Virus record (IMG/VR): IMGVR_UViG_3300045988_156049
Source of the DNA: a virus
Length of the DNA stretch: 58,717 bases
Direction: 5' to 3' (one strand)
A program made the position numbers and the translations under genes. The notes beneath the pieces were generated by a model. It ran no database searches and was not told the DNA's origin. It saw nothing but the letters and a program-made list of their open reading frames with translations. Below, in pieces: positions 1 to 58,717 of this stretch; within the stretch, counting starts at the first letter, position 1; the number at the start of each line of letters is the position of its first letter.

Positions 1-119
1 ATGAGCGAGAAATTGAAGAGAGTTGAAGTGGTAGCTGCGATATTGATACACAATAACTTAGTATTCGCTTGCCAGCGCGGATATGGTGAGTTCAAGGACG
101 GATGGGAGTTTCCCGGCGG
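1..119 (+). repeat. Terminal direct repeat, left copy (att core region or assembly overlap)
   Basis: 1-119 matches 58599-58717 base for base by eye. The identity cannot be followed further because the window ends. Confidence 0.9.
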
Positions 120-144
120 AAATATCGTTGTTTCCTTGCTGTGA
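1..144 (+). pseudogene. 5' fragment of a NUDIX (MutT-like) hydrolase gene: 40 native codons, then 7 unrelated codons and TGA
   Basis: MSEKLKRVEVVAAILIHNNLVFACQRGYGEFKDGWEFPGG is a MutT-type N-terminus ending at the first glycines of the Nudix box. It continues NIVVSLL-stop (TGA 142-144) with no REUXEE helix. Confidence 0.7.
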
Positions 145-242
145 TGTGCTTAATCGCTGTTTTTATCTAATTATTGTCTGATTGCTAATTAGTTAGATGC
201 GATTTTATTATACTTTTGCGATACATTATGCGAGTGAAAAAA

Positions 243-295
243 GTTCCTATTTTGTTTCTTTTTAATTAAATTTGTTTCTCGTTTGTTTCTCGAAA
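243..295 (+). promoter_or_regulatory. Candidate integrase arm-type binding sites (TTTGTTTCT x3) just upstream of int
   Basis: TTTGTTTCT occurs at 251-259, 271-279 and 282-290. The 20-mer GTTCCTATTTTGTTTCTTTT (243-262) recurs at 58573-58592 on the other side of the 119-bp repeat. Confidence 0.45.
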
Positions 296-296
296 T

Positions 297-1619
297 ATGG
301 CAAAGTATGATATTAAAGAGCCTGTAAGGCTCAGGAGCAAGACGCTCAAGAAAGGAGTCAAGTCACTTTACCTTGACATCTATCAGAATGGGCAAAGGCA
401 TTACGAGTATTTGAAATTATACCTGAACCCAGGAACGGATCCTCTTACCAAGTTAAAAAACAAAAGTGCCCTGGACGCGGCCCGTGTGATACAGGCCAAG
501 AGACTTGTCGATATACAGTCAGGTGTGGCGAACATTATGACAATTGACAAGCGCAAGATAAAATTTGTTGATTATTATAATCATTATTATGATTCTCGTA
601 CATCAATTTCCGAAAAATATAGGCGAGGTGCGGACTATGCGTTGTACCGATGGATTACATTTGCCGGAGAAGATGTGTTGCTGTGTAAGGTGACATCTGA
701 GATGTTGGCTGATTTCGTGAAGCATTTGAGAGCGACTCATAATATGTTCCAATCCCGAAAAGTGAAGATATTTCCTGGAGAAGGTCGGGAGGAAGGGTAC
801 ATTTCCACGAAAGAAGCGGAAGAAATTGTGTGGGAGTTGTCCTGTCGCCAGAAGAAGACATTCAGCCAAATTTCTGCTGAGACGGGAATACTGCTCAGAA
901 CTGTCGGATATATACACCAGAGGATTGTTATGGGCGGAAAGGAATCTCCTTTGACAGAAGCTACTGTAAGAGCCTACTTCAAGTATATAACGGCAGTCTT
1001 GAACGGTGCTTCAAGTAAGGGGCTTATCGCAGTTAATCCAGTAAGCGGACTTGATTCAATAGAACGTCCTCATGGTAATAGCCCAGAGAGGATTTTCCTT
1101 ACATTGGAAGAGGTCGTCAAACTAATTGATACACCTTGCGATTATCCTGTGGTTAAACGCATGTTTCTATTCTCGTGTTTTACTGGCTTGCGCTGCTCAG
1201 ATGTTAAAGCTCTTACGTGGAATAAGATTGACGATAGCATGATTGCTACAACTATGCAAAAGACACAGCAGCCTATTTATATACCATTGTCCGATAATGC
1301 GAGGAGATGGTTGCCGGAAAGAGAGGGAGCGACGGGGGACGATCTTGTCTTTGTCGGATGGCCTACAATCAACACGATCTGCCGGTGCATTGACAAGTGG
1401 GCGAAGAATGCGGGCATAGACAAGCATGTAACATTTCACACCTCAAGACATACGTTTGCGACTTTGCTCATAACGAACGGGGCAGATCTGTATGTGGTGA
1501 GTAAACTTCTTGGCCATCAGGATATCTCAACTACAACCATTTATGCAAAGGTTGTCGACAAGCGGCGGGAGGAGGCCATAAATGTTATACCGACGCTTGA
1601 TATCGGTAAAGTAATGTAA
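297..1619 (+). CDS. int: Tyrosine recombinase / phage integrase (Bacteroidota IntDOT/NBU-like, with N-terminal arm-binding domain)
   Basis: N-terminus VRLRSKTLKKGVKSLYLDIYQNGQRHYEYLKLYL. Catalytic region FTGLRCSD ... HTSRHTFATLL ... LLGHQDISTTTIYAKV gives the R..HxxR..Y pattern. The gene is adjacent to the terminal repeat. Confidence 0.95.
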   Translation: MAKYDIKEPVRLRSKTLKKGVKSLYLDIYQNGQRHYEYLKLYLNPGTDPLTKLKNKSALDAARVIQAKRLVDIQSGVANIMTIDKRKIKFVDYYNHYYDSRTSISEKYRRGADYALYRWITFAGEDVLLCKVTSEMLADFVKHLRATHNMFQSRKVKIFPGEGREEGYISTKEAEEIVWELSCRQKKTFSQISAETGILLRTVGYIHQRIVMGGKESPLTEATVRAYFKYITAVLNGASSKGLIAVNPVSGLDSIERPHGNSPERIFLTLEEVVKLIDTPCDYPVVKRMFLFSCFTGLRCSDVKALTWNKIDDSMIATTMQKTQQPIYIPLSDNARRWLPEREGATGDDLVFVGWPTINTICRCIDKWAKNAGIDKHVTFHTSRHTFATLLITNGADLYVVSKLLGHQDISTTTIYAKVVDKRREEAINVIPTLDIGKVM

Positions 1620-1623
1620 TAAT

Positions 1624-1651
1624 CCCCCGAGAACATCTCTGCTGTCGGGGG
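1624..1651. terminator. Hairpin between convergent int and 1731-2027 genes
   Basis: CCCCCGA-n14-TCGGGGG. There is no clear T tract. Confidence 0.3.
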
Positions 1652-1730
1652 CTACGAATTACAATTATTATTTAAGTTTATGAAAAACTTGTAAAAAGTT
1701 GTATGTTAAACAGTTATCTAAAGTAGATAT

Positions 1731-2027
1731 TTATAGACCATTCTGATCTGGGATTTTGGATAACTGTATCAGTCTTTCCTCTATTGTGAGTTTCTTACCT
1801 TCTTCGGTACTCAAATCGACGGCCTGAAGTTTAGGAACAGTATACTGCATAAGTTTCTCGCTTATAAAGAGCCGGTCCTTCGGCTCCAACTCCATGAAGT
1901 CTTTAATCATTTGTCCGCTGTTGCTGTAACTGTCGAGAAGTTCAGCAACGGCGTCTTTCATTTTTTTCGTATTCTTGTTTGGAGTCCCTTTCTTTCGGCC
2001 TCCAGTTTTATTTCCGTTGACATCCAT
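1731..2027 (-). CDS. Hypothetical protein with basic GGRKKGTPNKNT N-terminal motif
   Basis: ORF-track frame 1731-2069. The first ATG with an AT-rich leader is at 2027 (MDVNGNKTGGRKKGTPNK...). Function unknown. Confidence 0.6.
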   Translation of the reverse strand: MDVNGNKTGGRKKGTPNKNTKKMKDAVAELLDSYSNSGQMIKDFMELEPKDRLFISEKLMQYTVPKLQAVDLSTEEGKKLTIEERLIQLSKIPDQNGL

Positions 2028-2084
2028 ATTTGAAAAAAATACTACTACGTAATTACATAAACCTTTCATGCAAATATACTTATT

Positions 2085-2092
2085 TATTTTTG
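2085..2092 (+). promoter_or_regulatory. Candidate Bacteroides-type -7 box (TATTTTTG) for the rightward virion-cargo operon
   Basis: Matches TAnnTTTG about 40 nt upstream of the 2133 ATG. No clean -33 TTTG was seen. Confidence 0.25.
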
Positions 2093-2132
2093 AACCACTT
2101 AATTAAGTATTAACTATTAAATATCAATAATT

Positions 2133-2633
2133 ATGGCACTTCCAGGTATAGGTAGCATGATAGGCGCAGGTATGCAAGCGGCTGCCAGTATTTATGGTGG
2201 TATTAAGAACGCAAAAGCGTACAAGGATGTTATTGGAAACACCAAACAACAGATGCTGGAGAATCAGGACTGGTTCGACAGACGTTATAATGAAGATGCG
2301 ACTCAGCGAGCCGATGCGCAAGCATTGCTCACACAGACGGCAAACAGCATAAGGGAGCGAAACAAACAAGCCGCCGGAGTCGCCGCAGTGATGGGCGGAA
2401 CAGATGAAAGTGTTGCAGCGGCAAAGGCTGCAAATAATGAGGCTCTTGTGGATGCTACCAGCAAGATCGCTGCTGCTGCCGACCAAAGGAAGGACAGCAT
2501 AGAAAGTCAATATCTTTCGAAAAATGCGGACTTGAATTCACAATTGAACAATATGACATTGAAAAAAGCGGAAGTTACAGCCAACGCCGTAAAGGGTGTG
2601 GCTGACGCAGCCGCCAGTATGGCGTCAATTTAA
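2133..2633 (+). CDS. Hypothetical protein, internal virion/ejection protein candidate
   Basis: 166 aa with a Gly/Ala-rich N-terminus (MALPGIGSMIGAGMQAAASIYGG) and an Ala/Gln-rich remainder. It is the first gene of the block leading into the giant gene. The role is a positional guess. Confidence 0.6.
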   Translation: MALPGIGSMIGAGMQAAASIYGGIKNAKAYKDVIGNTKQQMLENQDWFDRRYNEDATQRADAQALLTQTANSIRERNKQAAGVAAVMGGTDESVAAAKAANNEALVDATSKIAAAADQRKDSIESQYLSKNADLNSQLNNMTLKKAEVTANAVKGVADAAASMASI

Positions 2634-2644
2634 TTCGTTTAGAA

Positions 2645-3988
2645 ATGATAGAAGAAGATAAGAAGATTAAACAGGTTGAGACTGTTGCACCGCCACAACA
2701 AGAGCAAAGTCCTACGCAGCCTGGCATTGTAGAAAGTGCTGCACCTTCTGCGACTGCTGTAAGACCTCAGGGAACTCAGGACAATAAGGGAGTGACAACC
2801 TTTGACAGGATTACCAAACCACGCCTGATTAGTAAACCGGAACTTCAATACGACAAGTCAATTCCGAAACCAGCGGAAATCATTGAAAAGCAAGAACTGA
2901 TCAATGCGCGTCCGGACAAGACGATAGATGGCCTGACATACAAGGCTAATACCGGTAAACTATATGATGAACAGGGGCGAGAGATGAGTCCATTTGCTTT
3001 TGCCAAGCATGTTGCAGAAAAAGGCCAAATGACACCGGAGGAGAAAGCCGCTGAAGCTAAAAGGGAGCGCAGATCCAAAATATTCTCTGCAATCGGCGAT
3101 GGCATCTCCGCTTTGGCAAACGTCTATTTTGCATCCAAGGGGGCTCCGGATATGTACGACCCGAAGACTTCAATGTCGGCGAAGACCAAGGAATATTGGG
3201 ACAAATTGAATGCGGAACGCAAGGCGGATGCTGATAAGTATAATAATCTTCTCCTTTCTGCTTATAAGGCTGATAAAGCAGATAAGGACGCCAAAGACAA
3301 GTGGCAGCAGCAACTTGAACAATGGAGGATTGAAATGGGAAGAAAAAATGAAGCGGAGATGTATAAGCGTGGTAAGGATGCGGCTGATGCAAAGTATCGG
3401 AAGGAGAAAGACGACGCGGACCGTAGTTCCAGAGAAAATATAGCGGCAAGCCAGATAGCGGCTGCCAATAAGCGCGCTGCTGCCGACAGGTCTCAGAAAC
3501 AAGTCCAGTTCAACAAAAAGATGCAAGCTATGTACGGCGGATCCGGCGGCGGAACGAAAGGGAAGTATACATTTTCCCTTGGTCGTGGAAAAGGGCAGAT
3601 ATCAGTTAATTCTGATGCCGTAAATGACGCGAATGTCAAGCAGATCTGGGACAGGCTTCCTGATGATGTTAAACAGCAGGCACAAGAATACTACAAGACC
3701 GCTAAAACAAATGAATTCGGTGTGCCTATATATGCCAGAGACGAGAATGGGAATATCAGGGAGGATGAAAATGGCAACAAGGTACTAGTTTATAAGCCTC
3801 TGACAAAGAACGAAATGTTGGAAGTCATAGGGGCAAATCTTGAAGGTAATCCTGATCTGCAGAATGACATTCGTGAACTTGCAGGACAGCAAGTGTCTGA
3901 AGAAGATTTCTCTCAGTATTTAGATAAGGGGAACGGCTCGAAAGAGACTATGGATTTCTCTATTTATAAGACCGATAAGAAGAAGTAA
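2645..3988 (+). CDS. Hypothetical Lys/Ala/Asp-rich protein, internal virion protein candidate
   Basis: 447 aa with a low-complexity charged centre (KADKADKDAKDKWQQQLEQWRIEMGRK...). Its TAA lies 3 nt before the giant-gene ATG (TAAATTATG junction). Confidence 0.6.
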   Translation: MIEEDKKIKQVETVAPPQQEQSPTQPGIVESAAPSATAVRPQGTQDNKGVTTFDRITKPRLISKPELQYDKSIPKPAEIIEKQELINARPDKTIDGLTYKANTGKLYDEQGREMSPFAFAKHVAEKGQMTPEEKAAEAKRERRSKIFSAIGDGISALANVYFASKGAPDMYDPKTSMSAKTKEYWDKLNAERKADADKYNNLLLSAYKADKADKDAKDKWQQQLEQWRIEMGRKNEAEMYKRGKDAADAKYRKEKDDADRSSRENIAASQIAAANKRAAADRSQKQVQFNKKMQAMYGGSGGGTKGKYTFSLGRGKGQISVNSDAVNDANVKQIWDRLPDDVKQQAQEYYKTAKTNEFGVPIYARDENGNIREDENGNKVLVYKPLTKNEMLEVIGANLEGNPDLQNDIRELAGQQVSEEDFSQYLDKGNGSKETMDFSIYKTDKKK

Positions 3989-3991
3989 ATT

Positions 3992-6900
3992 ATGCCAAAA
4001 TATAGAGTAAACGGAGATACTTATAATATTCCAGAAGAAAAGGTATCTGCATTTGAAAAGCGGTATCCCAACGCAACAGTCGATATATACGATAATGACG
4101 GGGCTGAGTATTCACTTCCCGTTTCCGAAAAGGTGAATTTTCAGAAGCAGTTTAAGAATTGGTCATATACTGCTCCGGCAGCTCCTTCCGCTCCTAGTGC
4201 CGAGAAGATTGACTCAGTGGAACAGCCGGGGCCTGTCATGCCGAATCCGGCCATGGAAAACAGGAACTGGGAGGTACAGATGGGGAACGGCCACAGCCGT
4301 GCGACCGTGGAAAAGCCTGAACCTGTTGATGTGCCCATTCCGCAGAGACCTGAAGGCCTGGAACCGTCTGATGATGGGACCGCGGCTCCTTCTGGTGATG
4401 TGAGGTCATATCTGGAGAATGCCAACAGGCAGCAGGTAGCCAACCTCAGCAGGGACATCAACTCACGACTGGATGAGGCGCAGACGAAATCCCGTGACAT
4501 ATATATGAAGGAACAGGAAGACGCACGCAAAGGTGGATTCCTGTCGACACTTGCACATGCCATTGCCGCGTCCGGCCATAATCCTGAAGGCGGGTCCGGA
4601 GGCATGTCCGATGCCCAGCAGAGGACACTTCAGGGCGCGAACAGCGAACTCCAGAGCGAAATATCCAAACTGGAGGCTGCAAAGAATGCGATGAGCAATG
4701 CCGAAGAGATTATAGCCGAGGCAGACAAGAGTGTCCAGGAAGGCAAATTCCCCGGCTTTTTCAAAGGCGTAGCACGCGGCTTCGGAGACAAGCTGTTTGA
4801 CGTCAACACGTGGGACATGGGAGTGTCAGACACGAAGAACAGCATCGAACTGCTTAAGGCCCTCAGGAAGTACGATGAGGGAAAGCCGCTTTCGGAATCC
4901 GAGCAGATGCTACTGGACGCGAAGTCGGTGGAACTCGCCACGAATGCCTACTTCGGTTCATACATAGGCAGGGGATACAAGGCGGGAGCCGTGACGGCAC
5001 AGAGCCTGCCGTTCATGTTGGAGATGGCGGTCAACCCGGCTTCCACGCTTGGAGAGTCCACACAGAGCATGCTGGCCAGATATGCGCTGTCGAGGTTTGC
5101 GAAGAAAGGAGCGACCAGAGCAGCCCAGAAGTTCGCGACAAAGGCTGCAGGGGCTGCAGGACGCGCCTTGGGTGACATAGCCGGTTCCGCTGTCATGGCA
5201 GGGACATCCGGCGCTGTCCGTGTGGCCGGTGACGCCATCGACAGGCATGTCGGTGACATCGAGACTGATATGGACGGACAGGGGCAGACCGTATTTGCAG
5301 GCCATGACCCAGAAAGCCTCGGGAAATCGATTGCAAAGGCATTCACGTCAACTGCAATAGAGAACCATTCCGAGATGCTGGGCGAATACTTCGCTCCGGC
5401 TCTCGGAATCGTCTCTAAGCTCGGCAGGAAGGGCATGGAGAAGTTCGGCCTGAAGAATGTCGTGGATTTCGTTGACGATGTCAGTGCGACTGACGCCGCC
5501 AAACTCATAGCGGATTTCCAGAAGCGCACGAAGTGGCACGGAACCATCGGAGAGTATGCGGAAGAGGTCGCAGGCAACATTGAGAATGCCATTCTCGTTG
5601 GAGATAGCACGTTGGATTCATCGGACGATACGGGAGTTTTCAACCTGGACCAGAATATTGATACTTTTCTTGGAGTGGCGTTGATGGGCGGAGTCTTCAG
5701 TACAATTCGTACGGCTGCATGGCGAACGCCAAAGTACAGAGCAAGGAAAGAAATGGAGAAAGCGAGGGCTAAGGCGAAAAAGAAATTCGGCGATCAGGAA
5801 TGGCAGGATATAGAGGACAGGCTTGCGGAGGCCGGCGATGAAGGAATGTCATCGGTCCTGTCGGAGGTGATCATCGGGGAAAGGAATCCTGAAAGAGAAA
5901 AGGCTATTCTGGATTATGCAAAAAGTATCAAGATTTACGAAGGTACGTTAAAAGGAGATGAAAAGCATAGGGAATTATCAAGCCCTGAAATGACGGATTT
6001 GGAGTCTTCTTATGAAAATGGATATACCTTAGCGACACCGCAGGAAGTTCATGATGCGAAAATAATGTTTGAATATCAGCAAGCAAGGCTTCAGCAGGCG
6101 TTGGGTATGTCAAGCATCGACATTGAAACGTTGATGCTTGGAAATGAGATGGGGAAACTTACGGAAGAACAGAAGTCTGTCGCATTGGATTATTTGAATG
6201 CAGAAGCGACGTTCGATGGCGTCATTGACAGAGTCAGAGATGATATTGACAATAGAATCTCATCCGTAAATGCAGCCATTGATGCCAGCACGAACAGTGA
6301 TACTGGAAAACTGCAACCGGCCAGACTTGTTGATGACAGAGCAGTTCATATTATTTCCGGTGTAGTCAGGCTCACGCCTGATGGAACAATGGTTGACATC
6401 CATAATTCGGAGGACTATATAATCATTCGTGATGACAAGACTGGAAAAATTGAATCCGTTTCTCCGTCTCAAATTGTAGGAGTTGACGCTGAAATAGATC
6501 CTGAATCAGAAAAGAAAGCGGCGGAGTCGCAGATTCGTGGACAAATTGGACAGCAGAAAGCAGACATTATTGATGGTGTGCTCCAGTTTAATCCTGGAGA
6601 TGTATATACTTTGACGAATGAGCAGGGGCAGTCATTCACGGTTCAGGTTGCAGCAGACGAACAGGGCGTTGTCGATAATGGAGATGGGACAATAAATGTT
6701 ATACTTAATGAAGATATTGATGCCAATACCGGCCTCCCTCGTATTTCTCAAATGTCTAAGGAGCAGATTGAAAATATGGCTGAAGCCACGAATATGGCAA
6801 GACTGCAACAATATGAGCAACAGAAGTTGGATGTTGACGCTCGTCAATATGAGGAAGACAGTACAGGACGGACTCCTGAGAATCCTTTCAAAATTAACGA

Positions 6901-9900
6901 CCGGATTTCATTTAATGATGTCGGGTCTGGTTCCGTCAAGCATGGAATTGTAGAGTCGGAACTTACGGATGATGGGAAATATGAGATAGCAATCGAGAAT
7001 GACGGCAGCATCGAATCCGTATCGTACCTTTCTCCGGAGGATCTGTCGAATATGCAGGCCCAACTTGTTCAGTCCGTGGAGGAACAAGAAGCACCTGAAA
7101 TCGAACAGAATCCTGTCAAAATCGAACAGAATCCTGTCAAAATCGAACAACCGGAGCAACCGCAGGTGTCCGCTTTCGAGCGTATTCCTAAAGATGAGCA
7201 GGGAAATCCTATCTATGAGCAGGCTGAAACTCCCGACCTCGCTTGGGATGCCATAGTTGAACAGACAGATGGCGATGAAGCAATGGCGCAGACCGTAACG
7301 GACGGAATGGTTGCCGACAAGGAAACAGCGTTGAAAAAGGTAGAGAAAGCCAAATCCAAAGGAGGGGCGACCATTGCGGAGAAGATTGCAGCCGAGAAAG
7401 AGCGTAAGGCTGCCATTGAAGAAGCAAAGGCTAATCTTGCCGTGTGGAAGCGGATTGCGCAAACCGCAAGGCGCAGGAAAGATGCAGAGGAGTCCGAAAA
7501 GAGACGGATCGCAGAGGAACAGGCAGCCATACGCAAGGCCGAGGAAGAAAAACTCCGTGCAGAGCGCGAGGAAGCAGAGCGCATCAAGCGTGAAGCCTTG
7601 AACGGTGTGCCGGACATTTCCGATGATACACCGCAGGACGCACGAGCAAGAGGTTACAGGAGAGTAAGCGGTCATAAGGTGGATAGACAAGAACCTATAC
7701 CACACCTGCAGGGCAACGATATAGCCGTGAAATTCAGCGATGATGTCATTGTTCCCGGTCGTGTCGCTGTCATTGAAGCGGAGACCTTGCAGCCGAGCCA
7801 CATCCAAGGCACGAGAAATCCTGCCCACTTCATTGATGAATCGCAGCCGAAAGAGAGGACTGACGATGCGAGTGTATTGTCTGCCCGTAAGATTGCCAGA
7901 AACATCCGTCCCGAAGAAATCACATCCTCAATTACGGCATATACCGGTGCGCCTACCACAAATGTCCGTGGCGAAGTCATACAGGGCAACAACCGTAGTG
8001 ATGCGCTCCGTTTGATATGGGAGGGCGATAAAGAGCAGTCTGCCATTTACAAGCAGTACCTTATGGACCACGCTGCGGACTTCGGTCTGAATGCCGATGA
8101 GATTTCAGCGATGAATCATCCTGTACTCGTCAATATGCTTGATGTGGACGACGCAAAAGCCATTACCCTCGGTCAGTTTGTTGCGCAGGACACCGAAAGC
8201 GGAGGTACAGAGCGTATCAAGCCGAAGAATGCCGTGCAGAAAATGGGAGCCGATATGCGCACATTCGCCGATATGCTTCTCGCTTCTTCTGATGATGAGA
8301 CCTCTTTTGCAGGACTTGTGGACAGGAATGGCGATGAAGTATTGGCGTGGATGAACAGGCGTGGTTTCATCACTCCTACGCAGTACAAGAGCGCATTTGA
8401 CAGTAAGGGAGGTATCACAGCTGAAGCGAAGAACGATTTGAAAGGCATAATGTATCAGAGCATATTCACAGGTGGCAACATCCGTCTTGAAGAAATGTTC
8501 AATGCTATGCCGGCCAAAGCTCAGCGTGCTATCCTTGCCACCGCATTCAGAGACAATGAAAGTCCGAACACAGAGCGAATGGTAAAGGAAATTCAGAATT
8601 CTATCAGAGCGTACAACGCATTGTCGCAGGGCGAAGACTTTGCCAACGCCAAGAATTGGAAAGAAGCTCGTTTAGCCGTTGAATCGTGGAAAATGCAGTA
8701 TGCAATGGACGATGTTACCGGAGAAAGCTATCTGCCTGCCGAGAAATTCAGTAATTTTGCATTACATTTGGCGACAATGTATAAAGGCGAAAGTCAGAGC
8801 CTGATACAATCTACATTTAACCACCTGTATGACCTCATCCAAGGCACCCAGGAAGAAACTCTGTTCGAGAAGCCGGACAACACTCCGAGAACACTCGCAC
8901 AGGCTATTTTAGAAACATTAAATTTTGAATATGATGGACAGCAGCGAAGCAATGTATTGGCTGGCGATAGTACAGCAAGCCAAGAAAGGGAACAAGGAAG
9001 CACAGGAACTCCTGCAGCAGGAGAACGAGTTGAGGGTGGAGAGCAACCTGCCGATAATACAGGAGGAACTGAAAACGAAAGCGGAAGCGGTGAAGTAAGA
9101 GAAAAAATCGCAGAGGAAGGAAGCAAGGTCAATACAAACCCAAGCGATGCTCAGAAAGAAGCGGGCAACTATCGCATGGGGCATGTCAAGATTGACGGAA
9201 TGGATGTCACCATCGAGAATCCTAAGGGAAGTATACGCAAAGGAAGAGATGCTGACGGCAAGGAATGGCAATCAGAAATGCACAATGACTATGGTTATAT
9301 CCGTGGCACGAAGGCCGTGGATAACGACCACATTGATATATTCCTCTCAGATGATCCTGAACATGGTAACGTATACGTAATCGACCAGGTAGACCCAAAA
9401 ACCGGAAAATTTGACGAGTCCAAGGTAATGTATGGTTTTTCTTCCGAGCAGGAAGCCAGAGATGCGTATCTTTCCAACTACGAGGAAGGTTGGAAAGGTC
9501 TCGGCAAGATTACTGAAGTGACCAAGGAAGAGTTCAAGAAATGGATTGACTCTTCCACGCGAAAGACAAAGCCGTTTTCTGAATATGCAAGCGTGAAAGC
9601 TGCTAAGCCTCAGAAGGAGAAACCTGTTCAAGGGATTGAAGGCTATTCGCGTGATGAGATTAAAGGCATTGTGGCAGATCATATCAACGATGTGATGAGA
9701 GACAACGATATTCACGCAGAAATAATCGGCATGGATATCCATGGCTCCAGGAATCGTCATGACGCTAGACCAGACTCGGATCTGGATGTTGTAGTCGAGT
9801 ATCGTGGAGATATCAGGGAAGACGACATGTTCAATGCGCTTAACGGTGAAGAGGATGCGCTTTCGATTAATGGGATTAAGGTCGATATCAATCCTATAAG

Positions 9901-12900
9901 AAAAGAGGAAACCGGCGACCTTCAGGGCTATATGAAGCAGTCGGAAGAGTATGATAGGGAAAAATCAGAACATGCAAAACAAAAAGGATCTTCAACAACT
10001 TCGGAGATAAAGAACAATAAATCAGGGAAGATTGAGGACTATGGTGAACAGATTTCTGGTGCTCGAAAGGATATGCTGCGTGACCTTGCCAAGTCAGTTC
10101 AAAACACTTCGCTTGAAAGCCTGATATCCCTGCCATTCTCAAAAGCCTTCAAGAAGCCGAATCTCAGTAAGGCGGTTGAAGAAGGCGCTCTTCGTGATAA
10201 GGACGCACGATTCGCTCAGGCAGCCATTGCTGCATTCCTTTCCACGAAAAAGCCTGTGGCAGGGACAAAGGACGAAAGAAGGAGACAGCGTTGGGGCGAG
10301 AAGACAAACGTGGAGAAATGGGCCGAAAAGGCTTATACTGGCATAAAGATACTCCAGGAACTATTCGATGCTGACGAGCGTGTAAGAGACAAGGTAATAG
10401 AGGCGGCTGTTGCTGACAAATATGTAGGCGTCGCTGAAGCGAAAGCCCAGCAGCAGAGGATTGGAGAATTGAATCACAGGGAGTTTAACGGCACAAGTTA
10501 TCCTCTCAACCTCATTGCGTTGTATAACGAGGTCTTTGACAGGCTCGGCTATCCGGCCGGTCAGAATACAAAGATTCCGGTAGGTAGAATCGTATGCAGC
10601 AGCACGTTTGACTCTTACAGCCTGCGTGGTGTCAATGGAGAAGACTGGATTTATCCTTCCCGCAGTCTGAAGTCATTCGAGGATGTCGTGGATGAACTGG
10701 TTTACCTTATTAAAGTTGCAAATGCCGATGAAACGGCAGACCATCCTATTGAGAACTTTAAAATTAGAGGAATCAATCCGAAGGTGGAGACAACAGGATA
10801 TCGGGTTCTTGCGGCAAAGAACCTCACCACGGCAATAACGAGGGGCAATCGATTTGCCGTGGATGAAATATTCCCTACGAGAGAAGCTGCCCTTAAACGA
10901 ATTGAGGAATTGAAGGCCAAGGGGCTTGAATGTTCCGAGCCGCTGGAGAAGAGGGAAACAGTCGGATATGAGAAATACCAAATCAGCTTTGCACATCCTA
11001 TCACAAGAGAGTTTATTCCTTTGGAGAAGGAGTATGGCTCTAAAGAGGATGCTATTGCTGCTCCGGAAGCAGAGCATGAGGAATTGAACCGCCTTGCAAA
11101 CGAAGCGATTGCGGCAGCGACCAAGAAGAGTGGTGAAAGTGTGGAGAAGTCATATTTCCACATAACCCACTATTACGACAAGGGCTCCGATGGAAAGTAT
11201 CATTGGTATTATGGTGTTGCACTGGATGACAAGTATGGGCCGAAGAAGACAGCGTTCAATACAATGCCGTTCTTCCTTGCCGAGCGTCTGAATAGTCGCG
11301 AGGAAGCCCAGAAGCAGATAGATGCGAACAAGGAAAGGTGGGAGAGCCTCGTAAAGGACGTTGTGCGCCAGAGAAGCAACTTCGTGTACTTCTCCGGAGA
11401 CAATGAGACCCGCAATGGCGAAGACTACAGGAACGGGAAGGATGTCACCGCCGAGGAGTTTGCCAACAAATTCGGATTTAGAGGTGTCCAGTTCGGAAAC
11501 TGGGCAAATCAGGCAGACAGACAGGCTGCGCTGAACAATGCCTACGATTCTTTCATGGACATGTCTAAGATCATTGGTGTATCTCCTAAAGCCATGAGCT
11601 TGAATGGAGAGCTTGGCGTTGCCTTCGGTTCGAGAGGAAGTGGCGCTGCGTCCGCCCACTATGAGCCGGGCGAAGTGGTCATCAACCTTACCAAGACAAG
11701 AGGGGCAGGCTCACTTGCACACGAATGGTGGCATGCCCTGGACAACTATTTCAGTCGCGCCGCAAATGTAAAACTGGGCTATGTCACTTCCGACAAGAGA
11801 CTTCCTATGCGCGAAGAGATGAGAAAGGCTTTCAATGATCTTGTCGATGACGTTGAAAAGTCTGATTATCATACGAGGTCAATGGATAAAGGCTCAAGTT
11901 ATTGGGGAACACGAGAAGAGGAAACAGCCCGTTTATTTGCAGAATGGATTGCAGATGAGATGGCTAAACGCGGAGAACTCAACAACTTTCTTGCAGGCCG
12001 TTATGATGCGGAAGACAGTTATGCCAGAATGGGATATGTCTTCTATAAAGCTATCCAGAAGCTAAAGCCTGAAGGCGAGATGATGACATTCGAAGAGTTT
12101 AGGAAAACGCCGATGGCATTGAAAGGGTTCTCGTATCCGACACGTGCGGAACTGGAGATTCTCGGAAAGGATGTCCGTAATATCTTTGGAGAGGTGCAGG
12201 AACGTACCGATGAAACGACAGGAAATGTTGCGTTGTTCCAGATGGTTGACAAAATTCTCTCTGACAATTCGCCAGAGAACCGACTTGCGTATGAAGCCGT
12301 ATCTCAGATGCTGTCAAATGCAGGAATCCCTGTGGAGTTACTGTCGGATCAGGCGATGAGAGAAATGGCTATAAATGCAACAATGCTTGATACCGTGCTA
12401 CCGGAAGACGAGTCTTCTTTCAAAGGCACTGTTATATCAAGCATTGACGGTGCAAAGATACTCAATAATCTTGATAAAGCAATAGATAGATACAATGAGA
12501 ATCCAGACAACAGGCCTTGGACATTTATTGGAGACCTGGCTTCTGCATTAGGTTCTTCAGATAAAGACAAGAGTAGCCAGTATGCGACGTTCGAAACAAA
12601 GAACGGGCAGGTGGTCACTATACGTGTGAGCAACCATAATGCTACCGTATCCAACTTCGACAACGCCGGGGAATCCAACGGCATCAGCATCGTGATCTCC
12701 AGAAAGCCGAATGAGGGCATGACGAATGATGGAGATGCGCACATCGTCGAGTTCTTCTATCCTGACAAGGCGCTGAACAAAGCGGAGGGCAAGCCGCTTG
12801 TGGAGATTTTGAAGTCTATCAAGCAGTCTCTCTATAGTGGAGAATACAAGGACACCACTGGTCTTGCACAGCGCGAGGAAGTCAATGCTAAAGAATCTGT

Positions 12901-15900
12901 CGAATTCCTGCGTGAGCCTGACGGAACGGTATATGGTGCAACAGTGGGAGGAAAGATTTATCTCAATCGAGAGCGTCTGAATCCGAACACTCCAATCCAC
13001 GAATACACCCACTTGTGGTTCTCCGCATTGAAAGACGCAAACCCTGAACTTTACAAAAGAGGCGTTGAACTGATGAAGCAGCTGCCTATATGGGAGGAAG
13101 TCAAAACGGATTCGAATTATGCAAACCTTTCTGGTGATGATGCGATAGCAAGTGAATGTCTTTCCCGTCTCGTCGGTGACAAGGGGACGGAAAAGCTTAC
13201 AGAGCTGGCCAAAAAGGCAATGGTGCGTGGCGACATCATCGGTACGGCAAACAGGATCTCGCTCATCGAGGACTTCAAGGACTGGCTGAAAAAGTTCTGG
13301 ACTTGGGTAAGGGATTCATTTGCTCCATGGACGAAGGAAGAGGCTTCAAGGGTATCAGTGGACAATATCCAGAACATGGTGCTTTCTGACTTGGCAAAGG
13401 GCGTAAATCCGCTTGCTCGCCAGGCGGAAAGTGATGCGGATATCCGTTTCTCGATAGTCAAAGATCCGAAACTGATTGAGGAACTTGACAAGGGAGCGAA
13501 AGTGAAGGTATATCGCGCGATGCAACTTATAGACGGAAAACTGTATCCGCCTATGGCCTCGAAGATAAATGGAGAGTTCGTGCGGCCGATAGAATTGGGT
13601 AAATGGGAACAGGCAGATGAACACCCTGAACTTATTGATAAGAATGGACGTTTCAATCTCAATAAAGGGAACGGAAAGGGCCTTAAAGCTGCATACAACC
13701 CGTATATCCATACATCTAGAACGCCATTGAATGACCAGTTCAGCGAAGCCCAAAGTCGTCCGAACATTGTGACTGTAGAGGTCGAAATCCCAAAGAGCGA
13801 ATTGAGTAGCGGATATCAGGCGGATAAGGCTAAAGATTCTGTTGGCGAGATGGAGTGGAAAGCTGGTATCGTTCAGGGACAGCTGACGGGCAAGCGCAAA
13901 GTGATTCTTTCCAGATGGGACAAGCCGATACGCATAGTTCCGGATAGTGAAGTTGCAAACGTTATAGTCAATGATATGTTCAAGGGTAGAACCATAACCA
14001 TGCCATCTAATGTCGTGACTCCAAGCCTGAGAGCGGAACTGGAAAAGCTGGGAGTGCCATTCGTCCAAACCGATAATACCGGACATATTGTGGGGGGACA
14101 ATATGACGGGAAGTATTATTCTAAAGTCTATGGTAACGGGGCTTTGGCAGGAAATGCCAAGGGCAAGCGTATGGAGTCGGAGACAGATAGGATTGTACGG
14201 GAGGCTAAAGAAAACGGCACGTATATGAAGGCGCCAAACGGAAAGCCGACAAACCTTAATGAAAGGCAGTGGGCCCAAGTCCGTACCCGTGCATTCAAGA
14301 AGTGGTTTGGCGACTGGGAGAAGGCCGCGGAGGAATCTCCTTCAACTGCCAAAACAAATTCGTCCAAGATTGTGGATGAGAACGGAGAGCCTAAGGTGGT
14401 GTATCATGGTTCGCCTTATAGGTTCTTCAGGTTCGACAAGACTAAATTGGGACAGTCTACAGGTGCCGATTCGGCGAAAGAAGGCTTCTTCTTTACCGAC
14501 AATAAGGAGCTTGCGGAACTGTTCTCCAGATATTCTCTTGAAAGCCTTCCTGTAAGCGATGTGGAACAACTGGTGAAGGACAGGCTTCTGAATATGTCCG
14601 AAAATGAGTTGAATGATGCGTATGAGGTGTATAGGAATGACAGCCCTGACTATTTGGACTACGCGGATGAGACAGACTCTCCTAACGATAGAGACTATCT
14701 TGAAATTCGCGGATTCCTTCTTGATGGTGTCTCTGAGGAGGAATCTAAGAGGGAATATATTCAGGATTCAATTGAAAGTAAGATTGAGGGAGGTTATTTC
14801 AGCGACATGGAAGAGGTCGAGGAAGAGTTGTCCTCAATCGGTATAGAGTTCGGGAACAATGAGCAAGTGTTCCTGAATATCGAATCACCGTTAGTCGATG
14901 AAGTCGAACGAGATTATTTCCATAATGGAGAAGACGTGTCTCCGATGACCCCGGTCCTGCAGAATGCAAAGCGGATGGGGAGTGATGGCGTAGTCTTTAC
15001 AGGTATAGTTGAAAGCGGACAGAAAGGCGCCGCTAATCAGTACGTAGCATTTGAGCCGAATCAGATCAAGTCCGCAACTGACAATGTCGGAACGTTTGAC
15101 GTCGGGCAGGAGGATATCCGATACAGAGATTCCGGACAGATGGACGCCGAATATATGTTCGCAATTGAATCCGGAGACATGCGCAAGGCCGGCAGAATGG
15201 TGGAAGCTGCATTCAGGAAAGCATTCCCAGGTAGTAAGGTAAAGAACGTCGTATATCATGGCGTGGCCGTGTCTGAAGACGGAAGGCAGTTCCCGTACAA
15301 TTCAATTCGTGAGGGGCATTTTACGGACGATGAGGGCTTCGCTGAATACTATGCAGGGTCTGACGGTTATGTCTATAAGGTATTCCTTGATATCGAGAGC
15401 CCTTTGGAACAGGACTTCAGAGGACAGAACTCGGACTTCGCGAGGGATGCTGAGGGAAACGATGTCTCTACCAGGACATTTGCGAGACGTGTGAAGGATA
15501 GCAACGGAAGATACGACGGTGCAATAATCACGAATGTTGATGAGTATGGAGACGGAATTGAGGCTGACGGCGTAGGCAATTACGATGGTTCAGTCACTGA
15601 CTACATACCGGTGAGTGCCGACCAGATTTATTCGGCCGAACCAGTTGTATATGATGACAACGGACAGGTAATTCCATTGAGCAGAAGGTTTGAGAATGGG
15701 AATCCTGACATCAGATATAAACACGATGAGACTGGAAATGGCAGCCGCACTTCTCAGGATGTCGAAGCAGCCGCAATTAAACTGGCGGAAAGCCTCGGTG
15801 AGAAGGTGCGACTCGTACGGGATGTTAATGAGATTGAGAACCAGAACAAGAAGGTTCAGGAGAACCAAAGGAAATCCAAGGGCTGGTTCAATACCGGAAC

Positions 15901-18900
15901 CGGAGAAATCGTCGTCGTCCTTCCGAATGCAACCGGCATTGAAGATGTCCAGGCTACAATCCTGCACGAGGCTGTGGGACACAAGGGCTTGCGTGAACTC
16001 GTGGGAGATGACAGATTCGATGACTTCCTGGACAAGGTGTATGCGGCTGCGTCAGTAAACACCAGAAGAGAGATTGTCAATCTCGCCAGGCGGAGTCATT
16101 GGGATTTCAGACTTGCAACAGAAGAGTATATTGCAGGCTTGGCGGAGAATGGTTTTGCCGGGCGTGAGAATCGTACATTGTTCGAGAAGATAAAAGACTT
16201 CTTCCGCGATATGTTGAGCAGGGCAAAGATTGCCCTGGGCGTCAATATCGGGGACAATGAACTGCGCTATATGCTGTGGCGGACATATCAAATGCGGACC
16301 TCGCGCGGCATTCTTGCCAAAGCCGAAGATATATCCATGCAACAGTCAATGAAGGTCGGAAACTTCAGGAATGAGGTCCCCGAAGAATCCTCAAGACTCC
16401 GCTTCCGGAATTCTAGTAATGGAAGACGTAAAAGCTTGGCACGTGATATCTACGAAGAGAAGACTCGCATAGTGGACAGGAAAGGGCAAAAGACTGATAC
16501 CGCAAATCTTATGCGCCGTCTGAAGGAGGCCTATGTGGACAGTATGCAGTCTCTGAAATACTTGCAGGATGCGGTTGCGGAAGAAACCGGGAAGCCTGTG
16601 GAAGACTTCGAGAACGCATACCTGGCGGAAAACACAATGAGTTCTAAGAATAAGGCTCAGACAGACATCTATCTGAACAAGTTCTTTAATCCGATAAAGG
16701 ATGCAATACGTGAACTGCAAAAAAAAAGTGTCGAATATAATGACATCGTGCGTTACCTCATGGCTAAACATGGACTTGAACGCAATGTGGTCTTCTCGAA
16801 GCGGGATGCGCAGAGAGCGGGTGCTGTGTGGGACGGCATTGTGAGACGTGATTACTCTGGTTTGACGGAACTTACCAGACAGGAAAGCGACACTTCTACT
16901 CCAAGTATTCGAGAGATTACTTCCCGAGCAAATGAAATAGTGCATAATTTCGAAAAAGAATATTACGTTGATGAACTTTGGAGTGCAATCAATAATGCTA
17001 CAAAGGAAACACTCAGGACGTCGTATGTTGATGGATTGCTCACAAAGGATAATTATGAGATGGTTCGTTCGATGTTTGACTATTATATTCCGCTCCGTGG
17101 CTGGAATGAAAATGTTGCTTCTGTAGAATATGATTACCTGAGCGATTCAAAGCCTAAGACCTCGCAAATCGTAAAGGCGGCTACCGGAAGAACCACCATT
17201 TCCGATGATCCGATAGCAACTATCGCATATATGGGACAGAGCGCAATCATTCAAGGTAACAGAAATATGATGAAGCAGAAACTGTTGAATCTTGCGTTGA
17301 ACCATAAGACAGGTTTGCTCACTGTGAATCGTCAGTGGGAGGTCCAGGACCCGGTAACTGGCGAATGGATTACGAGGAATCCTGTCATACCTGTAGACGC
17401 GACGCCGGAAGAAGTTGCTGATATAGTTTCCCAGTTTGAGACTGACATGAAGGCGGCGGAAAAGAATGGGACGGCTCGCATATCTCGTGGGAAACTCGAT
17501 ACCGGTAAACATATTACGGCATATGAGGGACAAGAACATGTCGTCAAAGTTAAGCGCGGCGGCATAGAGTATTGCATATATCTCAATGGAAATCCGCGTG
17601 CTGCTCAGGCTGTCAATGGCATGACCAATCCTGATGCTGTGGACAGCTGGCTTATCCGTAAGGCTCGTGTTATTAAGAACTTTATGGCCAGGATGTTCAC
17701 TTCCCAAAATCCAGCCTTCATTATTTCAAACCTCAGTCGTGATGTGATATTTGCGGGTACTGCTGTGTTTGCAAAAGAGGATTCAAAATATACTGCTCTA
17801 TATACGAAGAATATTGCCAGGGCATTGGCGAAAGGGCAATTGATCGGCCTGGTGCACAGATTCGAGACAGGCAGACTTGATGACTCCAAAGACATTGACA
17901 GATATTTCGGAGAGTTCATACGCAATGGCGGAGAAACAGGTTTCACACAACTCAATACCGTCGATGATTTCAAGCGAGACCTTAACAGGTTTGCGAAAGA
18001 GATGACGCAAGGACAAGTGATGAAAGTTTCTTCAAAAGTGTGGAACGGAATCTGGGATGGTGTTGAGTTCATGAATAGGTGTGCCGAGGATGCGACAAGG
18101 TTTTCGGTGTACATGACATCTCGACAGATGGGACGTAGTGTGGAGAGGAGTATCAGTGATGCTAAAGAGATTACGGTAAACTTCAATAGAAAAGGTAGTG
18201 GCGGTTTTGGTGCACGAGTTATGAACTTTGCCTATATCTTCTTTAATGCGGCTATACAGGCTCTTGCAAACGCAGGAAAGATTTTCTACGAGCATCCGGT
18301 TAAATCTGCCGTGGCTCTTAGTACTTTCTCTGTCGCAGGATTTCTTGCTCCACTTCTGGCACAAGCTATTATATCGGCATTCGGTGGTGATGACGATGCC
18401 TATTGGGATTTGCCTGAGTGGGTTCGTAGAAATAATTTTGTTTTCTATGTCCCATGGAGTGACAATAAGTTCCTGATTATACCGATATCCCAAGAATTAC
18501 GTCCGTTCTACGCTCTTGGAGAGGTGGCAATGTCTGTGTTGATGGGAAAAGAAGATGTCCTCGAAGGATTAAGGAGTGTAGGCGGTAGCTTTATGGATCT
18601 TCTCCCTGTTGATTTTATGGGCAATGGAAATAATCTTGCCGTAAGTTTGACTCCGACTGTCGCTCAGCCGTTTGCGCAATTGGTAGCAAACTCTGATTAC
18701 TTTGGAAAACCAATTTATAGACGCAATGACTATAATCGGTTGGATCCAGCCTGGACGAAGGCATACAAGGGGACGAGTTCAATGCTTATCAATGCATCTA
18801 AATGGCTGAATGAAGTAACCGGAGGAGACGATGTCAAGAGAGGATGGATTGATCCTGTTAACAATCCTGCCGTCATTGAACATTTGTTTGAGAGTTATCT

Positions 18901-19345
18901 GGGCGGTGTCGGAAAGACCATTAACAAGACGGCCAAAACTATTTCGATGATATGGAATCCGGAAATGCGCGATATCCGTAATGTGCCTATCGTAAGCACG
19001 TTCGTTCAAGAATCAGACGATGAGAGAGTCGCCGGCAGTCAATTGAATCGTGAGTATGGTAAAGCAATGGAAGAATTCCGAGAAACAGAACATACGATTT
19101 CTGGATATAAGAGAAAGGCAAGGATGGGCTCGATGGAATATGCTGATAAACTATCTGATTTCATGAATACTCCTGAATTCAAGAAGTATTCGAAGATGAA
19201 AGGATATGCATCGTCTATCGCGAAATTGAGGACGGCACTGAAGAAAACGGAAGAACTCAATGGGGATGTGATGGATGCGGAATACTTGCAGGAGATGCTT
19301 CGGGAATTGAAACAGCAGATGTTGGAGGAACTGAAAGAAGATTAG
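3992..19345 (+). CDS. Giant polyvalent multi-domain protein (5117 aa), probable virion-packaged and injected effector/ejection protein
   Basis: Uninterrupted 15,354-nt ORF with an ATG start. It holds a serial array of enzyme-like motifs (ParB-like GNNR, PPase-like, MNT, HEWWH and HEYTH zincins, two VVYHG ART-like modules) and a C-terminal module with two TM helices. It is flanked by internal-protein candidates and the portal. Confidence 0.9.
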   Translation: MPKYRVNGDTYNIPEEKVSAFEKRYPNATVDIYDNDGAEYSLPVSEKVNFQKQFKNWSYTAPAAPSAPSAEKIDSVEQPGPVMPNPAMENRNWEVQMGNGHSRATVEKPEPVDVPIPQRPEGLEPSDDGTAAPSGDVRSYLENANRQQVANLSRDINSRLDEAQTKSRDIYMKEQEDARKGGFLSTLAHAIAASGHNPEGGSGGMSDAQQRTLQGANSELQSEISKLEAAKNAMSNAEEIIAEADKSVQEGKFPGFFKGVARGFGDKLFDVNTWDMGVSDTKNSIELLKALRKYDEGKPLSESEQMLLDAKSVELATNAYFGSYIGRGYKAGAVTAQSLPFMLEMAVNPASTLGESTQSMLARYALSRFAKKGATRAAQKFATKAAGAAGRALGDIAGSAVMAGTSGAVRVAGDAIDRHVGDIETDMDGQGQTVFAGHDPESLGKSIAKAFTSTAIENHSEMLGEYFAPALGIVSKLGRKGMEKFGLKNVVDFVDDVSATDAAKLIADFQKRTKWHGTIGEYAEEVAGNIENAILVGDSTLDSSDDTGVFNLDQNIDTFLGVALMGGVFSTIRTAAWRTPKYRARKEMEKARAKAKKKFGDQEWQDIEDRLAEAGDEGMSSVLSEVIIGERNPEREKAILDYAKSIKIYEGTLKGDEKHRELSSPEMTDLESSYENGYTLATPQEVHDAKIMFEYQQARLQQALGMSSIDIETLMLGNEMGKLTEEQKSVALDYLNAEATFDGVIDRVRDDIDNRISSVNAAIDASTNSDTGKLQPARLVDDRAVHIISGVVRLTPDGTMVDIHNSEDYIIIRDDKTGKIESVSPSQIVGVDAEIDPESEKKAAESQIRGQIGQQKADIIDGVLQFNPGDVYTLTNEQGQSFTVQVAADEQGVVDNGDGTINVILNEDIDANTGLPRISQMSKEQIENMAEATNMARLQQYEQQKLDVDARQYEEDSTGRTPENPFKINDRISFNDVGSGSVKHGIVESELTDDGKYEIAIENDGSIESVSYLSPEDLSNMQAQLVQSVEEQEAPEIEQNPVKIEQNPVKIEQPEQPQVSAFERIPKDEQGNPIYEQAETPDLAWDAIVEQTDGDEAMAQTVTDGMVADKETALKKVEKAKSKGGATIAEKIAAEKERKAAIEEAKANLAVWKRIAQTARRRKDAEESEKRRIAEEQAAIRKAEEEKLRAEREEAERIKREALNGVPDISDDTPQDARARGYRRVSGHKVDRQEPIPHLQGNDIAVKFSDDVIVPGRVAVIEAETLQPSHIQGTRNPAHFIDESQPKERTDDASVLSARKIARNIRPEEITSSITAYTGAPTTNVRGEVIQGNNRSDALRLIWEGDKEQSAIYKQYLMDHAADFGLNADEISAMNHPVLVNMLDVDDAKAITLGQFVAQDTESGGTERIKPKNAVQKMGADMRTFADMLLASSDDETSFAGLVDRNGDEVLAWMNRRGFITPTQYKSAFDSKGGITAEAKNDLKGIMYQSIFTGGNIRLEEMFNAMPAKAQRAILATAFRDNESPNTERMVKEIQNSIRAYNALSQGEDFANAKNWKEARLAVESWKMQYAMDDVTGESYLPAEKFSNFALHLATMYKGESQSLIQSTFNHLYDLIQGTQEETLFEKPDNTPRTLAQAILETLNFEYDGQQRSNVLAGDSTASQEREQGSTGTPAAGERVEGGEQPADNTGGTENESGSGEVREKIAEEGSKVNTNPSDAQKEAGNYRMGHVKIDGMDVTIENPKGSIRKGRDADGKEWQSEMHNDYGYIRGTKAVDNDHIDIFLSDDPEHGNVYVIDQVDPKTGKFDESKVMYGFSSEQEARDAYLSNYEEGWKGLGKITEVTKEEFKKWIDSSTRKTKPFSEYASVKAAKPQKEKPVQGIEGYSRDEIKGIVADHINDVMRDNDIHAEIIGMDIHGSRNRHDARPDSDLDVVVEYRGDIREDDMFNALNGEEDALSINGIKVDINPIRKEETGDLQGYMKQSEEYDREKSEHAKQKGSSTTSEIKNNKSGKIEDYGEQISGARKDMLRDLAKSVQNTSLESLISLPFSKAFKKPNLSKAVEEGALRDKDARFAQAAIAAFLSTKKPVAGTKDERRRQRWGEKTNVEKWAEKAYTGIKILQELFDADERVRDKVIEAAVADKYVGVAEAKAQQQRIGELNHREFNGTSYPLNLIALYNEVFDRLGYPAGQNTKIPVGRIVCSSTFDSYSLRGVNGEDWIYPSRSLKSFEDVVDELVYLIKVANADETADHPIENFKIRGINPKVETTGYRVLAAKNLTTAITRGNRFAVDEIFPTREAALKRIEELKAKGLECSEPLEKRETVGYEKYQISFAHPITREFIPLEKEYGSKEDAIAAPEAEHEELNRLANEAIAAATKKSGESVEKSYFHITHYYDKGSDGKYHWYYGVALDDKYGPKKTAFNTMPFFLAERLNSREEAQKQIDANKERWESLVKDVVRQRSNFVYFSGDNETRNGEDYRNGKDVTAEEFANKFGFRGVQFGNWANQADRQAALNNAYDSFMDMSKIIGVSPKAMSLNGELGVAFGSRGSGAASAHYEPGEVVINLTKTRGAGSLAHEWWHALDNYFSRAANVKLGYVTSDKRLPMREEMRKAFNDLVDDVEKSDYHTRSMDKGSSYWGTREEETARLFAEWIADEMAKRGELNNFLAGRYDAEDSYARMGYVFYKAIQKLKPEGEMMTFEEFRKTPMALKGFSYPTRAELEILGKDVRNIFGEVQERTDETTGNVALFQMVDKILSDNSPENRLAYEAVSQMLSNAGIPVELLSDQAMREMAINATMLDTVLPEDESSFKGTVISSIDGAKILNNLDKAIDRYNENPDNRPWTFIGDLASALGSSDKDKSSQYATFETKNGQVVTIRVSNHNATVSNFDNAGESNGISIVISRKPNEGMTNDGDAHIVEFFYPDKALNKAEGKPLVEILKSIKQSLYSGEYKDTTGLAQREEVNAKESVEFLREPDGTVYGATVGGKIYLNRERLNPNTPIHEYTHLWFSALKDANPELYKRGVELMKQLPIWEEVKTDSNYANLSGDDAIASECLSRLVGDKGTEKLTELAKKAMVRGDIIGTANRISLIEDFKDWLKKFWTWVRDSFAPWTKEEASRVSVDNIQNMVLSDLAKGVNPLARQAESDADIRFSIVKDPKLIEELDKGAKVKVYRAMQLIDGKLYPPMASKINGEFVRPIELGKWEQADEHPELIDKNGRFNLNKGNGKGLKAAYNPYIHTSRTPLNDQFSEAQSRPNIVTVEVEIPKSELSSGYQADKAKDSVGEMEWKAGIVQGQLTGKRKVILSRWDKPIRIVPDSEVANVIVNDMFKGRTITMPSNVVTPSLRAELEKLGVPFVQTDNTGHIVGGQYDGKYYSKVYGNGALAGNAKGKRMESETDRIVREAKENGTYMKAPNGKPTNLNERQWAQVRTRAFKKWFGDWEKAAEESPSTAKTNSSKIVDENGEPKVVYHGSPYRFFRFDKTKLGQSTGADSAKEGFFFTDNKELAELFSRYSLESLPVSDVEQLVKDRLLNMSENELNDAYEVYRNDSPDYLDYADETDSPNDRDYLEIRGFLLDGVSEEESKREYIQDSIESKIEGGYFSDMEEVEEELSSIGIEFGNNEQVFLNIESPLVDEVERDYFHNGEDVSPMTPVLQNAKRMGSDGVVFTGIVESGQKGAANQYVAFEPNQIKSATDNVGTFDVGQEDIRYRDSGQMDAEYMFAIESGDMRKAGRMVEAAFRKAFPGSKVKNVVYHGVAVSEDGRQFPYNSIREGHFTDDEGFAEYYAGSDGYVYKVFLDIESPLEQDFRGQNSDFARDAEGNDVSTRTFARRVKDSNGRYDGAIITNVDEYGDGIEADGVGNYDGSVTDYIPVSADQIYSAEPVVYDDNGQVIPLSRRFENGNPDIRYKHDETGNGSRTSQDVEAAAIKLAESLGEKVRLVRDVNEIENQNKKVQENQRKSKGWFNTGTGEIVVVLPNATGIEDVQATILHEAVGHKGLRELVGDDRFDDFLDKVYAAASVNTRREIVNLARRSHWDFRLATEEYIAGLAENGFAGRENRTLFEKIKDFFRDMLSRAKIALGVNIGDNELRYMLWRTYQMRTSRGILAKAEDISMQQSMKVGNFRNEVPEESSRLRFRNSSNGRRKSLARDIYEEKTRIVDRKGQKTDTANLMRRLKEAYVDSMQSLKYLQDAVAEETGKPVEDFENAYLAENTMSSKNKAQTDIYLNKFFNPIKDAIRELQKKSVEYNDIVRYLMAKHGLERNVVFSKRDAQRAGAVWDGIVRRDYSGLTELTRQESDTSTPSIREITSRANEIVHNFEKEYYVDELWSAINNATKETLRTSYVDGLLTKDNYEMVRSMFDYYIPLRGWNENVASVEYDYLSDSKPKTSQIVKAATGRTTISDDPIATIAYMGQSAIIQGNRNMMKQKLLNLALNHKTGLLTVNRQWEVQDPVTGEWITRNPVIPVDATPEEVADIVSQFETDMKAAEKNGTARISRGKLDTGKHITAYEGQEHVVKVKRGGIEYCIYLNGNPRAAQAVNGMTNPDAVDSWLIRKARVIKNFMARMFTSQNPAFIISNLSRDVIFAGTAVFAKEDSKYTALYTKNIARALAKGQLIGLVHRFETGRLDDSKDIDRYFGEFIRNGGETGFTQLNTVDDFKRDLNRFAKEMTQGQVMKVSSKVWNGIWDGVEFMNRCAEDATRFSVYMTSRQMGRSVERSISDAKEITVNFNRKGSGGFGARVMNFAYIFFNAAIQALANAGKIFYEHPVKSAVALSTFSVAGFLAPLLAQAIISAFGGDDDAYWDLPEWVRRNNFVFYVPWSDNKFLIIPISQELRPFYALGEVAMSVLMGKEDVLEGLRSVGGSFMDLLPVDFMGNGNNLAVSLTPTVAQPFAQLVANSDYFGKPIYRRNDYNRLDPAWTKAYKGTSSMLINASKWLNEVTGGDDVKRGWIDPVNNPAVIEHLFESYLGGVGKTINKTAKTISMIWNPEMRDIRNVPIVSTFVQESDDERVAGSQLNREYGKAMEEFRETEHTISGYKRKARMGSMEYADKLSDFMNTPEFKKYSKMKGYASSIAKLRTALKKTEELNGDVMDAEYLQEMLRELKQQMLEELKED
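7098..7149 (+). repeat. 21-bp in-frame tandem repeat (about 2.5 copies) in a linker of the giant protein
   Basis: AAATCGAACAGAATCCTGTCA occurs at 7098-7118 and 7119-7139, with a partial copy to 7149. It encodes (E)IEQNPVK IEQNPVK IEQ. Confidence 0.9.
7740..8130 (+). other. ParB/Srx-like domain within the giant protein
   Basis: VIEAETLQPSH ... TNVRGEVIQGNNRSDALRLIW. The GNNR motif sits at about 7984-7995 and resembles the ParB-fold G-x-x-R phosphate-binding motif. Confidence 0.4.
9160..9560 (+). other. Family-I inorganic-pyrophosphatase-like domain within the giant protein
   Basis: VTIENPKGSIRKGRDADGKEW...HNDYGYIRGTKAVDNDHIDIFLSDD parallels the PPase pattern E-x-P-K-G-S..K-Y-E ... Y-G-F-I-P-x-T..D-G-D-P-x-D-V. 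Confidence 0.6.
9640..9915 (+). other. Minimal nucleotidyltransferase (MNT, pol-beta superfamily) domain within the giant protein
   Basis: IIGMDIHGSRNRHDARPDSDLDVVVEY fits the hG[GS]-x9-13-D-h-D-h signature. Confidence 0.7.
11440..11990 (+). other. Zincin-like metallopeptidase module 1 (HEWWH) within the giant protein
   Basis: FGFRGVQFGNWANQADRQAALNNAYDSFMDM...AHYEPGEVVINLTKTRGAGSLAHEWWHALDNYF. HExxH is at 11720-11734. It resembles the MPTase module recurrent in polyvalent proteins. Confidence 0.6.
12910..13100 (+). other. Zincin-like module 2 (HEYTH) within the giant protein
   Basis: GGKIYLNRERLNPNTPIHEYTHLWFSAL. HExxH is at 12998-13012. Confidence 0.45.
14390..15125 (+). other. ADP-ribosyltransferase-like module 1 (polyvalent-protein ART type) with a large acidic insert
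   Basis: PKVVYHGSPYRFFRFDK...KEGFFFTDNKELAELFS ... QVFLNIESPL ... NQYVAFEPNQIKSATDNVGTFD. Confidence 0.45.
15235..15720 (+). other. ADP-ribosyltransferase-like module 2 (tandem paralogue of module 1)
   Basis: VKNVVYHGVAVSEDG...EGHFTDDEGFAEYYAG...YVYKVFLDIESPLEQDF...DGAIITNVDEYG...ADQIYSAEP. It shows the same YHG / F(T) / (F)L(N/D)IESPL landmarks as module 1. Confidence 0.45.
15890..16150 (+). other. Conserved HEAVGH module within the giant protein (function unknown)
   Basis: NTGTGEIVVVLPNATGIEDVQATILHEAVGHKGLRELVG. The spacing is H-E-x3-H, so it is not a canonical HExxH. Confidence 0.3.
16380..19345 (+). other. C-terminal approx. 1000-aa module of the giant protein with a hydrophobic helix pair (about 18221-18385)
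   Basis: MNFAYIFFNAAIQALANAG and AVALSTFSVAGFLAPLLAQAIISAFGG are TM-like helices. YIPLRGW (about 17086-17106) is reminiscent of the PLxRFG-type C-terminal module reported for polyvalent proteins. Confidence 0.4.
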
Positions 19346-19365
19346 TAGATAAATTGATATACGTT

Positions 19366-19407
19366 CAGTTCGCTCATTAACAAGTATTTTTGCTGATGAG
19401 CGGACTG
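19366..19407 (+). terminator. 12-bp stem-loop after the giant gene (terminator/attenuator candidate)
   Basis: CAGTTCGCTCAT-n18-ATGAGCGGACTG with one G-T pair. No T tract follows. Confidence 0.3.
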
Positions 19408-19432
19408 CTCGTGTAACCAATGCTATATTACC

Positions 19433-21427
19433 ATGTCTGAAGAAAGTATTAGACGGATGAGCCGCGTAAAACCGCGGAAAGAAAATGAAATGGATACTGT
19501 CGCCTTCTCTAAAAGTTTTGGCGACAGCAAGCGTGCTTTCGATATTGTTCTGGAAGCGCAGCAGCATTATGATAACATGGCTCGTTTCCGTAAGGATAGA
19601 GAAAGGTGCAAACGATATACTTACGGAGACCAATGGAAAGACATAATTACGGTTGACGGGGAGGATATGACGGAGGAGGAATACATCAAAAGCGAAGGAC
19701 AAGTCCCTTTGAAGAACAATCTTATAAGACGACTTGTAAGAAATGTCCTTGGTGTGTACCGGAGTCAATCCAAAGAACCGACATGTACGGCGAGGGATCG
19801 AGATGAACAGAAACTAGGCGAGACGATGAGTACGGTGCTTCAATGCAACATGCAGCGGAATCGTATGAATGAGGTCTATCCTGAAACACTTGAGGAATTC
19901 CTTATCAGCGGTCTGGCCGTCCATCATAAAAGCTTCGGATGGAATTCTGATAAAGGTCTGGACTGTTGGACTCGTGTCGTTTCTCCGGACATGTTCTTTA
20001 TGGATGCATATTCGCGTGATATACGAGGATGGGACGTAAACTTCATCGGAGAGATTCATGATATTGATTTCAACACACTGGTAGGGCAGTTTGCTCATTC
20101 TAAACAGGACTACCAGCGTCTTGCTGAAATTTATTCTTCTGCTCATGCCAGAAATAAAGGATATGTTGCGACATTCTGTAATGAGTTCGGTTATTATCGT
20201 AGGGCGAATATTGATTTTCTCGTCCCGCAGGATATTACCAGGTGTCGTGTTATTGAAGTTTGGCGTCGTGAAAGCAAGCCTAGATACCGTTGCCATGATT
20301 ACAGTACAGGAACTATCTTTATAATTGACGTAGAGGATTATCACGAGCTTGTCTTGGAAGAAAACGCCAAGCGGATTGCCAGGGGAACGTTAAACGGAAT
20401 TCCAGCAGATGACGTAGCGATTATTGACGCTGAATGGTTCCTCGACAAATATTGGTACTATTACTATCTCACGCCGTTTGGTGATATCCTGCAAGAGGGG
20501 GAGACCCCTTATAAGCACGGCAGTCATCCATACGTGTTCAAGGCATACCCTTTCATTGATGGCGAGATTCATAGCTTCGTTTCTGACTTCATTGACCAGC
20601 AGAGATATGTCAACAGGCTTATTACAATGTACGATTGGATTATGCGTGCAAGTGCGAAAGGCTTGTTGATCTTTCCGGAAGAGTGTATGCCTGACGACTG
20701 GAGCATTGAGGATGTGGCAGAAGAATGGCATAGGTTTAATGGCGTGATAGTGGTGAAAACCAAGAATAACCCATCCGGGACGTTGCCGAAACAAGTTGCG
20801 GCCAATAGCACGAATATAGGAATATCAGAGCTGCTGAATTTACAGCTGAAGTTCTTTGAAGACATCAGTGGAGTAAACGGTGCTCTCCAGGGTAAACCGG
20901 GATATTCTGGGATGAGCGCCAGTCTCTATGCGCAACAGGCCCAGAATTCTACAACTTCATTGTTGGACCTTCTTGAAAGGTTCAGCGCATTTGTGATAGA
21001 TGCGGCATATAAGGATGTCAAGAATATTCAACAGTTCTATGACAGCAAGAGATATGTGAACATCGCCGGCAAAAGCGGAGCTGAGGTGGTTTATGATCCA
21101 GATAAATTCAATGACGTAGAATTTGACCTGAGCGTTATGGAAAGCACCACGTCACCGGTATATCGCCAGTTGGCTAATGACTTCCTCATGGAGATATGGA
21201 AGTCCGGACAAATTAGTCTTGAACAGCTTCTTGAACATGGAGATTTCCAATTCGCAGACAATCTTCTTCAGGACATAAACGTACAGAAGGAGGAATTGTC
21301 CAAGGGAAATATTCCTGAAGGGATTTCGCCTCAGATGCAAAAACAGGTTCAGCAAGGTGCCAATATGGGTGCGGTGAATACCTTGCATGACGCTATTACG
21401 GCAGAGGCAATGAGAAGTAACGCATAA
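19433..21427 (+). CDS. Portal protein (candidate)
   Basis: 664 aa. N-terminal CKRYTYGDQWKD...PLKNNLIRRLVRNVLGVY resembles the Y-x-G-x-Q-W / N-x-I-x-x-x-V pattern of portals. It has an acidic C-terminus and converges on the terminase operon. Confidence 0.6.
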   Translation: MSEESIRRMSRVKPRKENEMDTVAFSKSFGDSKRAFDIVLEAQQHYDNMARFRKDRERCKRYTYGDQWKDIITVDGEDMTEEEYIKSEGQVPLKNNLIRRLVRNVLGVYRSQSKEPTCTARDRDEQKLGETMSTVLQCNMQRNRMNEVYPETLEEFLISGLAVHHKSFGWNSDKGLDCWTRVVSPDMFFMDAYSRDIRGWDVNFIGEIHDIDFNTLVGQFAHSKQDYQRLAEIYSSAHARNKGYVATFCNEFGYYRRANIDFLVPQDITRCRVIEVWRRESKPRYRCHDYSTGTIFIIDVEDYHELVLEENAKRIARGTLNGIPADDVAIIDAEWFLDKYWYYYYLTPFGDILQEGETPYKHGSHPYVFKAYPFIDGEIHSFVSDFIDQQRYVNRLITMYDWIMRASAKGLLIFPEECMPDDWSIEDVAEEWHRFNGVIVVKTKNNPSGTLPKQVAANSTNIGISELLNLQLKFFEDISGVNGALQGKPGYSGMSASLYAQQAQNSTTSLLDLLERFSAFVIDAAYKDVKNIQQFYDSKRYVNIAGKSGAEVVYDPDKFNDVEFDLSVMESTTSPVYRQLANDFLMEIWKSGQISLEQLLEHGDFQFADNLLQDINVQKEELSKGNIPEGISPQMQKQVQQGANMGAVNTLHDAITAEAMRSNA

Positions 21428-21431
21428 AAGT

Positions 21432-21464
21432 AAGGCAGTTTAGGTCGAAAACTTAAACTGCCTT
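21432..21464. terminator. Bidirectional rho-independent terminator between convergent portal and packaging operons
   Basis: AAGGCAGTTTA-n11-TAAACTGCCTT, an 11-bp perfect stem with A/T-rich flanks. Confidence 0.7.
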
Positions 21465-21480
21465 AATTATTGTTCGTCGC

Positions 21481-21897
21481 TTATCGTTTGGCGTTTGGAT
21501 TGCGACGTACTACTGAACTGAAACTGATACGCTTGAAGAAATCGTTGCGCCTTCTTGTCCGTTCTCTCTTGTCCCGCCTTTTACGTCTTTCATACCACTC
21601 GTAATACATGTGTAGTTTTACGTCTCGCAGGAAATCGTCAATTGCATTCTTCTCCCGTCTGTCAGGGGTGTAATAAAAACACTTCATGGTCACGTCATCC
21701 ATCTTGACGTTGGAGTCAATGTAATGCTTCATGCGTAATTGCCTGAAGTTTTTCCTGTCCGTGACTATGAGCTTGACGCGGCCTCTTGCATTCGGCATCA
21801 CATAATAACGGTTTCCGTTCTTGGCATGAGCCCTGTCGGCTCTGCTGACTGCTTCACGGTATATCAGCCATGCATAGAAACTTGAAAAAATGTTCAT
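21481..21897 (-). CDS. Hypothetical protein with a very basic C-terminus
   Basis: 138 aa with an ATG start. It is the last gene of the leftward packaging operon. The C-terminus reads RRKRRDKRERTRRRNDF. Confidence 0.6.
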   Translation of the reverse strand: MNIFSSFYAWLIYREAVSRADRAHAKNGNRYYVMPNARGRVKLIVTDRKNFRQLRMKHYIDSNVKMDDVTMKCFYYTPDRREKNAIDDFLRDVKLHMYYEWYERRKRRDKRERTRRRNDFFKRISFSSVVRRNPNAKR

Positions 21898-21909
21898 AAT
21901 GTTGATTTA

Positions 21910-24033
21910 TTAAGCGATTATAGCCTCTGTCGGATTATTCCAACGCGATGACTTGTGATTCGGTTGCTGTTCTATTTCTATAATTCTAGGAATTTCCATT
22001 TCTGTGAAACTGATAAGAAGACCTATGCCTCGGGTCATAAGAAGGTCGTCATGCATACCTAATATTGCACCCCAGGCTCCGTTAGGTTTTTTCTCGTATG
22101 TGAGATATTCGTCCAGACATCTTCCATCTCTTTCTGTATATAGACCTTCCCGAATGACCTTGACAAGTATTGATACTATTTTCGGTTTTGTGCTGACATT
22201 AGTATGAAAGCCGTATTTCCGGGGCATCTGTTTCCTTATATCTTCGTCACTTTGTGGACGGGCATATAGATTCGGATAGGCATCTTTGACAAGGTTGAGT
22301 ATATATAGTGACTGATCACCGTCAACTTGCCGTTCCGCATCGTGCGTCTCCAGAGTGTTGCTCTCAATAACGAGTAGGGCGTTATCATAATAGGCTGCAA
22401 TTTGAGCCGCTTTCCATGCGAGCAAGTCCATATCTATATGTCCATACCATTGCGCTACAACTGACGGCTTGCCGCCTTCCATTTGATAAAGCCTGTCAAA
22501 TACTACAATACAAGACCAGTCTGATTTCTTTGCGCGTCCTCCGATATCAACTACAACCAAGTACCTGTCTACTATTTTGATTTTTCTGTCAATTTCCGGC
22601 TTGCTCCAGATCCATAGCCTTCCTTGCTTGTCATCAATGAATCGAATGTTTGCAAATGCTTCTTTTCCATCATCTCCGTTCGCGCAGACTTCGCCAATGA
22701 ATCTTGGGGGCTTACAACTGCAACGTAGTTTTTCTACCTTGTATCTGTCGAATACACGCGCCCCTGAATGAGAAAACGCTTCTATGTCATCTGATGGAAA
22801 TTCCGAAGCCATATCTTCGTCGGAATCATGTGCGGCACGTTCAATGATATACCAGTTGATTGCGTCAAGTGATGCCCCGATAGTCCAGAGATACCACAGG
22901 TACTGTCCGGAAACCTCTCTGTCGGAGTTTACATTAGTGTTTTCACGATTGGACCATAGTTTGACAGCGAAGTCCCGAAGCTCTTTGGGATCTGATATGT
23001 ATAATGAGTACTGCGGTATTTGCCACCAGGCTACGAACATTGAGTCAAATTGGGATTTGCCGGTTTTTGCGGCTTCGTATTCGCGGTGAAAAAAATTGCC
23101 GGAGCCATTCGCCGTTGACTCGTAGATTATCATTGTCAATGGCCTATATAACACACCGGAACAGGCGGAACGGACAATATCCTGAGGCCGTTTCCCCTCG
23201 GTGCGTTTCCATAGACCTACTTCAGAACAGTGCACAAGGTTGTAGTCGCCACCACGCGCAGAGTCAGGCCGTTCTGCTGTGCCGATCTTTATCTTACATT
23301 TCCTTTGCGGGACGCGATGTATATTGCCGCTTTTTCCTACAGATTTGAATTTGATTTCCTTTTCGCTGTAATTCTCGGATATCGAGTGAAGATATTTCAC
23401 CGGATATCTGCTGATCATTCTGTCGAACATGTCCTGGATTTCATCAGACGCTGTCCCTTGATGTGCGACGATTAGAGAGTTGAGTCCTACTTTATGTACG
23501 AGTTGGAGCCAAGCCATGTACAACTGTATGCAAGTAGAACCTCCCCATTGCCTGGCTTTCAGAAGAATCAGTCTGATAGGTTTCCCTGCAAGCCTCATTG
23601 ACTCTAATCGCTCAATTAGCTTTCTCTGAGGATTGTTAAGCCTGAAAAGTGTATCTTCTCCTCCACCTTTGTTCTTGATGTACGCAAGAGTTGCCGCCCA
23701 AAAAGGATAATCGAATTTGATTCTTACTCGGACGACTTGTTCAATAACTTTTTGCTTTTCATTTTCGCTATAACAAGATTTCAATGAGTCTGTTATGAAT
23801 TTCCGTATGGAACCGGCCTTGACTAGTTTTTGAATCAATGGTACTGATTTCATTTCTTTTGGAATCCACTGCTCGGAAAAGGGGAAATCAGTAATCTTGA
23901 TTCTTACTCTAGATTTGAAGAATGTGGAGCCTTCACCGGTAACGGGATTGAATGTCTGTTCAATTCCGGAACGGCGTTTACTGTTCTCTTCTATGATCGC
24001 TGCGACGGCTCTGCTTTCTTCTTCTTTTGTCAT
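21910..24033 (-). CDS. terL: Terminase large subunit
   Basis: Walker A-like LILLKARQWGGSTCIQ and a C-terminal nuclease-like VVVDIGGRAKKSDWSCIVVFD. The track ORF starts at GTG 24060. The ATG at 24033 (MTKEEES) lies 1 nt after the rhomboid stop. Confidence 0.85.
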   Translation of the reverse strand: MTKEEESRAVAAIIEENSKRRSGIEQTFNPVTGEGSTFFKSRVRIKITDFPFSEQWIPKEMKSVPLIQKLVKAGSIRKFITDSLKSCYSENEKQKVIEQVVRVRIKFDYPFWAATLAYIKNKGGGEDTLFRLNNPQRKLIERLESMRLAGKPIRLILLKARQWGGSTCIQLYMAWLQLVHKVGLNSLIVAHQGTASDEIQDMFDRMISRYPVKYLHSISENYSEKEIKFKSVGKSGNIHRVPQRKCKIKIGTAERPDSARGGDYNLVHCSEVGLWKRTEGKRPQDIVRSACSGVLYRPLTMIIYESTANGSGNFFHREYEAAKTGKSQFDSMFVAWWQIPQYSLYISDPKELRDFAVKLWSNRENTNVNSDREVSGQYLWYLWTIGASLDAINWYIIERAAHDSDEDMASEFPSDDIEAFSHSGARVFDRYKVEKLRCSCKPPRFIGEVCANGDDGKEAFANIRFIDDKQGRLWIWSKPEIDRKIKIVDRYLVVVDIGGRAKKSDWSCIVVFDRLYQMEGGKPSVVAQWYGHIDMDLLAWKAAQIAAYYDNALLVIESNTLETHDAERQVDGDQSLYILNLVKDAYPNLYARPQSDEDIRKQMPRKYGFHTNVSTKPKIVSILVKVIREGLYTERDGRCLDEYLTYEKKPNGAWGAILGMHDDLLMTRGIGLLISFTEMEIPRIIEIEQQPNHKSSRWNNPTEAIIA

Positions 24034-24034
24034 G

Positions 24035-24535
24035 TCAAACCTTTTTATTGAGGAATGCACCTATTAGTCCGAACATATAGCAATACACGTGTAACCATAC
24101 GTCGATTGTATGTGGGAAAATGAAACCTATAAGTATTGTAGTGCAGATGCAAATCTGCCAATATGCTTTTTCCTTAACATTTAAGGAAACTCGTCCCAAC
24201 AAGTAGTAACAGACGCCGGAAAAACCAATTGTAAAATGAGGCTCCGAATATAGTTGTGACAATAAACCTACAGGATATGTTATTGCAGTTGCATATCCTG
24301 CCAGCAAGGATATCAATGATACGTCATATATGAATACTATTGATACGAGGCACCAGCAATTCATCATGGCATGAAGAAATGAGGTGTGAAAAAATGGATA
24401 AAAAAAACGGCTTGCTATCCCGCCTCCTGGATGTAGAGATATTGCCGTTATTTCAGGATTTGTAAAACACAGACAGACTGCGAGTAAGGAATATACTAGA
24501 CTTATACCCTGAGCCACTCTCTTGCTTCGTACCAT
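24035..24535 (-). CDS. Rhomboid-family intramembrane serine protease (compact, 6 TM, 166 aa)
   Basis: HTSFLHAMMN gives H-x4-H-x3-N. GFSGVCYYLLG gives GxSG. LHVYCYMFGLIG gives the catalytic His plus the Gly motif. There are six hydrophobic segments. Confidence 0.8.
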   Translation of the reverse strand: MVRSKRVAQGISLVYSLLAVCLCFTNPEITAISLHPGGGIASRFFYPFFHTSFLHAMMNCWCLVSIVFIYDVSLISLLAGYATAITYPVGLLSQLYSEPHFTIGFSGVCYYLLGRVSLNVKEKAYWQICICTTILIGFIFPHTIDVWLHVYCYMFGLIGAFLNKKV

Positions 24536-24927
24536 TGGTTTTTAATTTTTAATATGATCATGTGAGCGGAATTCGGCGTTAGATAGAATCGTGGTGCTTG
24601 CGAATTGACAACATCGAAGGTTAAACTATAGATTGAGTCATTCGGGCGTGTCTTTTTCAAATCCATGACTCTTTTATGAATCTCGTTAAACATTGCGCGT
24701 TTGTTGGGACGCATGTTGTCTAAATCATTCCCTTTAATTATCAGCGAAACGACTTTGGCAGCTCGCAGTTCACTGACCCAGAATCTTTTCGAAGGCATTT
24801 CTACAATTATTTCATACACATCTTTCATGGGACGCCCGTTCCGATGTGCCATTACTGTTCTGAATGCACGCATCAAGTCGCAGTTGCGCTCTTTCTCGTA
24901 TTCGAAATATGAACCGGTGTGTTTCAT
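24502..24927 (-). CDS. Hypothetical protein; small terminase subunit candidate by position only
   Basis: 141 aa and the first gene of the leftward packaging operon. No motif was recognised. Confidence 0.4.
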   Translation of the reverse strand: MKHTGSYFEYEKERNCDLMRAFRTVMAHRNGRPMKDVYEIIVEMPSKRFWVSELRAAKVVSLIIKGNDLDNMRPNKRAMFNEIHKRVMDLKKTRPNDSIYSLTFDVVNSQAPRFYLTPNSAHMIILKIKNQWYEAREWLRV

Positions 24928-25048
24928 TCTGTCTCTGTCGCTCAGTTTCTATACAAATTTACCCTTGCAGGTAAATAGATAACATTTGACTTTTCTTGAG
25001 AGGATGTATTTTCGCAATAAGAACTAAAGCATAAAATATATATTACGT

Positions 25049-25858
25049 ATGGAAAATACTGATAATAAGAAAGTTATCTCGAAAAGAGAATTAGCTCTTC
25101 AGCGTCTTAAATCAAAATATCCGGAAGATAATTTTGATGATGATGAGGCCGTTTTTGGTCGAATTAATGGTGATTACGATGAATACGATAAGAAGATAAA
25201 GGCACAAGATGAGAGAATCGCCGGTTATGAAGCTGATGAAAAGTCTCTTGGGGATATGTTTTCGACAGATCCTCGTTCAGCAAAGTTCCTGTCCAACTGG
25301 AAAAAAGGTGGAGATCCGGCAATTGCCCTGATTCAGGAATTTGGGAATGATATTGAGGAAATATTGCATGATCCGGAAAGACAGCAGGAGGTTGCAGATG
25401 CGAACAAGGCATTTGCTGAAAGAGTTGCCAAGAACAAAGAGTATGAGGAAGAATATAAAGTCAACCTCGATCAGTCAATGCAAAATATTGAAGACCTTAA
25501 GGCTAAAGGCTTTACTGAGGCAGAGATTGATGATATCATGCAGGCCACGATCTCAATTGTAAGTGATGGGTTGAGAGGTATATTCTCACCAGAGACTCTG
25601 ATGATGGTCGGCAAGGCAATCAGTCATGATAGAGATGTGACCAATGCCTCAGAGGAAGGAGAAATCCGTGGACGCAACGCGAAGATTGAAGAAAAATTGA
25701 AAAAGCCTAAAAAGAGTGATGGTATAGTGTCACTTGGCGGCAACAGTGGTGGTGCAGGTCTGGCTGACAGAAAATCTCTTGGCGCATTTGACAGATATGG
25801 AGATGGCTCCAGAACCATTTGGGAAAAAGGCGGAGAGAAAAGAATTCAACATAGATAA
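25049..25858 (+). CDS. Scaffolding protein (candidate)
   Basis: 269 aa, acidic and helical/coiled-coil in character, immediately upstream of the capsid gene. Confidence 0.5.
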   Translation: MENTDNKKVISKRELALQRLKSKYPEDNFDDDEAVFGRINGDYDEYDKKIKAQDERIAGYEADEKSLGDMFSTDPRSAKFLSNWKKGGDPAIALIQEFGNDIEEILHDPERQQEVADANKAFAERVAKNKEYEEEYKVNLDQSMQNIEDLKAKGFTEAEIDDIMQATISIVSDGLRGIFSPETLMMVGKAISHDRDVTNASEEGEIRGRNAKIEEKLKKPKKSDGIVSLGGNSGGAGLADRKSLGAFDRYGDGSRTIWEKGGEKRIQHR

Positions 25859-25888
25859 CAATATATTCAATATTAAAACCAATCAAAT

Positions 25889-27313
25889 ATGAAGACAATC
25901 AACAAGTTCGGAAAATTTATCCTGTCAACGCTGCTGTCTGTGCTCTGTTTCGCATTGGGCGCGCAGTCAGGTGTGATGATGGCAGCAGCAAGTGAACTTC
26001 CTGATGCAGGTGTTACTACTTCAGGAAATCCTGGTGATGGCAGTGGAGGTATCTCCACTGAAAGTGATGGCCGCGAGAATGGCGATCCTGAGTTCTATTC
26101 AAAGGAAATTGACAAGCGTATTACAAAGATTCGTCCGATGGCTACGCCGGTGGATCAGATCAGCCGATATGCCAAATCAATTTCTACTGATAGCTTCGAG
26201 GTTAAATACTATTCAGTTGGTACTAGACCTATAGTATGCACTACTTCCGGTGAAGTGACTAAACAGACATCTGGTGAATCTGTTTCTCTTCCGGTTGATG
26301 ATGCGAACATGTTTACTATTGATGACACTATTCGTGTCGTCGGGGTGAAGGGCGAGTTTGATTACACTGGAGCGGCTTATAATAAGAGTGATGAGAATAC
26401 TCCGGATCTTCAGCTCAAAGTCTGTGGAAAAGACGCCAGCACATCAATGCCTACCGTTTATGCCGTTAACGGCTTGAAAGATTCTACCGGAAGGGCTATT
26501 TGGGTCCCGGCGATTCCGAGCGGCACTAAACTGGTTCGAATGGGCAAAGCTTGTGCTGAACTTGAAGTTCAGACGGGGCGTTTTAATAACATACCGACAG
26601 CCGAGGTTCAGTATTGTCAGAATTTTATGATCCAGATTGAGCAGTCTACTTTTGACAGGATTGCAAAGAAAGAGGTTGACTGGAGTTTTTCTGACATGGA
26701 GGAAGACGGAATCTATGACATGAAGCTCGCAAAGGAAAACACTCACCTCTGGGGTGTAAAGAACGTTATTTCTCATTCAACAAGTGATGGTATGAAAACC
26801 TGGTTCACCGGAGGCCTTTGGTGGATGGCAGGGAAAGACATTGAGGTGGGAACCTATAATAATGATACCAAAACAACTACCATTACGGACGATAACCTGG
26901 TGGATATCGCAAAGGACCTTTTTGTCGGAACCGGTATCGGTAACAAAAAGAAGGTGCTGTTCTGCGGCTCGGATATGCTCGCTGCCTTCTCAAAAATTAA
27001 GAGCGAAAAGTTCAGGCTTAAAGATACAGTTGAGGTTTGGAATCTAAAATTCAAATCCTGGGATACGGACTTCGGTGAGTTGCTGACAATCCATCACGAG
27101 CTGTTCGATGCTAATGGAATGAGCGATTGCGGATTTGCCCTTGATCCGGAATATTTGACTAAAGCGGTGCATGTGTCTTGGTCAAGAAATATTCTTGATT
27201 TGAAGAAAGCAGGAGTCAGAAACACGAATGCTGTAGTTATGCAGGAGGTCTCTTGTCTTTACTTGAGGTATGCTAAAGCTCATGCGAGAATGAGATTGGC
27301 TCATGCAGCATAG
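25889..27313 (+). CDS. Major capsid protein (candidate) with an N-terminal signal/TM-like extension
   Basis: 474 aa between the scaffold candidate and a strong terminator. The core from EIDKRITKIRPMATPVDQISRY onward looks capsid-like (..NYCQNF-type YCQNFMIQIEQSTF, THLWGVK). The first approx. 70 aa are MKTINKFGKFILSTLLSVLCFALGAQSGVMMAAAS followed by a G/S/D-rich linker. Confidence 0.6.
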   Translation: MKTINKFGKFILSTLLSVLCFALGAQSGVMMAAASELPDAGVTTSGNPGDGSGGISTESDGRENGDPEFYSKEIDKRITKIRPMATPVDQISRYAKSISTDSFEVKYYSVGTRPIVCTTSGEVTKQTSGESVSLPVDDANMFTIDDTIRVVGVKGEFDYTGAAYNKSDENTPDLQLKVCGKDASTSMPTVYAVNGLKDSTGRAIWVPAIPSGTKLVRMGKACAELEVQTGRFNNIPTAEVQYCQNFMIQIEQSTFDRIAKKEVDWSFSDMEEDGIYDMKLAKENTHLWGVKNVISHSTSDGMKTWFTGGLWWMAGKDIEVGTYNNDTKTTTITDDNLVDIAKDLFVGTGIGNKKKVLFCGSDMLAAFSKIKSEKFRLKDTVEVWNLKFKSWDTDFGELLTIHHELFDANGMSDCGFALDPEYLTKAVHVSWSRNILDLKKAGVRNTNAVVMQEVSCLYLRYAKAHARMRLAHAA

Positions 27314-27343
27314 TCCAAGTCTATAGGTTTATATTAATAATAC

Positions 27344-27372
27344 GGGCGGGCGGAAATGCGCCCGCCCTTTTT
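27344..27372 (+). terminator. Rho-independent terminator after the capsid gene
   Basis: GGGCGGGCG-gaaat-GCGCCCGCCC followed by TTTTT. Confidence 0.85.
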
Positions 27373-27390
27373 AGATAACTGATACTAGAT

Positions 27391-27780
27391 ATGAAAAAGT
27401 ACATTTCAAATTCGCAGTTAAGCATTAATGTCACTATGGCGTCAAACAATTCTCTACATGTCAGATTCACACCTTTGACAGGTGGCGGAAGTGTTTTTTA
27501 CAGTGACGACAAGGATATTCAGGCGGCTCTTGAACGTCATCCGAAATTCAACAAACTATTTAGAATTGACCCGTATTATATTGAAAAGCCAGTTAAAACT
27601 GCAAAGAAGAGCACCTCAAACACAGCATCGAAGAGTTTCAGAAAAGTGAAGGTGTCTTGCGTTGATGATGCTAAAGATTATATGGCAGATAAATATGGAA
27701 CCAGCCGCACGCAAATGAAGAGTATCGCCGAGATTAAAACTGTTGCGGCAGAGAAAGGTGTTGAATTCGAGGGCATCTAA
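27391..27780 (+). CDS. Hypothetical virion protein
   Basis: 129 aa with an ATG start, in the head gene block. Confidence 0.6.
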   Translation: MKKYISNSQLSINVTMASNNSLHVRFTPLTGGGSVFYSDDKDIQAALERHPKFNKLFRIDPYYIEKPVKTAKKSTSNTASKSFRKVKVSCVDDAKDYMADKYGTSRTQMKSIAEIKTVAAEKGVEFEGI

Positions 27781-27815
27781 TTGAAATTTTACAATGCATA
27801 ATATCGTATTCTGGG

Positions 27816-28475
27816 ATGTTTTTCACACTTGACAAGTTAAAGAAAGAAATCCGCATTGCCTTGGATCAGAACAATAGCAGTGCTTTGTTGGAGGGCGTTG
27901 GGGACATTGATACTCTTACTGTAGAAGAAATTATCACAAGTAAGATTGTAGATGCTGTACGGATGGTTACTATTGATGCGCCTTCATATCTACTTGATGG
28001 GGGAAAGCCTTTTGCTGGCAGTCTCGCTTGGGAGAGCCAGCCGGGATATGGTTGTGGATGGACATTGCTGCCGGATGATTTTATGCGGCTCGTCTGCTTT
28101 AAAATGAGCGATTGGAGTTATGCCGTAACTGATGCCGTCTTGGAGGATAGTCAGGTGTATCGTATGCAACGGAGCAGATTCCCAGGAATTCGTGGGAATC
28201 CGGAACGTCCGGTTGTTGCAATTACTTCTCAACCAGCAGGTCTGGTTCTGGAGTTCTATTCCTGTTCTGCCGGAAGCGAGGCCTATGTTACAAGGGCAAG
28301 ATATATTCCTGTCCCTAAAATTGTTGCTGACGAAGCAGATGTTGAGGGTATTGAAATATGCGAAAAGTTGAAGCCCGCTGTAGTGTATTATGCGGCATAT
28401 CTTACGGCATTGAGTACAGGAGCCGCAGATCAGGCAGCGGCTCTATTACAAACCAGTAGAGAATTGATTAAATGA
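27816..28475 (+). CDS. Hypothetical protein; head completion/adaptor candidate
   Basis: 219 aa. It has an ATGA stop-start overlap with the next gene. The role is positional only. Confidence 0.5.
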   Translation: MFFTLDKLKKEIRIALDQNNSSALLEGVGDIDTLTVEEIITSKIVDAVRMVTIDAPSYLLDGGKPFAGSLAWESQPGYGCGWTLLPDDFMRLVCFKMSDWSYAVTDAVLEDSQVYRMQRSRFPGIRGNPERPVVAITSQPAGLVLEFYSCSAGSEAYVTRARYIPVPKIVADEADVEGIEICEKLKPAVVYYAAYLTALSTGAADQAAALLQTSRELIK

Positions 28476-29887
28476 TGGATAAGAATAATCTAGGTAGCTT
28501 CAATAGTTTACAGGAACTTTGGGAGGCGCATCCGGAAGGAGGCCACGAAGGAGACTATGCGACTGTCAATGGCGTAGTGTTCCGCTGGAATAAGTATAAT
28601 CGCATCTGGAGCGGTACTGGAACTCCGAAGGAGACATCCGGAAGAAAAACGGATGTGCATGAGGGAGATGTAGTCATTAATAATGACCTCACTGTTGCTG
28701 GCATGATTCGAGCGCGAGGTGTGAAGCAACCAAATAAAGGATTATTTCATGATCTTGCGTCGCTTCAAAAACGATATCCTTTTCCGGAAGTAGGTTGGTG
28801 GGCGACAGTTGGAGATTCTGTGCCTGGTCAGATTTATCGTTGCGATCAACCTGGCGTGTGGTCTGCCACAGGAGAAACTGGCGGGCTGGATTCTGTTGAC
28901 TACGAGAAGATAAACAAAATAGAACAGCTGCTGCAAGAAGGGTACACGTTCATGGGAGTGGCAACATTAGAGACAAAGCCGGGCACTCCAGACCAAAAGG
29001 TGTTCTATATTGCGAATGGCAAAGGCACATACCCGAATTTTGGGGGCATAAACGTCGATGAAGATGAGGCGGTTTTGTTGACTTATGACGGTATCTGGTC
29101 AAAATTAAAGTCAGGTATTGCGACAAACAATTTCAAGACTATCAATAACCAGAAAATAACTGGCGAGGGTAATATTGAGATTCAGGGAGGAGGTTCTGTA
29201 ACTGTAGATGATGCCCTTAGTGAGACTTCTGTAAATCCTGTTCAGAATAAAGTAATCACGGCAGAAATCCTTTCTATGAAAGAACTGCTGGCTTTGTTGG
29301 ATGACAAGGTATTCCCTACTACCCTTTCTGTATCTGGAGGAGGAACTTATGATGAAGGTACCTCTCAGACAGTTATGGTATCCTGGAAACTTGTGAAGAA
29401 TGGACAGACTCTTGTTCCTGACTCAGTTAGTGTAAATGGAGAAACAGTGGACCCGGCAACGGGTTATAAAGTATTTACTGATGTAACTACAACTACAACT
29501 TATAGAGTAGCAGTAGTTTACAAGGGCAAGACTTATAATGGAAGTACTACGGCTACTTTCAAGAAAACCTATTACAGGTATTATGGGGCACTTCCTGTAG
29601 ATACAGCAGTAGGCAGTATTACTGCTGATATGATAAAAGGACTTAAGAAAGAGGTATGCACGGGTGCGGCGGCTGTTCTCTTGTTTACTACTGTAAATCA
29701 AAGAATGGCTTATGCGTATCCAAGTGTTTTTGGAAAATTGACTGCGGTGAAAGACACAAATTTCAACGCCCCCTATGATGATTTTCTCCTTGAATCGACA
29801 TTGGATATAGACGGAACTGAGTATTATGTGTATGCGTTCACTAATCCAAATACTGCCACAGATTTCAGTTTAACTTTTGTAAAATAG
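28472..29887 (+). CDS. Tail fibre/spike-like structural protein
   Basis: 471 aa, beta-rich and Gly/Thr-rich, translationally coupled to its neighbours in the tail block. Confidence 0.5.
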   Translation: MMDKNNLGSFNSLQELWEAHPEGGHEGDYATVNGVVFRWNKYNRIWSGTGTPKETSGRKTDVHEGDVVINNDLTVAGMIRARGVKQPNKGLFHDLASLQKRYPFPEVGWWATVGDSVPGQIYRCDQPGVWSATGETGGLDSVDYEKINKIEQLLQEGYTFMGVATLETKPGTPDQKVFYIANGKGTYPNFGGINVDEDEAVLLTYDGIWSKLKSGIATNNFKTINNQKITGEGNIEIQGGGSVTVDDALSETSVNPVQNKVITAEILSMKELLALLDDKVFPTTLSVSGGGTYDEGTSQTVMVSWKLVKNGQTLVPDSVSVNGETVDPATGYKVFTDVTTTTTYRVAVVYKGKTYNGSTTATFKKTYYRYYGALPVDTAVGSITADMIKGLKKEVCTGAAAVLLFTTVNQRMAYAYPSVFGKLTAVKDTNFNAPYDDFLLESTLDIDGTEYYVYAFTNPNTATDFSLTFVK

Positions 29888-29893
29888 GCAACC

Positions 29894-30340
29894 ATGGCAT
29901 TACAATTAGGTTCAAATATAAAATATGAAGGAAAACTCCCTAATTTTGTTAGGGATTCCTTCAAAACATTGGCAGATATGAAGGCATTTCCTGAATACTC
30001 AATGGATTCAGGACACATATCTTTTTGTGAAGAAGACAGGAACACGTATAAATATGATGCCAATAACTCAGTAGATGCTGTAACTGGAAAGTGGAGATTG
30101 TTCGGCGGAGGAATTACTTACCACGAGGTTCCGGCTCTTACAGAGGATTACATGATAACTTCTAATCCGTCACTTACTAATGAGGTGATTTATTACATTA
30201 CAATAGGAGAGAATGCACATAAAGTATTCGGAGATTCTACTATCAAATGGCAAGATGGCAAAAGTCCCGTTTCAGAAGCAAACTCTGTAATAGTAGTAAG
30301 TGTTTTGAACAATTTAGCGGTTTGGGGGATTTTCAAATGA
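29894..30340 (+). CDS. Hypothetical structural protein
   Basis: 148 aa, with an ATGA overlap onto the following small ORF. Confidence 0.55.
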   Translation: MALQLGSNIKYEGKLPNFVRDSFKTLADMKAFPEYSMDSGHISFCEEDRNTYKYDANNSVDAVTGKWRLFGGGITYHEVPALTEDYMITSNPSLTNEVIYYITIGENAHKVFGDSTIKWQDGKSPVSEANSVIVVSVLNNLAVWGIFK

Positions 30341-30489
30341 GCATGTTTAGAAACCTATTAAAAAGTAATTCTTCTTCTTATATCAGACTTTCTCCAAGTT
30401 CTCTGGATTATACCCCTAAAGAGGAAGTACGAACACTTGTTGTGGAGTCAAATGATAAATGGACTTTAACTTTTAAAGAAAGGAAATAA
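30337..30489 (+). CDS. 50-aa ORF encoding only the first half of a BACON/Ig-like domain
   Basis: MSMFRNLLKSNSSSYIRLSPSSLDYTPKEEVRTLVVESNDKWTLTFKERK. The L-S-P-x-x-L-x-(F/Y)...V-x-S-N-x-x-W-T pattern is the N-terminal half of a BACON domain. The ATG overlaps the upstream stop (ATGA). Confidence 0.5.
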   Translation: MSMFRNLLKSNSSSYIRLSPSSLDYTPKEEVRTLVVESNDKWTLTFKERK

Positions 30490-30491
30490 TT

Positions 30492-31883
30492 ATGGCAATA
30501 CCATCATGGATAACAGTTAATCCCATTTCGGGTACAGGTAATAAGACTGTTTCAATAACTGCTCAGAAAAATACGGAAGTTAGTGATAGAAGTTTTTTAC
30601 TAAAAGTAGTTACTGCTGGGGGAGTCACTAAAGAAATAACAATAACTCAAAAATCTGAATATCTCGCAGTTTCTGGCAAAGGTATTCTTTGTGAAATAAG
30701 TATTTTAGGGGCTATATTTACTCAACTTGGAGTGACTGCAATAACTTTCGGTGCCTACATGGAATTTACAAATGGAGACACTATAAAATGTGGCACTTTA
30801 ACTTTGACAAAGGGTTCAGCAGGAACCGCCTCTACTGGTTATTTGAGGCTTGCTTCAGATGACAGCTACATTCTTCCTACTGGACTAAAAGGGGTATATA
30901 TAAAAGCATATGAAGGACAGGAGGCTTGGGTATCTGGCAATGAGATTACTGATATTAAATTTGGTTATTCTGGAGATGTTGCTCCATTTGGATTAGTAGG
31001 AAATGCACATAATTATTTGGCTACGTTAAGTACTACAAAGGCAGGATTTGATGTAGATATACCAATAACTACAGATTGCGTAGTTGAGTATAGAGGGCAT
31101 ACTTATGGAACATTCACTATAACAAAACAGGCAGACCCAGCCAGATGGTCAGGAGTTCCTCAATTTGCAGAAGCAATTAAACAGCATGGTGTTACATATA
31201 CAAGTTCACAGGTAACTGTCTATAATGTACCTACAAATGGGACTTTGGAAGCATATTGTGAAATAGCTTCTATAAATTCTGAAGAACCCAGCCCAGTGCC
31301 ATATATAGATGCTACAGATAGTGGAGACGTAGGAGCTAAATTAGTGGTGCATCCTTTAGTTACTGATGGCACTAATAATAGCATTAAACTTGAATTTAGG
31401 CTCACTATTACTGATTATTCTAAATTTACCAGCTATATAGATGTATATGCAAATGGCAATGGCACTGCTGAAAGTCTATATCACGGACTAATGCGTCTTA
31501 ATTTTGCAGTTAAGGGGTTAAATGGAGATTATGTAGGGTCAGGAGAATCTAATGATATAACTATATATAAGGACAAGCCAAAGTTAACGTTGTCTCCAAA
31601 AACTGCAACAGTTGGTCTGGAGGAAGATGCTGTTTACACTTTAGCATACGAAGGCATAATTCCTTCTACTTTAGAATTCGTGTCGTCTGATATTCCTGAT
31701 GAATATGGTTATGTAACATTGGATTGGAATCCTCCTACAGGTAATAATGATGCTTCTGGAAGTTTTACCTTTACAATAAGCTGTAATTCAGAGGCTTACT
31801 CTGGTGACTATCCATTCGTCATTAGATGTAGAGACAGTATTTTTAACCCTGCTGATGTTAATGGAAATTTCATTATTGACTAA
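30492..31883 (+). CDS. Tail fibre/receptor-binding protein starting with the second half of a BACON/Ig-like domain
   Basis: MAIPSWITVNPISGTGNKTVSITAQKNTEVSDRSFLLKVVTAGGVTKEITITQ follows the W-I-T-V-x-P..G-x-G...V-x-V....N....R pattern. 463 aa. Confidence 0.65.
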   Translation: MAIPSWITVNPISGTGNKTVSITAQKNTEVSDRSFLLKVVTAGGVTKEITITQKSEYLAVSGKGILCEISILGAIFTQLGVTAITFGAYMEFTNGDTIKCGTLTLTKGSAGTASTGYLRLASDDSYILPTGLKGVYIKAYEGQEAWVSGNEITDIKFGYSGDVAPFGLVGNAHNYLATLSTTKAGFDVDIPITTDCVVEYRGHTYGTFTITKQADPARWSGVPQFAEAIKQHGVTYTSSQVTVYNVPTNGTLEAYCEIASINSEEPSPVPYIDATDSGDVGAKLVVHPLVTDGTNNSIKLEFRLTITDYSKFTSYIDVYANGNGTAESLYHGLMRLNFAVKGLNGDYVGSGESNDITIYKDKPKLTLSPKTATVGLEEDAVYTLAYEGIIPSTLEFVSSDIPDEYGYVTLDWNPPTGNNDASGSFTFTISCNSEAYSGDYPFVIRCRDSIFNPADVNGNFIID

Positions 31884-31961
31884 TATAGCATAACAAGGCG
31901 GTTAATCGGGTTAAACGCTTAATCTTATTAACTATTTTATAAACATTTAATTCAATTTATT

Positions 31962-33617
31962 ATGGCTAAACCAAAATGGATTACTCTTGGAACCACAGAA
32001 GGTTCCATGAATGGCTCAAGTGAAATTACTGTTGCCGCCTACACTGGTAGAGTTGCCAGAGAGGGCACTATTACAGGTACAACAGCAGGTGGAGCTACTG
32101 ATACTACAGCTGTATCTCAGGTAGGTGCTGCTGAGGCTATCATTATTGAAACAAAGACTTATTCTGCTGATAAAGTAGGTCAAAGCATCACTATTCAGGG
32201 TAAGTCTAACTCTGCTGACCTTAACATTGTAGTAGGAGATTCTACTATTCCAGGTCTTGTTTATAAGCTTGCAGTAGCAGGGGTAACTGATGAATCTTGG
32301 AATGGTAATTCTGATATATCAGTAGATGGAGACCCGGGTGCATCTGCAATGTATGACTTCACTCTTACTGTAAATGTTCCAGAGAACAAGTCAGAGTCTG
32401 CACGTGTAGCTAAGTTTGCAGTCAAGAATGCAAATGCTGACGTAACTTCAGGTGAAATTACCATCAATCAGGCAGCGGGTGTTAAGAACTACGCAGTTCC
32501 TATCATTATTACATTCTCTTACAATGCAAGTATTCCGGCATCTGGTGGAAGTGTAAGTCCTACTTTAAATTATATGCAAAAGTGGGGATGGAATGAATCT
32601 GATTCTAATGGTGGCTCAATTTCAGACCATACTCCTGCGGCTGGCGTAACCAGTTTTAAGGGTGGCAGTTCTACTAATAAAGATACAGGAGTAGTTACTG
32701 CATCCTCTAAGGGTACTGTTGAGTCGGGCATTACTGAAGTAGATAATGTTACTCTTGTCGTAACTCTTAATGGCAAATCTTCTGCTCCTAAGTCAGTTTC
32801 TGTTAAGCAGGCTGCAAATGCTGCTTCTTATGGTGATGTCAGCTTCTCAAGCAGAGTTCCTTCAATTGTTGATATTCCGGCATCAGGAGGTTCTGTGGAC
32901 AAAGCTGAAATTGAATGGTCTGGTGAAGGAGCTATTGTCACACAGAAGATTACATACACATCAGGAGCTGAGGTTACCATTTCAGATGAGGACGGCTCCG
33001 TAAACCCTGCATTTAATCCAATTCACATTGCTTACGGTGACCCTATTACGGCTGCTTCTAAGGGTACAGCAGTTTCTGCAAGAACTGAAGCAGGCGTCAT
33101 TACAATGACAGCCGAGGGTGAAGGTGACAAGACAGCAACCAAGTCACTCACTGTATATCAGGCAGCCAACACTGCAACTTATGGCGAGGTAACTATCGGT
33201 CAGGCTACTCCTGTATCTCTTGCTGCTCCGGGTGAGACTTACCAGATTGTTCCTGCTATGAAGCAGACAGTTACTTACACTTCAGGTGCTACAAGGACTG
33301 AATCTACTCCGGCAGACAACAAGGTACAGCTCTCTGCTGACTATGCAGTTAAGACTACTAAGGAAGGCTTCTCACTTGAGGCTAATGCAGGTAAGGTTAC
33401 CGTTAATCTCAACCCTACAACTGCTCCAAGAGAAGGCTTCGTTGTTACTATCTCGGCTGAGGGTGAAGGTGGTAAGACTGCTACTAAGGACATCACATTC
33501 AACCAGCAGGGTTCTAACTCAATTCTTGACCTCTCTCCTGACACATTGTCATTCATTGCAGCCGGTGAGACCAAGACATTGACTATCACATCTAATGATT
33601 CTTGGACACTTTCTTAA
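31962..33617 (+). CDS. Tail fibre with tandem Ig-like/BACON-like repeats
   Basis: 551 aa. Module ends recur (ITINQAAGVKNY, VSVKQAANAASYGDV, LTVYQAANTATYGEV, ITFNQQGSN). The N-terminus is KPKWITLGTTEGSMNGSSEITV. The C-terminus is LDLSPDTLSFIAAGETKTLTITSNDSWTLS. Confidence 0.65.
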   Translation: MAKPKWITLGTTEGSMNGSSEITVAAYTGRVAREGTITGTTAGGATDTTAVSQVGAAEAIIIETKTYSADKVGQSITIQGKSNSADLNIVVGDSTIPGLVYKLAVAGVTDESWNGNSDISVDGDPGASAMYDFTLTVNVPENKSESARVAKFAVKNANADVTSGEITINQAAGVKNYAVPIIITFSYNASIPASGGSVSPTLNYMQKWGWNESDSNGGSISDHTPAAGVTSFKGGSSTNKDTGVVTASSKGTVESGITEVDNVTLVVTLNGKSSAPKSVSVKQAANAASYGDVSFSSRVPSIVDIPASGGSVDKAEIEWSGEGAIVTQKITYTSGAEVTISDEDGSVNPAFNPIHIAYGDPITAASKGTAVSARTEAGVITMTAEGEGDKTATKSLTVYQAANTATYGEVTIGQATPVSLAAPGETYQIVPAMKQTVTYTSGATRTESTPADNKVQLSADYAVKTTKEGFSLEANAGKVTVNLNPTTAPREGFVVTISAEGEGGKTATKDITFNQQGSNSILDLSPDTLSFIAAGETKTLTITSNDSWTLS

Positions 33618-33633
33618 TTGAATGTAGCATTTA

Positions 33634-33669
33634 AGTAAAGGGTACCCATAAGATACCCTTTACTTTTAT
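33634..33669 (+). terminator. Rho-independent terminator after the fibre gene
   Basis: AGTAAAGGGTA-n9-TACCCTTTACT followed by TTTAT. Confidence 0.7.
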
Positions 33670-33711
33670 GTACACTTGTAAATCAGTTTATAGCAAAATA
33701 AATGAGGAATT

Positions 33712-34101
33712 ATGAGAAAGTTTTTAAAGGTTATTCTGTTCCTGTTTCTGTTTATTTGGGAGCTCTTACAGAATCTTGTCGGGTTTTTATACCTAAAGCT
33801 CTCCAAGTATAAGTTTACTGTTAGGTATTTTCTTAACGGAAACGCCCAGATAAAGTATTACTATGCTCAGGAATTTCCCGGCGGGTTAACTTTGGGTGAG
33901 TTTATTTTTACTAATGGACCTCAACATGTAAAACACGAAAGGGGACACGTTATTCAGTCAAGGATATTGGGGCCTTTTTATCTTCCGGTTATAGGTGTGA
34001 ACTCATTATTACACGCAGCGTTCCACCATTGTAAAAACTACGTCCATTTTTGGACAGAAAAATGGGCCGAAAAATTAGGAAGTAGGCATGGCAAAGTATA
34101 A
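33712..34101 (+). CDS. Small membrane protein with an HExxH motif (HERGH)
   Basis: 129 aa with an N-terminal TM (KVILFLFLFIWELLQNLVGFLYL). VKHERGHVIQSRILGPFYLPVIGV is followed by AAFHH. It is the first gene of the lysis cluster. Confidence 0.55.
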   Translation: MRKFLKVILFLFLFIWELLQNLVGFLYLKLSKYKFTVRYFLNGNAQIKYYYAQEFPGGLTLGEFIFTNGPQHVKHERGHVIQSRILGPFYLPVIGVNSLLHAAFHHCKNYVHFWTEKWAEKLGSRHGKV

Positions 34102-34145
34102 AAAATTATGTTACCTCGACAACCAAAATACAAGGAGGAAAATGT

Positions 34146-34607
34146 ATGGATGAGATAATCGCAACACTTAATCTCCCTGACGGCCTGAGCCGAGGGATAA
34201 TGATAGCGTTCCTGCTCTGCGTGCTCGTTTGCGCTGCTGCGCTGATTGATATGTGGACCGGGATTGATGCGGCAAAAACGAACAAGGAAAAGATTATGAG
34301 CCACGGACTTCGTAAGACTGTGAGGAAGATTATAGACTATCTGAGGATAGTGTACTTCTTCCTGCTCATTGACATCTTGGGCGCTGTGTTCGTATGGTAC
34401 AACCTGCCATACTGCGCGATTCTTGCGACGCTGGGCGTACTTCTCATTGAAGGGCGCTCCGTCATTGAGAACTCCAAAAAGAAGCAGAGCGCAGCTGGCA
34501 GAGTGGTGGATGCTGTTCAGGAGATTATCTCTTGCGTGGACAGCGAGAAAGCGCAGAAGGTTATCGAGATGATTAAGGAAGAGCCGAAGCACGGCAAAGG
34601 AGAATAA
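34146..34607 (+). CDS. Holin
   Basis: 153 aa with TM segments IMIAFLLCVLVCAAALI, IVYFFLLIDILGAVFVW and AILATLGVLLIEGRSVIEN. The D-x-x-TG and E-x-x-S-x-x-EN landmarks fit the phage holin_4 type. It is directly upstream of the endolysin. Confidence 0.75.
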   Translation: MDEIIATLNLPDGLSRGIMIAFLLCVLVCAAALIDMWTGIDAAKTNKEKIMSHGLRKTVRKIIDYLRIVYFFLLIDILGAVFVWYNLPYCAILATLGVLLIEGRSVIENSKKKQSAAGRVVDAVQEIISCVDSEKAQKVIEMIKEEPKHGKGE

Positions 34608-34610
34608 GAT

Positions 34611-35036
34611 ATGGGAACGATAACAAAAGACTTTAGCTATAGGGAATTCGAGAGAAGTGAAGTCGCGGACGCAAAGCATATCTGCAATGTCATCACTTCC
34701 TTCGAGGTGCGCGACAGCATCCTGGCATTGACGGAGAATGTGCTCCAGCCGCTGCGCAATGCGTGGGGGAAGCCGTTGAAAGTCAACTCCGGATACAGGT
34801 GCAAGGCGCTCAATGCGGCCGTGGGCGGAGTGCCTACGAGCCAGCACGTGAAAGGTGAAGCGGCAGACATAGCGGCAGGTGATCCGGTGAAGCTCGCAAG
34901 GCTTGCTGTGAAGTTGGGGCTGCCTTTCGACCAGATGATTCTCTACCCCACGTTCGTTCATTTCAGTCACAAACTGACTGGCGAACAAAGAGGACAGATT
35001 TGCTACAACTGGCGCTATACGGGAGAAAAGGTATGA
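34611..35036 (+). CDS. Endolysin, peptidase M15 (D-Ala-D-Ala carboxypeptidase-like / L-Ala-D-Glu peptidase fold)
   Basis: KVNSGYRCKALNAAVGGVPTSQHVKGEAADI ... FVHFSH gives the SGYR..N..GG..S-H-x-x-G-x-A-x-D zinc-ligand pattern. Confidence 0.85.
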   Translation: MGTITKDFSYREFERSEVADAKHICNVITSFEVRDSILALTENVLQPLRNAWGKPLKVNSGYRCKALNAAVGGVPTSQHVKGEAADIAAGDPVKLARLAVKLGLPFDQMILYPTFVHFSHKLTGEQRGQICYNWRYTGEKV

Positions 35037-35105
35037 GAAGGGTGCTAATATGGGCGGCTACGGGTGGAGGTATCGAGGCTGCGGACTGATTCAAATTAGA
35101 AGGCA

Positions 35106-35639
35106 ATGAAAATACAACTAGTGACATTTCTTTCCGAACTGGTGGCATTTGCGCTACTTGCCGTGCTCGTGACATCCTGCGGCAGTTCACGACATGCAGT
35201 AACCAGTATCGAGACACACGACAGCACCAAGGTGGAAATCAGGACGGAGATAATCGAGACTATTGATACGGTGTACGTGGAACTTCCTAAACAGTCGGAG
35301 ACAGTGGCGGTGAAGGACACGTCCTCGCATCTGGAGAATGACCTTGCTGTATCGGATGCAAGCATAGACTCGCTCGGATTCCTGCACCATTCTCTGAAGA
35401 CGAAACAGCGCGGTCGTCTTCCGGTTCCGAGCAAAAACACAAAGGAGAGGAGGGACAGCATCGTTTATCGAGACAAGTGCGTCTATATCGAAAAGCCTGT
35501 CTATGTAGAGGCTGAATTGAATGCATGGCAGCGCTTCAGGCTTCGCGGGTTCTGGATTCTCGCGGCCGCCGTTGCAGCCATTGGGTTCTGGAAATTCCGG
35601 AGGCCGATTCTCGGTTTGCTTACGAAATTGATTTCATAA
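35106..35639 (+). CDS. Unimolecular spanin (u-spanin) candidate
   Basis: It has an N-terminal lipoprotein signal with lipobox VTSC (LLAVLVTSCGSS) and a C-terminal TM helix (GFWILAAAVAAIGFWKF). This is the T1 gp11-like architecture, and it is the last gene of the lysis cassette. Confidence 0.55.
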   Translation: MKIQLVTFLSELVAFALLAVLVTSCGSSRHAVTSIETHDSTKVEIRTEIIETIDTVYVELPKQSETVAVKDTSSHLENDLAVSDASIDSLGFLHHSLKTKQRGRLPVPSKNTKERRDSIVYRDKCVYIEKPVYVEAELNAWQRFRLRGFWILAAAVAAIGFWKFRRPILGLLTKLIS

Positions 35640-35650
35640 GCAAAAAAAGA

Positions 35651-35775
35651 GGGGCATAAAAAGCCCCCGACTTGCAAGAGCAAGATTTGTTTAGCGCCAA
35701 CTAAAAGAAAAACCCACACCAGCAATACGGGGGCACTATTGCCTCGGTAATTGAATGGTGTGGGTCTGTTTTTCT
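35651..35775. ncRNA. Structured intergenic element: short GC hairpin plus a nested two-stem hairpin with T tracts on both strands
   Basis: GGGGC-n7-GCCCC lies at 35651-35667. ACCCACACC (35712-35720) pairs with GGTGTGGGT (35757-35765) and encloses GCAATA-n9-TATTGC. AAAAA/TTTTT flank the structure. Confidence 0.35.
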
Positions 35776-35822
35776 TTCGTTGTTGGCTGAGGCGAAGATA
35801 ACTAATAAAAATTGAATAAGAA

Positions 35823-36113
35823 ATGAAAAAATCAGAAATTTTTGCCTCAGTGCTCGCAGACGTCTCTGCGGAGACCGAAATCGACAGTGACCGGATATTG
35901 TCTTCAGAACGCAAAGAGGAGGTCGTGGACGCGCGTTATCTCGTCATCTTCCTGCTGCTCGGCAACGGCTTCTATCCGGCAATGATTGCGGAGAGAATGG
36001 GTTTGTCGGCACGTGCCGTAAGGAGCGCAATATCAGGGTTCGAGGCGCGCCTCGCGAACTCGGCTGGTCTGCGTCTGGTATGCCAGAGGCTGTCTCGGAA
36101 GTGGCTCGTATAA
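35823..36113 (+). CDS. Small DnaA-domain-IV-like helix-turn-helix protein
   Basis: RKEEVVDARYLVIFLLLGNGFYPAMIAERMGLSARAVRSAISGF follows the R..e..aR..amyL......s...Ia...g......V pattern of the DnaA C-terminal domain. Confidence 0.45.
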   Translation: MKKSEIFASVLADVSAETEIDSDRILSSERKEEVVDARYLVIFLLLGNGFYPAMIAERMGLSARAVRSAISGFEARLANSAGLRLVCQRLSRKWLV

Positions 36114-36261
36114 ACAGGGAAATAACGCGGAAGTAATAGACACGGAACGCGGTGACAACCTCCTGAATTTTAGCGAATATGTTGATATGTTTGCATCACG
36201 ATGTACACGTGCCAGTACCGCCGAAGGCTCAAGAGGCGGGTAACACTAATACCAACATATT

Positions 36262-37089
36262 ATGTCAGAAATGGTAGATAAAATCTATTGTTGCGATAGG
36301 GGTAACAATGATATTCTTGCTGCAGCGATGCTCGGCAAGCGCGATACCGATCCGATGGCGTTGATGGCTGCAATGAGCGGCGGGGCCAACAACTGGATGA
36401 ACAATCCATGGATGTACTTGATATTCCTCGCACTCTTCGGAGGAAATGGATTCGGCTTCGGGAATAGAGGTCTTCAGGGCACTGAAATTCAGAGTCAGAT
36501 TGATTCTCTCAGAAATCAGATGGCAGACAACCACAACAGCGACCTGCTGATGTCGGCAATCAAGGGCAATGACAATGCAATTTCCGCACTTGCGGCAAGT
36601 CTCAACTGCGACTTCAACCAGTTGCAGGGCGGAATCTGCGCAGTCCGCTCAGCTATCGAGCAGGTAGGCGGACAGGTCGGATTCTCTGCTGAGCGCGTCA
36701 TCAATGCGGTCAACATGGGCGACTGCAACGTCATCCAGGCAATCAAGGACTGCTGCTGCAATACACAGCAGAACATCCTCCGGATGGGCTACGAGAACCA
36801 GCTCGGCCAGAAGGACATCGAGTACAAGATCCAGACTGGACTTGACTTCGTGAACAGGAGCGTCGAGCGTGGCTTCTCCGGCATCGGCTTCCAGATGCAG
36901 CAGGACAAGTGCGACATCGTAAGGGCTGGTCAGGACAACACTCAGCGCATTATTGACACCCTCAATAGTCACTGGCAGGCTGACCTCCAGCAGAGGTACA
37001 ATGACGCACGTCTGGAACTCTCGCAGCAGAAGCAGAATGCTGAACTAATTGCGGCTCTCAAGCCGACAGCTACCACTGCTGGGGCATAG
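36262..37089 (+). CDS. Hypothetical Cys-rich protein with one hydrophobic segment
   Basis: 275 aa. It contains YCCDRG, WMYLIFLALFGGNGFGFG, DCNVIQAIKDCCCNTQQ and a Gln-rich coiled C-terminus. Confidence 0.6.
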   Translation: MSEMVDKIYCCDRGNNDILAAAMLGKRDTDPMALMAAMSGGANNWMNNPWMYLIFLALFGGNGFGFGNRGLQGTEIQSQIDSLRNQMADNHNSDLLMSAIKGNDNAISALAASLNCDFNQLQGGICAVRSAIEQVGGQVGFSAERVINAVNMGDCNVIQAIKDCCCNTQQNILRMGYENQLGQKDIEYKIQTGLDFVNRSVERGFSGIGFQMQQDKCDIVRAGQDNTQRIIDTLNSHWQADLQQRYNDARLELSQQKQNAELIAALKPTATTAGA

Positions 37090-37149
37090 TCCCATTTGTA
37101 TTACAGAGTGGAGGGATAAGAATCTCTCCACTCATAATTATTTCAAGCT

Positions 37150-37623
37150 ATGTACTTCAAAGATCTGAAACAAAACTATCCCGTATATATCCTCGACAAG
37201 CAGACGCTGACGTTGACTCAAGGCAAGGCCGTTGCCGTCGGTTTCCCTCGTATGGAAATGAATCCTGCTGCCGGCAAGTCCGGGATGGTTGTCGATGTCT
37301 CCATAGTAGCGGACGGCAAGACAGCCAATTATGTTATTCCTGAAAACCTTTCCGTTACTTATGCAGGCAACCTTGTCTTGTCCGTGGACCGGCAGGGACT
37401 TGCAGGAGAGGTCGAATCCATGAAAGTGACCGCAGAACAGGCAATTGCCTCGGTTGAACAACAGAAGCAAATCCTTGAAAAATCGACTACGCTGCTGGCA
37501 GAACTGAATCCGACGTACCGCGAGAAGCAGGAAACGGAACAGCGTTTCAGTAAGATTGAAGCGTCAATGGGTGAACTCAAGGATATGCTGTCTCGATTGC
37601 TGAATAGCGGAAATAAAGTATGA
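37150..37623 (+). CDS. Hypothetical protein
   Basis: 157 aa with a coiled-coil C-terminus and an ATGA overlap with the next gene. Confidence 0.6.
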   Translation: MYFKDLKQNYPVYILDKQTLTLTQGKAVAVGFPRMEMNPAAGKSGMVVDVSIVADGKTANYVIPENLSVTYAGNLVLSVDRQGLAGEVESMKVTAEQAIASVEQQKQILEKSTTLLAELNPTYREKQETEQRFSKIEASMGELKDMLSRLLNSGNKV

Positions 37624-38120
37624 TAACTCAAACGCTGACAATTATGGAAAGAAATATGACTGCGGATAGGTTTATCGACCTGCTCCGCGACCGCATTGAC
37701 GATGAACTCGGTAGGACTATAATATTGAAACTGATTGAAAACCAAGATCTGGAGTCTGCTAAGGCCCTGGCAGATGAATGCGAAGATATGGTGAGATTCC
37801 GCGACTACCTTTCGGAAGATGAATTCGAAGAGATCACCAGCAAGTTTGTAAACTTCGACGGCTCGCGTGGCGCGCACTGGGATGATGCGGATGCTGCCTT
37901 TAGAGCATTGTCCTCATTGGACATTGAATATGAAAAGACAGGAGAATACAACAAGTGGGCATTCCTGGCGGTCTTAAATATGATCTGGTCTGATGAATGG
38001 GGAGTGCTGCGGAATTATGCGACATCCGAACAGGAGGTTCGCGTGTGTGCAGAGCTTGCTGCCTCTCGACTTGAAGACAGGGACCGTGTATTTTCTGTAA
38101 GACGATACTTCAAAATGTAA
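37620..38120 (+). CDS. Hypothetical acidic protein
   Basis: 166 aa, translationally coupled to the upstream gene. Confidence 0.6.
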   Translation: MITQTLTIMERNMTADRFIDLLRDRIDDELGRTIILKLIENQDLESAKALADECEDMVRFRDYLSEDEFEEITSKFVNFDGSRGAHWDDADAAFRALSSLDIEYEKTGEYNKWAFLAVLNMIWSDEWGVLRNYATSEQEVRVCAELAASRLEDRDRVFSVRRYFKM

Positions 38121-38229
38121 CAAGTGGTGAAGATTATATCCAGGCTCTCGAAAAAGATTCTTTTCGAGAGCCGTTTCTATATAAATAGATATCATTAAAT
38201 GCGTTCTGGAAATATTTATATTTATCGCC

Positions 38230-38709
38230 ATGAAAGAGATTACTATCAAAATAACGAAACTCAACGTGTATAATGAAGTGGCCAAGGTCACGAGTTACAC
38301 GGGCGCAAAGAAACTGAATGACGAGAATGCGTATGACAGAATCTTTACGACGGATGACGACCGCCTGCTGTTGGAAAGGTTCTGGAATGAAGCATGCAGC
38401 ATGGCGAATAGCGCTTTGAAACAGTTCCTTGTCAAGTCTAGTGAGAATATCCCTGTACATTGCATGGAATTGGACAGGGATTTCGAAGTGACATTGTCCG
38501 TTTCGCAGTTGTTTGATGATAGACTGATGTCCGCTGCTGCTACTGACCTTTTCAGCTATTTCACCAATTACATAGTGAGCAAGTGGTATTTGTTTTCCGC
38601 AAAGGATGAAGTCGCGCCTTATTCGGAAGAGGCGGCGTCTGCATTGATGTCATTCAAGAAGAAAATATATTTCAAGAAGAGGCCAGAAAGGCCTTCCGTT
38701 AATCCATAA
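38230..38709 (+). CDS. Hypothetical protein, member 1 of a three-member paralogous family (approx. 160 aa)
   Basis: C-terminal half ...AATDLFSYFTNYIVSKWYLFSAKDEVAPYSEEAAS...KKRPERPSVNP aligns by eye with 39216-39701 and 42538-43047. Confidence 0.6.
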   Translation: MKEITIKITKLNVYNEVAKVTSYTGAKKLNDENAYDRIFTTDDDRLLLERFWNEACSMANSALKQFLVKSSENIPVHCMELDRDFEVTLSVSQLFDDRLMSAAATDLFSYFTNYIVSKWYLFSAKDEVAPYSEEAASALMSFKKKIYFKKRPERPSVNP

Positions 38710-38723
38710 TCATCATAATCATA

Positions 38724-39212
38724 ATGTATATGACAAAGAAGAAGACAATATGTATCGACTTCGACGGTGTCATCGCCGACTATTCAGACGGATACCAGGG
38801 TGAGGACAAGTTCGGGGATATGGTAGCTAATGCTGACATTGGGACACAGACCCTCAAGAAAAAGGGATGGCGTATTATTATCTATACTACACGTCCTGTG
38901 ACCGACGCTTTGAAAAAGTATCTTGCTGACAACAAGATTGCCTATGACTATATCAATGAGAATCCTGACCAGCCTAAGGGCAGCGATACCGCTAAAGGAT
39001 GCAAGATTGCCGCAGATGTATATCTTGACGACCGTGCCGTATCGTTTCGCGGAAACTGGGAATGGACAATCAGTGACATAGCTTGGTTCCAGCCGTGGAG
39101 CAGACCGAAGGATGACATGAAGAAGAAAATGGAAAATTCGTATGACGAGAACGACATCTGGAAGAGGGGCGGCGAAAAACGCACTTTAGCAGGCGTCCGC
39201 AGCAATACATAG
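38724..39212 (+). CDS. HAD-superfamily phosphatase-like protein
   Basis: Motif I CIDFDGVIAD (DxDG), motif II IIYTTR, and K...DVYLDDR for motifs III/IV. Confidence 0.65.
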   Translation: MYMTKKKTICIDFDGVIADYSDGYQGEDKFGDMVANADIGTQTLKKKGWRIIIYTTRPVTDALKKYLADNKIAYDYINENPDQPKGSDTAKGCKIAADVYLDDRAVSFRGNWEWTISDIAWFQPWSRPKDDMKKKMENSYDENDIWKRGGEKRTLAGVRSNT

Positions 39213-39215
39213 TAT

Positions 39216-39701
39216 ATGGCAAAGAAACTGATACCCATAACATTGTATCTGAATGAAATAATCTATGACATTCAGAATAAAACCTATGTGATAGGACGCA
39301 ATAAAGACTCCGGCGATAATCCGGAACAAGTATCTGCGATTCAGGCAAGTGATGAACCGGAGAGCTATAATCAGTTGCTGCGTAGTATCGGGAATGCTTT
39401 GTCGATGCTACGGCAGAATTTGGGAGATTATCTTGATGTTTCTCAACAGGCAAGTAACGACAATCAGTTTGAGGCAGATTCGGATATCATCATTCAACTG
39501 AATCTGCCGATGAATTTTAATGAGGCAAGCATTGATGCTGTGACGACGGCCATGCACCAATATATCGTAAATACGGCAATCGCAGGATGGTTCTCGTTGG
39601 TCAATCCTGATGAATCCGAAAAGTATATACAATTGGCGTCCAATAATTATCAGATGCTGTCTATAGCTATGATGTCACGGAAACGCCCGGTTAAACCTTA
39701 A
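39216..39701 (+). CDS. Hypothetical protein, member 2 of the paralogous family
   Basis: ...AVTTAMHQYIVNTAIAGWFSLVNPDESEKYIQLAS...MSRKRPVKP. Confidence 0.6.
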   Translation: MAKKLIPITLYLNEIIYDIQNKTYVIGRNKDSGDNPEQVSAIQASDEPESYNQLLRSIGNALSMLRQNLGDYLDVSQQASNDNQFEADSDIIIQLNLPMNFNEASIDAVTTAMHQYIVNTAIAGWFSLVNPDESEKYIQLASNNYQMLSIAMMSRKRPVKP

Positions 39702-39715
39702 TACGAAATCTGATT

Positions 39716-42466
39716 ATGGAGAAAGAAATAGCATATACGGGACAGACTGCTGCTCCGTCTGACTACGATTGCGTAGATGGCACTCTTGCTATGTCGATGA
39801 ATCTATGGACGGAGAACGGTTCTCTAAAGCCGGTATTGCAGCCGAAGAAGCTGTTCAATACTGGGGCTCCGGACCGTGTCGTCAGATACGTACATGCAAC
39901 AAGTGCGTTCAAACATTACATTGCTACGGAAATACAAGATGACGGCTTGGCTTTAAGCTATTTCTATCTCGACAAGAACGATGGCGAATATAAAAAAGTT
40001 GAATTTGACAGCGCGCTGAGATTCGAAGTGAACAGCATAAGCTCCATTGGTAATACCCTTGTCTTGCTTACTGATGAAGGCATGATGTATTATCTCTGGA
40101 AAGATGGAAAATATATGTCGCTCGGACAACATCTTCCTGATCTGCAATTGCAATTTTCTCTTAAATCGGAGATGATTCGCACTGATGAATTTACTCTGAA
40201 TTTTTCCAAAGACTATCAATATATTTCCGATTACTACGAGAAAGAATTCTCTACAGAAGATCAAGAGCAGGTGACAGCACAAGTCTTGGCAAAGGTGAAC
40301 AAGTTTATTGCTGATGAGTCAACAAACAAAGGAAGATTCATAATGCCTTTTTTTGTGAGATATGCATATAGACTATATGATGGCTCCTTGACTATGCAGT
40401 CCGCGCCGATTCTGATGATGTGCGCCACTGATGTCGCTCCGCAGGTTGCCATTACATCCGGACTGACAAATCCAATAAAGGCTAGGGTCGTCGGTGCTGT
40501 TCATGATTTACAATATTATGTCTCTGAGCCAGAGGAAATTCTTTCTGAACTACGTGCGTGGTCAGATATAATAACCAGTGTGGACATCTTCATCTCTGCA
40601 CCATTGTATAAATATGATGTTAACGGAAAATGCAAGCATTTCGGAGAACGCCTTCGGGGCTCAAGTATATGCTATCTCAAGAATCAGACGACATCTTTAA
40701 CAGATTATAGTCCAGCCATATCTATACCTATAAGATATCAGCCTCGAACTTTTTCATCAATGTATTACTATGCCTTTTATGATGAAAGACATTGGCCCGA
40801 ACCTAAAACCGTAGAACTTCCAACAAAAAAGGAAGAAGACTTTAACAAGGAAATTATTAGTTGCTCAAACTTTTATTTTTTGAAAAGTATTCCAATAAAG
40901 GATATGGTTGAGGGGGATTATGTGGAGCATAAAGTGGATGTTGACGAAGATTATTTACAGTCACTTGTTGAGCGGGAAGTCTTGCCTGATGATTATGACA
41001 GCCATGATACACTTGTTCCATCTAGAGCGTTTGTATACAATTCAAGGATGAACCTGGTGGATATGAAGAAATCTCTATATGGAGGATTCCGAAGTACAAC
41101 GTTGTTTAATCAGACATGGGGATACGTTATGCAATTCTATTCTTTTCCAGATATAATTGCAAACAAGGATCAATACCTTATGTATGACTCAAAAATTATT
41201 AGATATACATTTTACGTATCTGTCAGTTTGGAGTCCCAAAATGTTCGGGTCGTAAATTTTGCCGGATATGAAGGATATGGATTGCCGAACGTTCCCATTT
41301 GGTTTTATTATCCAAACCCGAATGCTGTAAGACTCTTTATCAAGGAGGACGACATCGATGCTAAAACAACTAGTATCCGTTCCTACCCTCTTTCCAAACA
41401 CGAGTTCTTGAATGGGGCTTACTATTTTGGTTCGTGGTATGATGGAACGGAGGAAAAAGACGTTCCGTCATTAACCAATGACACCATCTCAATTCCGAAC
41501 AAGATTTATACTTCCGAGGTAAATAACCCGTTTGTCTTTCCCGTTACAGGTATAAATACTGTCGGCACTGGAGAAATCCTGGGTGTCAGCACGACAACCA
41601 AGGCGCTGTCTCAGGGCCAGTTCGGTCAGTTCCCTTTGTACGCATTCAGTACGGACGGCATTTGGGCGTTGGAAGTATCCGCCACCGGCTCATACTCCAC
41701 AAAACAACCCGTGTCCAGGGATGTGTGCATAAATGCCGACAGTATCACGCAAATTGATAATGCGGTGTTGTTTGTTACGGAGCGCGGAATTATGCTGATT
41801 TCCGGTTCGGAAGTAATATGTCTTTCGGATATGATTGACAGCAAGAATGACAAACCATTCTCTCTGTTGGATTATAAAGGGAAGAATGTCCTTATAGGAA
41901 AGGATGAAATGAATATCTACGCATTGTTGAAATTCGAATCGTTCCTTCATGGGTGCAGAATGCTGTATGATGATACGTCCAGGAGAATCATTGTCTTTAA
42001 TCCGACAGTCAGATATGCTTATATCTATTCTCTGAACGGGAAGGCGTGGTCGATGATGCCGTCGAATATACGCAGCGCGGTGAAGTCTTATCCTGAAGCT
42101 CTGGCTTTGACATACGATGGTGATTTGCTGGACTACTCGAAACGAATCCCTAATGATGTCGTAAACAATCAAGTGATTATGACTAGGCCTTTCAAGCTGG
42201 ATATGCCGGATGTCCTGAAAACCATCAATACCATTATTCAGCGAGGCAATTTCAAACGAGGTCATGTGCAGCAGATATTGTATGGTTCAAGAGACTTGAT
42301 TAATTGGACGCCAATATATTCTAGTGTTGACCATTATCTTCGAGGGTTCAGCGGTACGCCATATAAGTATTTTCAGATAGCATTGAAATGTGCCCTTTCC
42401 GACGATGAAAGCCTTTCCGGAATGTCGGTAATATTTACACCGAAATTAGTAAACCAGATAAGATAA
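39716..42466 (+). CDS. Large virion protein (916 aa), tail hub/nozzle candidate by size and position
   Basis: A long ATG-initiated ORF ending the rightward structural block. No motif was recognised. Confidence 0.6.
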   Translation: MEKEIAYTGQTAAPSDYDCVDGTLAMSMNLWTENGSLKPVLQPKKLFNTGAPDRVVRYVHATSAFKHYIATEIQDDGLALSYFYLDKNDGEYKKVEFDSALRFEVNSISSIGNTLVLLTDEGMMYYLWKDGKYMSLGQHLPDLQLQFSLKSEMIRTDEFTLNFSKDYQYISDYYEKEFSTEDQEQVTAQVLAKVNKFIADESTNKGRFIMPFFVRYAYRLYDGSLTMQSAPILMMCATDVAPQVAITSGLTNPIKARVVGAVHDLQYYVSEPEEILSELRAWSDIITSVDIFISAPLYKYDVNGKCKHFGERLRGSSICYLKNQTTSLTDYSPAISIPIRYQPRTFSSMYYYAFYDERHWPEPKTVELPTKKEEDFNKEIISCSNFYFLKSIPIKDMVEGDYVEHKVDVDEDYLQSLVEREVLPDDYDSHDTLVPSRAFVYNSRMNLVDMKKSLYGGFRSTTLFNQTWGYVMQFYSFPDIIANKDQYLMYDSKIIRYTFYVSVSLESQNVRVVNFAGYEGYGLPNVPIWFYYPNPNAVRLFIKEDDIDAKTTSIRSYPLSKHEFLNGAYYFGSWYDGTEEKDVPSLTNDTISIPNKIYTSEVNNPFVFPVTGINTVGTGEILGVSTTTKALSQGQFGQFPLYAFSTDGIWALEVSATGSYSTKQPVSRDVCINADSITQIDNAVLFVTERGIMLISGSEVICLSDMIDSKNDKPFSLLDYKGKNVLIGKDEMNIYALLKFESFLHGCRMLYDDTSRRIIVFNPTVRYAYIYSLNGKAWSMMPSNIRSAVKSYPEALALTYDGDLLDYSKRIPNDVVNNQVIMTRPFKLDMPDVLKTINTIIQRGNFKRGHVQQILYGSRDLINWTPIYSSVDHYLRGFSGTPYKYFQIALKCALSDDESLSGMSVIFTPKLVNQIR

Positions 42467-42476
42467 AAGACAATAA

Positions 42477-42516
42477 AGCAGGACACGCCATTATTATGTG
42501 CTGTCCTGCTTTTTCT
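42477..42516 (+). terminator. Rho-independent terminator at the convergence of the structural and early operons
   Basis: AGCAGGACA-n16-TGTCCTGCT followed by TTTTTC. Confidence 0.7.
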
Positions 42517-42537
42517 GTCAGTGAATAACCGAGTTGA

Positions 42538-43047
42538 CTAAAACGGAGATCTTCCACGGTGTAGTTTCTTTCTGCGGATGCTCATGGTTTGCTTCAGCTT
42601 CAACTTTATGCTTTCAATTTCCGAGTACCATTTTGCAGCGCTCTCTGGTTTTGTGATGGAAAGCCAGTCGGACAACACTCTGCCGGTGACATATTCGTGC
42701 AGGAGGTTTGCTATCAGTTCTACCGTGGTCTGAGATAGATCTTCCGGAAATGCGGCAGTAATGACATATTCTTCTGGCGTTGTTGGCTCATTGTCGCAAT
42801 CCTCCGTTTGGATTTCCTGCTTGCTGTAGGGGTACAGCATTTCCCTGCACTCGGATACTGCCAGGTTCATCACCCTGTTTACTCTATCAATGTTTCCGTC
42901 CTGGGTTATGTCTATAAGGGCGGCTTTCGGTTTGCCTGTTTCGTCAGGCATCATGTTGCCCTCGATGTATGCGTTGTTGTCCGCATCATACAGGATCTGG
43001 GCTCTTTTCAATCTGAAATTGACTTCAGTTCTATTCTTCTCATTCAT
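42538..43047 (-). CDS. Hypothetical protein, member 3 of the paralogous family, on the opposite strand
   Basis: ...TVELIANLLHEYVTGRVLSDWLSITKPESAAKWYSEIES...RRKKLHRGRSPF. Confidence 0.6.
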   Translation of the reverse strand: MNEKNRTEVNFRLKRAQILYDADNNAYIEGNMMPDETGKPKAALIDITQDGNIDRVNRVMNLAVSECREMLYPYSKQEIQTEDCDNEPTTPEEYVITAAFPEDLSQTTVELIANLLHEYVTGRVLSDWLSITKPESAAKWYSEIESIKLKLKQTMSIRRKKLHRGRSPF

Positions 43048-43468
43048 GTTCTGATTGTTTTGTCGGATTATCTAAATTGTGTTGCAGGATAAGGATAATG
43101 GACTTTCCCAAGTTGTCAGACTCAATGCATGTCCCTGCCATGATCCGTGCGGTGTCGCCGCCGGAAATGGTCAAGACTGCATCACATAATTTCTTGCTGT
43201 ATGCTCTGAAATTTCTGCTTCCAGGCTTGCTCGGATAACATTGCCCTTCGTGTCTTGCTATCGTGCCTTCGACTTTGCGATGCCGTACATACAGGTGGCA
43301 GTCTGACTTTCCTTCAGCTATATCTATTACATCTCCTGGTTGCAGTTCGAGAACATCCGCTACGGCAGATGTTATATCAATCCGACCATTTTGGTAGAAT
43401 GTGATGTCCGGCTTTCGGGTGCTATCTCCCAGAAGCTTTTTTTTGATTTCTAAATGTTCCATAGCCAT
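43040..43468 (-). CDS. Hypothetical protein, possible AbrB/SpoVT-like N-terminus
   Basis: RIDITSAVADVLELQPGDVIDIAEG loosely resembles the swapped-hairpin AbrB motif. It overlaps the downstream gene by 8 nt. Confidence 0.45.
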   Translation of the reverse strand: MAMEHLEIKKKLLGDSTRKPDITFYQNGRIDITSAVADVLELQPGDVIDIAEGKSDCHLYVRHRKVEGTIARHEGQCYPSKPGSRNFRAYSKKLCDAVLTISGGDTARIMAGTCIESDNLGKSIILILQHNLDNPTKQSEHE

Positions 43469-43862
43469 TGGGTCTACATATCAAATAATACTTCATTCCA
43501 TTTTGCTTCTTTCCTATGACACTCAATTTGACGCAGATGTCGGGCGGGAGTCCATAGTCATAGAAAACTTTATTGATGGTCGGTATCAGACATTCGAATC
43601 CTACGCACTTGTACTTGCTGTTGTACATGATGTCGGCCATCTGGGTCTCTTGCTCTAGTTTCGGGTTGAATGTGAAAGCATATTGTTCGAATTCCGGAAT
43701 ATAGAAGGTGAAAACCTTCGCCTTCTCCATTTTTGAAATTCCGGCCCGGTTGAAAAGCCTTTTCGAAAACGTCACCGAATTGTCTTTCGCGTCAGCTATC
43801 ACATAACATGATTTCCAAACGGCGCGCTCGATGAACCATTTAATTGAAGTCAACAGTTTCAT
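43422..43862 (-). CDS. Hypothetical protein
   Basis: The track ORF begins at TTG 43916. The first ATG is at 43862 (MKLLTSIKWF...). Confidence 0.55.
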   Translation of the reverse strand: MKLLTSIKWFIERAVWKSCYVIADAKDNSVTFSKRLFNRAGISKMEKAKVFTFYIPEFEQYAFTFNPKLEQETQMADIMYNSKYKCVGFECLIPTINKVFYDYGLPPDICVKLSVIGKKQNGMKYYLICRPNGYGTFRNQKKASGR

Positions 43863-43875
43863 ATTGCCAGGCGGA

Positions 43876-44097
43876 TTAATAAGACACTCTTCTTGAACGG
43901 AATGATATTGTCTCAATATACTTGTAAGTTCGGTTAGTCTGAAGTTCTTCCTTGTGCCTTTCGGCTTCTTCTCGTGAACCGAAAATAAAGCTGCAAATAG
44001 AACAATCGGCAGTCCCGATCATGTTTACAATATTAGCATAGTACTTGTGCCCAAAAATATAGGCAATGACATGTTCCAGTACGGTTTCAGATAGCAT
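43876..44097 (-). CDS. Hypothetical small protein
   Basis: 73 aa with an ATG start. Confidence 0.5.
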   Translation of the reverse strand: MLSETVLEHVIAYIFGHKYYANIVNMIGTADCSICSFIFGSREEAERHKEELQTNRTYKYIETISFRSRRVSY

Positions 44098-44132
44098 AAT
44101 AGATAAATTTTAATGTTTCAATATTAAGTATT

Positions 44133-44561
44133 TTATTCAACTTCGGATAGATAAGTGTTTACCTCTAGTTGGAATTGTTCGAGCGACCTCACGATTAGAT
44201 ACCTGTATCCTTGTGCCTCGATGAGTCTCTGGTATTCCTTCTGTGACTCCTGCTGCCGCCCTGTGCGCGTTTTCAATTCCAGCATGAGCGCATGGTAGCC
44301 TTTTGACGGCACCAACAAGATCAAGTCCGGAAACCCGGGTTGAGTCCCCATCAGCTTGAATCTCGCGCCCTCGCGTGCATCCCTGCGGCCTCCGTTAGGG
44401 GAGTGGTGAAGCAGCCGCGCCAGTTGCGGGAATTGCAGACGAAACCAGCGGACACACTGCATCTGCAGGTCATCCTCCGCGTGCCCCGGATGCCGCCGGC
44501 GTTTCCCGGTCACTCCTCGCTGCCAGTCCTCGAGCGCTTTCAATGCTTCGATATAACTCAT
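44133..44561 (-). CDS. VRR-NUC domain nuclease
   Basis: LQMQCVRWF...SPNGGRRDAREGARFKLMGTQPGFPDLILL...MLELKTRTGRQQESQKEYQRLIEAQGY gives the PD..(E)xK with NGG-R and G-x-PD landmarks. The track start TTG is at 44567 and the ATG at 44561. Confidence 0.8.
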   Translation of the reverse strand: MSYIEALKALEDWQRGVTGKRRRHPGHAEDDLQMQCVRWFRLQFPQLARLLHHSPNGGRRDAREGARFKLMGTQPGFPDLILLVPSKGYHALMLELKTRTGRQQESQKEYQRLIEAQGYRYLIVRSLEQFQLEVNTYLSEVE

Positions 44562-44563
44562 AT

Positions 44564-44734
44564 TCAATCATTCAAGTAGTTCAATAATTCTTTCGCACGG
44601 CTGTATGATTCAAATCCTTTTACATTCACATACTCGCACGTGAATCTCTTATCAACACGGACCTGTACCCAATACACCGTGATAGGAATACAGCCTTTAT
44701 AGCTGCTGCCGCTTACAATCCGGTATCGTTTCAT
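44564..44734 (-). CDS. Small hypothetical ORF (56 aa), below the ORF-track size cutoff
   Basis: MKRYRIVSGSSYKGCIPITVYWVQVRVDKRFTCEYVNVKGFESYSRAKELLNYLND. It fills the gap exactly, with an ATGA overlap upstream. Its TGA (44564-44566) lies 2 nt upstream of the VRR-NUC ATG at 44561 and inside the alternative TTG start codon (44565-44567). Confidence 0.5.
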   Translation of the reverse strand: MKRYRIVSGSSYKGCIPITVYWVQVRVDKRFTCEYVNVKGFESYSRAKELLNYLND

Positions 44735-45084
44735 TCAGACCTCCTTTTCAGTTTGATAACAAAATACATTTTGCCCGGCTCTGCGCCCCATTCTTCTTTG
44801 CCGTTGCCGAATGTTATACTGTCAATTTCAAATGTCATTGTGATTTTTGTATAACCACGATGAAAGCGAACGTGCGTAAATCCTCGTGGATATGCCAACG
44901 GGTCCACACTTTTGCCAACCAGGAACCTGCGAAACACAAGCATTTCATAATCTCGCTTTATGGCTTCATAGTCTAACAGGCGTTTTTCCCAATATGGCTT
45001 AATCTCTCTGTATTCTTCCGTCTTTTCTCCGGAAGCAATCATGTCATACCATTTCCCTTTAAGAACCAAATCAAGTGTTTTCAT
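44731..45084 (-). CDS. ASCH (PUA-like) domain protein
   Basis: MKTLDLVLKGKWYDMIASGEKTEEYREIKPYWEKRL matches the typical ASCH N-terminal pattern. Confidence 0.55.
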   Translation of the reverse strand: MKTLDLVLKGKWYDMIASGEKTEEYREIKPYWEKRLLDYEAIKRDYEMLVFRRFLVGKSVDPLAYPRGFTHVRFHRGYTKITMTFEIDSITFGNGKEEWGAEPGKMYFVIKLKRRSE

Positions 45085-45088
45085 GGTT

Positions 45089-45613
45089 TCATCCTTTCAT
45101 AAAACATATCCAATGAGTATTTGACCGTTTCCCGGATATATGTCCGAATATGGGTTTCTCCGGAGTTAGTTTGAGAATTTCAGATACCTTTATGTCGATT
45201 TCGCTCCATTTGAATATGAGAAATCCACCTTTTTTCAAAACTCTGAAGCACTCCGAAAATCCTTTAGAAAGCATATCTCTCCAGTCAGAATAAAGTGCGC
45301 CATACTTTATTTGCTGATAACCGGTTGGTTTGGCTTTCTCATTAAGACTTCCATATATTTCAGCAAACTTTGAATTTCCAACATTCCTTAAAAGATGTGG
45401 TGGGTCGAACACAACCATTTGAAAACTTTCATCTTCGTATGGCATGTTTGTAAAGTCTGCTTGAACATCCGGCTTTATCTCAAAATAACGACCATCGCAG
45501 AGATGCGTGGAAATATTTCTAATGTCTTGAAATAACACTCTCTCATCATTTTTGTCATAGTAGAACATTTTCCCGCCACAACAAGCATCGAGTATAAGTT
45601 TGTCTGTTTTCAT
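45089..45613 (-). CDS. SAM-dependent DNA methyltransferase (amino-MTase with DPPH motif)
   Basis: Motif I is LILDACCGGKMF and motif IV is MVVFDPPHL. 174 aa. Confidence 0.7.
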   Translation of the reverse strand: MKTDKLILDACCGGKMFYYDKNDERVLFQDIRNISTHLCDGRYFEIKPDVQADFTNMPYEDESFQMVVFDPPHLLRNVGNSKFAEIYGSLNEKAKPTGYQQIKYGALYSDWRDMLSKGFSECFRVLKKGGFLIFKWSEIDIKVSEILKLTPEKPIFGHISGKRSNTHWICFMKG

Positions 45614-45667
45614 TTGAGTTTTATTGATAATTTTCGATTTTAAGGCAGGGCAAGCGCCCCGCCGTCG

Positions 45668-46189
45668 TTAGTAAAGAATGACCGGAACAGCCAGATACGA
45701 GTAGCACAAGCAGTCGTCTAAGCTACAACCTGCATTGCCGCTCGCAAGCCAACCGCTGATCCTGCTTTTCCTGGAACAAGACCATACGATAATGGTGAAG
45801 TTACTGAGCCGATCCGTTCCCTCTATTGTACCTGCAAGTTCGTCGATGTCATTCTTCTGGTCCTGAAGCTCAATTGCCGCAAGCAGCGTCGGCAGATGAA
45901 ACCTGCCGTACTTGTCCGAATAGAACTTGTGGACAAACTCAGCCGCAGGGCTTCCGCAGTCATGGAGCGCGTCAGTCAAGCACTCGTTTTCGGTTTCTTT
46001 AAGTGCAGCAACCTCTGTGACCGACGCCTGACCATAGTTCTCGATGTTTTCCCTCGGAAGCATCACCTCTTCTGAATACTTCGGATAGACGACTGCATTC
46101 TGTCCGTTCAACAACTCAATCTCGATTCCCTCGATACATTCGAGGCGATTCTGACCTTCAAGGCCTTTCTTGTAAATGATTCTTACCAT
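45668..46189 (-). CDS. Hypothetical protein
   Basis: 173 aa with an ATG start. Confidence 0.6.
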   Translation of the reverse strand: MVRIIYKKGLEGQNRLECIEGIEIELLNGQNAVVYPKYSEEVMLPRENIENYGQASVTEVAALKETENECLTDALHDCGSPAAEFVHKFYSDKYGRFHLPTLLAAIELQDQKNDIDELAGTIEGTDRLSNFTIIVWSCSRKSRISGWLASGNAGCSLDDCLCYSYLAVPVILY

Positions 46190-46191
46190 AA

Positions 46192-46533
46192 TTATTTTTC
46201 ATAATAAAACTTCCCATCCCACTCTTTCTCGATTAGGATTCCATATCTGATAGCCATTCGCGTAGCAAAGGTGCGCTTGTAATCAAGTTCTTCTCGCAGC
46301 CTTTTACGGAACTGCTCGACATTGGACATGCCTTTGTAGAAGTTGCACATGCGGCAGGATGGATTGTAATTCTCAATAGCATCTTCTCCAACGCGGCCCA
46401 CGTATCTCTCATTTCCTCGGCACTTTGGTTCGATGTGGTCAACTTGCATATCCTTATAGCCAATCTCGCAGCCGCAATAGGCACAATGACCGTTATATTT
46501 CGCATAGACTGCCTGCCGGATATTCTTATTCAT
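46192..46533 (-). CDS. HNH endonuclease
   Basis: GHCAYCGCEI...QVDHIEPK...NYNPSCRMCNFYKG. The track start TTG is at 46584 and the ATG at 46533. Confidence 0.85.
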   Translation of the reverse strand: MNKNIRQAVYAKYNGHCAYCGCEIGYKDMQVDHIEPKCRGNERYVGRVGEDAIENYNPSCRMCNFYKGMSNVEQFRKRLREELDYKRTFATRMAIRYGILIEKEWDGKFYYEK

Positions 46534-46564
46534 TTGAGTTTTAATTGTTTTTCTATTGCCATAA

Positions 46565-46864
46565 CTATTCCTCCATTGTATCAATGGCTCCTGACAAAAA
46601 AGCGGAAAACGTGTTTACAAACGATTCGTCATTATTGAGATCTCGTCGCTCCATCCTGGATAGTATAGCATGCGTCAGTTCATGCCAAAATGTTGCTCTC
46701 ATTCTGGATGCGGATAATCTGTTACCTTCTATCCCTTGAGCAATATCGATTACACCCTCTGCTCTCCAGCATCCGAAATCTTCGTTGTAGTTCAGCACGT
46801 CTTTAATGTTGACAGTATAGTCAATCCCTCCTACAGTCATCTTTTTTGGTATATTGAATTTCAT
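46565..46864 (-). CDS. Small HExxH metallopeptidase-like protein
   Basis: MRATFWHELTHAILSRMERRDLNNDESFV. 99 aa. Confidence 0.45.
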   Translation of the reverse strand: MKFNIPKKMTVGGIDYTVNIKDVLNYNEDFGCWRAEGVIDIAQGIEGNRLSASRMRATFWHELTHAILSRMERRDLNNDESFVNTFSAFLSGAIDTMEE

Positions 46865-47328
46865 GACTTTTTCAGTTTTTTAATTATACCCTTATACTTA
46901 TCGAAAGTTTCCGTGATGACTTTTTCGCCAATCGGATTTTCTCTTTTAGAATCTCGTTCAATACATTCTTCCAATGAGACATCAAAGAAGTCCTTAAATT
47001 CGAGAGTGTAACGTATTTTAGGATTTAGACCAAAAACAATATGGTTAAAGTTGTCTATTTTTCTTTGAACATCATCCCAATTCCAATCATTAAGATTCAT
47101 ATTATCTATAACAATATCATATCCAAAGAACATCGCCTTACTGAGAAACCCCAACCTTGATTCAGAAACAAGATGCTCTCTTTCAGGTGCCCAATAAGGC
47201 CCCAACATCCTACGGAACTCGTCATTGTTCCAACGGACTCTATGAGCTGGATCTTCTTCGACCCATTTCTTGGCCCAAGTAGATTTACCTGAGCCTTGAA
47301 TCCCACGTGTTAAAATTATTTTCGGCAT
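46861..47328 (-). CDS. Polynucleotide-kinase-like P-loop kinase (T4 Pnk kinase-domain type, no fused phosphatase)
   Basis: MPKIILTRGIQGSGKSTWAKKW ... RWNNDEFRR ... IVIDNMNLN ... ECIERDSKR parallels T4 Pnk KIILTIGCPGSGKSTWA / NRDDYR / ISDTNLN / RNSKR. Confidence 0.7.
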   Translation of the reverse strand: MPKIILTRGIQGSGKSTWAKKWVEEDPAHRVRWNNDEFRRMLGPYWAPEREHLVSESRLGFLSKAMFFGYDIVIDNMNLNDWNWDDVQRKIDNFNHIVFGLNPKIRYTLEFKDFFDVSLEECIERDSKRENPIGEKVITETFDKYKGIIKKLKKS

Positions 47329-47331
47329 AAT

Positions 47332-47559
47332 TTATTCCTCCATTGCTTTTATAAAATCTTCTACACAGATAGTTACAACGCCATCATTTGTTTTTAGACC
47401 TTGTTTCACAAGCCATGAGGTAGCTTTTACTATCATCCATTCCGCTCCTGCTTTGAAACCATCATATTTGCCAATCATCCTTGCCGTGGTGGTGACTATA
47501 CCTTGCAAAGATGGGTTATCATAGCCAGCAAACTCTTTTGCTTTTTCTTCTATTTTCAT
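47332..47559 (-). CDS. Hypothetical small protein
   Basis: 75 aa, coupled to its neighbours. Confidence 0.55.
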   Translation of the reverse strand: MKIEEKAKEFAGYDNPSLQGIVTTTARMIGKYDGFKAGAEWMIVKATSWLVKQGLKTNDGVVTICVEDFIKAMEE

Positions 47560-47762
47560 GATTTAGTCCTCCTTTTTTGTAATTCTTCAATAAGAGCATC
47601 AGCAACTTCCACTGCATCTGCTGAGCAGCCTTGTAGTGTTCCCTGACGCATCATTCTGTCAGAATTTGAGTAAAACGCCGCAAGTATATCTTTTGCTATC
47701 TCATATCGACGTTGCTCCCAGTCAATAGTAGTTTGTTCTTGCCAGATATCACCTGTACACAT
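47556..47762 (-). CDS. Hypothetical small protein
   Basis: 68 aa with an ATGA overlap. Confidence 0.55.
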   Translation of the reverse strand: MCTGDIWQEQTTIDWEQRRYEIAKDILAAFYSNSDRMMRQGTLQGCSADAVEVADALIEELQKRRTKS

Positions 47763-47765
47763 GAT

Positions 47766-48257
47766 TTATTCCTCCCACCATTTATAGTAATCTGGGCAAT
47801 CGTCAGAAGTGGCAACCAAATGTTTAGTTTCATCATTGTAAGGGATACATTCATAACCAATCATACCTGTACAATACACTTTTTCGTTTTCTGGTTCCAA
47901 CGATATGTCGCTGAAAAAGTCGCAACCCCATTGTCCGCCCGGGCGTTTGATTAGCACCTTGTCAAACGGCTTCAAGTCTGTCGGGTCGAACTTCGGGCCC
48001 TTGAACTTGCTCCAATCGTGTTGGTTTTTGGATGGAAAGATGACGCATTCAGCGCCTTCCTCATCAGTGCACCTACCATTCGAGAAAAGAAATATACTAT
48101 CCCACAAAAACGCCTTTATGACTATTGGCATATATGCTTTCCCTTCTATTCTTTCCTTAATTTCCACCAAAAACACATCACCCCATACAGGAGACCAAAA
48201 TTTGGTTCCTGCCGGACAATGCTTCAAGATCTCACAGAGATTAAGATTCTCGTTCAT
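47766..48257 (-). CDS. Hypothetical protein
   Basis: The ATG at 48257 (MNENLNLCEIL...) follows the upstream stop in a TAGTTATG junction. The track start at 48293 is TTG. Confidence 0.6.
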   Translation of the reverse strand: MNENLNLCEILKHCPAGTKFWSPVWGDVFLVEIKERIEGKAYMPIVIKAFLWDSIFLFSNGRCTDEEGAECVIFPSKNQHDWSKFKGPKFDPTDLKPFDKVLIKRPGGQWGCDFFSDISLEPENEKVYCTGMIGYECIPYNDETKHLVATSDDCPDYYKWWEE

Positions 48258-48259
48258 AA

Positions 48260-48400
48260 CTATTCCTCCGTTTTGATTTTGGCTTTGTCGCAAGTGAACT
48301 TAAGTTGGCATTTCTTGCACTCGTCATCACTCGGAGTGCAGGCAATCGGGAAATTAACGAATCGCTTATCCTTTTTGCTATACATTTTTACTTGTGCCAT
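48260..48400 (-). CDS. Small Cys-rich ORF (46 aa), below the track cutoff
   Basis: MAQVKMYSKKDKRFVNFPIACTPSDDECKKCQLKFTCDKAKIKTEE, with four Cys residues and TAATTATG / TAGTTATG junctions on both sides. Confidence 0.5.
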   Translation of the reverse strand: MAQVKMYSKKDKRFVNFPIACTPSDDECKKCQLKFTCDKAKIKTEE

Positions 48401-48402
48401 AA

Positions 48403-48561
48403 TTATTCGTATTTATATTTCCAATCCTTGCAAACAAGGCTCTTTCTATTAGTGGGCTTATCTTTAAGCCCGCACATAGATATTGCAAACGGCTTTGGAG
48501 CCGGAACATAGTATTTGCAATCAAGGCATCTCGCCTCTCTTATGTATTCTATTATTGCCAT
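48403..48561 (-). CDS. Small Cys-rich ORF (52 aa), below the track cutoff
   Basis: MAIIEYIREARCLDCKYYVPAPKPFAISMCGLKDKPTNRKSLVCKDWKYKYE, with CxxC plus two further Cys residues. Confidence 0.5.
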   Translation of the reverse strand: MAIIEYIREARCLDCKYYVPAPKPFAISMCGLKDKPTNRKSLVCKDWKYKYE

Positions 48562-48563
48562 AA

Positions 48564-48788
48564 CTATTCCCCCTCAAAGTCTCTTTCGCAAGCCTCATAG
48601 CACAGGCAAGCAACCTTTGCGAAGGTCCTGGCAAGTTTGCGCATTTCATCTTTTGGCATCGTGAACCCCTCATCGTTTTCACGAACCTGGTCATTGATAA
48701 TGATGCGGAAATCTCCGCGTTCGGAGGTAAACTCAATGGTTGCCTTGTTGAGCTTCTCCACTTTTTGAATTTTGCTTTTCTTTTCCAT
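48564..48788 (-). CDS. Hypothetical small protein
   Basis: The ATG at 48788 (MEKKSKIQKV...) lies 4 nt after the upstream stop. Confidence 0.55.
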   Translation of the reverse strand: MEKKSKIQKVEKLNKATIEFTSERGDFRIIINDQVRENDEGFTMPKDEMRKLARTFAKVACLCYEACERDFEGE

Positions 48789-48792
48789 ACTT

Positions 48793-49062
48793 TTATGAAT
48801 AAATATCGAGGTCTTCACTTACGTTAAAGCATTCCTCGCAATCGCGGAAGCTTTCATATTGCGAGCCGTAATATCCGGCTCTATGTCTGTCTCCGTCGTG
48901 ATTGTTGTGAAACTTATCTTTGCATTGTGTACAGCAGAAGGCTTGGCTATATTGCCGCTTGATGAACTTGGTGTGACATACAGGGCATTCTATTTCAGTC
49001 CCGACCTTTGCCTCCTTGTTTGTCCGGTATAGCCCCTTCCGCTTTTTCGGTTGCTTTCCCAT
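48793..49062 (-). CDS. Zinc-ribbon protein
   Basis: ECPVCHTKF...FCCTQCKDKFHNNHDGDRH gives CxxC...CxxC. It has a basic N-terminus. Confidence 0.6.
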   Translation of the reverse strand: MGKQPKKRKGLYRTNKEAKVGTEIECPVCHTKFIKRQYSQAFCCTQCKDKFHNNHDGDRHRAGYYGSQYESFRDCEECFNVSEDLDIYS

Positions 49063-49073
49063 ACTTGTCTCTT

Positions 49074-49112
49074 AATAAAAGGCAGGGCGGTGGTCTGGAG
49101 ACCACCTGCCCC
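49074..49112 (-). terminator. Rho-independent terminator inside the leftward early operon
   Basis: On the minus strand: GGGGCAGGTGGTC-tcca-GACCACCGCCCTGCC followed by TTTTATT. Confidence 0.65.
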
Positions 49113-49124
49113 TACCAAATGAAT

Positions 49125-49586
49125 TTATAATGCGGAGACCGCCCTGACGTAGCCGTCGTAGCACTTGCTGGCGTAGTAGACGTAGCCATCATTGAAGTTG
49201 ACGCTCCAGGCGCCCAACGCCGAGTGCTCCGAACTACACCAGTTCCAACCCTCAAGTTTATCGCCTCCGTGCGCTTCCAGAAGCTCGTTGATTTCATCTT
49301 TGTAATAGGCAAGGATGTAACCTTCCTTCTTCGAGAATAGCTCTCCTCCGGCTTCATTTGCGAGCTTCTTTGCGCCTTCCCAATCGGCTTCTCCGAGACA
49401 CTTTGCGTGAAGGACCTTGCCGATGAGCGGTATGGCTACTCCCTTACGCTCCTCGTCCCAATATGGCGCGATTGGGTCAAGAGAAGCAGGCTTAGACAGG
49501 AGCTTTGTCATATGCTCCTTTGATATAGTCAACTTATTCTCCACCATCTTTCTCCTGGTTAGCAGTTTCATCCTTCTGCTCAGCAT
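49125..49586 (-). CDS. DUF1566 (Lcl C-terminal-like) domain protein
   Basis: EGWNWCSSEHSALGAWSVNFNDGYVYYASKCYDGYVRAV follows the YWSS...A..V.F..G......vR.V pattern. The start is uncertain (ATGs at 49586, 49571 and 49547). Confidence 0.55.
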   Translation of the reverse strand: MLSRRMKLLTRRKMVENKLTISKEHMTKLLSKPASLDPIAPYWDEERKGVAIPLIGKVLHAKCLGEADWEGAKKLANEAGGELFSKKEGYILAYYKDEINELLEAHGGDKLEGWNWCSSEHSALGAWSVNFNDGYVYYASKCYDGYVRAVSAL

Positions 49587-49893
49587 CGGCCTTGATGTTG
49601 GACATAACTTCGGACTTTTGAGCCTCGGAGCGCACCAGTCCCCTCAGCCCAGCTATTATCAAGAGAAGGCGTGCCTGAGTGCCTGGAAGGGCAGGGAAAG
49701 TCTTCGCCTCGTCAAAAAAGTCCAGATGGGCCTCCAATACCTTCCCGATAAGGTCGAGTGCGTGTTCATTCTCCATACTCTCCACAGCCTCCCTGAAATT
49801 GCTTACCACAGTCCCGTCCTTCAGGACCGCATATAAAATCTCATCTGATGAGATCATCCTTGTTTCTTTGTTTGTTTTCATATTATTGTTCAT
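49534..49893 (-). CDS. Hypothetical protein
   Basis: 119 aa with an ATG start. Confidence 0.55.
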   Translation of the reverse strand: MNNNMKTNKETRMISSDEILYAVLKDGTVVSNFREAVESMENEHALDLIGKVLEAHLDFFDEAKTFPALPGTQARLLLIIAGLRGLVRSEAQKSEVMSNIKADAEQKDETANQEKDGGE

Positions 49894-50080
49894 TCATAAA
49901 TCTTCTCCGAATAGTTCCGCTGCACCGGCAGATCACCTCTCCGCCCTCCTCGCTGACTTCTTCAACGTCCTGGACATCCGGTCCGTCAAATTCGTCAACC
50001 GGTTGTCTCTTATCCCCAGCCGCCGGATCTTCTCGATGCAGTTTCTCATCTCCTGGTGCTCCCTTGCCGTCAGTGTCGTG

Positions 50081-50176
50081 CTAGAAAGGGAGATCGTCCT
50101 TTGGCTGTTCATAAATCACCTCCTGTGCTGTCGCCTTGCCCACGTGGCCGATCAATAAAATTTTGTTCAATGCCAT
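50081..50176 (-). CDS. 31-codon SSB remnant / mini-SSB (SSB N-terminal strand fused to the SSB C-terminal acidic tip)
   Basis: MALNKILLIGHVGKATAQEVIYEQPKDDLPF-TAG. NKILLIGHVGK matches the SSB N-terminus (NKVILIGNVGQDP type). The protein ends in DDLPF, the canonical SSB tail. The OB-fold core is missing. Confidence 0.55.
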   Translation of the reverse strand: MALNKILLIGHVGKATAQEVIYEQPKDDLPF

Positions 50177-50192
50177 ACTTTTCTTGTTGTGA

Positions 50193-51044
50193 TTAATACT
50201 TGCGGAAGTTCAGTCTTTTATTTCCTTGGAGCCAGGTTTTCATCAGAGCCTCTCCCGCAATTGCTCGACCTTCTCCCATAATCCACGAGTGAGTCTCTTC
50301 ACCGATTTTCAAGACCGGCTCTGAACCGGACATGTCCACTGCGACCCTGTCGGACAGCATCTGACCTCTGATTCCCTCCGTCGGAGCCGCCTGCGCCAAC
50401 TGCCACCAGACTTTCAGGAAGTCCTCCGGGAAGCGCTTGCCCGGCTTCTCCGGCTTCCATTGCCTAGCCTTTGCCAGTCGCTTCGAATCGGTGTCCAATA
50501 CGGCTCCTTTCTCCAGCATCCACCCTGAAGCCTCGTAGTAGTCGATGAATCTCCTGGTTTCCGTTTCCGGAGCTATGATGTTGCGCATCCAGAAAGTCGG
50601 AAAGAAAAATTCAAAATCATTGTGTGCTGTGGTGTCGTGGCTTGCCGCGCGCACTGGTGCGCTTCCATCACACACACAAGGTGTGTCAGTATCAGTATCA
50701 GATACAGTATCAGTATCATAGAGCAAAACATTTTCGGAAATCATTTGTTCTTGCGAAATCATTTGTTCACTTGAAATCATTTGCTTGCATTTGCTCGCAA
50801 TTGCTCTGCCCTTCTGACCGGCTGCCCTTCTCTTGTCCGATATGTCATTATACTTTTCAAAATCGGCGTCAAGCGCGTTCTTGATGAATGTGAAAGCCAT
50901 ACTGCTTAGCGGTTTCAGCTCCGACAGTGTCCCCGACAGCGCATACCTCATCGTCGCTTCGTACACTTCAAGTCTGACCTCCGCTGGATAAGCACTCAAT
51001 GACTTAAACCATTCGAGCCGAAATACAAAAGATTTTCTTGCCAT
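50193..51044 (-). CDS. Hypothetical protein; replication organiser/initiator candidate
   Basis: 283 aa between the nuclease-FtsK gene and the SSB remnant. Two domains are joined by a linker encoded by DNA repeats (QMISSEQMISQEQMISEN; DTDTVSDTDTDT). Confidence 0.45.
   Translation of the reverse strand: MARKSFVFRLEWFKSLSAYPAEVRLEVYEATMRYALSGTLSELKPLSSMAFTFIKNALDADFEKYNDISDKRRAAGQKGRAIASKCKQMISSEQMISQEQMISENVLLYDTDTVSDTDTDTPCVCDGSAPVRAASHDTTAHNDFEFFFPTFWMRNIIAPETETRRFIDYYEASGWMLEKGAVLDTDSKRLAKARQWKPEKPGKRFPEDFLKVWWQLAQAAPTEGIRGQMLSDRVAVDMSGSEPVLKIGEETHSWIMGEGRAIAGEALMKTWLQGNKRLNFRKY
50671..50806. repeat. Inverted repeat, hexamer repeats and 18-bp-spaced iterons (candidate origin) inside the 50193-51044 gene
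   Basis: ACACAC-aag-GTGTGT lies at 50672-50686. AGTATC/AGATAC hexamers lie at 50688-50718. GAAATCATTTG(T/C)T(C/T) occurs at 50737, 50755 and 50773, with ATTTGCT-like half-copies to 50806. Confidence 0.5.
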
Positions 51045-51062
51045 ACCTTTTCCTCCTTACCT

Positions 51063-53078
51063 CTACGGCTTGTAGAAGGCCTGGAACCTCACGAGCCCGT
51101 CCTGATACTCCGGTGACTTGATCAGCCCGTCGCCATGTCCATACAATGTCTGCGCTCCCTCGTCGTCAAGCACTACCTTGCTGTCGATTGCCTTCGGAAC
51201 CCGGAAGCAGACTTGGACTGGGATGTTAACCTTGATGTCTCCGGTGATCACCTTCGTGCTTGCCCTCTGTGTCGCCACGCAGAACCTCATTCCGCAGGAG
51301 CGGCCTTTCTGCAGGAGCATCTTCAGGTTCTCCATCAGTGTCTTCTTCCCCTCCAGTTCCTTTGCTGTGCGTGACTGGTCCATCGCGTCCGCGAACTCGT
51401 CGAAGATGACCAGGGTGAGTTTTCTGGTCTTGGCCTTTATCCTTCCGTTCATCTCGTTGACCAGCTGCTCCATCACCAGCTCCAGGTCTTCGATGTCGCT
51501 GAATACGCTCGCGTTGCCGCAGTCGAGACTCGCGAACTCATATTTCGGGTCGAAGATGACGATGTCGTCTATACCGGCCTCCTGGGCGTAGGCGAGAATG
51601 CTGATGAGCTCCACCGACTTTCCGCTTCCCGTGCAACCGCAGACCAGCATGTGCGGCGTCGAGTGGTTGTCCAGGTCCCAGACTATCGTCCTTCCCAAGT
51701 TGTCGACTCCGAGAGGAATTTTATGTCCTTCCAGATACTTCGTGTCCCAGAACAACGTCTTCTCCCGCTTCTTGTTCACCTCGATAGCCACATAGGACTT
51801 GTTGTTGTACATCATCAGGTAGCCTGCTATTCGTACCTGCGGGACGTCGAGGGCATAGGCGATGTCCATCCTATGTGAGAAGATGCTCACAATCGTTACT
51901 CCCGGAGCCACGTCCAGGAGGTACGTGTCGCAGCAGAATCCGTCTATCGTGTGCGCCACCTGCACATTGATGTTGTGTGAGCGCAGAACATGCTCTATCT
52001 TTTCTTGCTTAGTCATATCACAGTTGCTGTAATCAATCCGGATGAAAGAAGCAGCCTCCGTCCGGAACTTCGTTATAATCTTTGGGTTAATATTGATTCT
52101 TGAGGAGTCCTTGATCTTTGCGGTCCTCTTGCGTATTAGTTCCTTCTTGCTGTCGGGAACGGTAGGGAAATCGTCCACTTCCGCAATCATTGTCCTTGCC
52201 CAGAAGTCGTAGAGGACGGCCTTGTCAATGAAATTGTCGGACGTGTTAATCATATAGACGTAGTCCGGATTGCTTACAGCCTCGCACATCCGCTTCAGCG
52301 GCTCGTAGAGCAGAGCTTCATAAAGCATCCTGCTGTTCCTGTCAATGCTGATGACGTGCTTGCGGAGTTGTGCCGAGCCGTCCTTGTTCTTCGACTCCTT
52401 CGCCTCCACGAACCACACCTCGCTCACTTCCACCGTAGGGTTCGCCGTCTCGTAGGCCTCGACGTATGTCATCGCCTGCTGCCCGTGCACCAGGGCCACC
52501 TCGTCGCCGTCCGTGTACTTCGACTTGCTCTTGTGGTCGATGATGACCACGCGCCCGTCCTTGAGCCTCGCGACCAGGTCAATGACAGCGTGCAGCGGCA
52601 ATGGGATGTCGACCCCGTTCACCGTCACCCACTCTTCAAAGCGGGTCTCCACATGCAGCACTTCCGCAATGTCGCCGGTGTAAGTGTCCACCTCCTCGCA
52701 GAAGTATGTCAGAAGGTTGTTCACCTTCGAGACCGCCTCCGCCTTGGCCGCCTCCGCGGTAGGGAACTTGTCCGTAGTCTTCCAGTCATTGGCCGGCACT
52801 TCGTCCAGATAGCCGTATGCCACTGCGGTGAGGGCTACGAACTCGGGCTGCACGCCCGGCTTCCAGATGCTGAAGAACTCCTTCAGGGCCTCGTGGTAGG
52901 CGCTCCCCGCAATCGAGCTGATTGACTTCCTGTCGCGCTCGCAGTAGATGTACTGCATCTCGAAGGCCTTCTCGTTCCTGGCGAAGCACTGGACGCCGCT
53001 GTAGCTCCAGCTGTTCACCAGGTAGCCGGAGAGGTGCTCCTCCATCTGCTCCGGCGTGTATTTCAGATACCTGTTCAT
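51063..53078 (-). CDS. Fusion protein: N-terminal PD-(D/E)XK (RecB/Cas4-like) nuclease plus C-terminal FtsK/SpoIIIE-like ATPase
   Basis: N-terminal: SYSGVQCFARNEKAFEMQYI...GSAYHEALKEFF ... HVETRFEE ... AVIDLVARLKDGRVVIIDHKSKSKY. C-terminal: HMLVCGCTGSGKSVE (Walker A), LTLVIFDEFAD (Walker B), CVATQRAS..ITGDIKVNIPVQVCFRV. Confidence 0.75.
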   Translation of the reverse strand: MNRYLKYTPEQMEEHLSGYLVNSWSYSGVQCFARNEKAFEMQYIYCERDRKSISSIAGSAYHEALKEFFSIWKPGVQPEFVALTAVAYGYLDEVPANDWKTTDKFPTAEAAKAEAVSKVNNLLTYFCEEVDTYTGDIAEVLHVETRFEEWVTVNGVDIPLPLHAVIDLVARLKDGRVVIIDHKSKSKYTDGDEVALVHGQQAMTYVEAYETANPTVEVSEVWFVEAKESKNKDGSAQLRKHVISIDRNSRMLYEALLYEPLKRMCEAVSNPDYVYMINTSDNFIDKAVLYDFWARTMIAEVDDFPTVPDSKKELIRKRTAKIKDSSRININPKIITKFRTEAASFIRIDYSNCDMTKQEKIEHVLRSHNINVQVAHTIDGFCCDTYLLDVAPGVTIVSIFSHRMDIAYALDVPQVRIAGYLMMYNNKSYVAIEVNKKREKTLFWDTKYLEGHKIPLGVDNLGRTIVWDLDNHSTPHMLVCGCTGSGKSVELISILAYAQEAGIDDIVIFDPKYEFASLDCGNASVFSDIEDLELVMEQLVNEMNGRIKAKTRKLTLVIFDEFADAMDQSRTAKELEGKKTLMENLKMLLQKGRSCGMRFCVATQRASTKVITGDIKVNIPVQVCFRVPKAIDSKVVLDDEGAQTLYGHGDGLIKSPEYQDGLVRFQAFYKP

Positions 53079-53081
53079 ATG

Positions 53082-53981
53082 CTACGGCATTTCCGGAGCC
53101 TGGACTCCGTTCTCCTTCATTTCTTCTTTTCTCGCTTCGATGAGAATCTGCCTCTGTTCCGGCTCGCTCGGCGCATCCAGATATTCCATCCTGCCGTTTT
53201 CGTCGAATACCGCCTGGTCTGTCCTCACCAGTTCCCGCATCTGCACGGAGAGTGGAGCCCACTTGCTGAGAAGAAGCTTCAGCACCGTCTTCTTCGCCAT
53301 CGCGTCGAAGTCCGTCGCCCATCTCGAACTGTTGCGCGTGTATTCGGACTTGCTTGAGTAAGTCTTGGAGTAGGTCTTCGCATGCTCCTCGATTTCCCCG
53401 GTCGTCATGTAGGACATCTTGCTGAATCCATTCGTCAGAGCGAAAAACGCCACGTATCCGATGACCGGCAGTTCCTCCCTGTTGGGCTCCGCCTCGAATA
53501 TCATCTCGCCTGTGAGCAGGTCCCTGCCCTTGATTTCGCCCTTGCGGATATCCGCAACATTGATGGTCCTGAACATGTTGCTTCTGATTGCAAGCTGGAC
53601 GAATGCCCTGTAGCCCCACTGGAGCTGCGCCTCCTTCACGACCACCTCCCTGGTCACTCCGTTCTCGTCCGTGATCTTCTTCTTGTTGTTGTAGGGGATC
53701 ACATAGGCGAAGCCGAGGTTGTTGTCGAGCGGGAAGTCTAGCGCTGTTGCCTTGATACCTGCATAGATCAGCGACATCGGGGAGCATCCCTGGAGGTTCG
53801 CGTCATTGGCGACAAGAGCCGTGATGTTGTTCACGAAGGATTCCTTCTTGCGCCCCAGCACCTGCAGGAGGTACTGCTGAGTCTCGACAGCCGCAATGCA
53901 GCGGTTGAACCGCGCCATCGGCGTATCCGGGGCTTTTTTAAACCCGTTCTGTTGCCTTACTTGTAATTCATTGTTCTCCAT
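53082..53981 (-). CDS. recT: RecT-family single-strand annealing protein
   Basis: CSPMSLIYAGIKATALDFPLDNNLGFAYVIPYNNKK...QLQWGYRAFVQLAIRSNMF fits the RecT core pattern. Confidence 0.85.
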   Translation of the reverse strand: MENNELQVRQQNGFKKAPDTPMARFNRCIAAVETQQYLLQVLGRKKESFVNNITALVANDANLQGCSPMSLIYAGIKATALDFPLDNNLGFAYVIPYNNKKKITDENGVTREVVVKEAQLQWGYRAFVQLAIRSNMFRTINVADIRKGEIKGRDLLTGEMIFEAEPNREELPVIGYVAFFALTNGFSKMSYMTTGEIEEHAKTYSKTYSSKSEYTRNSSRWATDFDAMAKKTVLKLLLSKWAPLSVQMRELVRTDQAVFDENGRMEYLDAPSEPEQRQILIEARKEEMKENGVQAPEMP

Positions 53982-54006
53982 AAACTTTTATAGATTATAG
54001 TTGTTT

Positions 54007-54047
54007 GAAAAATGGAACCCTTGAAAGGTATCACCCTCGCAAGGGTT
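54007..54047 (-). terminator. Rho-independent terminator between the immediate-early genes and the recT operon
   Basis: On the minus strand: AACCCTTG-n16-CAAGGGTT followed by CCATTTTTC. It lies in a 232-nt non-coding gap. Confidence 0.55.
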
Positions 54048-54213
54048 GAACGGGATTGCTATGTTGGATTGGGTTAAATTTTGATTAGGCTAGAACTGCT
54101 TTAACTATGTTTAATATTATGATTTTAAAATATAGAAAAAATTACATCTTAAAGCTTTTTCGCCAACCTGGCTCTCCCGTGCCCGCGCATCACTGCGAAG
54201 GACTTTTTTTATG

Positions 54214-54402
54214 TCAACATCGAATATAACTTCCGGTGGTTTCCTCCATGAGTTTCGCGCTGCTCTCGTGCACAAGCATCCTGCGGTTGTTCGAAAGCGC
54301 GACTATCATATAGCCCAATCCGAAATTGTCGTGGCAGATGACCCTGCCGCTTTGCTTTCCTTTCACCGTATTCCAGACGATGACGTCATCCTTCTTAAAC
54401 AT
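54214..54402 (-). CDS. Hypothetical small protein
   Basis: 62 aa with an ATG start that overlaps the upstream stop. Confidence 0.5.
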   Translation of the reverse strand: MFKKDDVIVWNTVKGKQSGRVICHDNFGLGYMIVALSNNRRMLVHESSAKLMEETTGSYIRC

Positions 54403-54568
54403 TGTCTTCCTCCCTGTGATATTGATTTCTTTTGAGCATTTCTGCTATGCCCTTCGCCTCCTTGGTGTCGAAAGAGGACATGAACTCGTCAGTAAAGTCG
54501 CAGTACAGGAAGCGTCTTGCTTCCGCCAGCCTCCGCTGGTCTGCCGCTGTGATTGTATTCTGTATCAT
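54395..54568 (-). CDS. Small hypothetical ORF (57 aa), below the track cutoff
   Basis: MIQNTITAADQRRLAEARRFLYCDFTDEFMSSFDTKEAKGIAEMLKRNQYHREEDNV. It fills the gap between the Xis-like gene and 54214-54402. Confidence 0.5.
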   Translation of the reverse strand: MIQNTITAADQRRLAEARRFLYCDFTDEFMSSFDTKEAKGIAEMLKRNQYHREEDNV

Positions 54569-54579
54569 TGTGTGGGATG

Positions 54580-54837
54580 TTATCTGTTTACCAATTCTGC
54601 TATCGACGGGATTCTCTGGCCTTCGAGATAGGCGTTCACTTCGCTCTTCTTGAAGAATACCTTTCCGTTTGACGGCTTGTAGTATGGAAGTCTGCCTTCC
54701 TGGATCATTTTCCTGATATATGTAGGCTTGAAGCCTGTGAGCAGGCTCATGTCCTCCACGGTCAACATCTCCTTGGCGGCAAGAAGGGTGTACCGTTTGA
54801 TGTCGGACAGCGCGTCGAATATCTTCTTCTCATCCAT
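54580..54837 (-). CDS. Excisionase-type / MerR-like helix-turn-helix DNA-binding protein
   Basis: LTVEDMSLLTGFKPTYIRKMIQEGRLPYYKPSNGKVFFKKSEVNAYL follows the HTH_17/excisionase pattern (lt..e.a..lg.s..ti.......g.ip..k.g....f...ev..wl). Confidence 0.65.
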   Translation of the reverse strand: MDEKKIFDALSDIKRYTLLAAKEMLTVEDMSLLTGFKPTYIRKMIQEGRLPYYKPSNGKVFFKKSEVNAYLEGQRIPSIAELVNR

Positions 54838-54848
54838 GTCTCTACAGA

Positions 54849-55037
54849 TTAGGCGATTCTTGTGACTTTGTATAAGGTGTCCTCCTTGTTGACAGAAAAA
54901 AGGAACCCTTGATCTTTCAGATCAGAGGTGACATTCCTTAGATACCTAAGGCTTACCACCTCAGATGTGAACATCATCTGGGTTCCCGGCTTCATCTTCG
55001 TCAGTGTGCCACGCACATTCATCTTTGTTGTTGCCAT
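54849..55037 (-). CDS. Hypothetical small protein
   Basis: The ATG is at 55037 (MATTKMNVRG...). The longer GTG-initiated track ORF runs through the tRNA-like element. Confidence 0.5.
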   Translation of the reverse strand: MATTKMNVRGTLTKMKPGTQMMFTSEVVSLRYLRNVTSDLKDQGFLFSVNKEDTLYKVTRIA

Positions 55038-55065
55038 ACTGTTTGTGTTGTTTTTATAATCTAGA

Positions 55066-55150
55066 AGGGAACGGAGGACTCGAACCTCCCTCGCTGTTGG
55101 TCTGTTATCGCTGTCAGCCACATGCGGCACGCCACCCGTGCAAGTTCCCC
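55066..55150 (-). ncRNA. tRNA-like element (85 nt) with acceptor, D and T arms but no canonical anticodon arm
   Basis: On the minus strand: GGGGAAC TT GCAC-GGGTGGC-GTGC ...37 nt... GGAGG-TTCGAGT-CCTCC GTTCCCT. The acceptor stem has 7 bp (one G-U), the D stem 4 bp, and the T arm 5 bp with a canonical TTCGAGT loop. The best anticodon stem has 4 of 5 pairs (loop CTGACAG). Confidence 0.35.
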
Positions 55151-55248
55151 ATGTTGTTGCCTGCTCTTTTCCTGTAAGCAGGCAGCTCTGATGTTATATG
55201 TTTGATTTGTGCAGGGTGCTCACCTTCACAGGCTTGCATACCTATTTA

Positions 55249-55434
55249 TCAGACTTTGTCATCCTTCATTATCCCCATGCTGATGGCCACGCATGCAGCA
55301 AAGGCTACCAGCCTTATTTCATCCTGCTGGAAGGTGCCGAAAAAGAAGTATCCAATCCCGGCAAGCAGTATCGCTATGCCTATTACTCTGCTGACTATCC
55401 TGTCGATATTCCAGTCTCGTCTATTGGTTTTCAT
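55249..55434 (-). CDS. Small two-TM membrane protein
   Basis: MKTNRRDWNIDRIVSRVIGIAILLAGIGYFFFGTF...LVAFAACVAISMGIM. It is the first gene of the leftward early transcript. The track start at 55455 is GTG. Confidence 0.55.
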   Translation of the reverse strand: MKTNRRDWNIDRIVSRVIGIAILLAGIGYFFFGTFQQDEIRLVAFAACVAISMGIMKDDKV

Positions 55435-55513
55435 GCGGACCTCCTTTCTTTGCACTTTTGTTTTTGTTTTTACTTTTTATTATGTTTGTACGTATGTATG
55501 TACTAACTGAATG

Positions 55514-55558
55514 CAAAGGTAAAGCAACTAAAGCATTAAAGCAAGGATTTTGTGCTTT
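55514..55558. promoter_or_regulatory. Genetic-switch region: leftward -7 box plus TAAAGCA operator-like repeats
   Basis: The minus strand reads TACCTTTG (plus 55514-55521), which matches TAnnTTTG. TAAAGCA occurs at 55520-26, 55529-35 and 55537-43, with an inverted copy TGCTTTA at 55552-58. The region lies between divergent early and repressor genes. Confidence 0.45.
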
Positions 55559-55590
55559 ATTTTGCTATATTTTTTATAATATTTTTACAA

Positions 55591-55968
55591 ATGACTGATT
55601 TTGAATTATTTATAGAGGCGAATAGACTAAGAAAAAAAGATTTAGCGGACTATATTGGCTCATCTCCGCAGTATATTACCCAACTTTGCAATGGAACGCG
55701 CCGTCTTTCTCAAGATAAAATTGCTTTATTAAAGCAAAATACGATGGGCTGGGACACGTCAATGTTGCAAGTTGACACTCCGACGACGAGCATATCGGCT
55801 AAAGCCACGGGCAACGGTTCCGCCAAAGTAAGCATTGGTAGCCACAACGCACTGCCGCCCACGCACGCCGCGGAACTGTCGGAACAGGCCACGCGAATAG
55901 CGGTCTTGGAGAAGGAGAACGAGATGCTCAGGGAGCAGCTGGAGTTTATGAAAACATTAATTAAATAA
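55591..55968 (+). CDS. XRE-family HTH repressor (CI-like candidate) with a C-terminal coiled coil
   Basis: FIEANRLRKKDLADYIGSSPQYITQLCNGTRRLSQDKIALL is an XRE HTH. The C-terminus RIAVLEKENEMLREQLEFMK is zipper-like. The ATG at 55591 lies inside the track ORF 55552-55968. Confidence 0.7.
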   Translation: MTDFELFIEANRLRKKDLADYIGSSPQYITQLCNGTRRLSQDKIALLKQNTMGWDTSMLQVDTPTTSISAKATGNGSAKVSIGSHNALPPTHAAELSEQATRIAVLEKENEMLREQLEFMKTLIK

Positions 55969-55996
55969 CGCGTGCATGCGGTGCAAGAATTAATTC

Positions 55997-57064
55997 ATGC
56001 TTTTTGATATGTCAGGTGGATTTAAGAGTTACGTTGTATGTTGTCTGATTATGGTTAACATTATGGCAACATGCCCTGTAATTGCGCAGAGTGGTGGGAT
56101 GTCGTATTATCGCAAACTTGAAAAACAAGAATTCTTAGATGTCCCACATTCGGATATTCGAAAAATAAGAAGTTTGATTTTTGAGTATGATGTTAAAGAC
56201 TTCGTTTTCGAACAGCCGAAAGTTCGTACAGCTTCTGATTTCTGGATGTCGGTTTTCCAGAATAACAGAATGGCTAACAGTATGATTGAGGCTATCAATA
56301 GAAAGGGGCGCTTAATAATGCAAGCGGCGGATACATTAGCTGTGAATATGGCCAATGTCTGCCGATATTGTAATAGCATTGCCACATCTGATGAGTACCA
56401 GTTTATTGCAGATTCACTAATGTCAATAACTCAAGCATCTATAGATTTCCCAAATGTTGCGTGTAAAATTGCAGACGACAATACTCTGAACGCATGCGCT
56501 CTTCCTAACGGACAGATCTTCATCAATGGTGGGCTTTTGGGTATAATGGATTATCCTGAAATAATTGGGGTCGTTTCGCACGAGATAGCTCATGTGATAC
56601 TCGAACACCAGTTAGCCCACGAGTATATGATGCTAAAGAAAAGGCGTGGACTAGAAATTGCTTCTGCGGTTATGATGGGGATCAATACTGCCGCAGCTGG
56701 TTTTGGAGCGGCTAATGGTGTTGAAACGGATTGGGATGACGTGAAAAAGACCAATCAAGAACTTGCGGATTCTCCCACGCGGTATGTGAATGAATTTTAC
56801 ACATTTAAGTATTCTCGTGAACAGGAGATTGAGGCGGATATTGTTGCTTATAGGTTTCTTGATTTCATGTGTGATGGCGGAGAATATTATATTTCTGCTT
56901 TACAGAAACTTTCTTCAGAGGATGAAAAAAAATTTTACAATAAACAGTGTGACCACCCGACAACAGCGTTTAGAATTAACTTGTTACGATATCTCAGATT
57001 CTTGGATAAGTTCCCAGAGTATGCGGCATCGTTAAGGTCATTGTATGAACGGGGCAATGTTTAG
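55997..57064 (+). CDS. M48-family (Ste24/HtpX/BepA-like) zinc metallopeptidase with an N-terminal signal/TM
   Basis: LNACALPNGQIFINGGLLGIMDYPEIIGVVSHEIAHVILEHQ shows the M48 context around HExxH. The N-terminal hydrophobic segment is YVVCCLIMVNIMATCPVIAQS. Confidence 0.75.
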   Translation: MLFDMSGGFKSYVVCCLIMVNIMATCPVIAQSGGMSYYRKLEKQEFLDVPHSDIRKIRSLIFEYDVKDFVFEQPKVRTASDFWMSVFQNNRMANSMIEAINRKGRLIMQAADTLAVNMANVCRYCNSIATSDEYQFIADSLMSITQASIDFPNVACKIADDNTLNACALPNGQIFINGGLLGIMDYPEIIGVVSHEIAHVILEHQLAHEYMMLKKRRGLEIASAVMMGINTAAAGFGAANGVETDWDDVKKTNQELADSPTRYVNEFYTFKYSREQEIEADIVAYRFLDFMCDGGEYYISALQKLSSEDEKKFYNKQCDHPTTAFRINLLRYLRFLDKFPEYAASLRSLYERGNV

Positions 57065-57114
57065 ATAGTATTAAATTTTTAAAATTAGTAGTAACGGATA
57101 GTGTTCCTGAAGAC

Positions 57115-57145
57115 TTTGATAAACAAATAAGATATTATATATTTG
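57115..57145 (+). promoter_or_regulatory. Bacteroides-type promoter for the toxin-antitoxin pair
   Basis: TTTG (57115-57118), 19 nt, then TATATTTG (57138-57145). This fits -33 TTTG / -7 TAnnTTTG. The ATG is at 57164. Confidence 0.5.
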
Positions 57146-57163
57146 CGAAATAGGAGGAACGAT

Positions 57164-57310
57164 ATGAAAAATGATGAGAAGAAAATTCTTTCGAAGGAAA
57201 CGAAAAAACAGCCGAAAGACAAGGATAGAAAGTACAGCAAGACTTACGAGGCTGCATTGAAACTGAAGGGCAGCATCAAGGTTAATGACTTGACACTATT
57301 CTTCAGGTAA
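57164..57310 (+). CDS. Putative antitoxin (48 aa) of the PIN toxin
   Basis: MKNDEKKILSKETKKQPKDKDRKYSKTYEAALKLKGSIKVNDLTLFFR. Its TAA shares its last A with the PIN ATG (TAATG). It is preceded by AGGAGG. Confidence 0.5.
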   Translation: MKNDEKKILSKETKKQPKDKDRKYSKTYEAALKLKGSIKVNDLTLFFR

Positions 57311-57738
57311 TGCGCTATCTCATTGACACCAACATTTTTATATATGCAGCCACTGATGTCGACTCTCTTAAGGATGATGTTCTTGAGATTGTTCAGGACT
57401 ATGACACCGAGTTGTGCATGAGTGCAGTGTCTGTCCGTGAATTGATTGTTGCGTTCAGACATAAGGGATTCGATACAAGGAAATGGCGCAGTGCAGAGAA
57501 GCTGGTGAAATCTATCACTGATGAGTTCTTTATCAGCATACTGCCGGTTGGCATGGATGTGATGGAGACATATGCCAAACTTCAACTGAACGAGCGAGAG
57601 GGACACAATGACCCGAGTGATCATGTCATCATCTCTCAGGCCTTGACTGAACGACTTCCGCTGATTTCAAGCGACCGCCGTTTTCTCTACTATAGGAATC
57701 AGGGACTTGATCTGATTTTTAATGGTAAGGAAGACTAA
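57310..57738 (+). CDS. PIN-domain ribonuclease toxin (VapC-like)
   Basis: MRYLIDTNIFIY (Asp1), SAVSVRELI (Glu), HNDPSDHVII (Asp) and LISSDRRF (Asp). Confidence 0.8.
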   Translation: MRYLIDTNIFIYAATDVDSLKDDVLEIVQDYDTELCMSAVSVRELIVAFRHKGFDTRKWRSAEKLVKSITDEFFISILPVGMDVMETYAKLQLNEREGHNDPSDHVIISQALTERLPLISSDRRFLYYRNQGLDLIFNGKED

Positions 57739-57746
57739 TAGTGATT

Positions 57747-58076
57747 ATGGACTATCGTATAAATGTATCGGACATTATGACCGGCAAATCGTACCCGGAT
57801 GCCGGTGCAAGTTTGTATGTCATACTTACTCAGAATCTTGATAAGGACAGGATTGTGCTTGACATGAAAGGAATCACTGTCGTCCCGTCGATGTTCCTCA
57901 ATACGTCGATAGGACGGTTGATCACCGAGAAAGGTGTGTCGGTAGTGAAGCAGAAAATAGCTTTCTGCAATATCCTTACAAGCCAGATGGTGCATATCCG
58001 TGAATACGTCCGCCAGTATAGTGCATATCGGTATGGAATCCGCCGGCGGCAGATAATGTTAATTAAAAATTTGTAA
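57747..58076 (+). CDS. STAS-like DUF4325 domain protein
   Basis: RIVLDMKGITVVPSMFLNTSIGRLITEKGVSVVKQKIAFCNI fits the v.lDf.gv..h.ssFl...hg.l pattern. The ATG is at 57747. The track start at 57741 is GTG. Confidence 0.5.
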   Translation: MDYRINVSDIMTGKSYPDAGASLYVILTQNLDKDRIVLDMKGITVVPSMFLNTSIGRLITEKGVSVVKQKIAFCNILTSQMVHIREYVRQYSAYRYGIRRRQIMLIKNL

Positions 58077-58078
58077 CT

Positions 58079-58564
58079 ATGGATGAAGATGGTCATGCCC
58101 CTAATGGCGATCTCAGAACCGTGATTATGGACATTTTCGAGAAGGAGATAAAGCCTGTCCTGCTCAAGATATACGAGGACGACAGGTCCATGCTCAAGGA
58201 TTCAGAGGGTCGTATAGACCGCACTAACGGAATGATCCAGAAACTTGTAGACGCATGCAAGTTGGTTGAGGCTGCATACACGAGCCACGTGAGCTCTCTC
58301 CAGACATCTAGGGACATCTCGCAAAGAAACAACGCGAAACTCATCACTGCCAATGAACGTATGACCAGGATGATGGACACCGCGAGAACCGATTACATGA
58401 AAGACCGGGAACGCCTGCTCGAAGACCTCAAGTCCCTGAAGGACGAAATGCACAAAGCCACGGACAAATACTGGGAGCTGATGGCCTCATACCAGCGACT
58501 GGCAGAGGACATAAGCAGGAAGAAGTCCTCCTCCAGGGCAGAGGTGAAAATCAACCACCATTGA
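58079..58564 (+). CDS. Hypothetical coiled-coil protein
   Basis: 161 aa, heptad-rich and charged. It is the last gene before the right repeat. Confidence 0.55.
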   Translation: MDEDGHAPNGDLRTVIMDIFEKEIKPVLLKIYEDDRSMLKDSEGRIDRTNGMIQKLVDACKLVEAAYTSHVSSLQTSRDISQRNNAKLITANERMTRMMDTARTDYMKDRERLLEDLKSLKDEMHKATDKYWELMASYQRLAEDISRKKSSSRAEVKINHH

Positions 58565-58572
58565 CATCTTTT

Positions 58573-58592
58573 GTTCCTATTTTGTTTCTTTT
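58573..58592 (+). promoter_or_regulatory. Second copy of the 20-bp arm-type element, upstream of the right NUDIX start
   Basis: GTTCCTATTTTGTTTCTTTT is identical to 243-262 and contains TTTGTTTCT (58581-58589). Confidence 0.45.
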
Positions 58593-58598
58593 GAAAAA

Positions 58599-58717
58599 AT
58601 GAGCGAGAAATTGAAGAGAGTTGAAGTGGTAGCTGCGATATTGATACACAATAACTTAGTATTCGCTTGCCAGCGCGGATATGGTGAGTTCAAGGACGGA
58701 TGGGAGTTTCCCGGCGG
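58599..58717 (+). repeat. Terminal direct repeat, right copy
   Basis: Identical to 1-119. Confidence 0.9.
58599..58717 (+). CDS. NUDIX (MutT-like) hydrolase, 5' end, runs off the window
   Basis: The same 39.7 codons as 1-119 (MSEKLKRVEVVAAIL...GWEFPG). Whether it continues into an intact Nudix box cannot be seen. Confidence 0.55.
   Translation, partial: MSEKLKRVEVVAAILIHNNLVFACQRGYGEFKDGWEFPG

Follow-up and report, generated by a model that had tools for sequence, protein, structure and literature searches.

A predicted three-part polyvalent protein of 5117 residues, encoded beside the portal gene of a temperate Bacteroidales gut phage

Polyvalent proteins combine 2 to 15 unrelated effector or catalytic domains in one chain (Iyer et al. 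2017). The prediction made in 2017 was that they act as multi-tool weapons injected into the host, and very few of them have been tested. The concept, which the protein described here would share with DarB and DdrB of phage P1, is that of proteins that are packaged in the head, injected and shield the incoming DNA (Iyer et al. 2017). Virion data exist for two relatives. Gp69 of Burkholderia phage JC1 (4515 aa, Bcep22-like and labelled 'DarB-like') was detected with 51 unique peptides in CsCl-purified virions, and its gene makes up 22% of the genome (PMC9144972). Gp47 of the Stx phage phi24B (vb_24B_48, 2807 aa, with 933W-type relatives) was found in the virion proteome and is missing from the cryo-EM map; its authors propose that it is an ejection protein that forms a trans-periplasmic conduit. 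In phage PTXU04, knock-down of the polyvalent protein strongly lowered the plating efficiency (PMC11879866). Coliphage N4 offers an analogous layout in its vRNAP, gp50 (3500 aa), which has an N-terminal injection region, a catalytic middle and a C-terminal part of about 1400 aa with an HExxH module that is needed for encapsidation.

Giant genes that are syntenic with the one studied here are present in three cultured temperate phages of Bacteroides: BS-TP4 (gp3, 5391 aa, PQ571277), BKO1-TP3 (gp55, 5553 aa, PQ571269) and BF1-TP2 (gp68, 3633 aa, PQ571263). Two small genes precede the giant gene in all three phages, and the portal gene comes directly next in BS-TP4 and BKO1-TP3. In the available portions of the paper on these cultured phages (Gut Microbes 2025; PMC12694917), the giant proteins are not discussed.

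The window, by which we mean the whole stretch of DNA analysed (58,717 nt), has no ambiguous bases and begins and ends with the same 119 nt, a perfect direct repeat (1-119 = 58599-58717), so that it represents a circle of 58,598 bp. The genome carries integrase, terminase-like and capsid genes, and its source is a temperate Bacteroidales gut phage; a megablast search of positions 1-25000 against cultured phages found no match. The giant gene (3992..19345, on the plus strand like all other features given below) is a single open frame that starts at an ATG and has its lone stop at its end. The product has 5117 aa, a mass of 571.6 kDa and a pI of 5.1. By our own estimate, with about 4.7% stop codons, the chance of 5117 codons without a stop is about e^-245. 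An initial annotation of the sequence had described an unbroken, ATG-initiated 15.35-kb frame of 5117 aa that takes up about a quarter of the genome; translation confirms the frame, and its share of the 58,598 bp is 26.2%. The emphasis that was placed on this size and share is not borne out, since the syntenic genes of BS-TP4 and BKO1-TP3 encode even longer products and the JC1 gene takes up a similar fraction of its genome.

As had been annotated, the gene lies between two small genes and the portal gene; all are co-directional and closely spaced. The two upstream genes (2133-2633 and 2645-3988; 166 and 447 aa), which the initial annotation took for candidate internal virion proteins, are conserved and syntenic in the Bacteroides phages but have no PHROG or Pfam match, and the second one ends 3 nt 5' of the giant gene's ATG. 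The portal gene (19433..21427; phrog_156, E 1.8e-90) lies 88 nt downstream, and its product has weak matches to solved portal chains. This arrangement differs from that of JC1, where the giant gene is at the far end of the structural module, and from that of phi24B, where it is at the end of the late region, away from the portal.

Eight Pfam families, in nine domain instances because ART-PolyVal is present twice, score above their curated cut-offs in the Pfam search, polyvalent families included, that the initial annotation had proposed as a check. The motifs that it listed are all in place (GNNR at aa 1332, HEWWH at 2577, HEYTH at 3003, YHG at 3471 and 3755, HEAVGH at 3992). Its assignment to the polyvalent proteins in the sense of Iyer et al. 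(2017) also holds: Pfam families derived from that study are above cut-off, several unrelated domains are joined in one chain, and the phage gene lies beside virion and packaging genes. The 2017 study lists InPase, DdrB-ParB and LPD38 as found in phages only and the pol-beta nucleotidyltransferase as found in conjugative elements only. All three phage-type domains are present here, and the presence of the nucleotidyltransferase is a small departure. The giant gene is real, and its product is a well-supported polyvalent protein; proteins of this kind are known and common, and neither in size nor otherwise does this one stand alone. By our own sum about 77% of its length is without a Pfam match, so that the annotated 'at least half' that matches nothing nameable was right in pointing to a large unmatched share but was an underestimate. 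Nine segments without earlier matches yielded nothing credible in Pfam at E<=5, and a phmmer search of both protein halves against PDB sequences found a single match, a portal-fused pyrophosphatase.

The N-terminal part (aa 1-1709; 3992..9118) is 43-45% identical to the proteins of BS-TP4 and BKO1-TP3 (BLASTP), and in the alignment its conservation peaks at aa ~255-580. Among cultured phages, matches to the core at aa 251-587 are confined to Bacteroides phages, and a profile search of the N-terminal part against the PDB gave no match. Two Pfam domains are found within it, LPD14 (aa 454-577; 5351..5722; PF18827, E 4.9e-26, 91.8 bits against a cut-off of 27) and a ParB domain of the type found in phage P1 DdrB (aa 1250-1382; 7739..8137; PF18763, E 1.7e-22), which contains the GNNR motif. 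These are followed by a family-I inorganic pyrophosphatase-like domain (InPase, aa 1719-1852; 9146..9547; PF18823, E 2.2e-58), which covers positions 1-134 of the 135 in the profile and has the acidic metal-binding signature DNDHID at aa 1777. The InPase is the domain that matches the PDB: its counterpart is the last 130 residues of a portal chain from phage Pa193 (9b41_L, E 5.6e-27, phmmer). The C-termini of portal proteins face the interior of the head. As far as the alignments indicate, the whole N-terminal part to aa 1874, with LPD14, DdrB-ParB and InPase, is specific to this lineage of Bacteroidales phages.

The middle of the protein begins with a minimal nucleotidyltransferase of the pol-beta type (aa 1911-1974; 9722..9913), whose match to Pfam NTP_transf_2 is marginal (E 6.3e-5, 23.7 against 21 bits). 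The Polbeta family scores 23.0 bits on this domain, under its cut-off of 26.9. The motif G[SG]-x(7-15)-D-x-[DE] is present as GSRNRHDARPDSDLD at aa 1918 (GS...DSDLD). For aa 1975-2425 a tblastn search against phages found no match. A block then consists of LPD5 (aa 2426-2492), the HEWWH module (aa ~2507-2659) and LPD1 (aa 2633-2735), together at 11267..12196, with Pfam matches for LPD5 and LPD1; the block matches phrog_616 (E 2.4e-51). It is followed by an alpha+beta domain (aa ~2818-2966; 12443..12889; AF2 pLDDT mostly 80-90) that ends in ...LYSGEYKDTTGLAQREEVN, is conserved in many homologues and has no Pfam match. We refer to it as the framing domain. The HEYTH module (aa ~2960-3143; 12869..13420) is next, and then a module of 235 aa (aa 3147-3381; 13430..14134) with neither a Pfam match nor a match in cultured phages.

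A short conserved segment (aa 3382-3456, ...WFGDWE; 14135..14359) precedes the two ART domains and is also present in proteins of crAss-like phages and in proteins annotated as DarB-like or as methyltransferases. When aa 3110-3460 were compared with phages by tblastn, the matches were limited to the last ~60 residues (query residues 284-347). Both copies of ART-PolyVal, an ADP-ribosyltransferase (ART) domain, belong to the Tox-ART-HYD2 clade, are above the PF18760 cut-off and have the strand-1 His in YHG. Copy 1 (aa 3462-3702; 14375..15097; E 3.4e-23, 83.4 bits) is divided by an acidic insert and matches in two stretches, and copy 2 (aa 3753-3882; 15248..15637) has E 4.1e-9 and 37.8 bits against the cut-off of 31.2. 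Self-BLAST of the protein found no internal repeats, and the two ART copies do not match each other.

Two modules (HEWWH and HEYTH) had been annotated as HExxH zincins and a third as an HEAVGH module, and by motif and predicted topology all three may be called zincin-like. In the zincins of polyvalent proteins the HExxH or HExxxH helix comes after a sheet of three strands, and a Glu lies downstream on a later helix. The motifs and the predicted order of strands and helices agree with this in all three modules. In the HEWWH module, AF2 predicts a helix, three strands and the HExxH helix, with a His at a strand end (AHYE) and an Asp three residues past the motif (HEWWHALD); a strand-end His and an Asp three residues after the motif are also part of the zincin description of Iyer et al. 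(2017). In the HEYTH module strands precede the HExxH helix, and strands likewise precede the motif helix in the HEAVGH (HExxxH) module (aa ~3938-4035; 15803..16096), whose family consensus is TxxHExVxHxGL...ATEEY. However, HMM, profile-profile and Foldseek comparisons do not back the assignment. None of the three modules has a Pfam match even at E<=5, and none has a match in a profile search of the PDB. A multi-domain model of aa 2400-3120 reached a best E of 1.5 against the PDB in Foldseek, with neurolysin, ERAP2 and ArdC zincins among the non-significant hits. That the three modules form one family is not demonstrable, as hhalign gave probabilities below 2% between them. A SprT-like identity of the HEYTH module, suggested by the homologue P0157, was rejected because the SprT/DUF6782 match of that protein (residues 533-599) is outside the aligned region.

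The conserved C-terminal module (aa 3933-5117; 15788..19342) is 35% identical to the three Bacteroides phage proteins and is almost wholly helical, and its widely shared core is at aa ~4280-5115. It contains LPD38 (aa 4801-5001; 18392..18994; PF18857, E 1.3e-35), and the feature set of the LPD38-type family, a helical module of ~850-1200 aa with LPD38 at the extreme C-terminus, is present. Just ahead of LPD38 is a conserved hydrophobic helix (aa 4775-4797; 18314..18382; mean Kyte-Doolittle hydropathy, KD, 1.70). Its position is conserved: in each of 40 aligned homologues the 19-aa window of highest hydropathy falls on this helix, and the KD is at least 1.5 in 37 of the 40. Of the 'TM helix pair' in the initial annotation, then, one member is clearly hydrophobic, but the other, which precedes it, is amphipathic (KD 0.65).

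With the C-terminal module as a single-sequence query, phmmer found 7,790 cluster representatives at E<=1e-3, and the module is always C-terminal. Among the best 150 of the 7,790 matches, about 47 are at least 5000 aa long and the longest has 7236 aa. Its upstream partners vary and include PBECR, MuF_C, kinase, ART, DNA methylase, RadC, SprT and helicase domains. Structural matches to the module in BFVD have TM scores of 0.45-0.62. They include fusions to lytic transglycosylases, as in known ejection proteins, and the PTXU04 polyvalent protein, which shares the C-terminal fold (E 1.6e-25). Searches of the PDB by sequence and by profile found no match to the module, and the best Foldseek hit of its multi-domain model in the PDB had E 0.09 at a TM of 0.07. 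Judged by these sequence matches, the C-terminal module is what stays constant across a very large family of phage proteins.

The same module links the protein to both phages with virion data. It is shared with JC1 gp69 (tblastn, 24% identity over 88% of the module, E 2e-42) and with phi24B gp47 (24% identity, E 3e-42, BLASTP), which also has the LPD5/HEWWH/LPD1 block (39% identity, E 6e-48, BLASTP). Otherwise the proteins differ. Gp47 is half the size and has no ParB, InPase, nucleotidyltransferase or ART matches to our protein, and gp69 has lytic transglycosylase, methylase and helicase regions (PMC9144972), none of which is present here. P1 DarB is defined by an N6-adenine methyltransferase and an SNF2/DExH helicase; no methylase or helicase family was found by Pfam anywhere in the present protein, whereas BS-TP4 and BKO1-TP3 have both. 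The match to phrog_10089 ('DarB-like') comes from two places only, the region of the InPase and the C-terminal module. Unlike N4 gp50, our protein has no RNA polymerase domain. Homology to the C-terminal 1400 aa of the N4 vRNAP was rejected (hhalign probability 0.6%, E 0.09, with the HExxH neighbourhood alone aligned), and the analogy in mode of action is kept.

The pattern of conservation among relatives divides the protein further. All three Bacteroides phages share with it the InPase and, at 34-35% identity, the C-terminal module. Only aa 1-1709, the InPase and aa 3933-5117 can be aligned to BS-TP4 and BKO1-TP3; the middle cannot. The load in the middle is a methylase and an Sno/SNF2 helicase in BS-TP4 and BKO1-TP3, and an ART and PBECR5 in BF1-TP2. 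What sets relatives at 92-97% identity apart is entire modules, exchanged at two fixed junctions. One of these, slot A (aa 2966-2970; 12887..12901), is empty in our protein, whereas inserts of ~180-270 aa (ART-like, PBECR3 or other) are present in relatives at exactly this place; for example, relative L004 has a 184-aa ART-like insert at aa 2966/2970, and many further homologues have inserts at the same EEVN/EFLR junction. The other, slot B, holds the 235-aa module, with the conserved segment before the ARTs as its right-hand edge. In relative P0264, which is 92-95% identical, a 499-aa cassette of MuF_C, LPD23 and an HEIQH motif replaces aa 3147-3381. By these comparisons the protein has three parts: the N-terminal part (aa 1-1874), a swappable middle (aa ~1900-3930) and the constant C-terminal part (aa 3933-5117).

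We consider it probable, at roughly 0.65, that this is a polyvalent ejection protein packaged in the virion, with the constant C-terminal module, the lineage-specific N-terminus and a swappable effector middle as its parts. Packaging is favoured by the detection in purified virions of JC1 gp69 and phi24B gp47, which have this C-terminal module too. The module would carry the functions that every family member needs: getting the protein into the head close to the portal and, once the phage has adsorbed, passage through the tail and insertion into the host envelope. The giant protein would enter the cell with or ahead of the DNA, and the three zincin-like modules may cut it into separate enzymes. 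Points against this reading are that a 572-kDa chain has to be unfolded, or cleaved beforehand, to go through a narrow channel, that the giant genes of JC1 and phi24B are not beside the portal, and that neither the presumed peptidases nor the C-terminal module gave a significant match to a solved structure. The middle would be the effector load, made up of the nucleotidyltransferase beside the pyrophosphatase, LPD5/HEWWH/LPD1, the HEYTH module, the 235-aa module and two ARTs of the H-Y-D type. Once freed, these enzymes might modify host proteins or nucleotides, and so blunt defence and take over the cell.

The alternative that survives best, although we think it unlikely, is that the protein is an essential component of an ejection channel that extends a short tail across the Bacteroides envelope, and that its enzymes act on the wall or membrane or in the capsid rather than on defences. 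The conserved hydrophobic helix and the lytic transglycosylase fusions in the family agree with such a role, as does the conduit proposed for gp47 by the phi24B authors, and a short tail is hinted at by a weak SU10-adaptor match (E 0.004, below cut-off). Even on a laboratory host PTXU04 needs its homologue for plating, and such essentiality is explained by a structural or ejection function at least as well as by one against defences. However, Foldseek of the C-terminal model found no fold similarity to solved ejection proteins, and the middle of the protein is freely exchanged between near-identical phages, which would be expected of accessory weapons and not of a channel. Furthermore, the substrates of ART, ParB, nucleotidyltransferase and pyrophosphatase domains (NAD+, DNA and NTPs) are cytoplasmic.

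It is more improbable still that the protein stays unpackaged and works late, as a multi-enzyme in the cytoplasm of the producing cell, where it would modify the phage's DNA or proteins, or that it serves to protect the lysogen. The JGI name, simply 'predicted nucleotidyltransferase', would suit such an enzyme. Yet homologues with the same C-terminal module are in the purified virions of two unrelated phages, the gene is in the head-gene cluster beside the portal, and in Pa193 an InPase is fused to the portal chain itself. Finally, that assembly created the long frame, or that it joins genes which the real phage keeps apart, can be dismissed as most improbable: the gene is split into 867 and ~4480 aa in relatives L004 and L005, and L002 and L003 give a 1804-aa product before the contig ends, but the L004 split comes from one TA unit lost from a (TA)3 run and leaves the two halves intact in all other respects, orthologues are intact in the cultured phages BS-TP4 and BKO1-TP3, and a chimera or hidden frameshift is disfavoured because the identical 5117-aa sequence is present on 30 independent contigs in a public collection (the longest of 118 kb) and the frame is kept across many kilobases in the 92-97% identical relatives.

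A more tentative suggestion concerns how the load of the protein changes. The protein may be an 'effector train' whose middle is rebuilt by recombination at fixed junction motifs (EEVN | EFLR at aa 2966/2970, and aa 3146/3382), each next to a zincin-like module, so that near-identical gut phages would differ only in their injected weapons. The C-terminal ~850-1200 aa would then be a widespread device, so far undescribed, by which very large proteins are packaged and ejected. We regard this as possible rather than likely. If it is true, the junctions could double as cut sites between the enzymes.

Database names such as 'predicted nucleotidyltransferase' and 'DarB-like antirestriction' cover only a small part of such proteins. 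The protein described here raises the questions of how a chain above 500 kDa can be packed and ejected, of whether zincin-like modules cut it up, and of what host defences or targets are acted on by the ARTs, the nucleotidyltransferase-pyrophosphatase pair and the ParB domain. A lineage that has cultured relatives, and in which a constant C-terminus can be set against an enzyme load that is exchanged module by module, is a practical system for work on these questions.

The gene at 3992-19345 (plus strand) stands in the ORF list as one reading frame, and its translation gives an ATG-initiated protein of 5117 aa whose sole stop is the terminal one, just as the initial annotation had proposed. 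The motifs named there are also in place: GNNR at aa 1332, HEWWH at 2577, HEYTH at 3003, YHG at 3471 and 3755 and HEAVGH at 3992. The window ends share a perfect 119-nt direct repeat (1-119 = 58599-58717) that is probably an assembler overlap rather than a biological terminal repeat; therefore, the contig is circular with 58,598 bp, of which the giant gene makes up 26.2%.

A chimeric assembly can for practical purposes be excluded, because the identical 5117-aa sequence is recorded on 30 contigs (JGI/IMG and ENA; the longest is 118 kb), near-identical relatives exist and the orthologues in cultured phages are intact. The JGI name for the identical protein is 'predicted nucleotidyltransferase'. 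Some metagenomic relatives carry variants. For example, in L004 and L005 (97.5% identical) the gene is broken into 867 and about 4480 aa (L004 12541-12606; about 6590 in the window) by the absence of one TA unit from a (TA)3 run, both halves being otherwise intact; the loss may stem from a genuine mutation, from slippage or from an error in sequencing. In L002 (10001-15415) and L003 (2031-7445), from two samples, the product ends at 1804 aa and has LPD14, PBECR2 and InPase. Since both contigs terminate no more than 130 nt beyond this stop, these ends suggest assembly breaks from strain variation in the giant gene. The GC content of the gene is 0.46-0.53 compared with 0.42-0.44 in the adjoining integrase and portal regions, and the genome is a mosaic in composition (0.36 at 30-32 kb, 0.55 at 51-54 kb). 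A perfect 21-nt tandem duplication at 7098-7139 inside the gene encodes NPVKIEQ twice in an acidic, proline-rich linker.

Nine domain instances in the whole protein pass the curated Pfam cut-offs, and they bear out the ParB-like, pyrophosphatase-like, nucleotidyltransferase and two ART-like modules first read from the sequence. They are LPD14 (aa 454-577, E 4.9e-26), ddrB-ParB (1250-1382, E 1.7e-22), InPase (1719-1852, E 2.2e-58), NTP_transf_2 (1911-1974, E 6.3e-5, marginal at 23.7 bits against a cut-off of 21), LPD5 (2426-2492, E 2.5e-6), LPD1 (2633-2735, E 9.4e-7), two copies of ART-PolyVal (3462-3702, E 3.4e-23, and 3753-3882, E 4.1e-9) and LPD38 (4801-5001, E 1.3e-35). Both enzyme signatures occur, DNDHID for the pyrophosphatase and GS-x11-DSD for the nucleotidyltransferase. 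The polyvalent-protein study of Iyer et al. is the source of most of these families. The matches cover about 23% of the chain, and nine other segments have no Pfam match, even at E<=5. A short conserved segment ahead of the first ART (14135-14359, aa 3382-3456), ending in WFGDWE, also occurs elsewhere: crAss-like phages have it in proteins named 'RNAP associated protein fused to zincin protease', and phages of Shewanella, Pseudoalteromonas and Bacillus have it in proteins whose annotation reads DarB-like or methyltransferase. At the extreme N-terminus (3992-4170, aa 1-60) the translation contains, by eye, two similar motifs of about 25 aa, DTYNIPEEKVSAFEKRYPNA and AEYSLPVSEKVNFQKQFKNW, a possible targeting signal.

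Three modules are presumed peptidases. In AlphaFold models built from homologue alignments (aa 2400-3120, pLDDT 79; aa 3930-5117, pLDDT 75), the HEWWH, HEYTH and HEAVGH helices each follow short strands and precede further helices, which is the order given by Iyer et al. for zincin-like peptidases. The HEWWH module also has AHYE at a strand end and HEWWHALD, the two extra residues of their common phage clade, and the HEAVGH module is of their HExxxH type. The motif positions and predicted topology thus agree with the zincins originally proposed; however, the modules have no Pfam match, Foldseek with both whole models returned nothing significant, PDB profile searches with these regions were empty and the modules have no significant similarity to one another. 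Because motif and topology fit but all of the statistical tests were negative, we call them no more than zincin-like.

Three cultured temperate Bacteroides phages have syntenic giant genes: BS-TP4 (gp3, 5391 aa), BKO1-TP3 (gp55, 5553 aa) and BF1-TP2 (gp68, 3633 aa). In BLASTP against BS-TP4 and BKO1-TP3, aa 1-1709 align at 43-45% identity and aa 3933-5117 at 34-35%, the InPase region aligns as well, and nothing aligns from about aa 1900 to 3930. The middle in these two phages has a methylase-like region and a Sno/SNF2 helicase, and that of BF1-TP2 has an ART and PBECR5. Therefore, by its alignments, the protein has an N-terminal part specific to the lineage, a middle that varies and a C-terminal module (aa 3933-5117) that stays constant.

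With this module as query, an exhaustive phmmer search returned 7,790 cluster representatives at E<=1e-3, of which 3,262 reach E<=1e-30. Most of the best 150 have a length of 3000-7236 aa and end with the module, and about 47 of the 150 have at least 5000 aa. In homologues, the domains upstream of it include PBECR, MuF_C, kinase, ART, DNA methylase, RadC, SprT and helicase. The modeled module is helical almost throughout and matches no PDB fold; its BFVD hits (TM 0.45-0.62) are C-terminal fragments from many giant proteins of phages, among them Ralstonia phage Alix and E. coli phage PTXU04, and some of these proteins are fused to lytic transglycosylase or RelA/SpoT. Of the transmembrane helix pair suggested earlier, one helix holds: at aa 4775-4797 (mean Kyte-Doolittle hydropathy 1.70) each of the 40 aligned homologues has its most hydrophobic 19-residue window, with varying sequence, but the preceding helix is only amphipathic (0.65).

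The variable middle has two swap junctions, both adjoining the HEYTH module. Slot A (aa 2966/2970) is empty in the window's phage; in L004 it holds a 184-aa YHG-type ART/DUF3990-like insert with exact borders (GLAQREEVNAK on the left, EFLREPDG on the right), and many remoter homologues have inserts of about 180-270 aa there. In the homologue P0149 the insert contains PBECR3 by a Pfam scan; for the others, precomputed domain lists name ART-PolyVal, LPD23 or MuF_C, which may lie in the insert. At slot B, the relative P0264 (5365 aa, 92-95% identical) exchanges aa 3147-3381 for a 499-aa cassette with MuF_C, LPD23 and a HEIQH motif.

The contig is that of a temperate phage: the integrase gene occupies 297-1619, the portal gene 19433-21427 (phrog_156, E 1.8e-90) and the capsid gene 25889-27313, and a terminase-like gene with weak PHROG terminase matches lies on the minus strand at 21910-24060. 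Toward the integrase end are a PD-(D/E)XK nuclease-FtsK/HerA-type ATPase fusion (51063-53078), RecT (53082-53981), an M48-family peptidase (55997-57064) and a PIN-domain protein (57310-57738). A stretch of low GC (0.36-0.39) encodes two proteins (30492-31883 and 31962-33617) with N-terminal BACON domains, as is typical for Bacteroidales and the phages that infect them. Related prophages are located in Bacteroidales, Rikenellaceae and Bacteroides genomes. A 447-aa gene stops 3 nt before the giant gene, which ends 88 nt upstream of the portal gene; the two genes upstream have no PHROG or Pfam family match and keep their position in the cultured Bacteroides phages. The terminase-like gene overlaps at its start with the gene of a 166-aa rhomboid-domain membrane protein (24035-24535, minus strand, Pfam E 1.5e-5), a layout also annotated in BS-TP4, BKO1-TP3 and BF1-TP2. 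Counterparts of the terminase-like gene in the GenBank records of these three Bacteroides phages are labelled 'tail spike protein', probably a mis-annotation; the records' own structure notes say terminase.

Several relatives have been studied experimentally. Phage phi24B gp47 (vb_24B_48, 2807 aa) has the LPD5/HEWWH/LPD1 block in common with the giant protein (E 6e-48), and likewise the C-terminal module (E 3e-42); it is in the virion proteome, was unseen in the cryo-EM map and is proposed by its authors to be an ejection protein (bioRxiv 10.64898/2026.04.10.717836). In JC1, gp69 (4515 aa) takes up 22% of the genome; it has the same C-terminal module, and 51 unique peptides identified it in virions purified on CsCl (PMC9144972). 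Efficient plating of PTXU04 needs its polyvalent protein (PMC11879866). The last 130 residues of the Pseudomonas phage Pa193 portal chain (9b41_L), which have no description in the map, match the InPase domain (E 5.6e-27).

On the features tested, the sequence is that of a phage-type polyvalent protein, the architecture first claimed for it. A strict DarB-like identity is rejected, as the protein lacks both methylase and helicase; PHROG's 'DarB-like' match depends solely on the InPase region and the C-terminal module. The N4 virion RNA polymerase has a similar layout, and a comparison gives no support for homology of the C-terminal parts. The pol-beta nucleotidyltransferase, listed in the 2017 paper as restricted to conjugative elements, would be a small departure, its score being marginal.

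For packaging, ejection, cleavage and targets in the window's phage, we infer the following as most likely. The constant module would pack the protein into the head; at infection the protein would exit via the tail, the hydrophobic helix would enter the host envelope, and the lineage-specific N-terminal part and changeable enzyme set would be delivered into the cell. The zincin-like modules might divide the chain into individual enzymes. The pyrophosphatase adjoins the nucleotidyltransferase, which fits the idea of Iyer et al. that InPase clears PPi made by nucleotidyltransferases. The ARTs are of the H-Y-D clade, predicted to modify host proteins. The 572-kDa chain has a computed volume of about 690 nm3; at about 0.5 bp per nm3, our own rough estimate, the packed DNA of equal volume amounts to only some hundreds of base pairs, so several copies would fit.

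In conclusion, the finding is real and its earlier interpretation correct, and the protein belongs to a known kind, within which its size, genome share and general architecture are ordinary. Of the details that are new, the conservation pattern in three parts and the two exactly placed swap junctions are the most useful.

Follow-up and report, generated by a model that had tools for sequence, protein, structure and literature searches.

A minimal rhomboid intramembrane protease in the head and packaging module of SU10-like Bacteroidales phages, and a conserved N-terminal extension of the major capsid protein as its candidate substrate

The 58,717-nucleotide stretch of viral DNA analyzed here (IMG/VR record IMGVR_UViG_3300045988_156049, hereafter the window) encodes, directly upstream of the large terminase gene, what sequence and structural modeling predict to be a minimal, catalytically active rhomboid intramembrane serine protease. 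It is a core late gene of a phage lineage, temperate SU10-like podophages of Bacteroidales, that is widespread and common in the gut; all informative loci have it in the same slot. In this lineage, the major capsid protein (MCP) carries a conserved N-terminal extension; the extension and its pairing with the rhomboid are described here for the first time, and both features are missing in two outgroups. Our tentative reading, held at somewhat less than even confidence, is that the rhomboid processes a membrane-tethered precursor of the capsid protein.

Identity and gene context of the phage rhomboid

The rhomboid gene and its neighbors in the head and packaging module are as follows.

19433..21427, (+): portal protein, at the module boundary (Pfam P22_portal, E=1e-41)
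21481..21897, (-): conserved 138-aa protein, p138 (phrog_22658), with no TM segment
21910..24033, (-): large terminase subunit TerL, 707 aa (PHROG terminase matches), its ATG 1 nt past the rhomboid stop
24035..24535, (-): predicted mini-rhomboid intramembrane serine protease, 166 aa, six TM helices (Pfam, AF2, Foldseek, hhalign)
24502..24927, (-): 141-aa protein, conserved, at the place expected for a small terminase (phrog_27246, labeled as of unknown function)
24928..25048, no strand: divergent intergenic region between the rhomboid/terminase and scaffold-MCP gene strings (sequence, motif scan)
25049..25858, (+): candidate scaffolding protein, 269 aa (phrog_22323), directly 5' of the MCP gene, its position conserved in the loci that include it

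The rhomboid ORF runs from the ATG at 24535 to a TGA at 24035-24037, after which one base precedes the TerL ATG at 24033, and its start overlaps the upstream 141-aa ORF (24502-24927) by 34 nt. Both junctions had been pointed out in a preliminary description of this DNA and were verified in the sequence. From their positions, the rhomboid and the large terminase form one gene string and are translationally coupled, which bears out the earlier proposal of co-translation with packaging genes. The six hydrophobic segments and three rhomboid signatures read earlier from the 166-aa ORF were also all found, in order: H50-TSFL-H55-AMM-N59 in TM2; G104-F-S106-G107-VCYYLLG, in which the predicted catalytic S106 opens TM4; and L148-H149-VYCYMFGLIG, with the predicted catalytic H149 within TM6. 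R43 sits in L1, a loop shortened here to ~24 residues, which lacks the Trp that comes before the Arg in the WR motif; this motif is frequent among rhomboids but, in our view, not strictly defining.

The assignment to the rhomboid family was then checked at the levels of profile, conservation, and fold. The protein matched Pfam PF01694 significantly (E=1.5e-5, 25.6 bits against a gathering cut-off of 22.6) over profile positions 8-136 of 143, and most of its homologs have a precomputed match to the same family. Residue counts over 368 non-redundant homologs found S106 in 366, the two exceptions being truncated fragments, and H149 in 362, the six exceptions being truncated or frameshifted, so that no full-length sequence of this set substitutes the catalytic Ser or His. 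The TM2 residues, which in rhomboids have oxyanion and structural roles, were similarly constant (H50 in 367/368, H55 in 365/368, N59 in 367/368), as was G104 (365/368), followed by G156 (346/368) and R43 (338/368). Rhomboids have a small residue near the TM6 His that lets TM4 pack against TM6; here, position +3 from H149 is Cys, Ser, Ala, or Gly. The AlphaFold2 model (pLDDT 93.8, pTM 0.89) consists of six long helices and short L1 helices, and a Foldseek comparison of this model with the PDB returned GlpG for all of the top 34 matches (probability 1.00, TM-score 0.56-0.69), with iRhoms next. By hhalign, S106, H149, H50, H55, and N59 align with S201, H254, H145, H150, and N154 of GlpG. This mapping and the overall superposition on GlpG are indirect support for a Ser and a His that would lie close enough to form a hydrogen bond. 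The compact rhomboid with an intact catalytic apparatus that had been proposed from the letters is therefore supported by Pfam, fold, and conservation of the catalytic residues.

We link the protein to GlpG through Pfam, hhalign, and fold comparison because sequence searches of the PDB gave nothing relevant with the single protein and no match at E<=1 with a profile of 66 sequences of the rhomboid clade. No PHROGs family matched the rhomboid, and the clade profile matched only 475 clusters among 1.84 billion representatives. The phage protein shares with the GlpG proteins of E. coli and H. influenzae (PF01694, MEROPS S54) the six-TM fold, the G-x-S-G Ser at the start of TM4 followed by Tyr/Phe, the TM6 His, the TM2 H-x4-H-x3-N signature, the L1 Arg, and the predicted orientation, with both ends cytoplasmic and the active site toward the periplasm. 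Identity is only 15-20%, and, compared with GlpG, the phage rhomboid lacks the cytoplasmic N-domain and the Trp of the WR motif, has the short L1 loop, and reads H-x2-C-Y-x2-G in TM6 where GlpG has A-H-x2-G-x3-G. Unlike GlpG, it is encoded by a phage, within a head and packaging module.

The conservation of the active site also bears on whether the protein is a protease at all. Some proteins of the rhomboid fold are inactive and serve as scaffolds, and the tight coupling to TerL translation would suit a membrane dock for a terminase-procapsid complex or a pseudoprotease chaperone of the iRhom/Derlin type. Pseudoproteases characteristically lose their catalytic residues, though, while the Ser, the His, and the TM2 H/H/N residues are unsubstituted in the full-length members among the 368 sequences, and we regard a non-proteolytic role as very improbable.

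Among the neighboring genes, the 141-aa ORF is the first of its string, with the rhomboid intervening before TerL, and it precedes the rhomboid in all loci that reach far enough upstream. The preliminary description had taken its product for a small-terminase candidate, for which only the position speaks: the protein matched nothing in Pfam (the best result, from one of 12 members, was Sf6_terminase with E=0.077), a profile search of the PDB found no sequence match, and its confident all-alpha AF2 model (pLDDT 92.5) found no fold match in the PDB by Foldseek (best E=0.3, TM about 0.2). The TerL protein retrieved 396 phage records by tblastn, including the annotated TerL of Stx-converting and Vibrio phages, to which it is about 25% identical over >80% of its length. 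The last gene of the string, p138, lies 3' of TerL in nearly all loci. A scaffolding role for the 269-aa protein is suggested by its position and composition. In the divergent intergenic region, one Bacteroides-type -7 motif (TAAATTTG) is suitably placed, at 24954-24961 (-), with 27-34 nt between it and the start of the 141-aa ORF downstream. Since the window as a whole shows no enrichment of the motif (40 found vs 37 expected), this site is weak evidence. The 'YajC' annotation of gp5 of the cultured phage BS-TP4, a gene of the same string, was rejected, the protein being soluble and having no hydrophobic segment.

Distribution of the rhomboid across the phage lineage

The lineage includes three cultured phages (BS-TP4, BKO1-TP3, and BF1-TP2) and two isolate prophages. 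Among 930 viromes from the gut of healthy donors in China, 31% were positive for the cultured member BS-TP4 (PMC12694917). Searched by megablast, the 6-kb region matched nothing in the phage collection, and relatives were found by protein-level searches only; a first scan of viral contigs seeded with the MCP returned only close relatives, and the boundary of the lineage was set by scans seeded with divergent TerL sequences.

The order MCP-scaffold / small protein-rhomboid-TerL-p138 / portal was identical in all 45 loci first examined. When the rhomboid was not used as a query, it was still present in 102 of 106 loci retrieved via the MCP core and in 23 of 25 retrieved via TerL. Five of the six loci without it are cut by contig ends, and one has a breakpoint at a contig end. 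A loss of the rhomboid in locus L066 was considered and dropped, as its similarity to all other loci breaks off precisely where the rhomboid begins, 656 nt short of the contig end. In BF1-TP2, the synteny holds though the rhomboid is too divergent for tblastn, and it also holds in one distant family member. BF1-TP2 had been a candidate relative without a rhomboid; this was rejected since annotation and hhalign identify a divergent rhomboid in the same slot, with the catalytic motif G-A-S-A. The rhomboid is thus neither lost nor disrupted in any informative syntenic relative, and its fixed position among them agrees with the earlier view that it is not a moron at the edge of the genome. Outside the lineage, no rhomboid was found in the SU10 outgroup, nor in 17 MW202692-like outgroup loci, which also have no capsid-sized ORF with an N-terminal TM.

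Some members of this rhomboid family are already labeled in GenBank and MAG records ('rhomboid domain-containing protein', 'Rhomboid family', 'GlpG-like'). The preliminary description knew of no characterized phage rhomboid; our literature search, which found no paper discussing this family, agrees, but the gene products are not new to the databases as rhomboids. Other virus-encoded rhomboid-fold proteins are known from annotation only, namely gp93 of Stenotrophomonas phage DLP3 and a protein of phage DLP5, 'GlpG-like' proteins of uncultured Caudoviricetes, and giant-virus rhomboids, and some of the viral rhomboid entries in BFVD are similarly small (155-160 aa). Unlike the rhomboid studied here, DLP3 gp93 lies outside the head module among hypothetical genes, three genes upstream of an LPS-modification cluster (PIG-L deacetylase, WcaG, WecE).

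The N-terminal extension of the major capsid protein

The capsid features that concern us are the following.

25889..27313, (+): major capsid protein MCP, 474 aa (SU10_MCP, E=2e-30 over residues 69-468; phrog_26635)
25889..26092, (+): N-terminal extension of the MCP, residues 1-68, proposed rhomboid substrate (alignments, 92-sequence statistics)

The SU10/HK97-type core of the MCP begins at residue 69. The extension ahead of it starts with a basic tip (MKTINKFGK), continues with an uncharged stretch of TM length (residues 10-35, nt 25916-25993) and the motif G24-AQS-G28-V-M-M31-A32-AAS-ELPDAG (nt 25958-26011), and ends in an acidic Gly/Thr/Asp linker. Over 92 unique sequences, the tip carries a charge of +2 to +5 (median +3), the uncharged stretch has a median length of 26 aa, and the next 35 aa have a median charge of -5; the motif is 80-99% conserved, while the hydrophobic core varies. 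Every MCP of the lineage, down to <30% identity, has the basic tip, the TM-length stretch, and a G-x-x-x-G-Φ-x-M-A motif. The SU10 MCP has no such extension and begins MANPTLFVSY. When the genomes of the window and of BF1-TP2 were compared, the MCP was the only shared protein besides the rhomboid with a predicted TM in both. The rhomboid and the MCP extension were probably gained in one evolutionary event, which makes their joint occurrence weak as a statistical correlation.

These features led us to a model in which the MCP is made as a membrane-anchored precursor and the rhomboid serves as the head-maturation protease, a fuller version of our reading that, taken as a whole, we consider less likely than not. 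The N-terminal 35 residues, that is, the basic tip and the uncharged helix of ~26 residues, would act as a membrane anchor whose distal third would be occupied by the conserved small-residue motif. The rhomboid would cut the MCP inside or just past G-x-x-x-G-Φ-x-M-A, and this cut would detach the subunits, or a procapsid tethered there, from the inner membrane for packaging at the time when the terminase is made, so that the rhomboid would in effect replace a prohead maturation protease. Membrane insertion of the extension, its cleavage by the rhomboid, and the control of assembly that would follow are each read from the sequence features described above.

The motif itself gives a mixed answer. 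V/F-x-M-A offers a hydrophobic P4 and a small P1, and would thus fit two of the three positions of the rhomboid recognition motif that Strisovsky et al. reportedly defined in 2009. P2' is occupied by Ala, Asp, or Pro rather than by a large hydrophobic residue, which counts against cleavage by a rhomboid.

The topology is the main objection to processing of the capsid by the rhomboid. As the tip is positive and the flank after the stretch carries about -5, the positive-inside rule predicts an N-in/C-out orientation for the MCP and hence a periplasmic location of its 400-aa body. Canonical rhomboid substrates (TatA, Spitz, HybA, and GlyGly-CTERM proteins) have the opposite orientation. The preliminary description had cited the action of AarA on TatA as a precedent, and the analogy with this Providencia stuartii pair holds in that a rhomboid would likewise trim a short N-terminal piece and thereby activate a protein with one N-terminal TM. 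It does not hold for the charge pattern: TatA has an uncharged N-terminus that faces the periplasm and keeps its TM helix on the product, whereas the strongly basic tip of the MCP predicts a cytoplasmic location, and the model needs the whole anchor to be removed.

The N-terminal segment of the MCP would also make a plausible Sec signal peptide, with …T/L-G-A / S/Q as the site for signal peptidase I, and a host enzyme could cut it instead of the rhomboid. Alternatively, translation could start internally, at the conserved Met that directly precedes the conserved Ala, and yield a cytoplasmic MCP without any cleavage. In either case, the rhomboid might act as a signal-peptide peptidase that clears the leftover peptides or the long-form precursors. 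The segment has an n-h-c layout with small residues at -1 and -3 (LGA|QSG in the window), and the very high copy number of the MCP would generate abundant leftover peptides. Nevertheless, the export machinery would still have to take up the capsid body, the uncharged stretch, with its median of 26 aa, exceeds the core of a typical signal peptide, and the best-conserved residues (G-V-x-M-A-x-A-S-x-L-P-D-A-G) come after the putative cut site, which is unexpected for a signal peptide alone. We judge this alternative quite improbable.

Cleavage of the capsid protein by the rhomboid, our preferred reading, would have functional parallels in known systems. The prohead proteases HK97 gp4 and T4 gp21 do the same job as is proposed here, removal of the MCP N-terminus, and are encoded inside the head cluster. 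Their fold (herpesvirus-assemblin) and chemistry are unrelated, and they are soluble and packaged in the procapsid; the rhomboid does not belong to the HK97 gp4, T4 gp21, or ClpP-type prohead protease families and is a functional analog at most. The proheads of T4 are built at the inner membrane and detach from it once cleavage has taken place. In Pfam and PHROG scans of eight head-module proteins, none was recognized as a prohead protease; for the 148-aa ORF (29894-30340) and the BACON proteins downstream, the scan was against Pfam only. Rhombosortase and its GlyGly-CTERM substrates likewise pair a specialized rhomboid with a small-residue signal beside a TM helix, the two being conserved jointly, but that signal is C-terminal and N-out/C-in, rhombosortase is a cellular enzyme, and its substrates are secreted.

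Other possible substrates and implications

The topological objection leaves room for substrates other than the capsid protein, and the rhomboid could act on another phage membrane protein of N-out/C-in orientation. Two such candidates were considered: a u-spanin or other lysis component, through which the timing of lysis would be set, and a protein that would be trimmed as TatA is by AarA.

2133..2633, (+): p166, secondary substrate candidate, 166 aa, upstream of the giant polyvalent protein, with a homolog in BF1-TP2

The N-terminus of p166, probably an internal or ejection protein, is uncharged, Gly/Ala-rich, and weakly hydrophobic (MALPGIGSMIGAGMQAAASIYGGIKNAKAYK), and it is followed by Lys residues (K25, K28, and K31), from which an N-out/C-in orientation is predicted, as in TatA; its BF1-TP2 homolog is 40% identical. 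Its mean hydropathy of about 1.0 makes membrane insertion uncertain, and its gene lies >20 kb away from the rhomboid. The u-spanin candidate (35106-35639) has a lipobox and a C-terminal TM (GFWILAAAVAAIGFW-KFRRP) that is rich in small residues and N-out/C-in, but a spanin would be inactivated if its anchor were cut. The preliminary description had listed the capsid N-terminus, the spanin, the holin, and an M48 peptidase as possible substrates. The first of these is conserved alongside the rhomboid, whereas the other three have no detectable homolog in BF1-TP2 and were dropped as conserved substrates, the rhomboid being universal. Overall, we find a substrate among the other phage membrane proteins distinctly unlikely. 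As a separate observation, the M48 peptidase gene and an HTH_3 gene form a pair in the lysogeny region.

The rhomboid might also be directed at the host, cutting inner-membrane proteins for takeover, superinfection exclusion, remodeling before lysis, or clearance of orphan proteins, in which case the MCP segment would be unrelated to it. Bacterial rhomboids of known role act on cellular membrane proteins, as GlpG does on orphan respiratory subunits and YqgP on MgtE; the topology of the MCP speaks against its being a canonical substrate, and what ties the rhomboid to a phage substrate is indirect. An accessory gene of this kind should, as morons do, vary in position and occur patchily, while the rhomboid is fixed across deep divergence, and the conserved anchor and motif of the MCP would stay unexplained. 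This possibility, too, seems unlikely to us.

To our knowledge, very few bacterial rhomboids have a known natural substrate, so that the physiological roles of these proteases are largely open. No study of rhomboids in phage head modules, and none of TM-anchored capsid proteins in tailed phages, came up in full-text searches of the literature. Even without a link to the capsid, the lineage holds a membrane protease fixed in the packaging gene string of hundreds of genomes, an arrangement that we found described in no paper. A capsid protein with an obligatory anchor-like or signal-like N-terminus is itself an anomaly in phage biology; such an anchor would imply that heads assemble tethered to the membrane and are released by intramembrane proteolysis, or that another unrecognized step takes place. 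As the candidate substrate is encoded beside the rhomboid and cultured phages and lysogens exist, among the latter Phocaeicola massiliensis DSM 17679 with its prophage, the pairing is directly testable. If the capsid is indeed the substrate, the rhomboid would be one of the rare ones of bacterial type that have their natural substrate encoded close by, here about 1.4 kb away, the MCP would possibly be a natural type II (N-in) rhomboid substrate, and the phage rhomboid would be the first intramembrane protease to act in the morphogenesis of tailed phages.

A divergent rhomboid beside the large terminase gene

The phage in the window is a temperate SU10-like podophage, in which the following genes were recognized:

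297-1619: tyrosine integrase
3992-19345 (+): polyvalent protein of 5117 aa, a single ORF
21481-21897 (-): p138, 138 aa
21910-24033 (-): TerL, 707 aa
24035-24535 (-): rhomboid, 166 aa
24502-24927 (-): 141-aa protein
25049-25858 (+): scaffold candidate
25889-27313 (+): SU10-type major capsid protein (MCP), 474 aa
Elsewhere in the window: P22-type portal; SU10 adaptor (weak match); BACON-domain tail proteins; holin and M15 endolysin; RecT; PD-(D/E)XK/FtsK protein; HTH_3 and M48-peptidase pair

Near-identical copies of the polyvalent protein carry the Pfam domains ART-PolyVal, ddrB-ParB, InPase, and LPD1/5/14/38, and relatives of 5100-6000 aa have helicase and MuF_C domains in addition; it is probably an injected anti-defence or ejection protein. 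At 55552-57064 (+), a 138-aa HTH_3 protein is encoded directly 5′ of an M48 metallopeptidase with a TM anchor; PIN and DUF4325 genes come next, and a tRNA-Val (55064-55150, minus strand) lies just upstream. The pair resembles an ImmR/ImmA-type repressor-protease lysogeny switch, but the enzyme here is an M48 peptidase.

The 166-aa ORF starts with an ATG (24535) lying 34 nt within the upstream 141-aa ORF and ends with a TGA (24037-24035 on the minus strand), separated by 1 base from the ATG (24033) of the 707-aa gene. The coordinates, overlaps, and three ordered motifs of the preliminary description were all borne out by the sequence, and its reading of the ORF as a rhomboid stands, but its label of the upstream ORF as a small terminase is unverified. 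This small-terminase identity is unsupported, as the 141-aa protein had no family match and no PDB sequence match, and its AlphaFold model (all-alpha, pLDDT 92.5) had no fold match among solved structures in the PDB. The model has an apparent internal repeat (helix-helix-short strand-helix, twice, with motifs RFWVS and KFYLTP), and the protein may represent a new DNA-recognition fold for packaging. The 707-aa gene was confirmed as TerL, since a tblastn search reached 396 phage records, among them large terminases annotated in Stx-converting and Vibrio phages (~25% identity).

The rhomboid sequence is very divergent. The Pfam Rhomboid profile aligned over nearly its full length at 25.6 bits (E=1.5e-5), above the curated cut-off of 22.6 bits, in agreement with the first assignment; no match was found in PHROG, nor among PDB sequences with either the single sequence or a 66-sequence profile. 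The AlphaFold2 model, built from 66 homologues, has six long helices (pLDDT 93.8, pTM 0.89). Its top 34 PDB matches were all GlpG from E. coli or H. influenzae (probability 1.00, TM-score ≤0.69), followed by iRhoms. A profile-to-sequence alignment with GlpG, weak by itself (E=3.5e-4, probability 37%), placed H50/H55/N59 on H145/H150/N154, S106 on S201, Y110 on Y205, and H149 on H254 of what we take to be the UniProt P09391 sequence.

Among 368 non-redundant family sequences, the catalytic Ser and His showed 0 substitutions in full-length members, and the TM2 His/His/Asn and G104 were as invariant. Because all these positions are fixed, the pattern reads as the signature of an active enzyme and not of a pseudoprotease, and a non-catalytic role of the rhomboid is unlikely. 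From the tail charges of 345 members (N-tail +1.7, C-tail +2.6), both tails are predicted to be cytoplasmic with the active site towards the periplasm, as in GlpG. While the predicted six-TM fold and orientation are common to both, the phage protein lacks the cytoplasmic domain of GlpG, its L1 loop is shortened to ~24 residues and misses the Trp of the WR motif, and its TM6 reads H-x2-C-Y-x2-G.

Distribution and synteny of the rhomboid gene

At 90% identity, the family comprises at least 592 clusters. When 1.84 billion representatives were searched exhaustively with a profile, only 475 clusters at 50% identity matched, the best 150 listed being mostly 145-190 aa; so few matches and such small proteins mark the family as a distinct mini-rhomboid clade. 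Members were found in Bacteroidales MAGs, within chromosomal contigs of two isolates (Phocaeicola massiliensis DSM 17679 and Bacteroides congonensis), and in three temperate phages that have been cultured (BS-TP4, BKO1-TP3, and BF1-TP2).

All 45 loci first collected (45/45) share one layout: MCP and scaffold on one strand; the small protein, rhomboid, TerL, and p138 on the opposite strand; then the portal. For an unbiased estimate, loci were fetched without the rhomboid as query: it was present in 102 of 106 obtained via the MCP core and in 23 of 25 obtained via the TerL of a divergent branch. Five of the six rhomboid-less loci are cut by a contig end. In the sixth, L066 (IMGVR_UViG_3300029968_000038, 1-657), similarity to all relatives breaks off precisely where the rhomboid starts, with 656 nt left to the contig end; this sole interrupted rhomboid opens normally (MVRK… and TM1), and a chimeric assembly or a degraded element is the probable cause. 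BF1-TP2 keeps the slot despite a rhomboid beyond tblastn reach (155 aa, G-A-S-A, hhalign probability 95%), as does a family member ranked close to the bottom of the matches listed. In a deep sub-clade (L160-L181, L045-like), the rhomboids are ~28% identical to that of the window. The earlier proposal that the gene is not a moron agrees with both synteny and presence: the rhomboid is a core head/packaging gene of a large, abundant gut phage lineage.

The deposited annotations of the cultured phages (L001, L002, and L046; GenBank PQ571277, PQ571269, and PQ571263) hold errors. BS-TP4 gp8 is labelled 'rhomboid domain-containing protein' and BF1-TP2 gp59 'rhomboid family intramembrane serine protease', and Caudoviricetes MAG copies are 'Rhomboid family' or 'GlpG-like protein'; the BKO1-TP3 rhomboid is wrongly labelled 'glycoside hydrolase', and TerL 'tail spike protein' in all three. 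The 'YajC' label of BS-TP4 gp5 was ruled out, as this is a soluble 73-aa protein. The isolation paper nowhere mentions the rhomboid (PMC12694917). In Stenotrophomonas phages DLP3 and DLP5, a rhomboid is listed solely as a conserved-domain match, amid hypothetical genes three genes 5′ of an LPS-modification gene cluster. In a full-text literature search, no work on phage rhomboids within head modules came up. Hence, the gene is known at the annotation level, and its fixed morphogenesis slot and proposed link to the MCP are in no paper found.

The N-terminal extension of the capsid protein

The MCP Pfam domain starts at residue 69 and is preceded by an extension (25889-26092, plus strand) that is signal-anchor- or signal-peptide-like, with an identical layout in every sub-clade aligned.

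MCP N-termini
Window: MKTINKFGK-FILSTLLSVLCFAL-GAQSGVMMAAASELPDAG
BS-TP4: MKKTMSFFCR-ITLMILAFVT-GASSGVMMAEASNLPDAG
BF1-TP2 (MCP 46% identical): MRSKSFFNY-LGGLVLTVLAVML-GATTGCGMCMAVP
L152: …LVLVAVSALF-GGGVAMAAAT
L045-like clade (MCPs 570-600 aa): …HKMSVLSSLLVVAAALL-GADLGFAMAVDP

The MCPs of L160-L181 are ~100 aa longer than that of the window and have the same layout with the variant motif GADLGFAMAVDP. Over 92 unique sequences, the tip charge runs from +2 to +5 (median +3) and the uncharged stretch is of TM length, at a median of 26 residues; over the 35 residues that follow, the median charge is -5. The hydrophobic core is variable (20-50% column identity) and the motif after it 80-99% conserved. 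The open reading frame in all complete loci and the hydrophobicity kept despite drift indicate that the extension is translated.

This charge pattern predicts an N-in/C-out topology, the reverse of that of canonical rhomboid substrates, which would export the capsid body. A host enzyme could cut the segment instead, as it can also be read as a Sec signal peptide in which signal peptidase I would plausibly cleave after G-A; the window sequence LGA|QSG resembles the Bacteroidetes signal peptidase 'Q-rule'.

Candidate substrates of the rhomboid

Between the whole genomes of the window phage and BF1-TP2, the MCP is, rhomboid aside, the sole shared protein with a predicted TM in both. Among the substrates first suggested, the MCP N-terminus is thus retained, while no homologue of the holin, the spanin candidate, or the M48 peptidase was detected in BF1-TP2. 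No prohead protease was recognized by Pfam and PHROG among eight head-module proteins scanned; for the 148-aa ORF (29894-30340) and the BACON proteins downstream, the scan was with Pfam alone. No rhomboid is present in SU10, after which the MCP family is named, and the SU10 MCP (352 aa) begins MANPTLFVSY. Outside the lineage, the closest relatives by TerL are MW202692 and 17 viral contigs like it, which have neither a rhomboid nor a capsid-sized ORF with an N-terminal TM. The MCP motif V/F-x-M-A, with a hydrophobic P4 and Ala at P1, agrees at two positions out of three with the recognition motif reported for rhomboids; its conserved Met-Ala could also be an internal start codon.

On these grounds, we tentatively propose, at somewhat below even chances, that the rhomboid strips the membrane anchor off the capsid precursor. 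It would then take the functional place of a prohead protease, and membrane release would be coupled to terminase production. A loose precedent may be T4, whose proheads are built at the inner membrane and freed from it after proteolysis.

Our confidence is held down by the topology, host-enzyme, and internal-start objections and by three others. The association of rhomboid and MCP extension probably goes back to a single gain in evolution, which means that the loci, however numerous, are not independent. Two proteins predicted to lie in the canonical orientation are also candidate substrates. The first, p166 (2133-2633, plus strand, 166 aa), has a Gly/Ala-rich, glycine-zipper-like N-terminus (MALPGIGSMIGAGMQAAASIYGGI) with lysines after it, and is conserved in BF1-TP2 at 40% identity. 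Its gene precedes that of a 447-aa protein and the giant ORF, and p166 is probably an internal virion protein that acts on membranes. The second, the u-spanin candidate (35106-35639, plus strand; lipobox LVTSC), has a C-terminal TM with many small residues (GFWILAAAVAAIGFW-KFRRP), N-out/C-in like canonical rhomboid substrates, but, as said, no homologue of it was detected in BF1-TP2. The rhomboid may also act on host targets.

As the lineage has cultured phages, decisive experiments are feasible. The lineage pairs a minimal rhomboid as a core gene with an MCP bearing an unexplained membrane-anchor-like N-terminus and, whatever the role of the rhomboid, an export-like N-terminus on a tailed-phage capsid protein is paradoxical.

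Follow-up and report, generated by a model that had tools for sequence, protein, structure and literature searches.

A putative export leader on the HK97-fold major capsid protein of a phage that encodes a rhomboid

Organization of the head module

The stretch of gut Bacteroides phage DNA analysed here (IMG/VR record IMGVR_UViG_3300045988_156049; 58,717 nucleotides, referred to below as the window) carries a head module in which genes for a P22-like portal (positions 19433 to 21427, plus strand; Pfam P22_portal, E=1e-41) and the large terminase (21910 to 24060, minus strand; PHROG terminase matches) lie close to the gene for the major capsid protein (MCP). The large terminase gene overlaps by 26 nt a gene for a phage mini-rhomboid of 166 residues (24035 to 24535, minus strand), which in turn overlaps by 34 nt a gene for a soluble protein of 141 residues (24502 to 24927, minus strand; phrog_27246). 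The 141-residue protein is possibly the small terminase, and its gene is found alongside that of the rhomboid in all 79 close loci and in 8 of 10 distant ones. The homologue of the large terminase in the related phage BS-TP4 has been named terminase by structure-based annotation. The MCP gene (25889 to 27313, plus strand; ATG start, 474 residues) is located between an adaptor-like gene and a gene for an acidic protein (25049 to 25858, plus strand) that is scaffold-like in its position and composition. The latter falls within phrog_22323, a phrog of unknown function, and has homologues in all rhomboid-clade loci as well as in 19 P0192-like loci. The layout of the head module is identical in three isolated phages.

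The open reading frame at 25889 to 27313 is identified as an HK97-fold MCP, the only capsid protein of the phage, based on a Pfam match, a structure model, the structural neighbours of the protein and the position of the gene in the head module. The initial annotation had proposed an HK97-type capsid protein and had suggested a structure model as a check of the fold, and both the assignment and the check held up. Residues 69 to 468 match Pfam SU10_MCP (PF17236; E=2e-30, 106.7 bits against a cut-off of 24.1) over profile positions 9 to 288 of 292, which places about 68 N-terminal residues outside the profile, much as the approximately 70 extra residues that had been noted before the capsid core. 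The AlphaFold2 model built from a diverse alignment (27 sequences, 28-54% identity) has a mean pLDDT of 79.6, with a helix at residues 4 to 24, pLDDT below 50 at residues 26 to 70, and a confident core at residues 71 to 474. A shallow alignment of 38 sequences at 73-80% identity gave a pLDDT of 43, and that model was discarded. The best Foldseek matches were the capsids of Vibrio phage VP1 (9in6; E=3e-21), crAss001, SU10 and HK97, and the chains 9in6, 7qof, 7z48 and 1ohg were all matched at probability 1.00. The predicted HK97-fold core thus extends from S71 to A474 (26099 to 27313 including the stop codon, plus strand). MCP homologues form more than 1,500 clusters, and deposited records label them DUF2951 or DUF5309. 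Automatic pipelines are likely to tag such capsid proteins as secreted or unknown.

The phage rhomboid

The rhomboid protein matches Pfam Rhomboid (PF01694) over residues 44 to 159 with 25.6 bits against a cut-off of 22.6, and a sequence search against the PDB returned no match. R42, H49, H54, N58, G103, S105, H148 and G155 are invariant in eight phage rhomboids that share 19-98% identity, and they align with the H..H...N, GLSGV and AHIAG motifs of GlpG. They thereby supply the Ser of GxSG in TM4, the His of TM6, the H..H...N of TM2 and the Arg of the L1 loop that characterize rhomboid proteases. Judged from these alignments, the catalytic residues, including Ser105 (24221 to 24223) and His148 (24092 to 24094), are intact. 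The original call of a phage rhomboid at 24035 to 24535 is therefore borne out by the Pfam match, the invariant catalytic residues and the retention of the gene in the head module. The family to which the protein belongs comprises at least 392 clusters, and phage rhomboids of this kind are absent from a 2025 review of rhomboids.

An N-terminal leader on the capsid protein

The MCP frame begins 30 nt downstream of the TAA stop codon of the scaffold-like gene (25856 to 25858), and not 31 nt as had been annotated. The A+T content of the 25 nt upstream of the ATG is 84%, and the mean for the corresponding region in 63 non-redundant relatives is 80%, compared with 71% before the remaining gene starts of the window and 55% over its full length. 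Two internal Met codons, M30 and M31, constitute a possible second start; these had been noticed near position 25976 and occupy 25976 to 25981 (plus strand). The A+T content upstream of these codons is 32-40% in the window and 42% for the equivalent Met codons of the family. The difference between 80% and 42% agrees with the earlier preference for the upstream start, and by nucleotide composition the ATG at 25889 is the better start.

The first approximately 35 residues of the MCP have the features of a translated leader with a basic N-region, a hydrophobic core and a conserved motif. The N-region, M1 to K9 (25889 to 25915, plus strand), has the sequence MKTINKFGK with three lysines (K2, K6 and K9). 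It is followed by the hydrophobic core, F10 to A25 (25916 to 25963, plus strand), whose 16 residues are the sole strongly hydrophobic stretch of the MCP (Kyte-Doolittle score of 2.33 in a 15-residue window) and lie largely within the helix modelled by AlphaFold2. The charge-free stretch extends to residue 35, and the first basic residue past the hydrophobic core is R62. This arrangement matches the initial description of a basic n-region followed by a hydrophobic stretch of 16 to 25 residues, and the hydropathy, charge bias and junction motif all agree with a signal- or TM-like helix that has a small-residue-rich end. The MCP is the only protein of the structural module with an N-terminal TM segment.

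All of the 120 closest homologue clusters share the leader architecture. At 29-65% identity, 115 of 150 representatives still begin with an uncharged hydrophobic stretch whose flanks are biased in charge in the same way, so that the architecture is not attributable to chance. The leader is kept in about 230 homologues at identities down to about 30%. Sec signal peptides have a hydrophobic core of about 10-20 residues; the uncharged stretch of the leader, at a median of 27 residues among close homologues, is longer than is usual for a signal that is cleaved. Across the 234 homologues with a leader, the N-terminal flank has on average 2.7-3.0 Lys+Arg and 0.1-0.4 Asp+Glu and the C-terminal flank 0.4-0.7 Lys+Arg and 2.5-2.8 Asp+Glu, the N side being the more positive in 97-99% of the sequences. 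This bias predicts an N-in/C-out topology, which is the export orientation. Codon-position entropies within the hydrophobic core are 1.34, 0.67 and 1.52 for positions 1, 2 and 3, respectively, and the constraint on the second position is the signature of a translated hydrophobic segment. The sequence of the core varies among homologues while its hydrophobicity is retained.

The hydrophobic core runs into a conserved junction motif, G24-A-x-S-G28-V-Φ-M31-A32-x-A34-[S/T]-x-L37-P-D-A-G41 (25958 to 26011, plus strand), which is a candidate processing site. The counts among 120 homologue clusters are 118 for G28, 113 for V29, 103 for M31, 119 for A32, 118 for A34, 118 for L37, 119 for P38 and 120 for G41, with position 33 being free (D in 58, A in 46, E in 8 and N in 6). 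Amino-acid entropy is 0.66 in the motif and 0.64 in the capsid core, and conservation at the level of the core fits a recognition site. Third codon positions of residues 24 to 41 are as variable as those in the core, indicating no added constraint at the nucleotide level.

Between the motif and the capsid core is an acidic Gly/Ser-rich segment, V42 to Y70 (26012 to 26098, plus strand; pLDDT below 50), which is conserved in part. Residues 36 to 69 include eight Gly, eight Asp+Glu and a single Arg, in keeping with the disordered, acidic, glycine-rich linker of the initial annotation. The segment is more than filler, however, as L37-P38-D39-A40-G41, G46, G54, I55, R62, D66 and Y70 show little or no variation. 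The N-arm of leaderless relatives can be aligned with part of the segment, which is probably an extended N-arm.

Distribution of the leader and the rhomboid

Leaderless relatives of the MCP occur in phages of the same host order and start where the leader ends, which suggests that the leader is an accessory module. These relatives begin 7-16 residues before a shared GG(K/R)HV..PLTT motif, or later, and leader-bearing and leaderless MCPs are interleaved in the tree. No stop-interrupted or separate TM-coding frame was found upstream of the leaderless MCP genes. A sister clade that lacks the rhomboid has lost the leader several times, and 13 of its 43 leaders have a lipobox-like L-x-[GAS]-C instead, which by sequence is another type of signal for export or anchoring in the equivalent position. 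A lipoprotein reading was rejected for the MCP of the window, since a lipobox ([LVI][ASTVI][GAS]C) is absent from the end of its hydrophobic core. The sequence there is S-V-L-C20, in which Leu occupies -1, and a Cys is missing from most of the close homologues.

All of the rhomboid-bearing phages are monophyletic. The rhomboid gene is 1.1-1.9 kb upstream of the MCP gene in all 91 informative loci of this one clade, and in each of them it shares an overlapping gene string with the terminase that is divergent from the scaffold and MCP genes. No MCP of the clade lacks the leader, even at MCP identities down to about 36%. Since the clade is monophyletic, this co-occurrence counts as a single evolutionary event. 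In two other clades, at least 60 MCPs carry a leader with no rhomboid encoded within 10 kb. When all frames of the rhomboid-less loci for which four or more TM segments are predicted were searched with GlpG, the single match was in host flanking DNA (locus L170). The spacing of leader and core is no different in phages with a rhomboid and in those without (medians of 43 and 42 residues, respectively). When the open reading frames of 80 loci were clustered and compared by Fisher tests, no protease was associated with leader-bearing MCPs; the only associated genes were lineage-specific scaffold variants and host-flank genes.

Candidate processing enzymes

The junction looks like a signal-peptidase-I-type site, with G28 at -6, A32 at -3, A34 at -1, and a free, often acidic residue at -2. 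It fits the published rhomboid motif only partly. Rhomboids prefer a small residue at P1, a large hydrophobic residue at P4 and a hydrophobic residue at P2', and Asp, Pro and Trp are disfavoured from P5 to P2' (Strisovsky et al. 2009, PMC2941825). A cut after A32 would put V29, A32 and A34 at P4, P1 and P2', but in 66 of 120 clusters the residue at P1' would then be acidic (Asp or Glu), and with a cut after A34 most sequences would have a polar P2'. The bacterial rhomboid substrates that are known cross the membrane once, N-out/C-in, and carry the motif where the TM segment begins on the outer side, whereas the MCP leader is predicted to be N-in/C-out and has its motif where the hydrophobic stretch ends. 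A prohead protease was found neither among the open reading frames of the window, where the sole protease-family matches were the rhomboid and an M15 endolysin, nor among the annotated genes of BS-TP4.

Role of the leader

The explanation put forward here, with a probability of roughly 0.45, is that residues 1 to 34 are a translated Sec-type leader (a signal peptide or signal anchor) that is cleaved near A34/S35. That the leader enters the membrane and is cut there, at this site and by a given enzyme, is what we infer from these sequence features. The basic N-region would remain in the cytoplasm while the hydrophobic core inserts in the inner membrane, and the junction G28-V-Φ-M-A32-x-A34↓S35 would be exposed at the outer face and cut there. 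The mature capsid protein would then begin approximately where the leaderless relatives begin, and the leader would be dispensable for the HK97 shell itself. Going by the sequence of the site, the enzyme would be signal peptidase I, with the co-inherited rhomboid as a second candidate in this clade; alternatively, the rhomboid may clear the leader by way of the G24-A-x-S-G28 stretch. The principal difficulty is one of compartment. A leader is hard to reconcile with cytoplasmic capsid assembly, as an N-in/C-out leader cut at the periplasmic face by either enzyme would place the capsid domain in the wrong compartment for DNA packaging. Cleavage of the leader is also in some tension with the length of the uncharged stretch in the close group.

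The compartment problem would be resolved if the gene had two products, with capsids formed from a leaderless protein started at M30 or M31 and the full-length protein being a minor exported or membrane-bound isoform that has a separate role and may be a substrate of the rhomboid. This possibility, of which the internal start had been named as an alternative in the initial annotation, is rated as rather unlikely, although the Met at the junction is over-conserved in a way that could mean that the long form is the side product. Of the 234 leader-bearing sequences, 194 (83%, where 36% would be expected) have a Met close to where the uncharged stretch ends, and in 160 the next residue is a small one; alignment puts this Met within about two residues of the start Met of the leaderless relatives. 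Four-fold degenerate sites upstream of it are enriched in purines (58% versus 40%), a weak signal as the sequences are non-independent. The A+T content before the junction Met is nevertheless below the genome mean and far below the 71-80% of real starts, and the free variation at third codon positions of residues 24 to 41 likewise argues against an embedded initiation site. Some members lack the Met altogether (e.g., GVAIA and GVFLA), and translation of the long form would keep the internal site occupied by ribosomes.

Alternatively, the phage rhomboid could be the capsid maturation protease, cutting a membrane-anchored full-length MCP in the G24-A34 region for assembly. The rhomboid is catalytically intact and under purifying selection across 19-98% identity, its gene is held in the terminase string in every informative locus, and the leader has never been lost in its clade while it was lost repeatedly in the rhomboid-less sister clade. 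V29, A32 and A34 meet the published needs at P4, P1 and P2', G24 and G28 are helix-destabilising, the MCP offers the sole N-terminal TM segment of the structural module, and no protease other than those named above was found in the genome. This role is nonetheless unlikely, given the leaders that do without a nearby rhomboid, the single event behind the association, the acidic P1' or polar P2', a predicted topology opposite to that of N-out bacterial substrates, and the release of the capsid into the periplasm that such a cut would entail; in addition, a holin, a lipoprotein and a TM protein at 33712-35639 are alternative substrates. The initial annotation had proposed that the rhomboid releases a membrane-anchored capsid precursor, and the intact, neighbouring rhomboid of that model stands while the release step is disfavoured by the same observations. 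For these gut Bacteroidales phages, a large clade of high abundance, an HK97 precursor that is anchored in the inner membrane by a Sec-type leader, with the rhomboid as either maturation protease or dedicated leader peptidase, is similarly doubtful. Least probable is that the helix is never inserted in the membrane or cleaved, and serves as a delta-domain-like bundling element in the procapsid or is retained in the virion. N-terminal extensions and scaffold contacts face the interior in HK97-fold shells such as those of HK97, P22 and T7, the G24/G28/A32 spacing resembles a glycine zipper, and the lack of an identified prohead protease gene would be accounted for. A packing interface would be expected to keep more than hydrophobicity, however, and an internal helix leaves the basic N-region, the acidic C-terminal flank and the A-x-A unexplained. 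The presence of a separate scaffold-like gene and the lipobox variants in relatives, which point to the export machinery, also argue against it.

Implications

Tailed-phage capsid proteins are assumed to be soluble and cytoplasmic, and here the sole capsid protein carries what appears to be a textbook export leader. No published account was found of such a leader on the sole capsid protein of a phage with a rhomboid gene close by; searches on phage rhomboids and capsids, phage-encoded rhomboids, signal peptides of HK97 capsids and DUF5309 found nothing relevant. The BS-TP4 phage group is present in about a third of sampled Chinese gut viromes (31.3%; PMC12694917). Use of the leader would bring the membrane, together with a previously undescribed processing step, into the head assembly of these phages, and participation of the rhomboid would provide the at least 392 clusters of phage rhomboids with a function and a natural substrate. 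A role as maturation protease or leader peptidase would make the rhomboid the first intramembrane protease to take part in building a tailed-phage head, and would give a viral rhomboid a function for the first time. Use of the internal start would be a new case of one phage gene providing one fold to two compartments.

Comparison with known systems

The locus shares its fold, Pfam family and portal-terminase-scaffold-MCP-adaptor neighbourhood with SU10_MCP/P22-like head modules, in which the portal is of the P22 type, the scaffold is encoded separately and a prohead protease is lacking. The SU10_MCP profile, however, begins at residue 69 of the MCP and has no room for the leader. Rhombosortase (TIGR03902), a mini-rhomboid of similar size that acts on GlyGly-CTERM proteins, was rejected as an identity for the phage rhomboid, which matches weakly at 20.5 bits, far short of the cut-off of 84; rhombosortase substrates have a C-terminal anchor, unlike the N-terminal leader of the MCP. 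Another parallel is the cleavage of TatA by AarA in Providencia stuartii, where the enzyme is likewise a small bacterial-type rhomboid and the substrate loses a short N-terminal piece, beside or inside a TM helix, through a cut at a small residue with hydrophobic P4 and P2'. TatA is N-out and cut at the N-terminal end of its TM segment, however, whereas the MCP leader is predicted to be N-in, with the motif at the opposite end of the hydrophobic stretch and an often acidic P1'.

The procoat (pVIII) of the filamentous phages M13 and fd is a coat protein that is made with a Sec leader and parked in the membrane. Like Sec signal peptides in general, it resembles the MCP leader in its basic N-region and hydrophobic core and in having a helix breaker at -6, with small residues at -3 and -1 on either side of an unconstrained -2, although the uncharged stretch of the MCP leader is longer than usual. 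Filamentous phages assemble by extrusion at the membrane, whereas tailed-phage capsids are filled by the terminase in the cytoplasm. Among tailed phages, the delta domain of HK97 gp5 is removed by gp4, and the capsid and scaffold proteins of staphylococcal phage 80α are trimmed by a host protease. The MCP leader resembles these pro-sequences as an N-terminal segment that the mature shell would not need, and it has a conserved junction and leaderless relatives. The pro-sequences of HK97 and 80α are soluble and are cut in the cytoplasm or within the capsid, whereas the MCP leader has the anatomy of an export signal and the protease encoded by the phage is an intramembrane one.

The capsid protein and its leader

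The ORF at 25889-27313 (plus strand) encodes a 474-aa major capsid protein (MCP) whose residues 69-468 match Pfam SU10_MCP (106.7 bits against a cut-off of 24.1) and whose full length is spanned by PHROG 26635. An AlphaFold2 model from a shallow alignment reached a pLDDT of only 43; one from a diverse alignment (A3, 28-54% identity) had a mean pLDDT of 79.6, with a helix at residues 4-24, pLDDT <50 for residues 26-70 and a confident core at residues 71-474. Foldseek matched this second model to only capsid chains in the PDB (Vibrio phage VP1 9in6, E=3e-21; crAss001; SU10; HK97), and the HK97 fold, which the initial annotation had wished to see checked by a structure model, is borne out. Several close homologs (P0026, P0046, P0047, P0050, P0052 and others) reach lengths of 547-639 aa and have additional Ig-like or related domains (PF02368, PF13287/PF13290), which must be C-terminal since the leader and the KIRPM anchor occupy their usual positions.

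The MCP does have an N-terminal extension, which is translated and found in many relatives. Strong hydrophobicity is confined to residues 10-25 of the protein, and residues 36-69 include 8 Gly, 8 Asp+Glu and one Arg. The leader noted in the initial annotation proved far more general than a single sequence could reveal, as the same plan occurs in 120/120 closest homolog clusters (the best 120 of 1,529 matches), and 115 of 150 sequences at 29-65% identity, retrieved by searching 50%-identity representatives, carry an uncharged hydrophobic stretch at the N-terminus. Over 64 non-redundant close relatives, entropies at codon positions 1/2/3 were 1.34/0.67/1.52 for the hydrophobic core (residues 10-23), 0.55/0.39/1.41 for the junction motif (24-41) and 0.49/0.40/1.42 for the capsid core (71-250), with amino-acid entropies of 1.80, 0.66 and 0.64, respectively. 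The hydrophobic core thus conserves hydrophobicity rather than sequence, and the junction is constrained as strongly as the capsid core.

The MCP ATG begins 30 nt past the TAA of the scaffold-like ORF (25049-25858), which corrects the earlier figure of 31 nt and leaves the short gap standing. The A+T content of the 25 nt before annotated MCP ATGs is 80% (n=63), higher than at the window's other gene starts (71%), in the window as a whole (55%) and ahead of the junction Met codons (M30/M31, 25976-25981; 42%), which backs the 25889 ATG, the start preferred initially.

Among the 120 clusters, the junction retains G24 (108), A25 (109), S27 (100), G28 (118), V29 (113), a hydrophobic residue at 30, M31 (103), A32 (119), A34 (118), Ser/Thr35 (109), L37 (118), P38 (119), D39 (118), A40 (119) and G41 (120), and position 33 is free (58 Asp, 46 Ala, 8 Glu, 6 Asn). 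For a cut after A34, G28 would supply a helix breaker at -6 and A32 and A34 the Ala at -3 and -1, with -2 free, which is the classic signal peptidase I pattern. Leader-bearing MCPs (n=234) have 2.7-3.0 Lys+Arg and hardly any acidic residues in the N-flank, and 2.5-2.8 Asp+Glu and 0.4-0.7 Lys+Arg in the 15 residues past the uncharged stretch; positive charge is greater on the N side in 97-99% of them. Under the positive-inside rule, this charge bias predicts an N-in/C-out topology, the orientation of export.

The phage rhomboid and its gene neighborhood

The rhomboid gene (24035-24535, minus strand) encodes a 166-aa protein scoring above the Pfam Rhomboid cut-off. Eight phage rhomboids (19-98% identity) retain R42, H49, H54, N58, G103, S105, H148 and G155, and the conserved residues align with the motifs H..H...N, GLSGV and AHIAG of E. 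coli GlpG. In the 166-aa protein, the N-terminus, TM4-5 loop and C-terminus are basic, which fits the N-in arrangement usual for rhomboids, in which the active site is open to the periplasm. There are at least 392 clusters in the family, some of which their sources label 'Rhomboid family [Caudoviricetes sp.]'.

On the minus strand (21910-24927), the rhomboid gene overlaps head-to-tail by 34 nt with the gene for a 141-aa protein (phrog_27246, 24502-24927), which may be a small terminase, and by 26 nt with the large terminase gene (21910-24060), suggesting one translationally coupled string. The window shares the order terminase-rhomboid-small protein/scaffold-MCP with BS-TP4, BKO1-TP3 and BF1-TP2, three temperate Bacteroides phages that are the sole cultured relatives (PMC12694917). 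A P22-like portal gene (19433-21427) and a gene for an SU10-adaptor-like protein (weak match, 27816-28475) lie nearby. The tyrosine integrase with an Arm DNA-binding domain at the left end (297-1619, plus strand) indicates a temperate element, and an IMG/VR contig of 58,248 bp is 100% identical over the MCP. A single 5117-aa ORF (3992-19345, plus strand) encodes a polyvalent protein with LPD14, ddrB-ParB, inorganic pyrophosphatase, nucleotidyltransferase, LPD5, LPD1, ART-PolyVal and LPD38 domains; BS-TP4 has a similar giant gene immediately ahead of its portal gene. Two neighboring BACON-domain proteins (30492-33617, plus strand) are probably host-glycan-binding tail proteins, and a likely lysis cassette (33712-35639, plus strand) encodes a small N-terminal-TM protein, a 3-TM holin (PF05105), an M15 peptidase endolysin and a protein with a lipobox-like LVTSC.

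An HMM built from phage rhomboids and run on fetched MCP loci found the rhomboid in the window, BS-TP4, BF1-TP2, 78/80 IMG/VR loci of close relatives (the other two being without upstream DNA) and 10/10 loci of more distant lineages; the gene is invariably on the opposite strand, 1.1-1.9 kb ahead of the MCP gene. All rhomboid-bearing MCPs form one clade by bit scores and a neighbor-joining tree. Three rhomboid-bearing loci were at first scored leaderless, two of them through threshold or ORF-call artefacts with the leader present; in rhomboid-bearing locus L062, the longest MCP ORF begins within the leader. Within ±10 kb the HMM found no rhomboid in 19 loci of the P0192-like group (MCP 31% identical), where five of five inspected loci have the leader, or in any of 80 Bacteroidales genome loci. 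A GlpG search over multi-TM ORFs of the latter gave a sole match, in a host flank. This GlpG-like rhomboid (Muribaculaceae, L170:20519-21200, phmmer E=1.5e-5 against GlpG) indicates that at least some hosts own a rhomboid that could act on leader-bearing MCPs.

Leaderless relatives

The 80 Bacteroidales loci came from a scan of one genome per species, with an alignment of leaderless representatives as query, and lie in Muribaculaceae, Porphyromonadaceae, Prevotellaceae and Bacteroides assemblies. Depending on the threshold, 42-43 of their MCPs have the leader and 37-38 lack it, and no hidden TM-coding sequence was found upstream of the leaderless MCP genes in this set. The start of leaderless MCPs is 7-16 residues ahead of the shared GG(K/R)HV..PLTT motif or further downstream, roughly level with the leader's small-residue junction. 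The existence of these forms and their interleaving with leader-bearing ones in the MCP tree indicate a leader that is dispensable for the shell and was repeatedly lost or gained.

In 13/43 leaders of this sister clade (L149, L176, L179, L186, L189, L190, L192, L203, L205, L208, L213, L215 and L216), the hydrophobic core closes with a lipobox-like L-x-[GAS]-C, and acidic residues come next. Judged by these motifs, the 13 capsid proteins look like lipoproteins, and the ending represents another putative kind of export or anchor signal in the same place. A portal homolog is nearby in 64/80 Bacteroidales loci and a terminase homolog in only 4/80. In L151 and L156 (around 9300-11300), short scaffold-like and MCP genes adjoin host-like genes upstream, which would place the sister-clade head module at the element's end, unlike in the window.

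Proposed processing of the leader

The reading we prefer, with a probability of 0.45, is a leader that targets the protein to the membrane and is cleaved off near A34/S35, signal peptidase I and the rhomboid being the candidate enzymes. The uncharged stretch has a median of 27 residues, which is long for a cleaved signal; that the helix is internal and stays uncleaved seems very improbable. The initial annotation proposed, as speculation, that the phage rhomboid frees a membrane-anchored precursor. In favor of this, the rhomboid is intact, kept across deep divergence and part of the packaging/head gene block; leader loss, frequent next door, is never seen within the rhomboid clade. No other protease was found in the window or in BS-TP4, no structural-module protein other than the MCP has an N-terminal TM segment, and V29, A32 and A34 fit the P4/P1/P2' rule for rhomboid substrates (Strisovsky et al. 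2009, PMC2941825). Release by the rhomboid fares worse, as at least 60 loci have the leader without a phage rhomboid, and the rhomboid-leader association amounts to a single evolutionary event. In 55% of clusters P1' (residue 33) would be acidic, and Asp at that position is reported to be deleterious (PMC2941825). In known bacterial rhomboid substrates the N-terminus faces outward and the motif sits where the TM segment starts, on the outer side, which is the reverse of the orientation predicted for the MCP leader. Signal peptidase I explains the A-x-A pattern more simply, and the lysis-cassette membrane proteins are candidate alternative rhomboid substrates. We rate a role of the rhomboid as capsid maturation protease as unlikely.

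Rhomboid and signal peptidase I both cut at the periplasmic face, where the freed capsid domain would be outside the cytoplasm and could not be filled with DNA. A leaderless, capsid-building isoform started at the junction Met would resolve this problem and is compatible with a cleavable leader. Of the leader-bearing MCPs, 83% have a Met close to where the uncharged stretch stops, compared with an expected 36%. A small residue comes right after this junction Met in 160/234, and in alignments it falls no more than about two residues from the Met at which leaderless relatives start. The sequence just ahead of it makes a poor start context, however, and third codon positions around it are unconstrained; four-fold degenerate sites upstream show a modest, not decisive, excess of purines (58% versus 40%). 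We regard such an isoform as a serious alternative, though not a probable one.

The literature searched yielded no description of a phage rhomboid or of a leader-bearing HK97 capsid protein, and a 2025 rhomboid superfamily review makes no mention of phages or viruses. The finding merits experiments chiefly because an export-type leader conflicts with head assembly in the cytoplasm, and the three cultured isolates put such experiments within reach.
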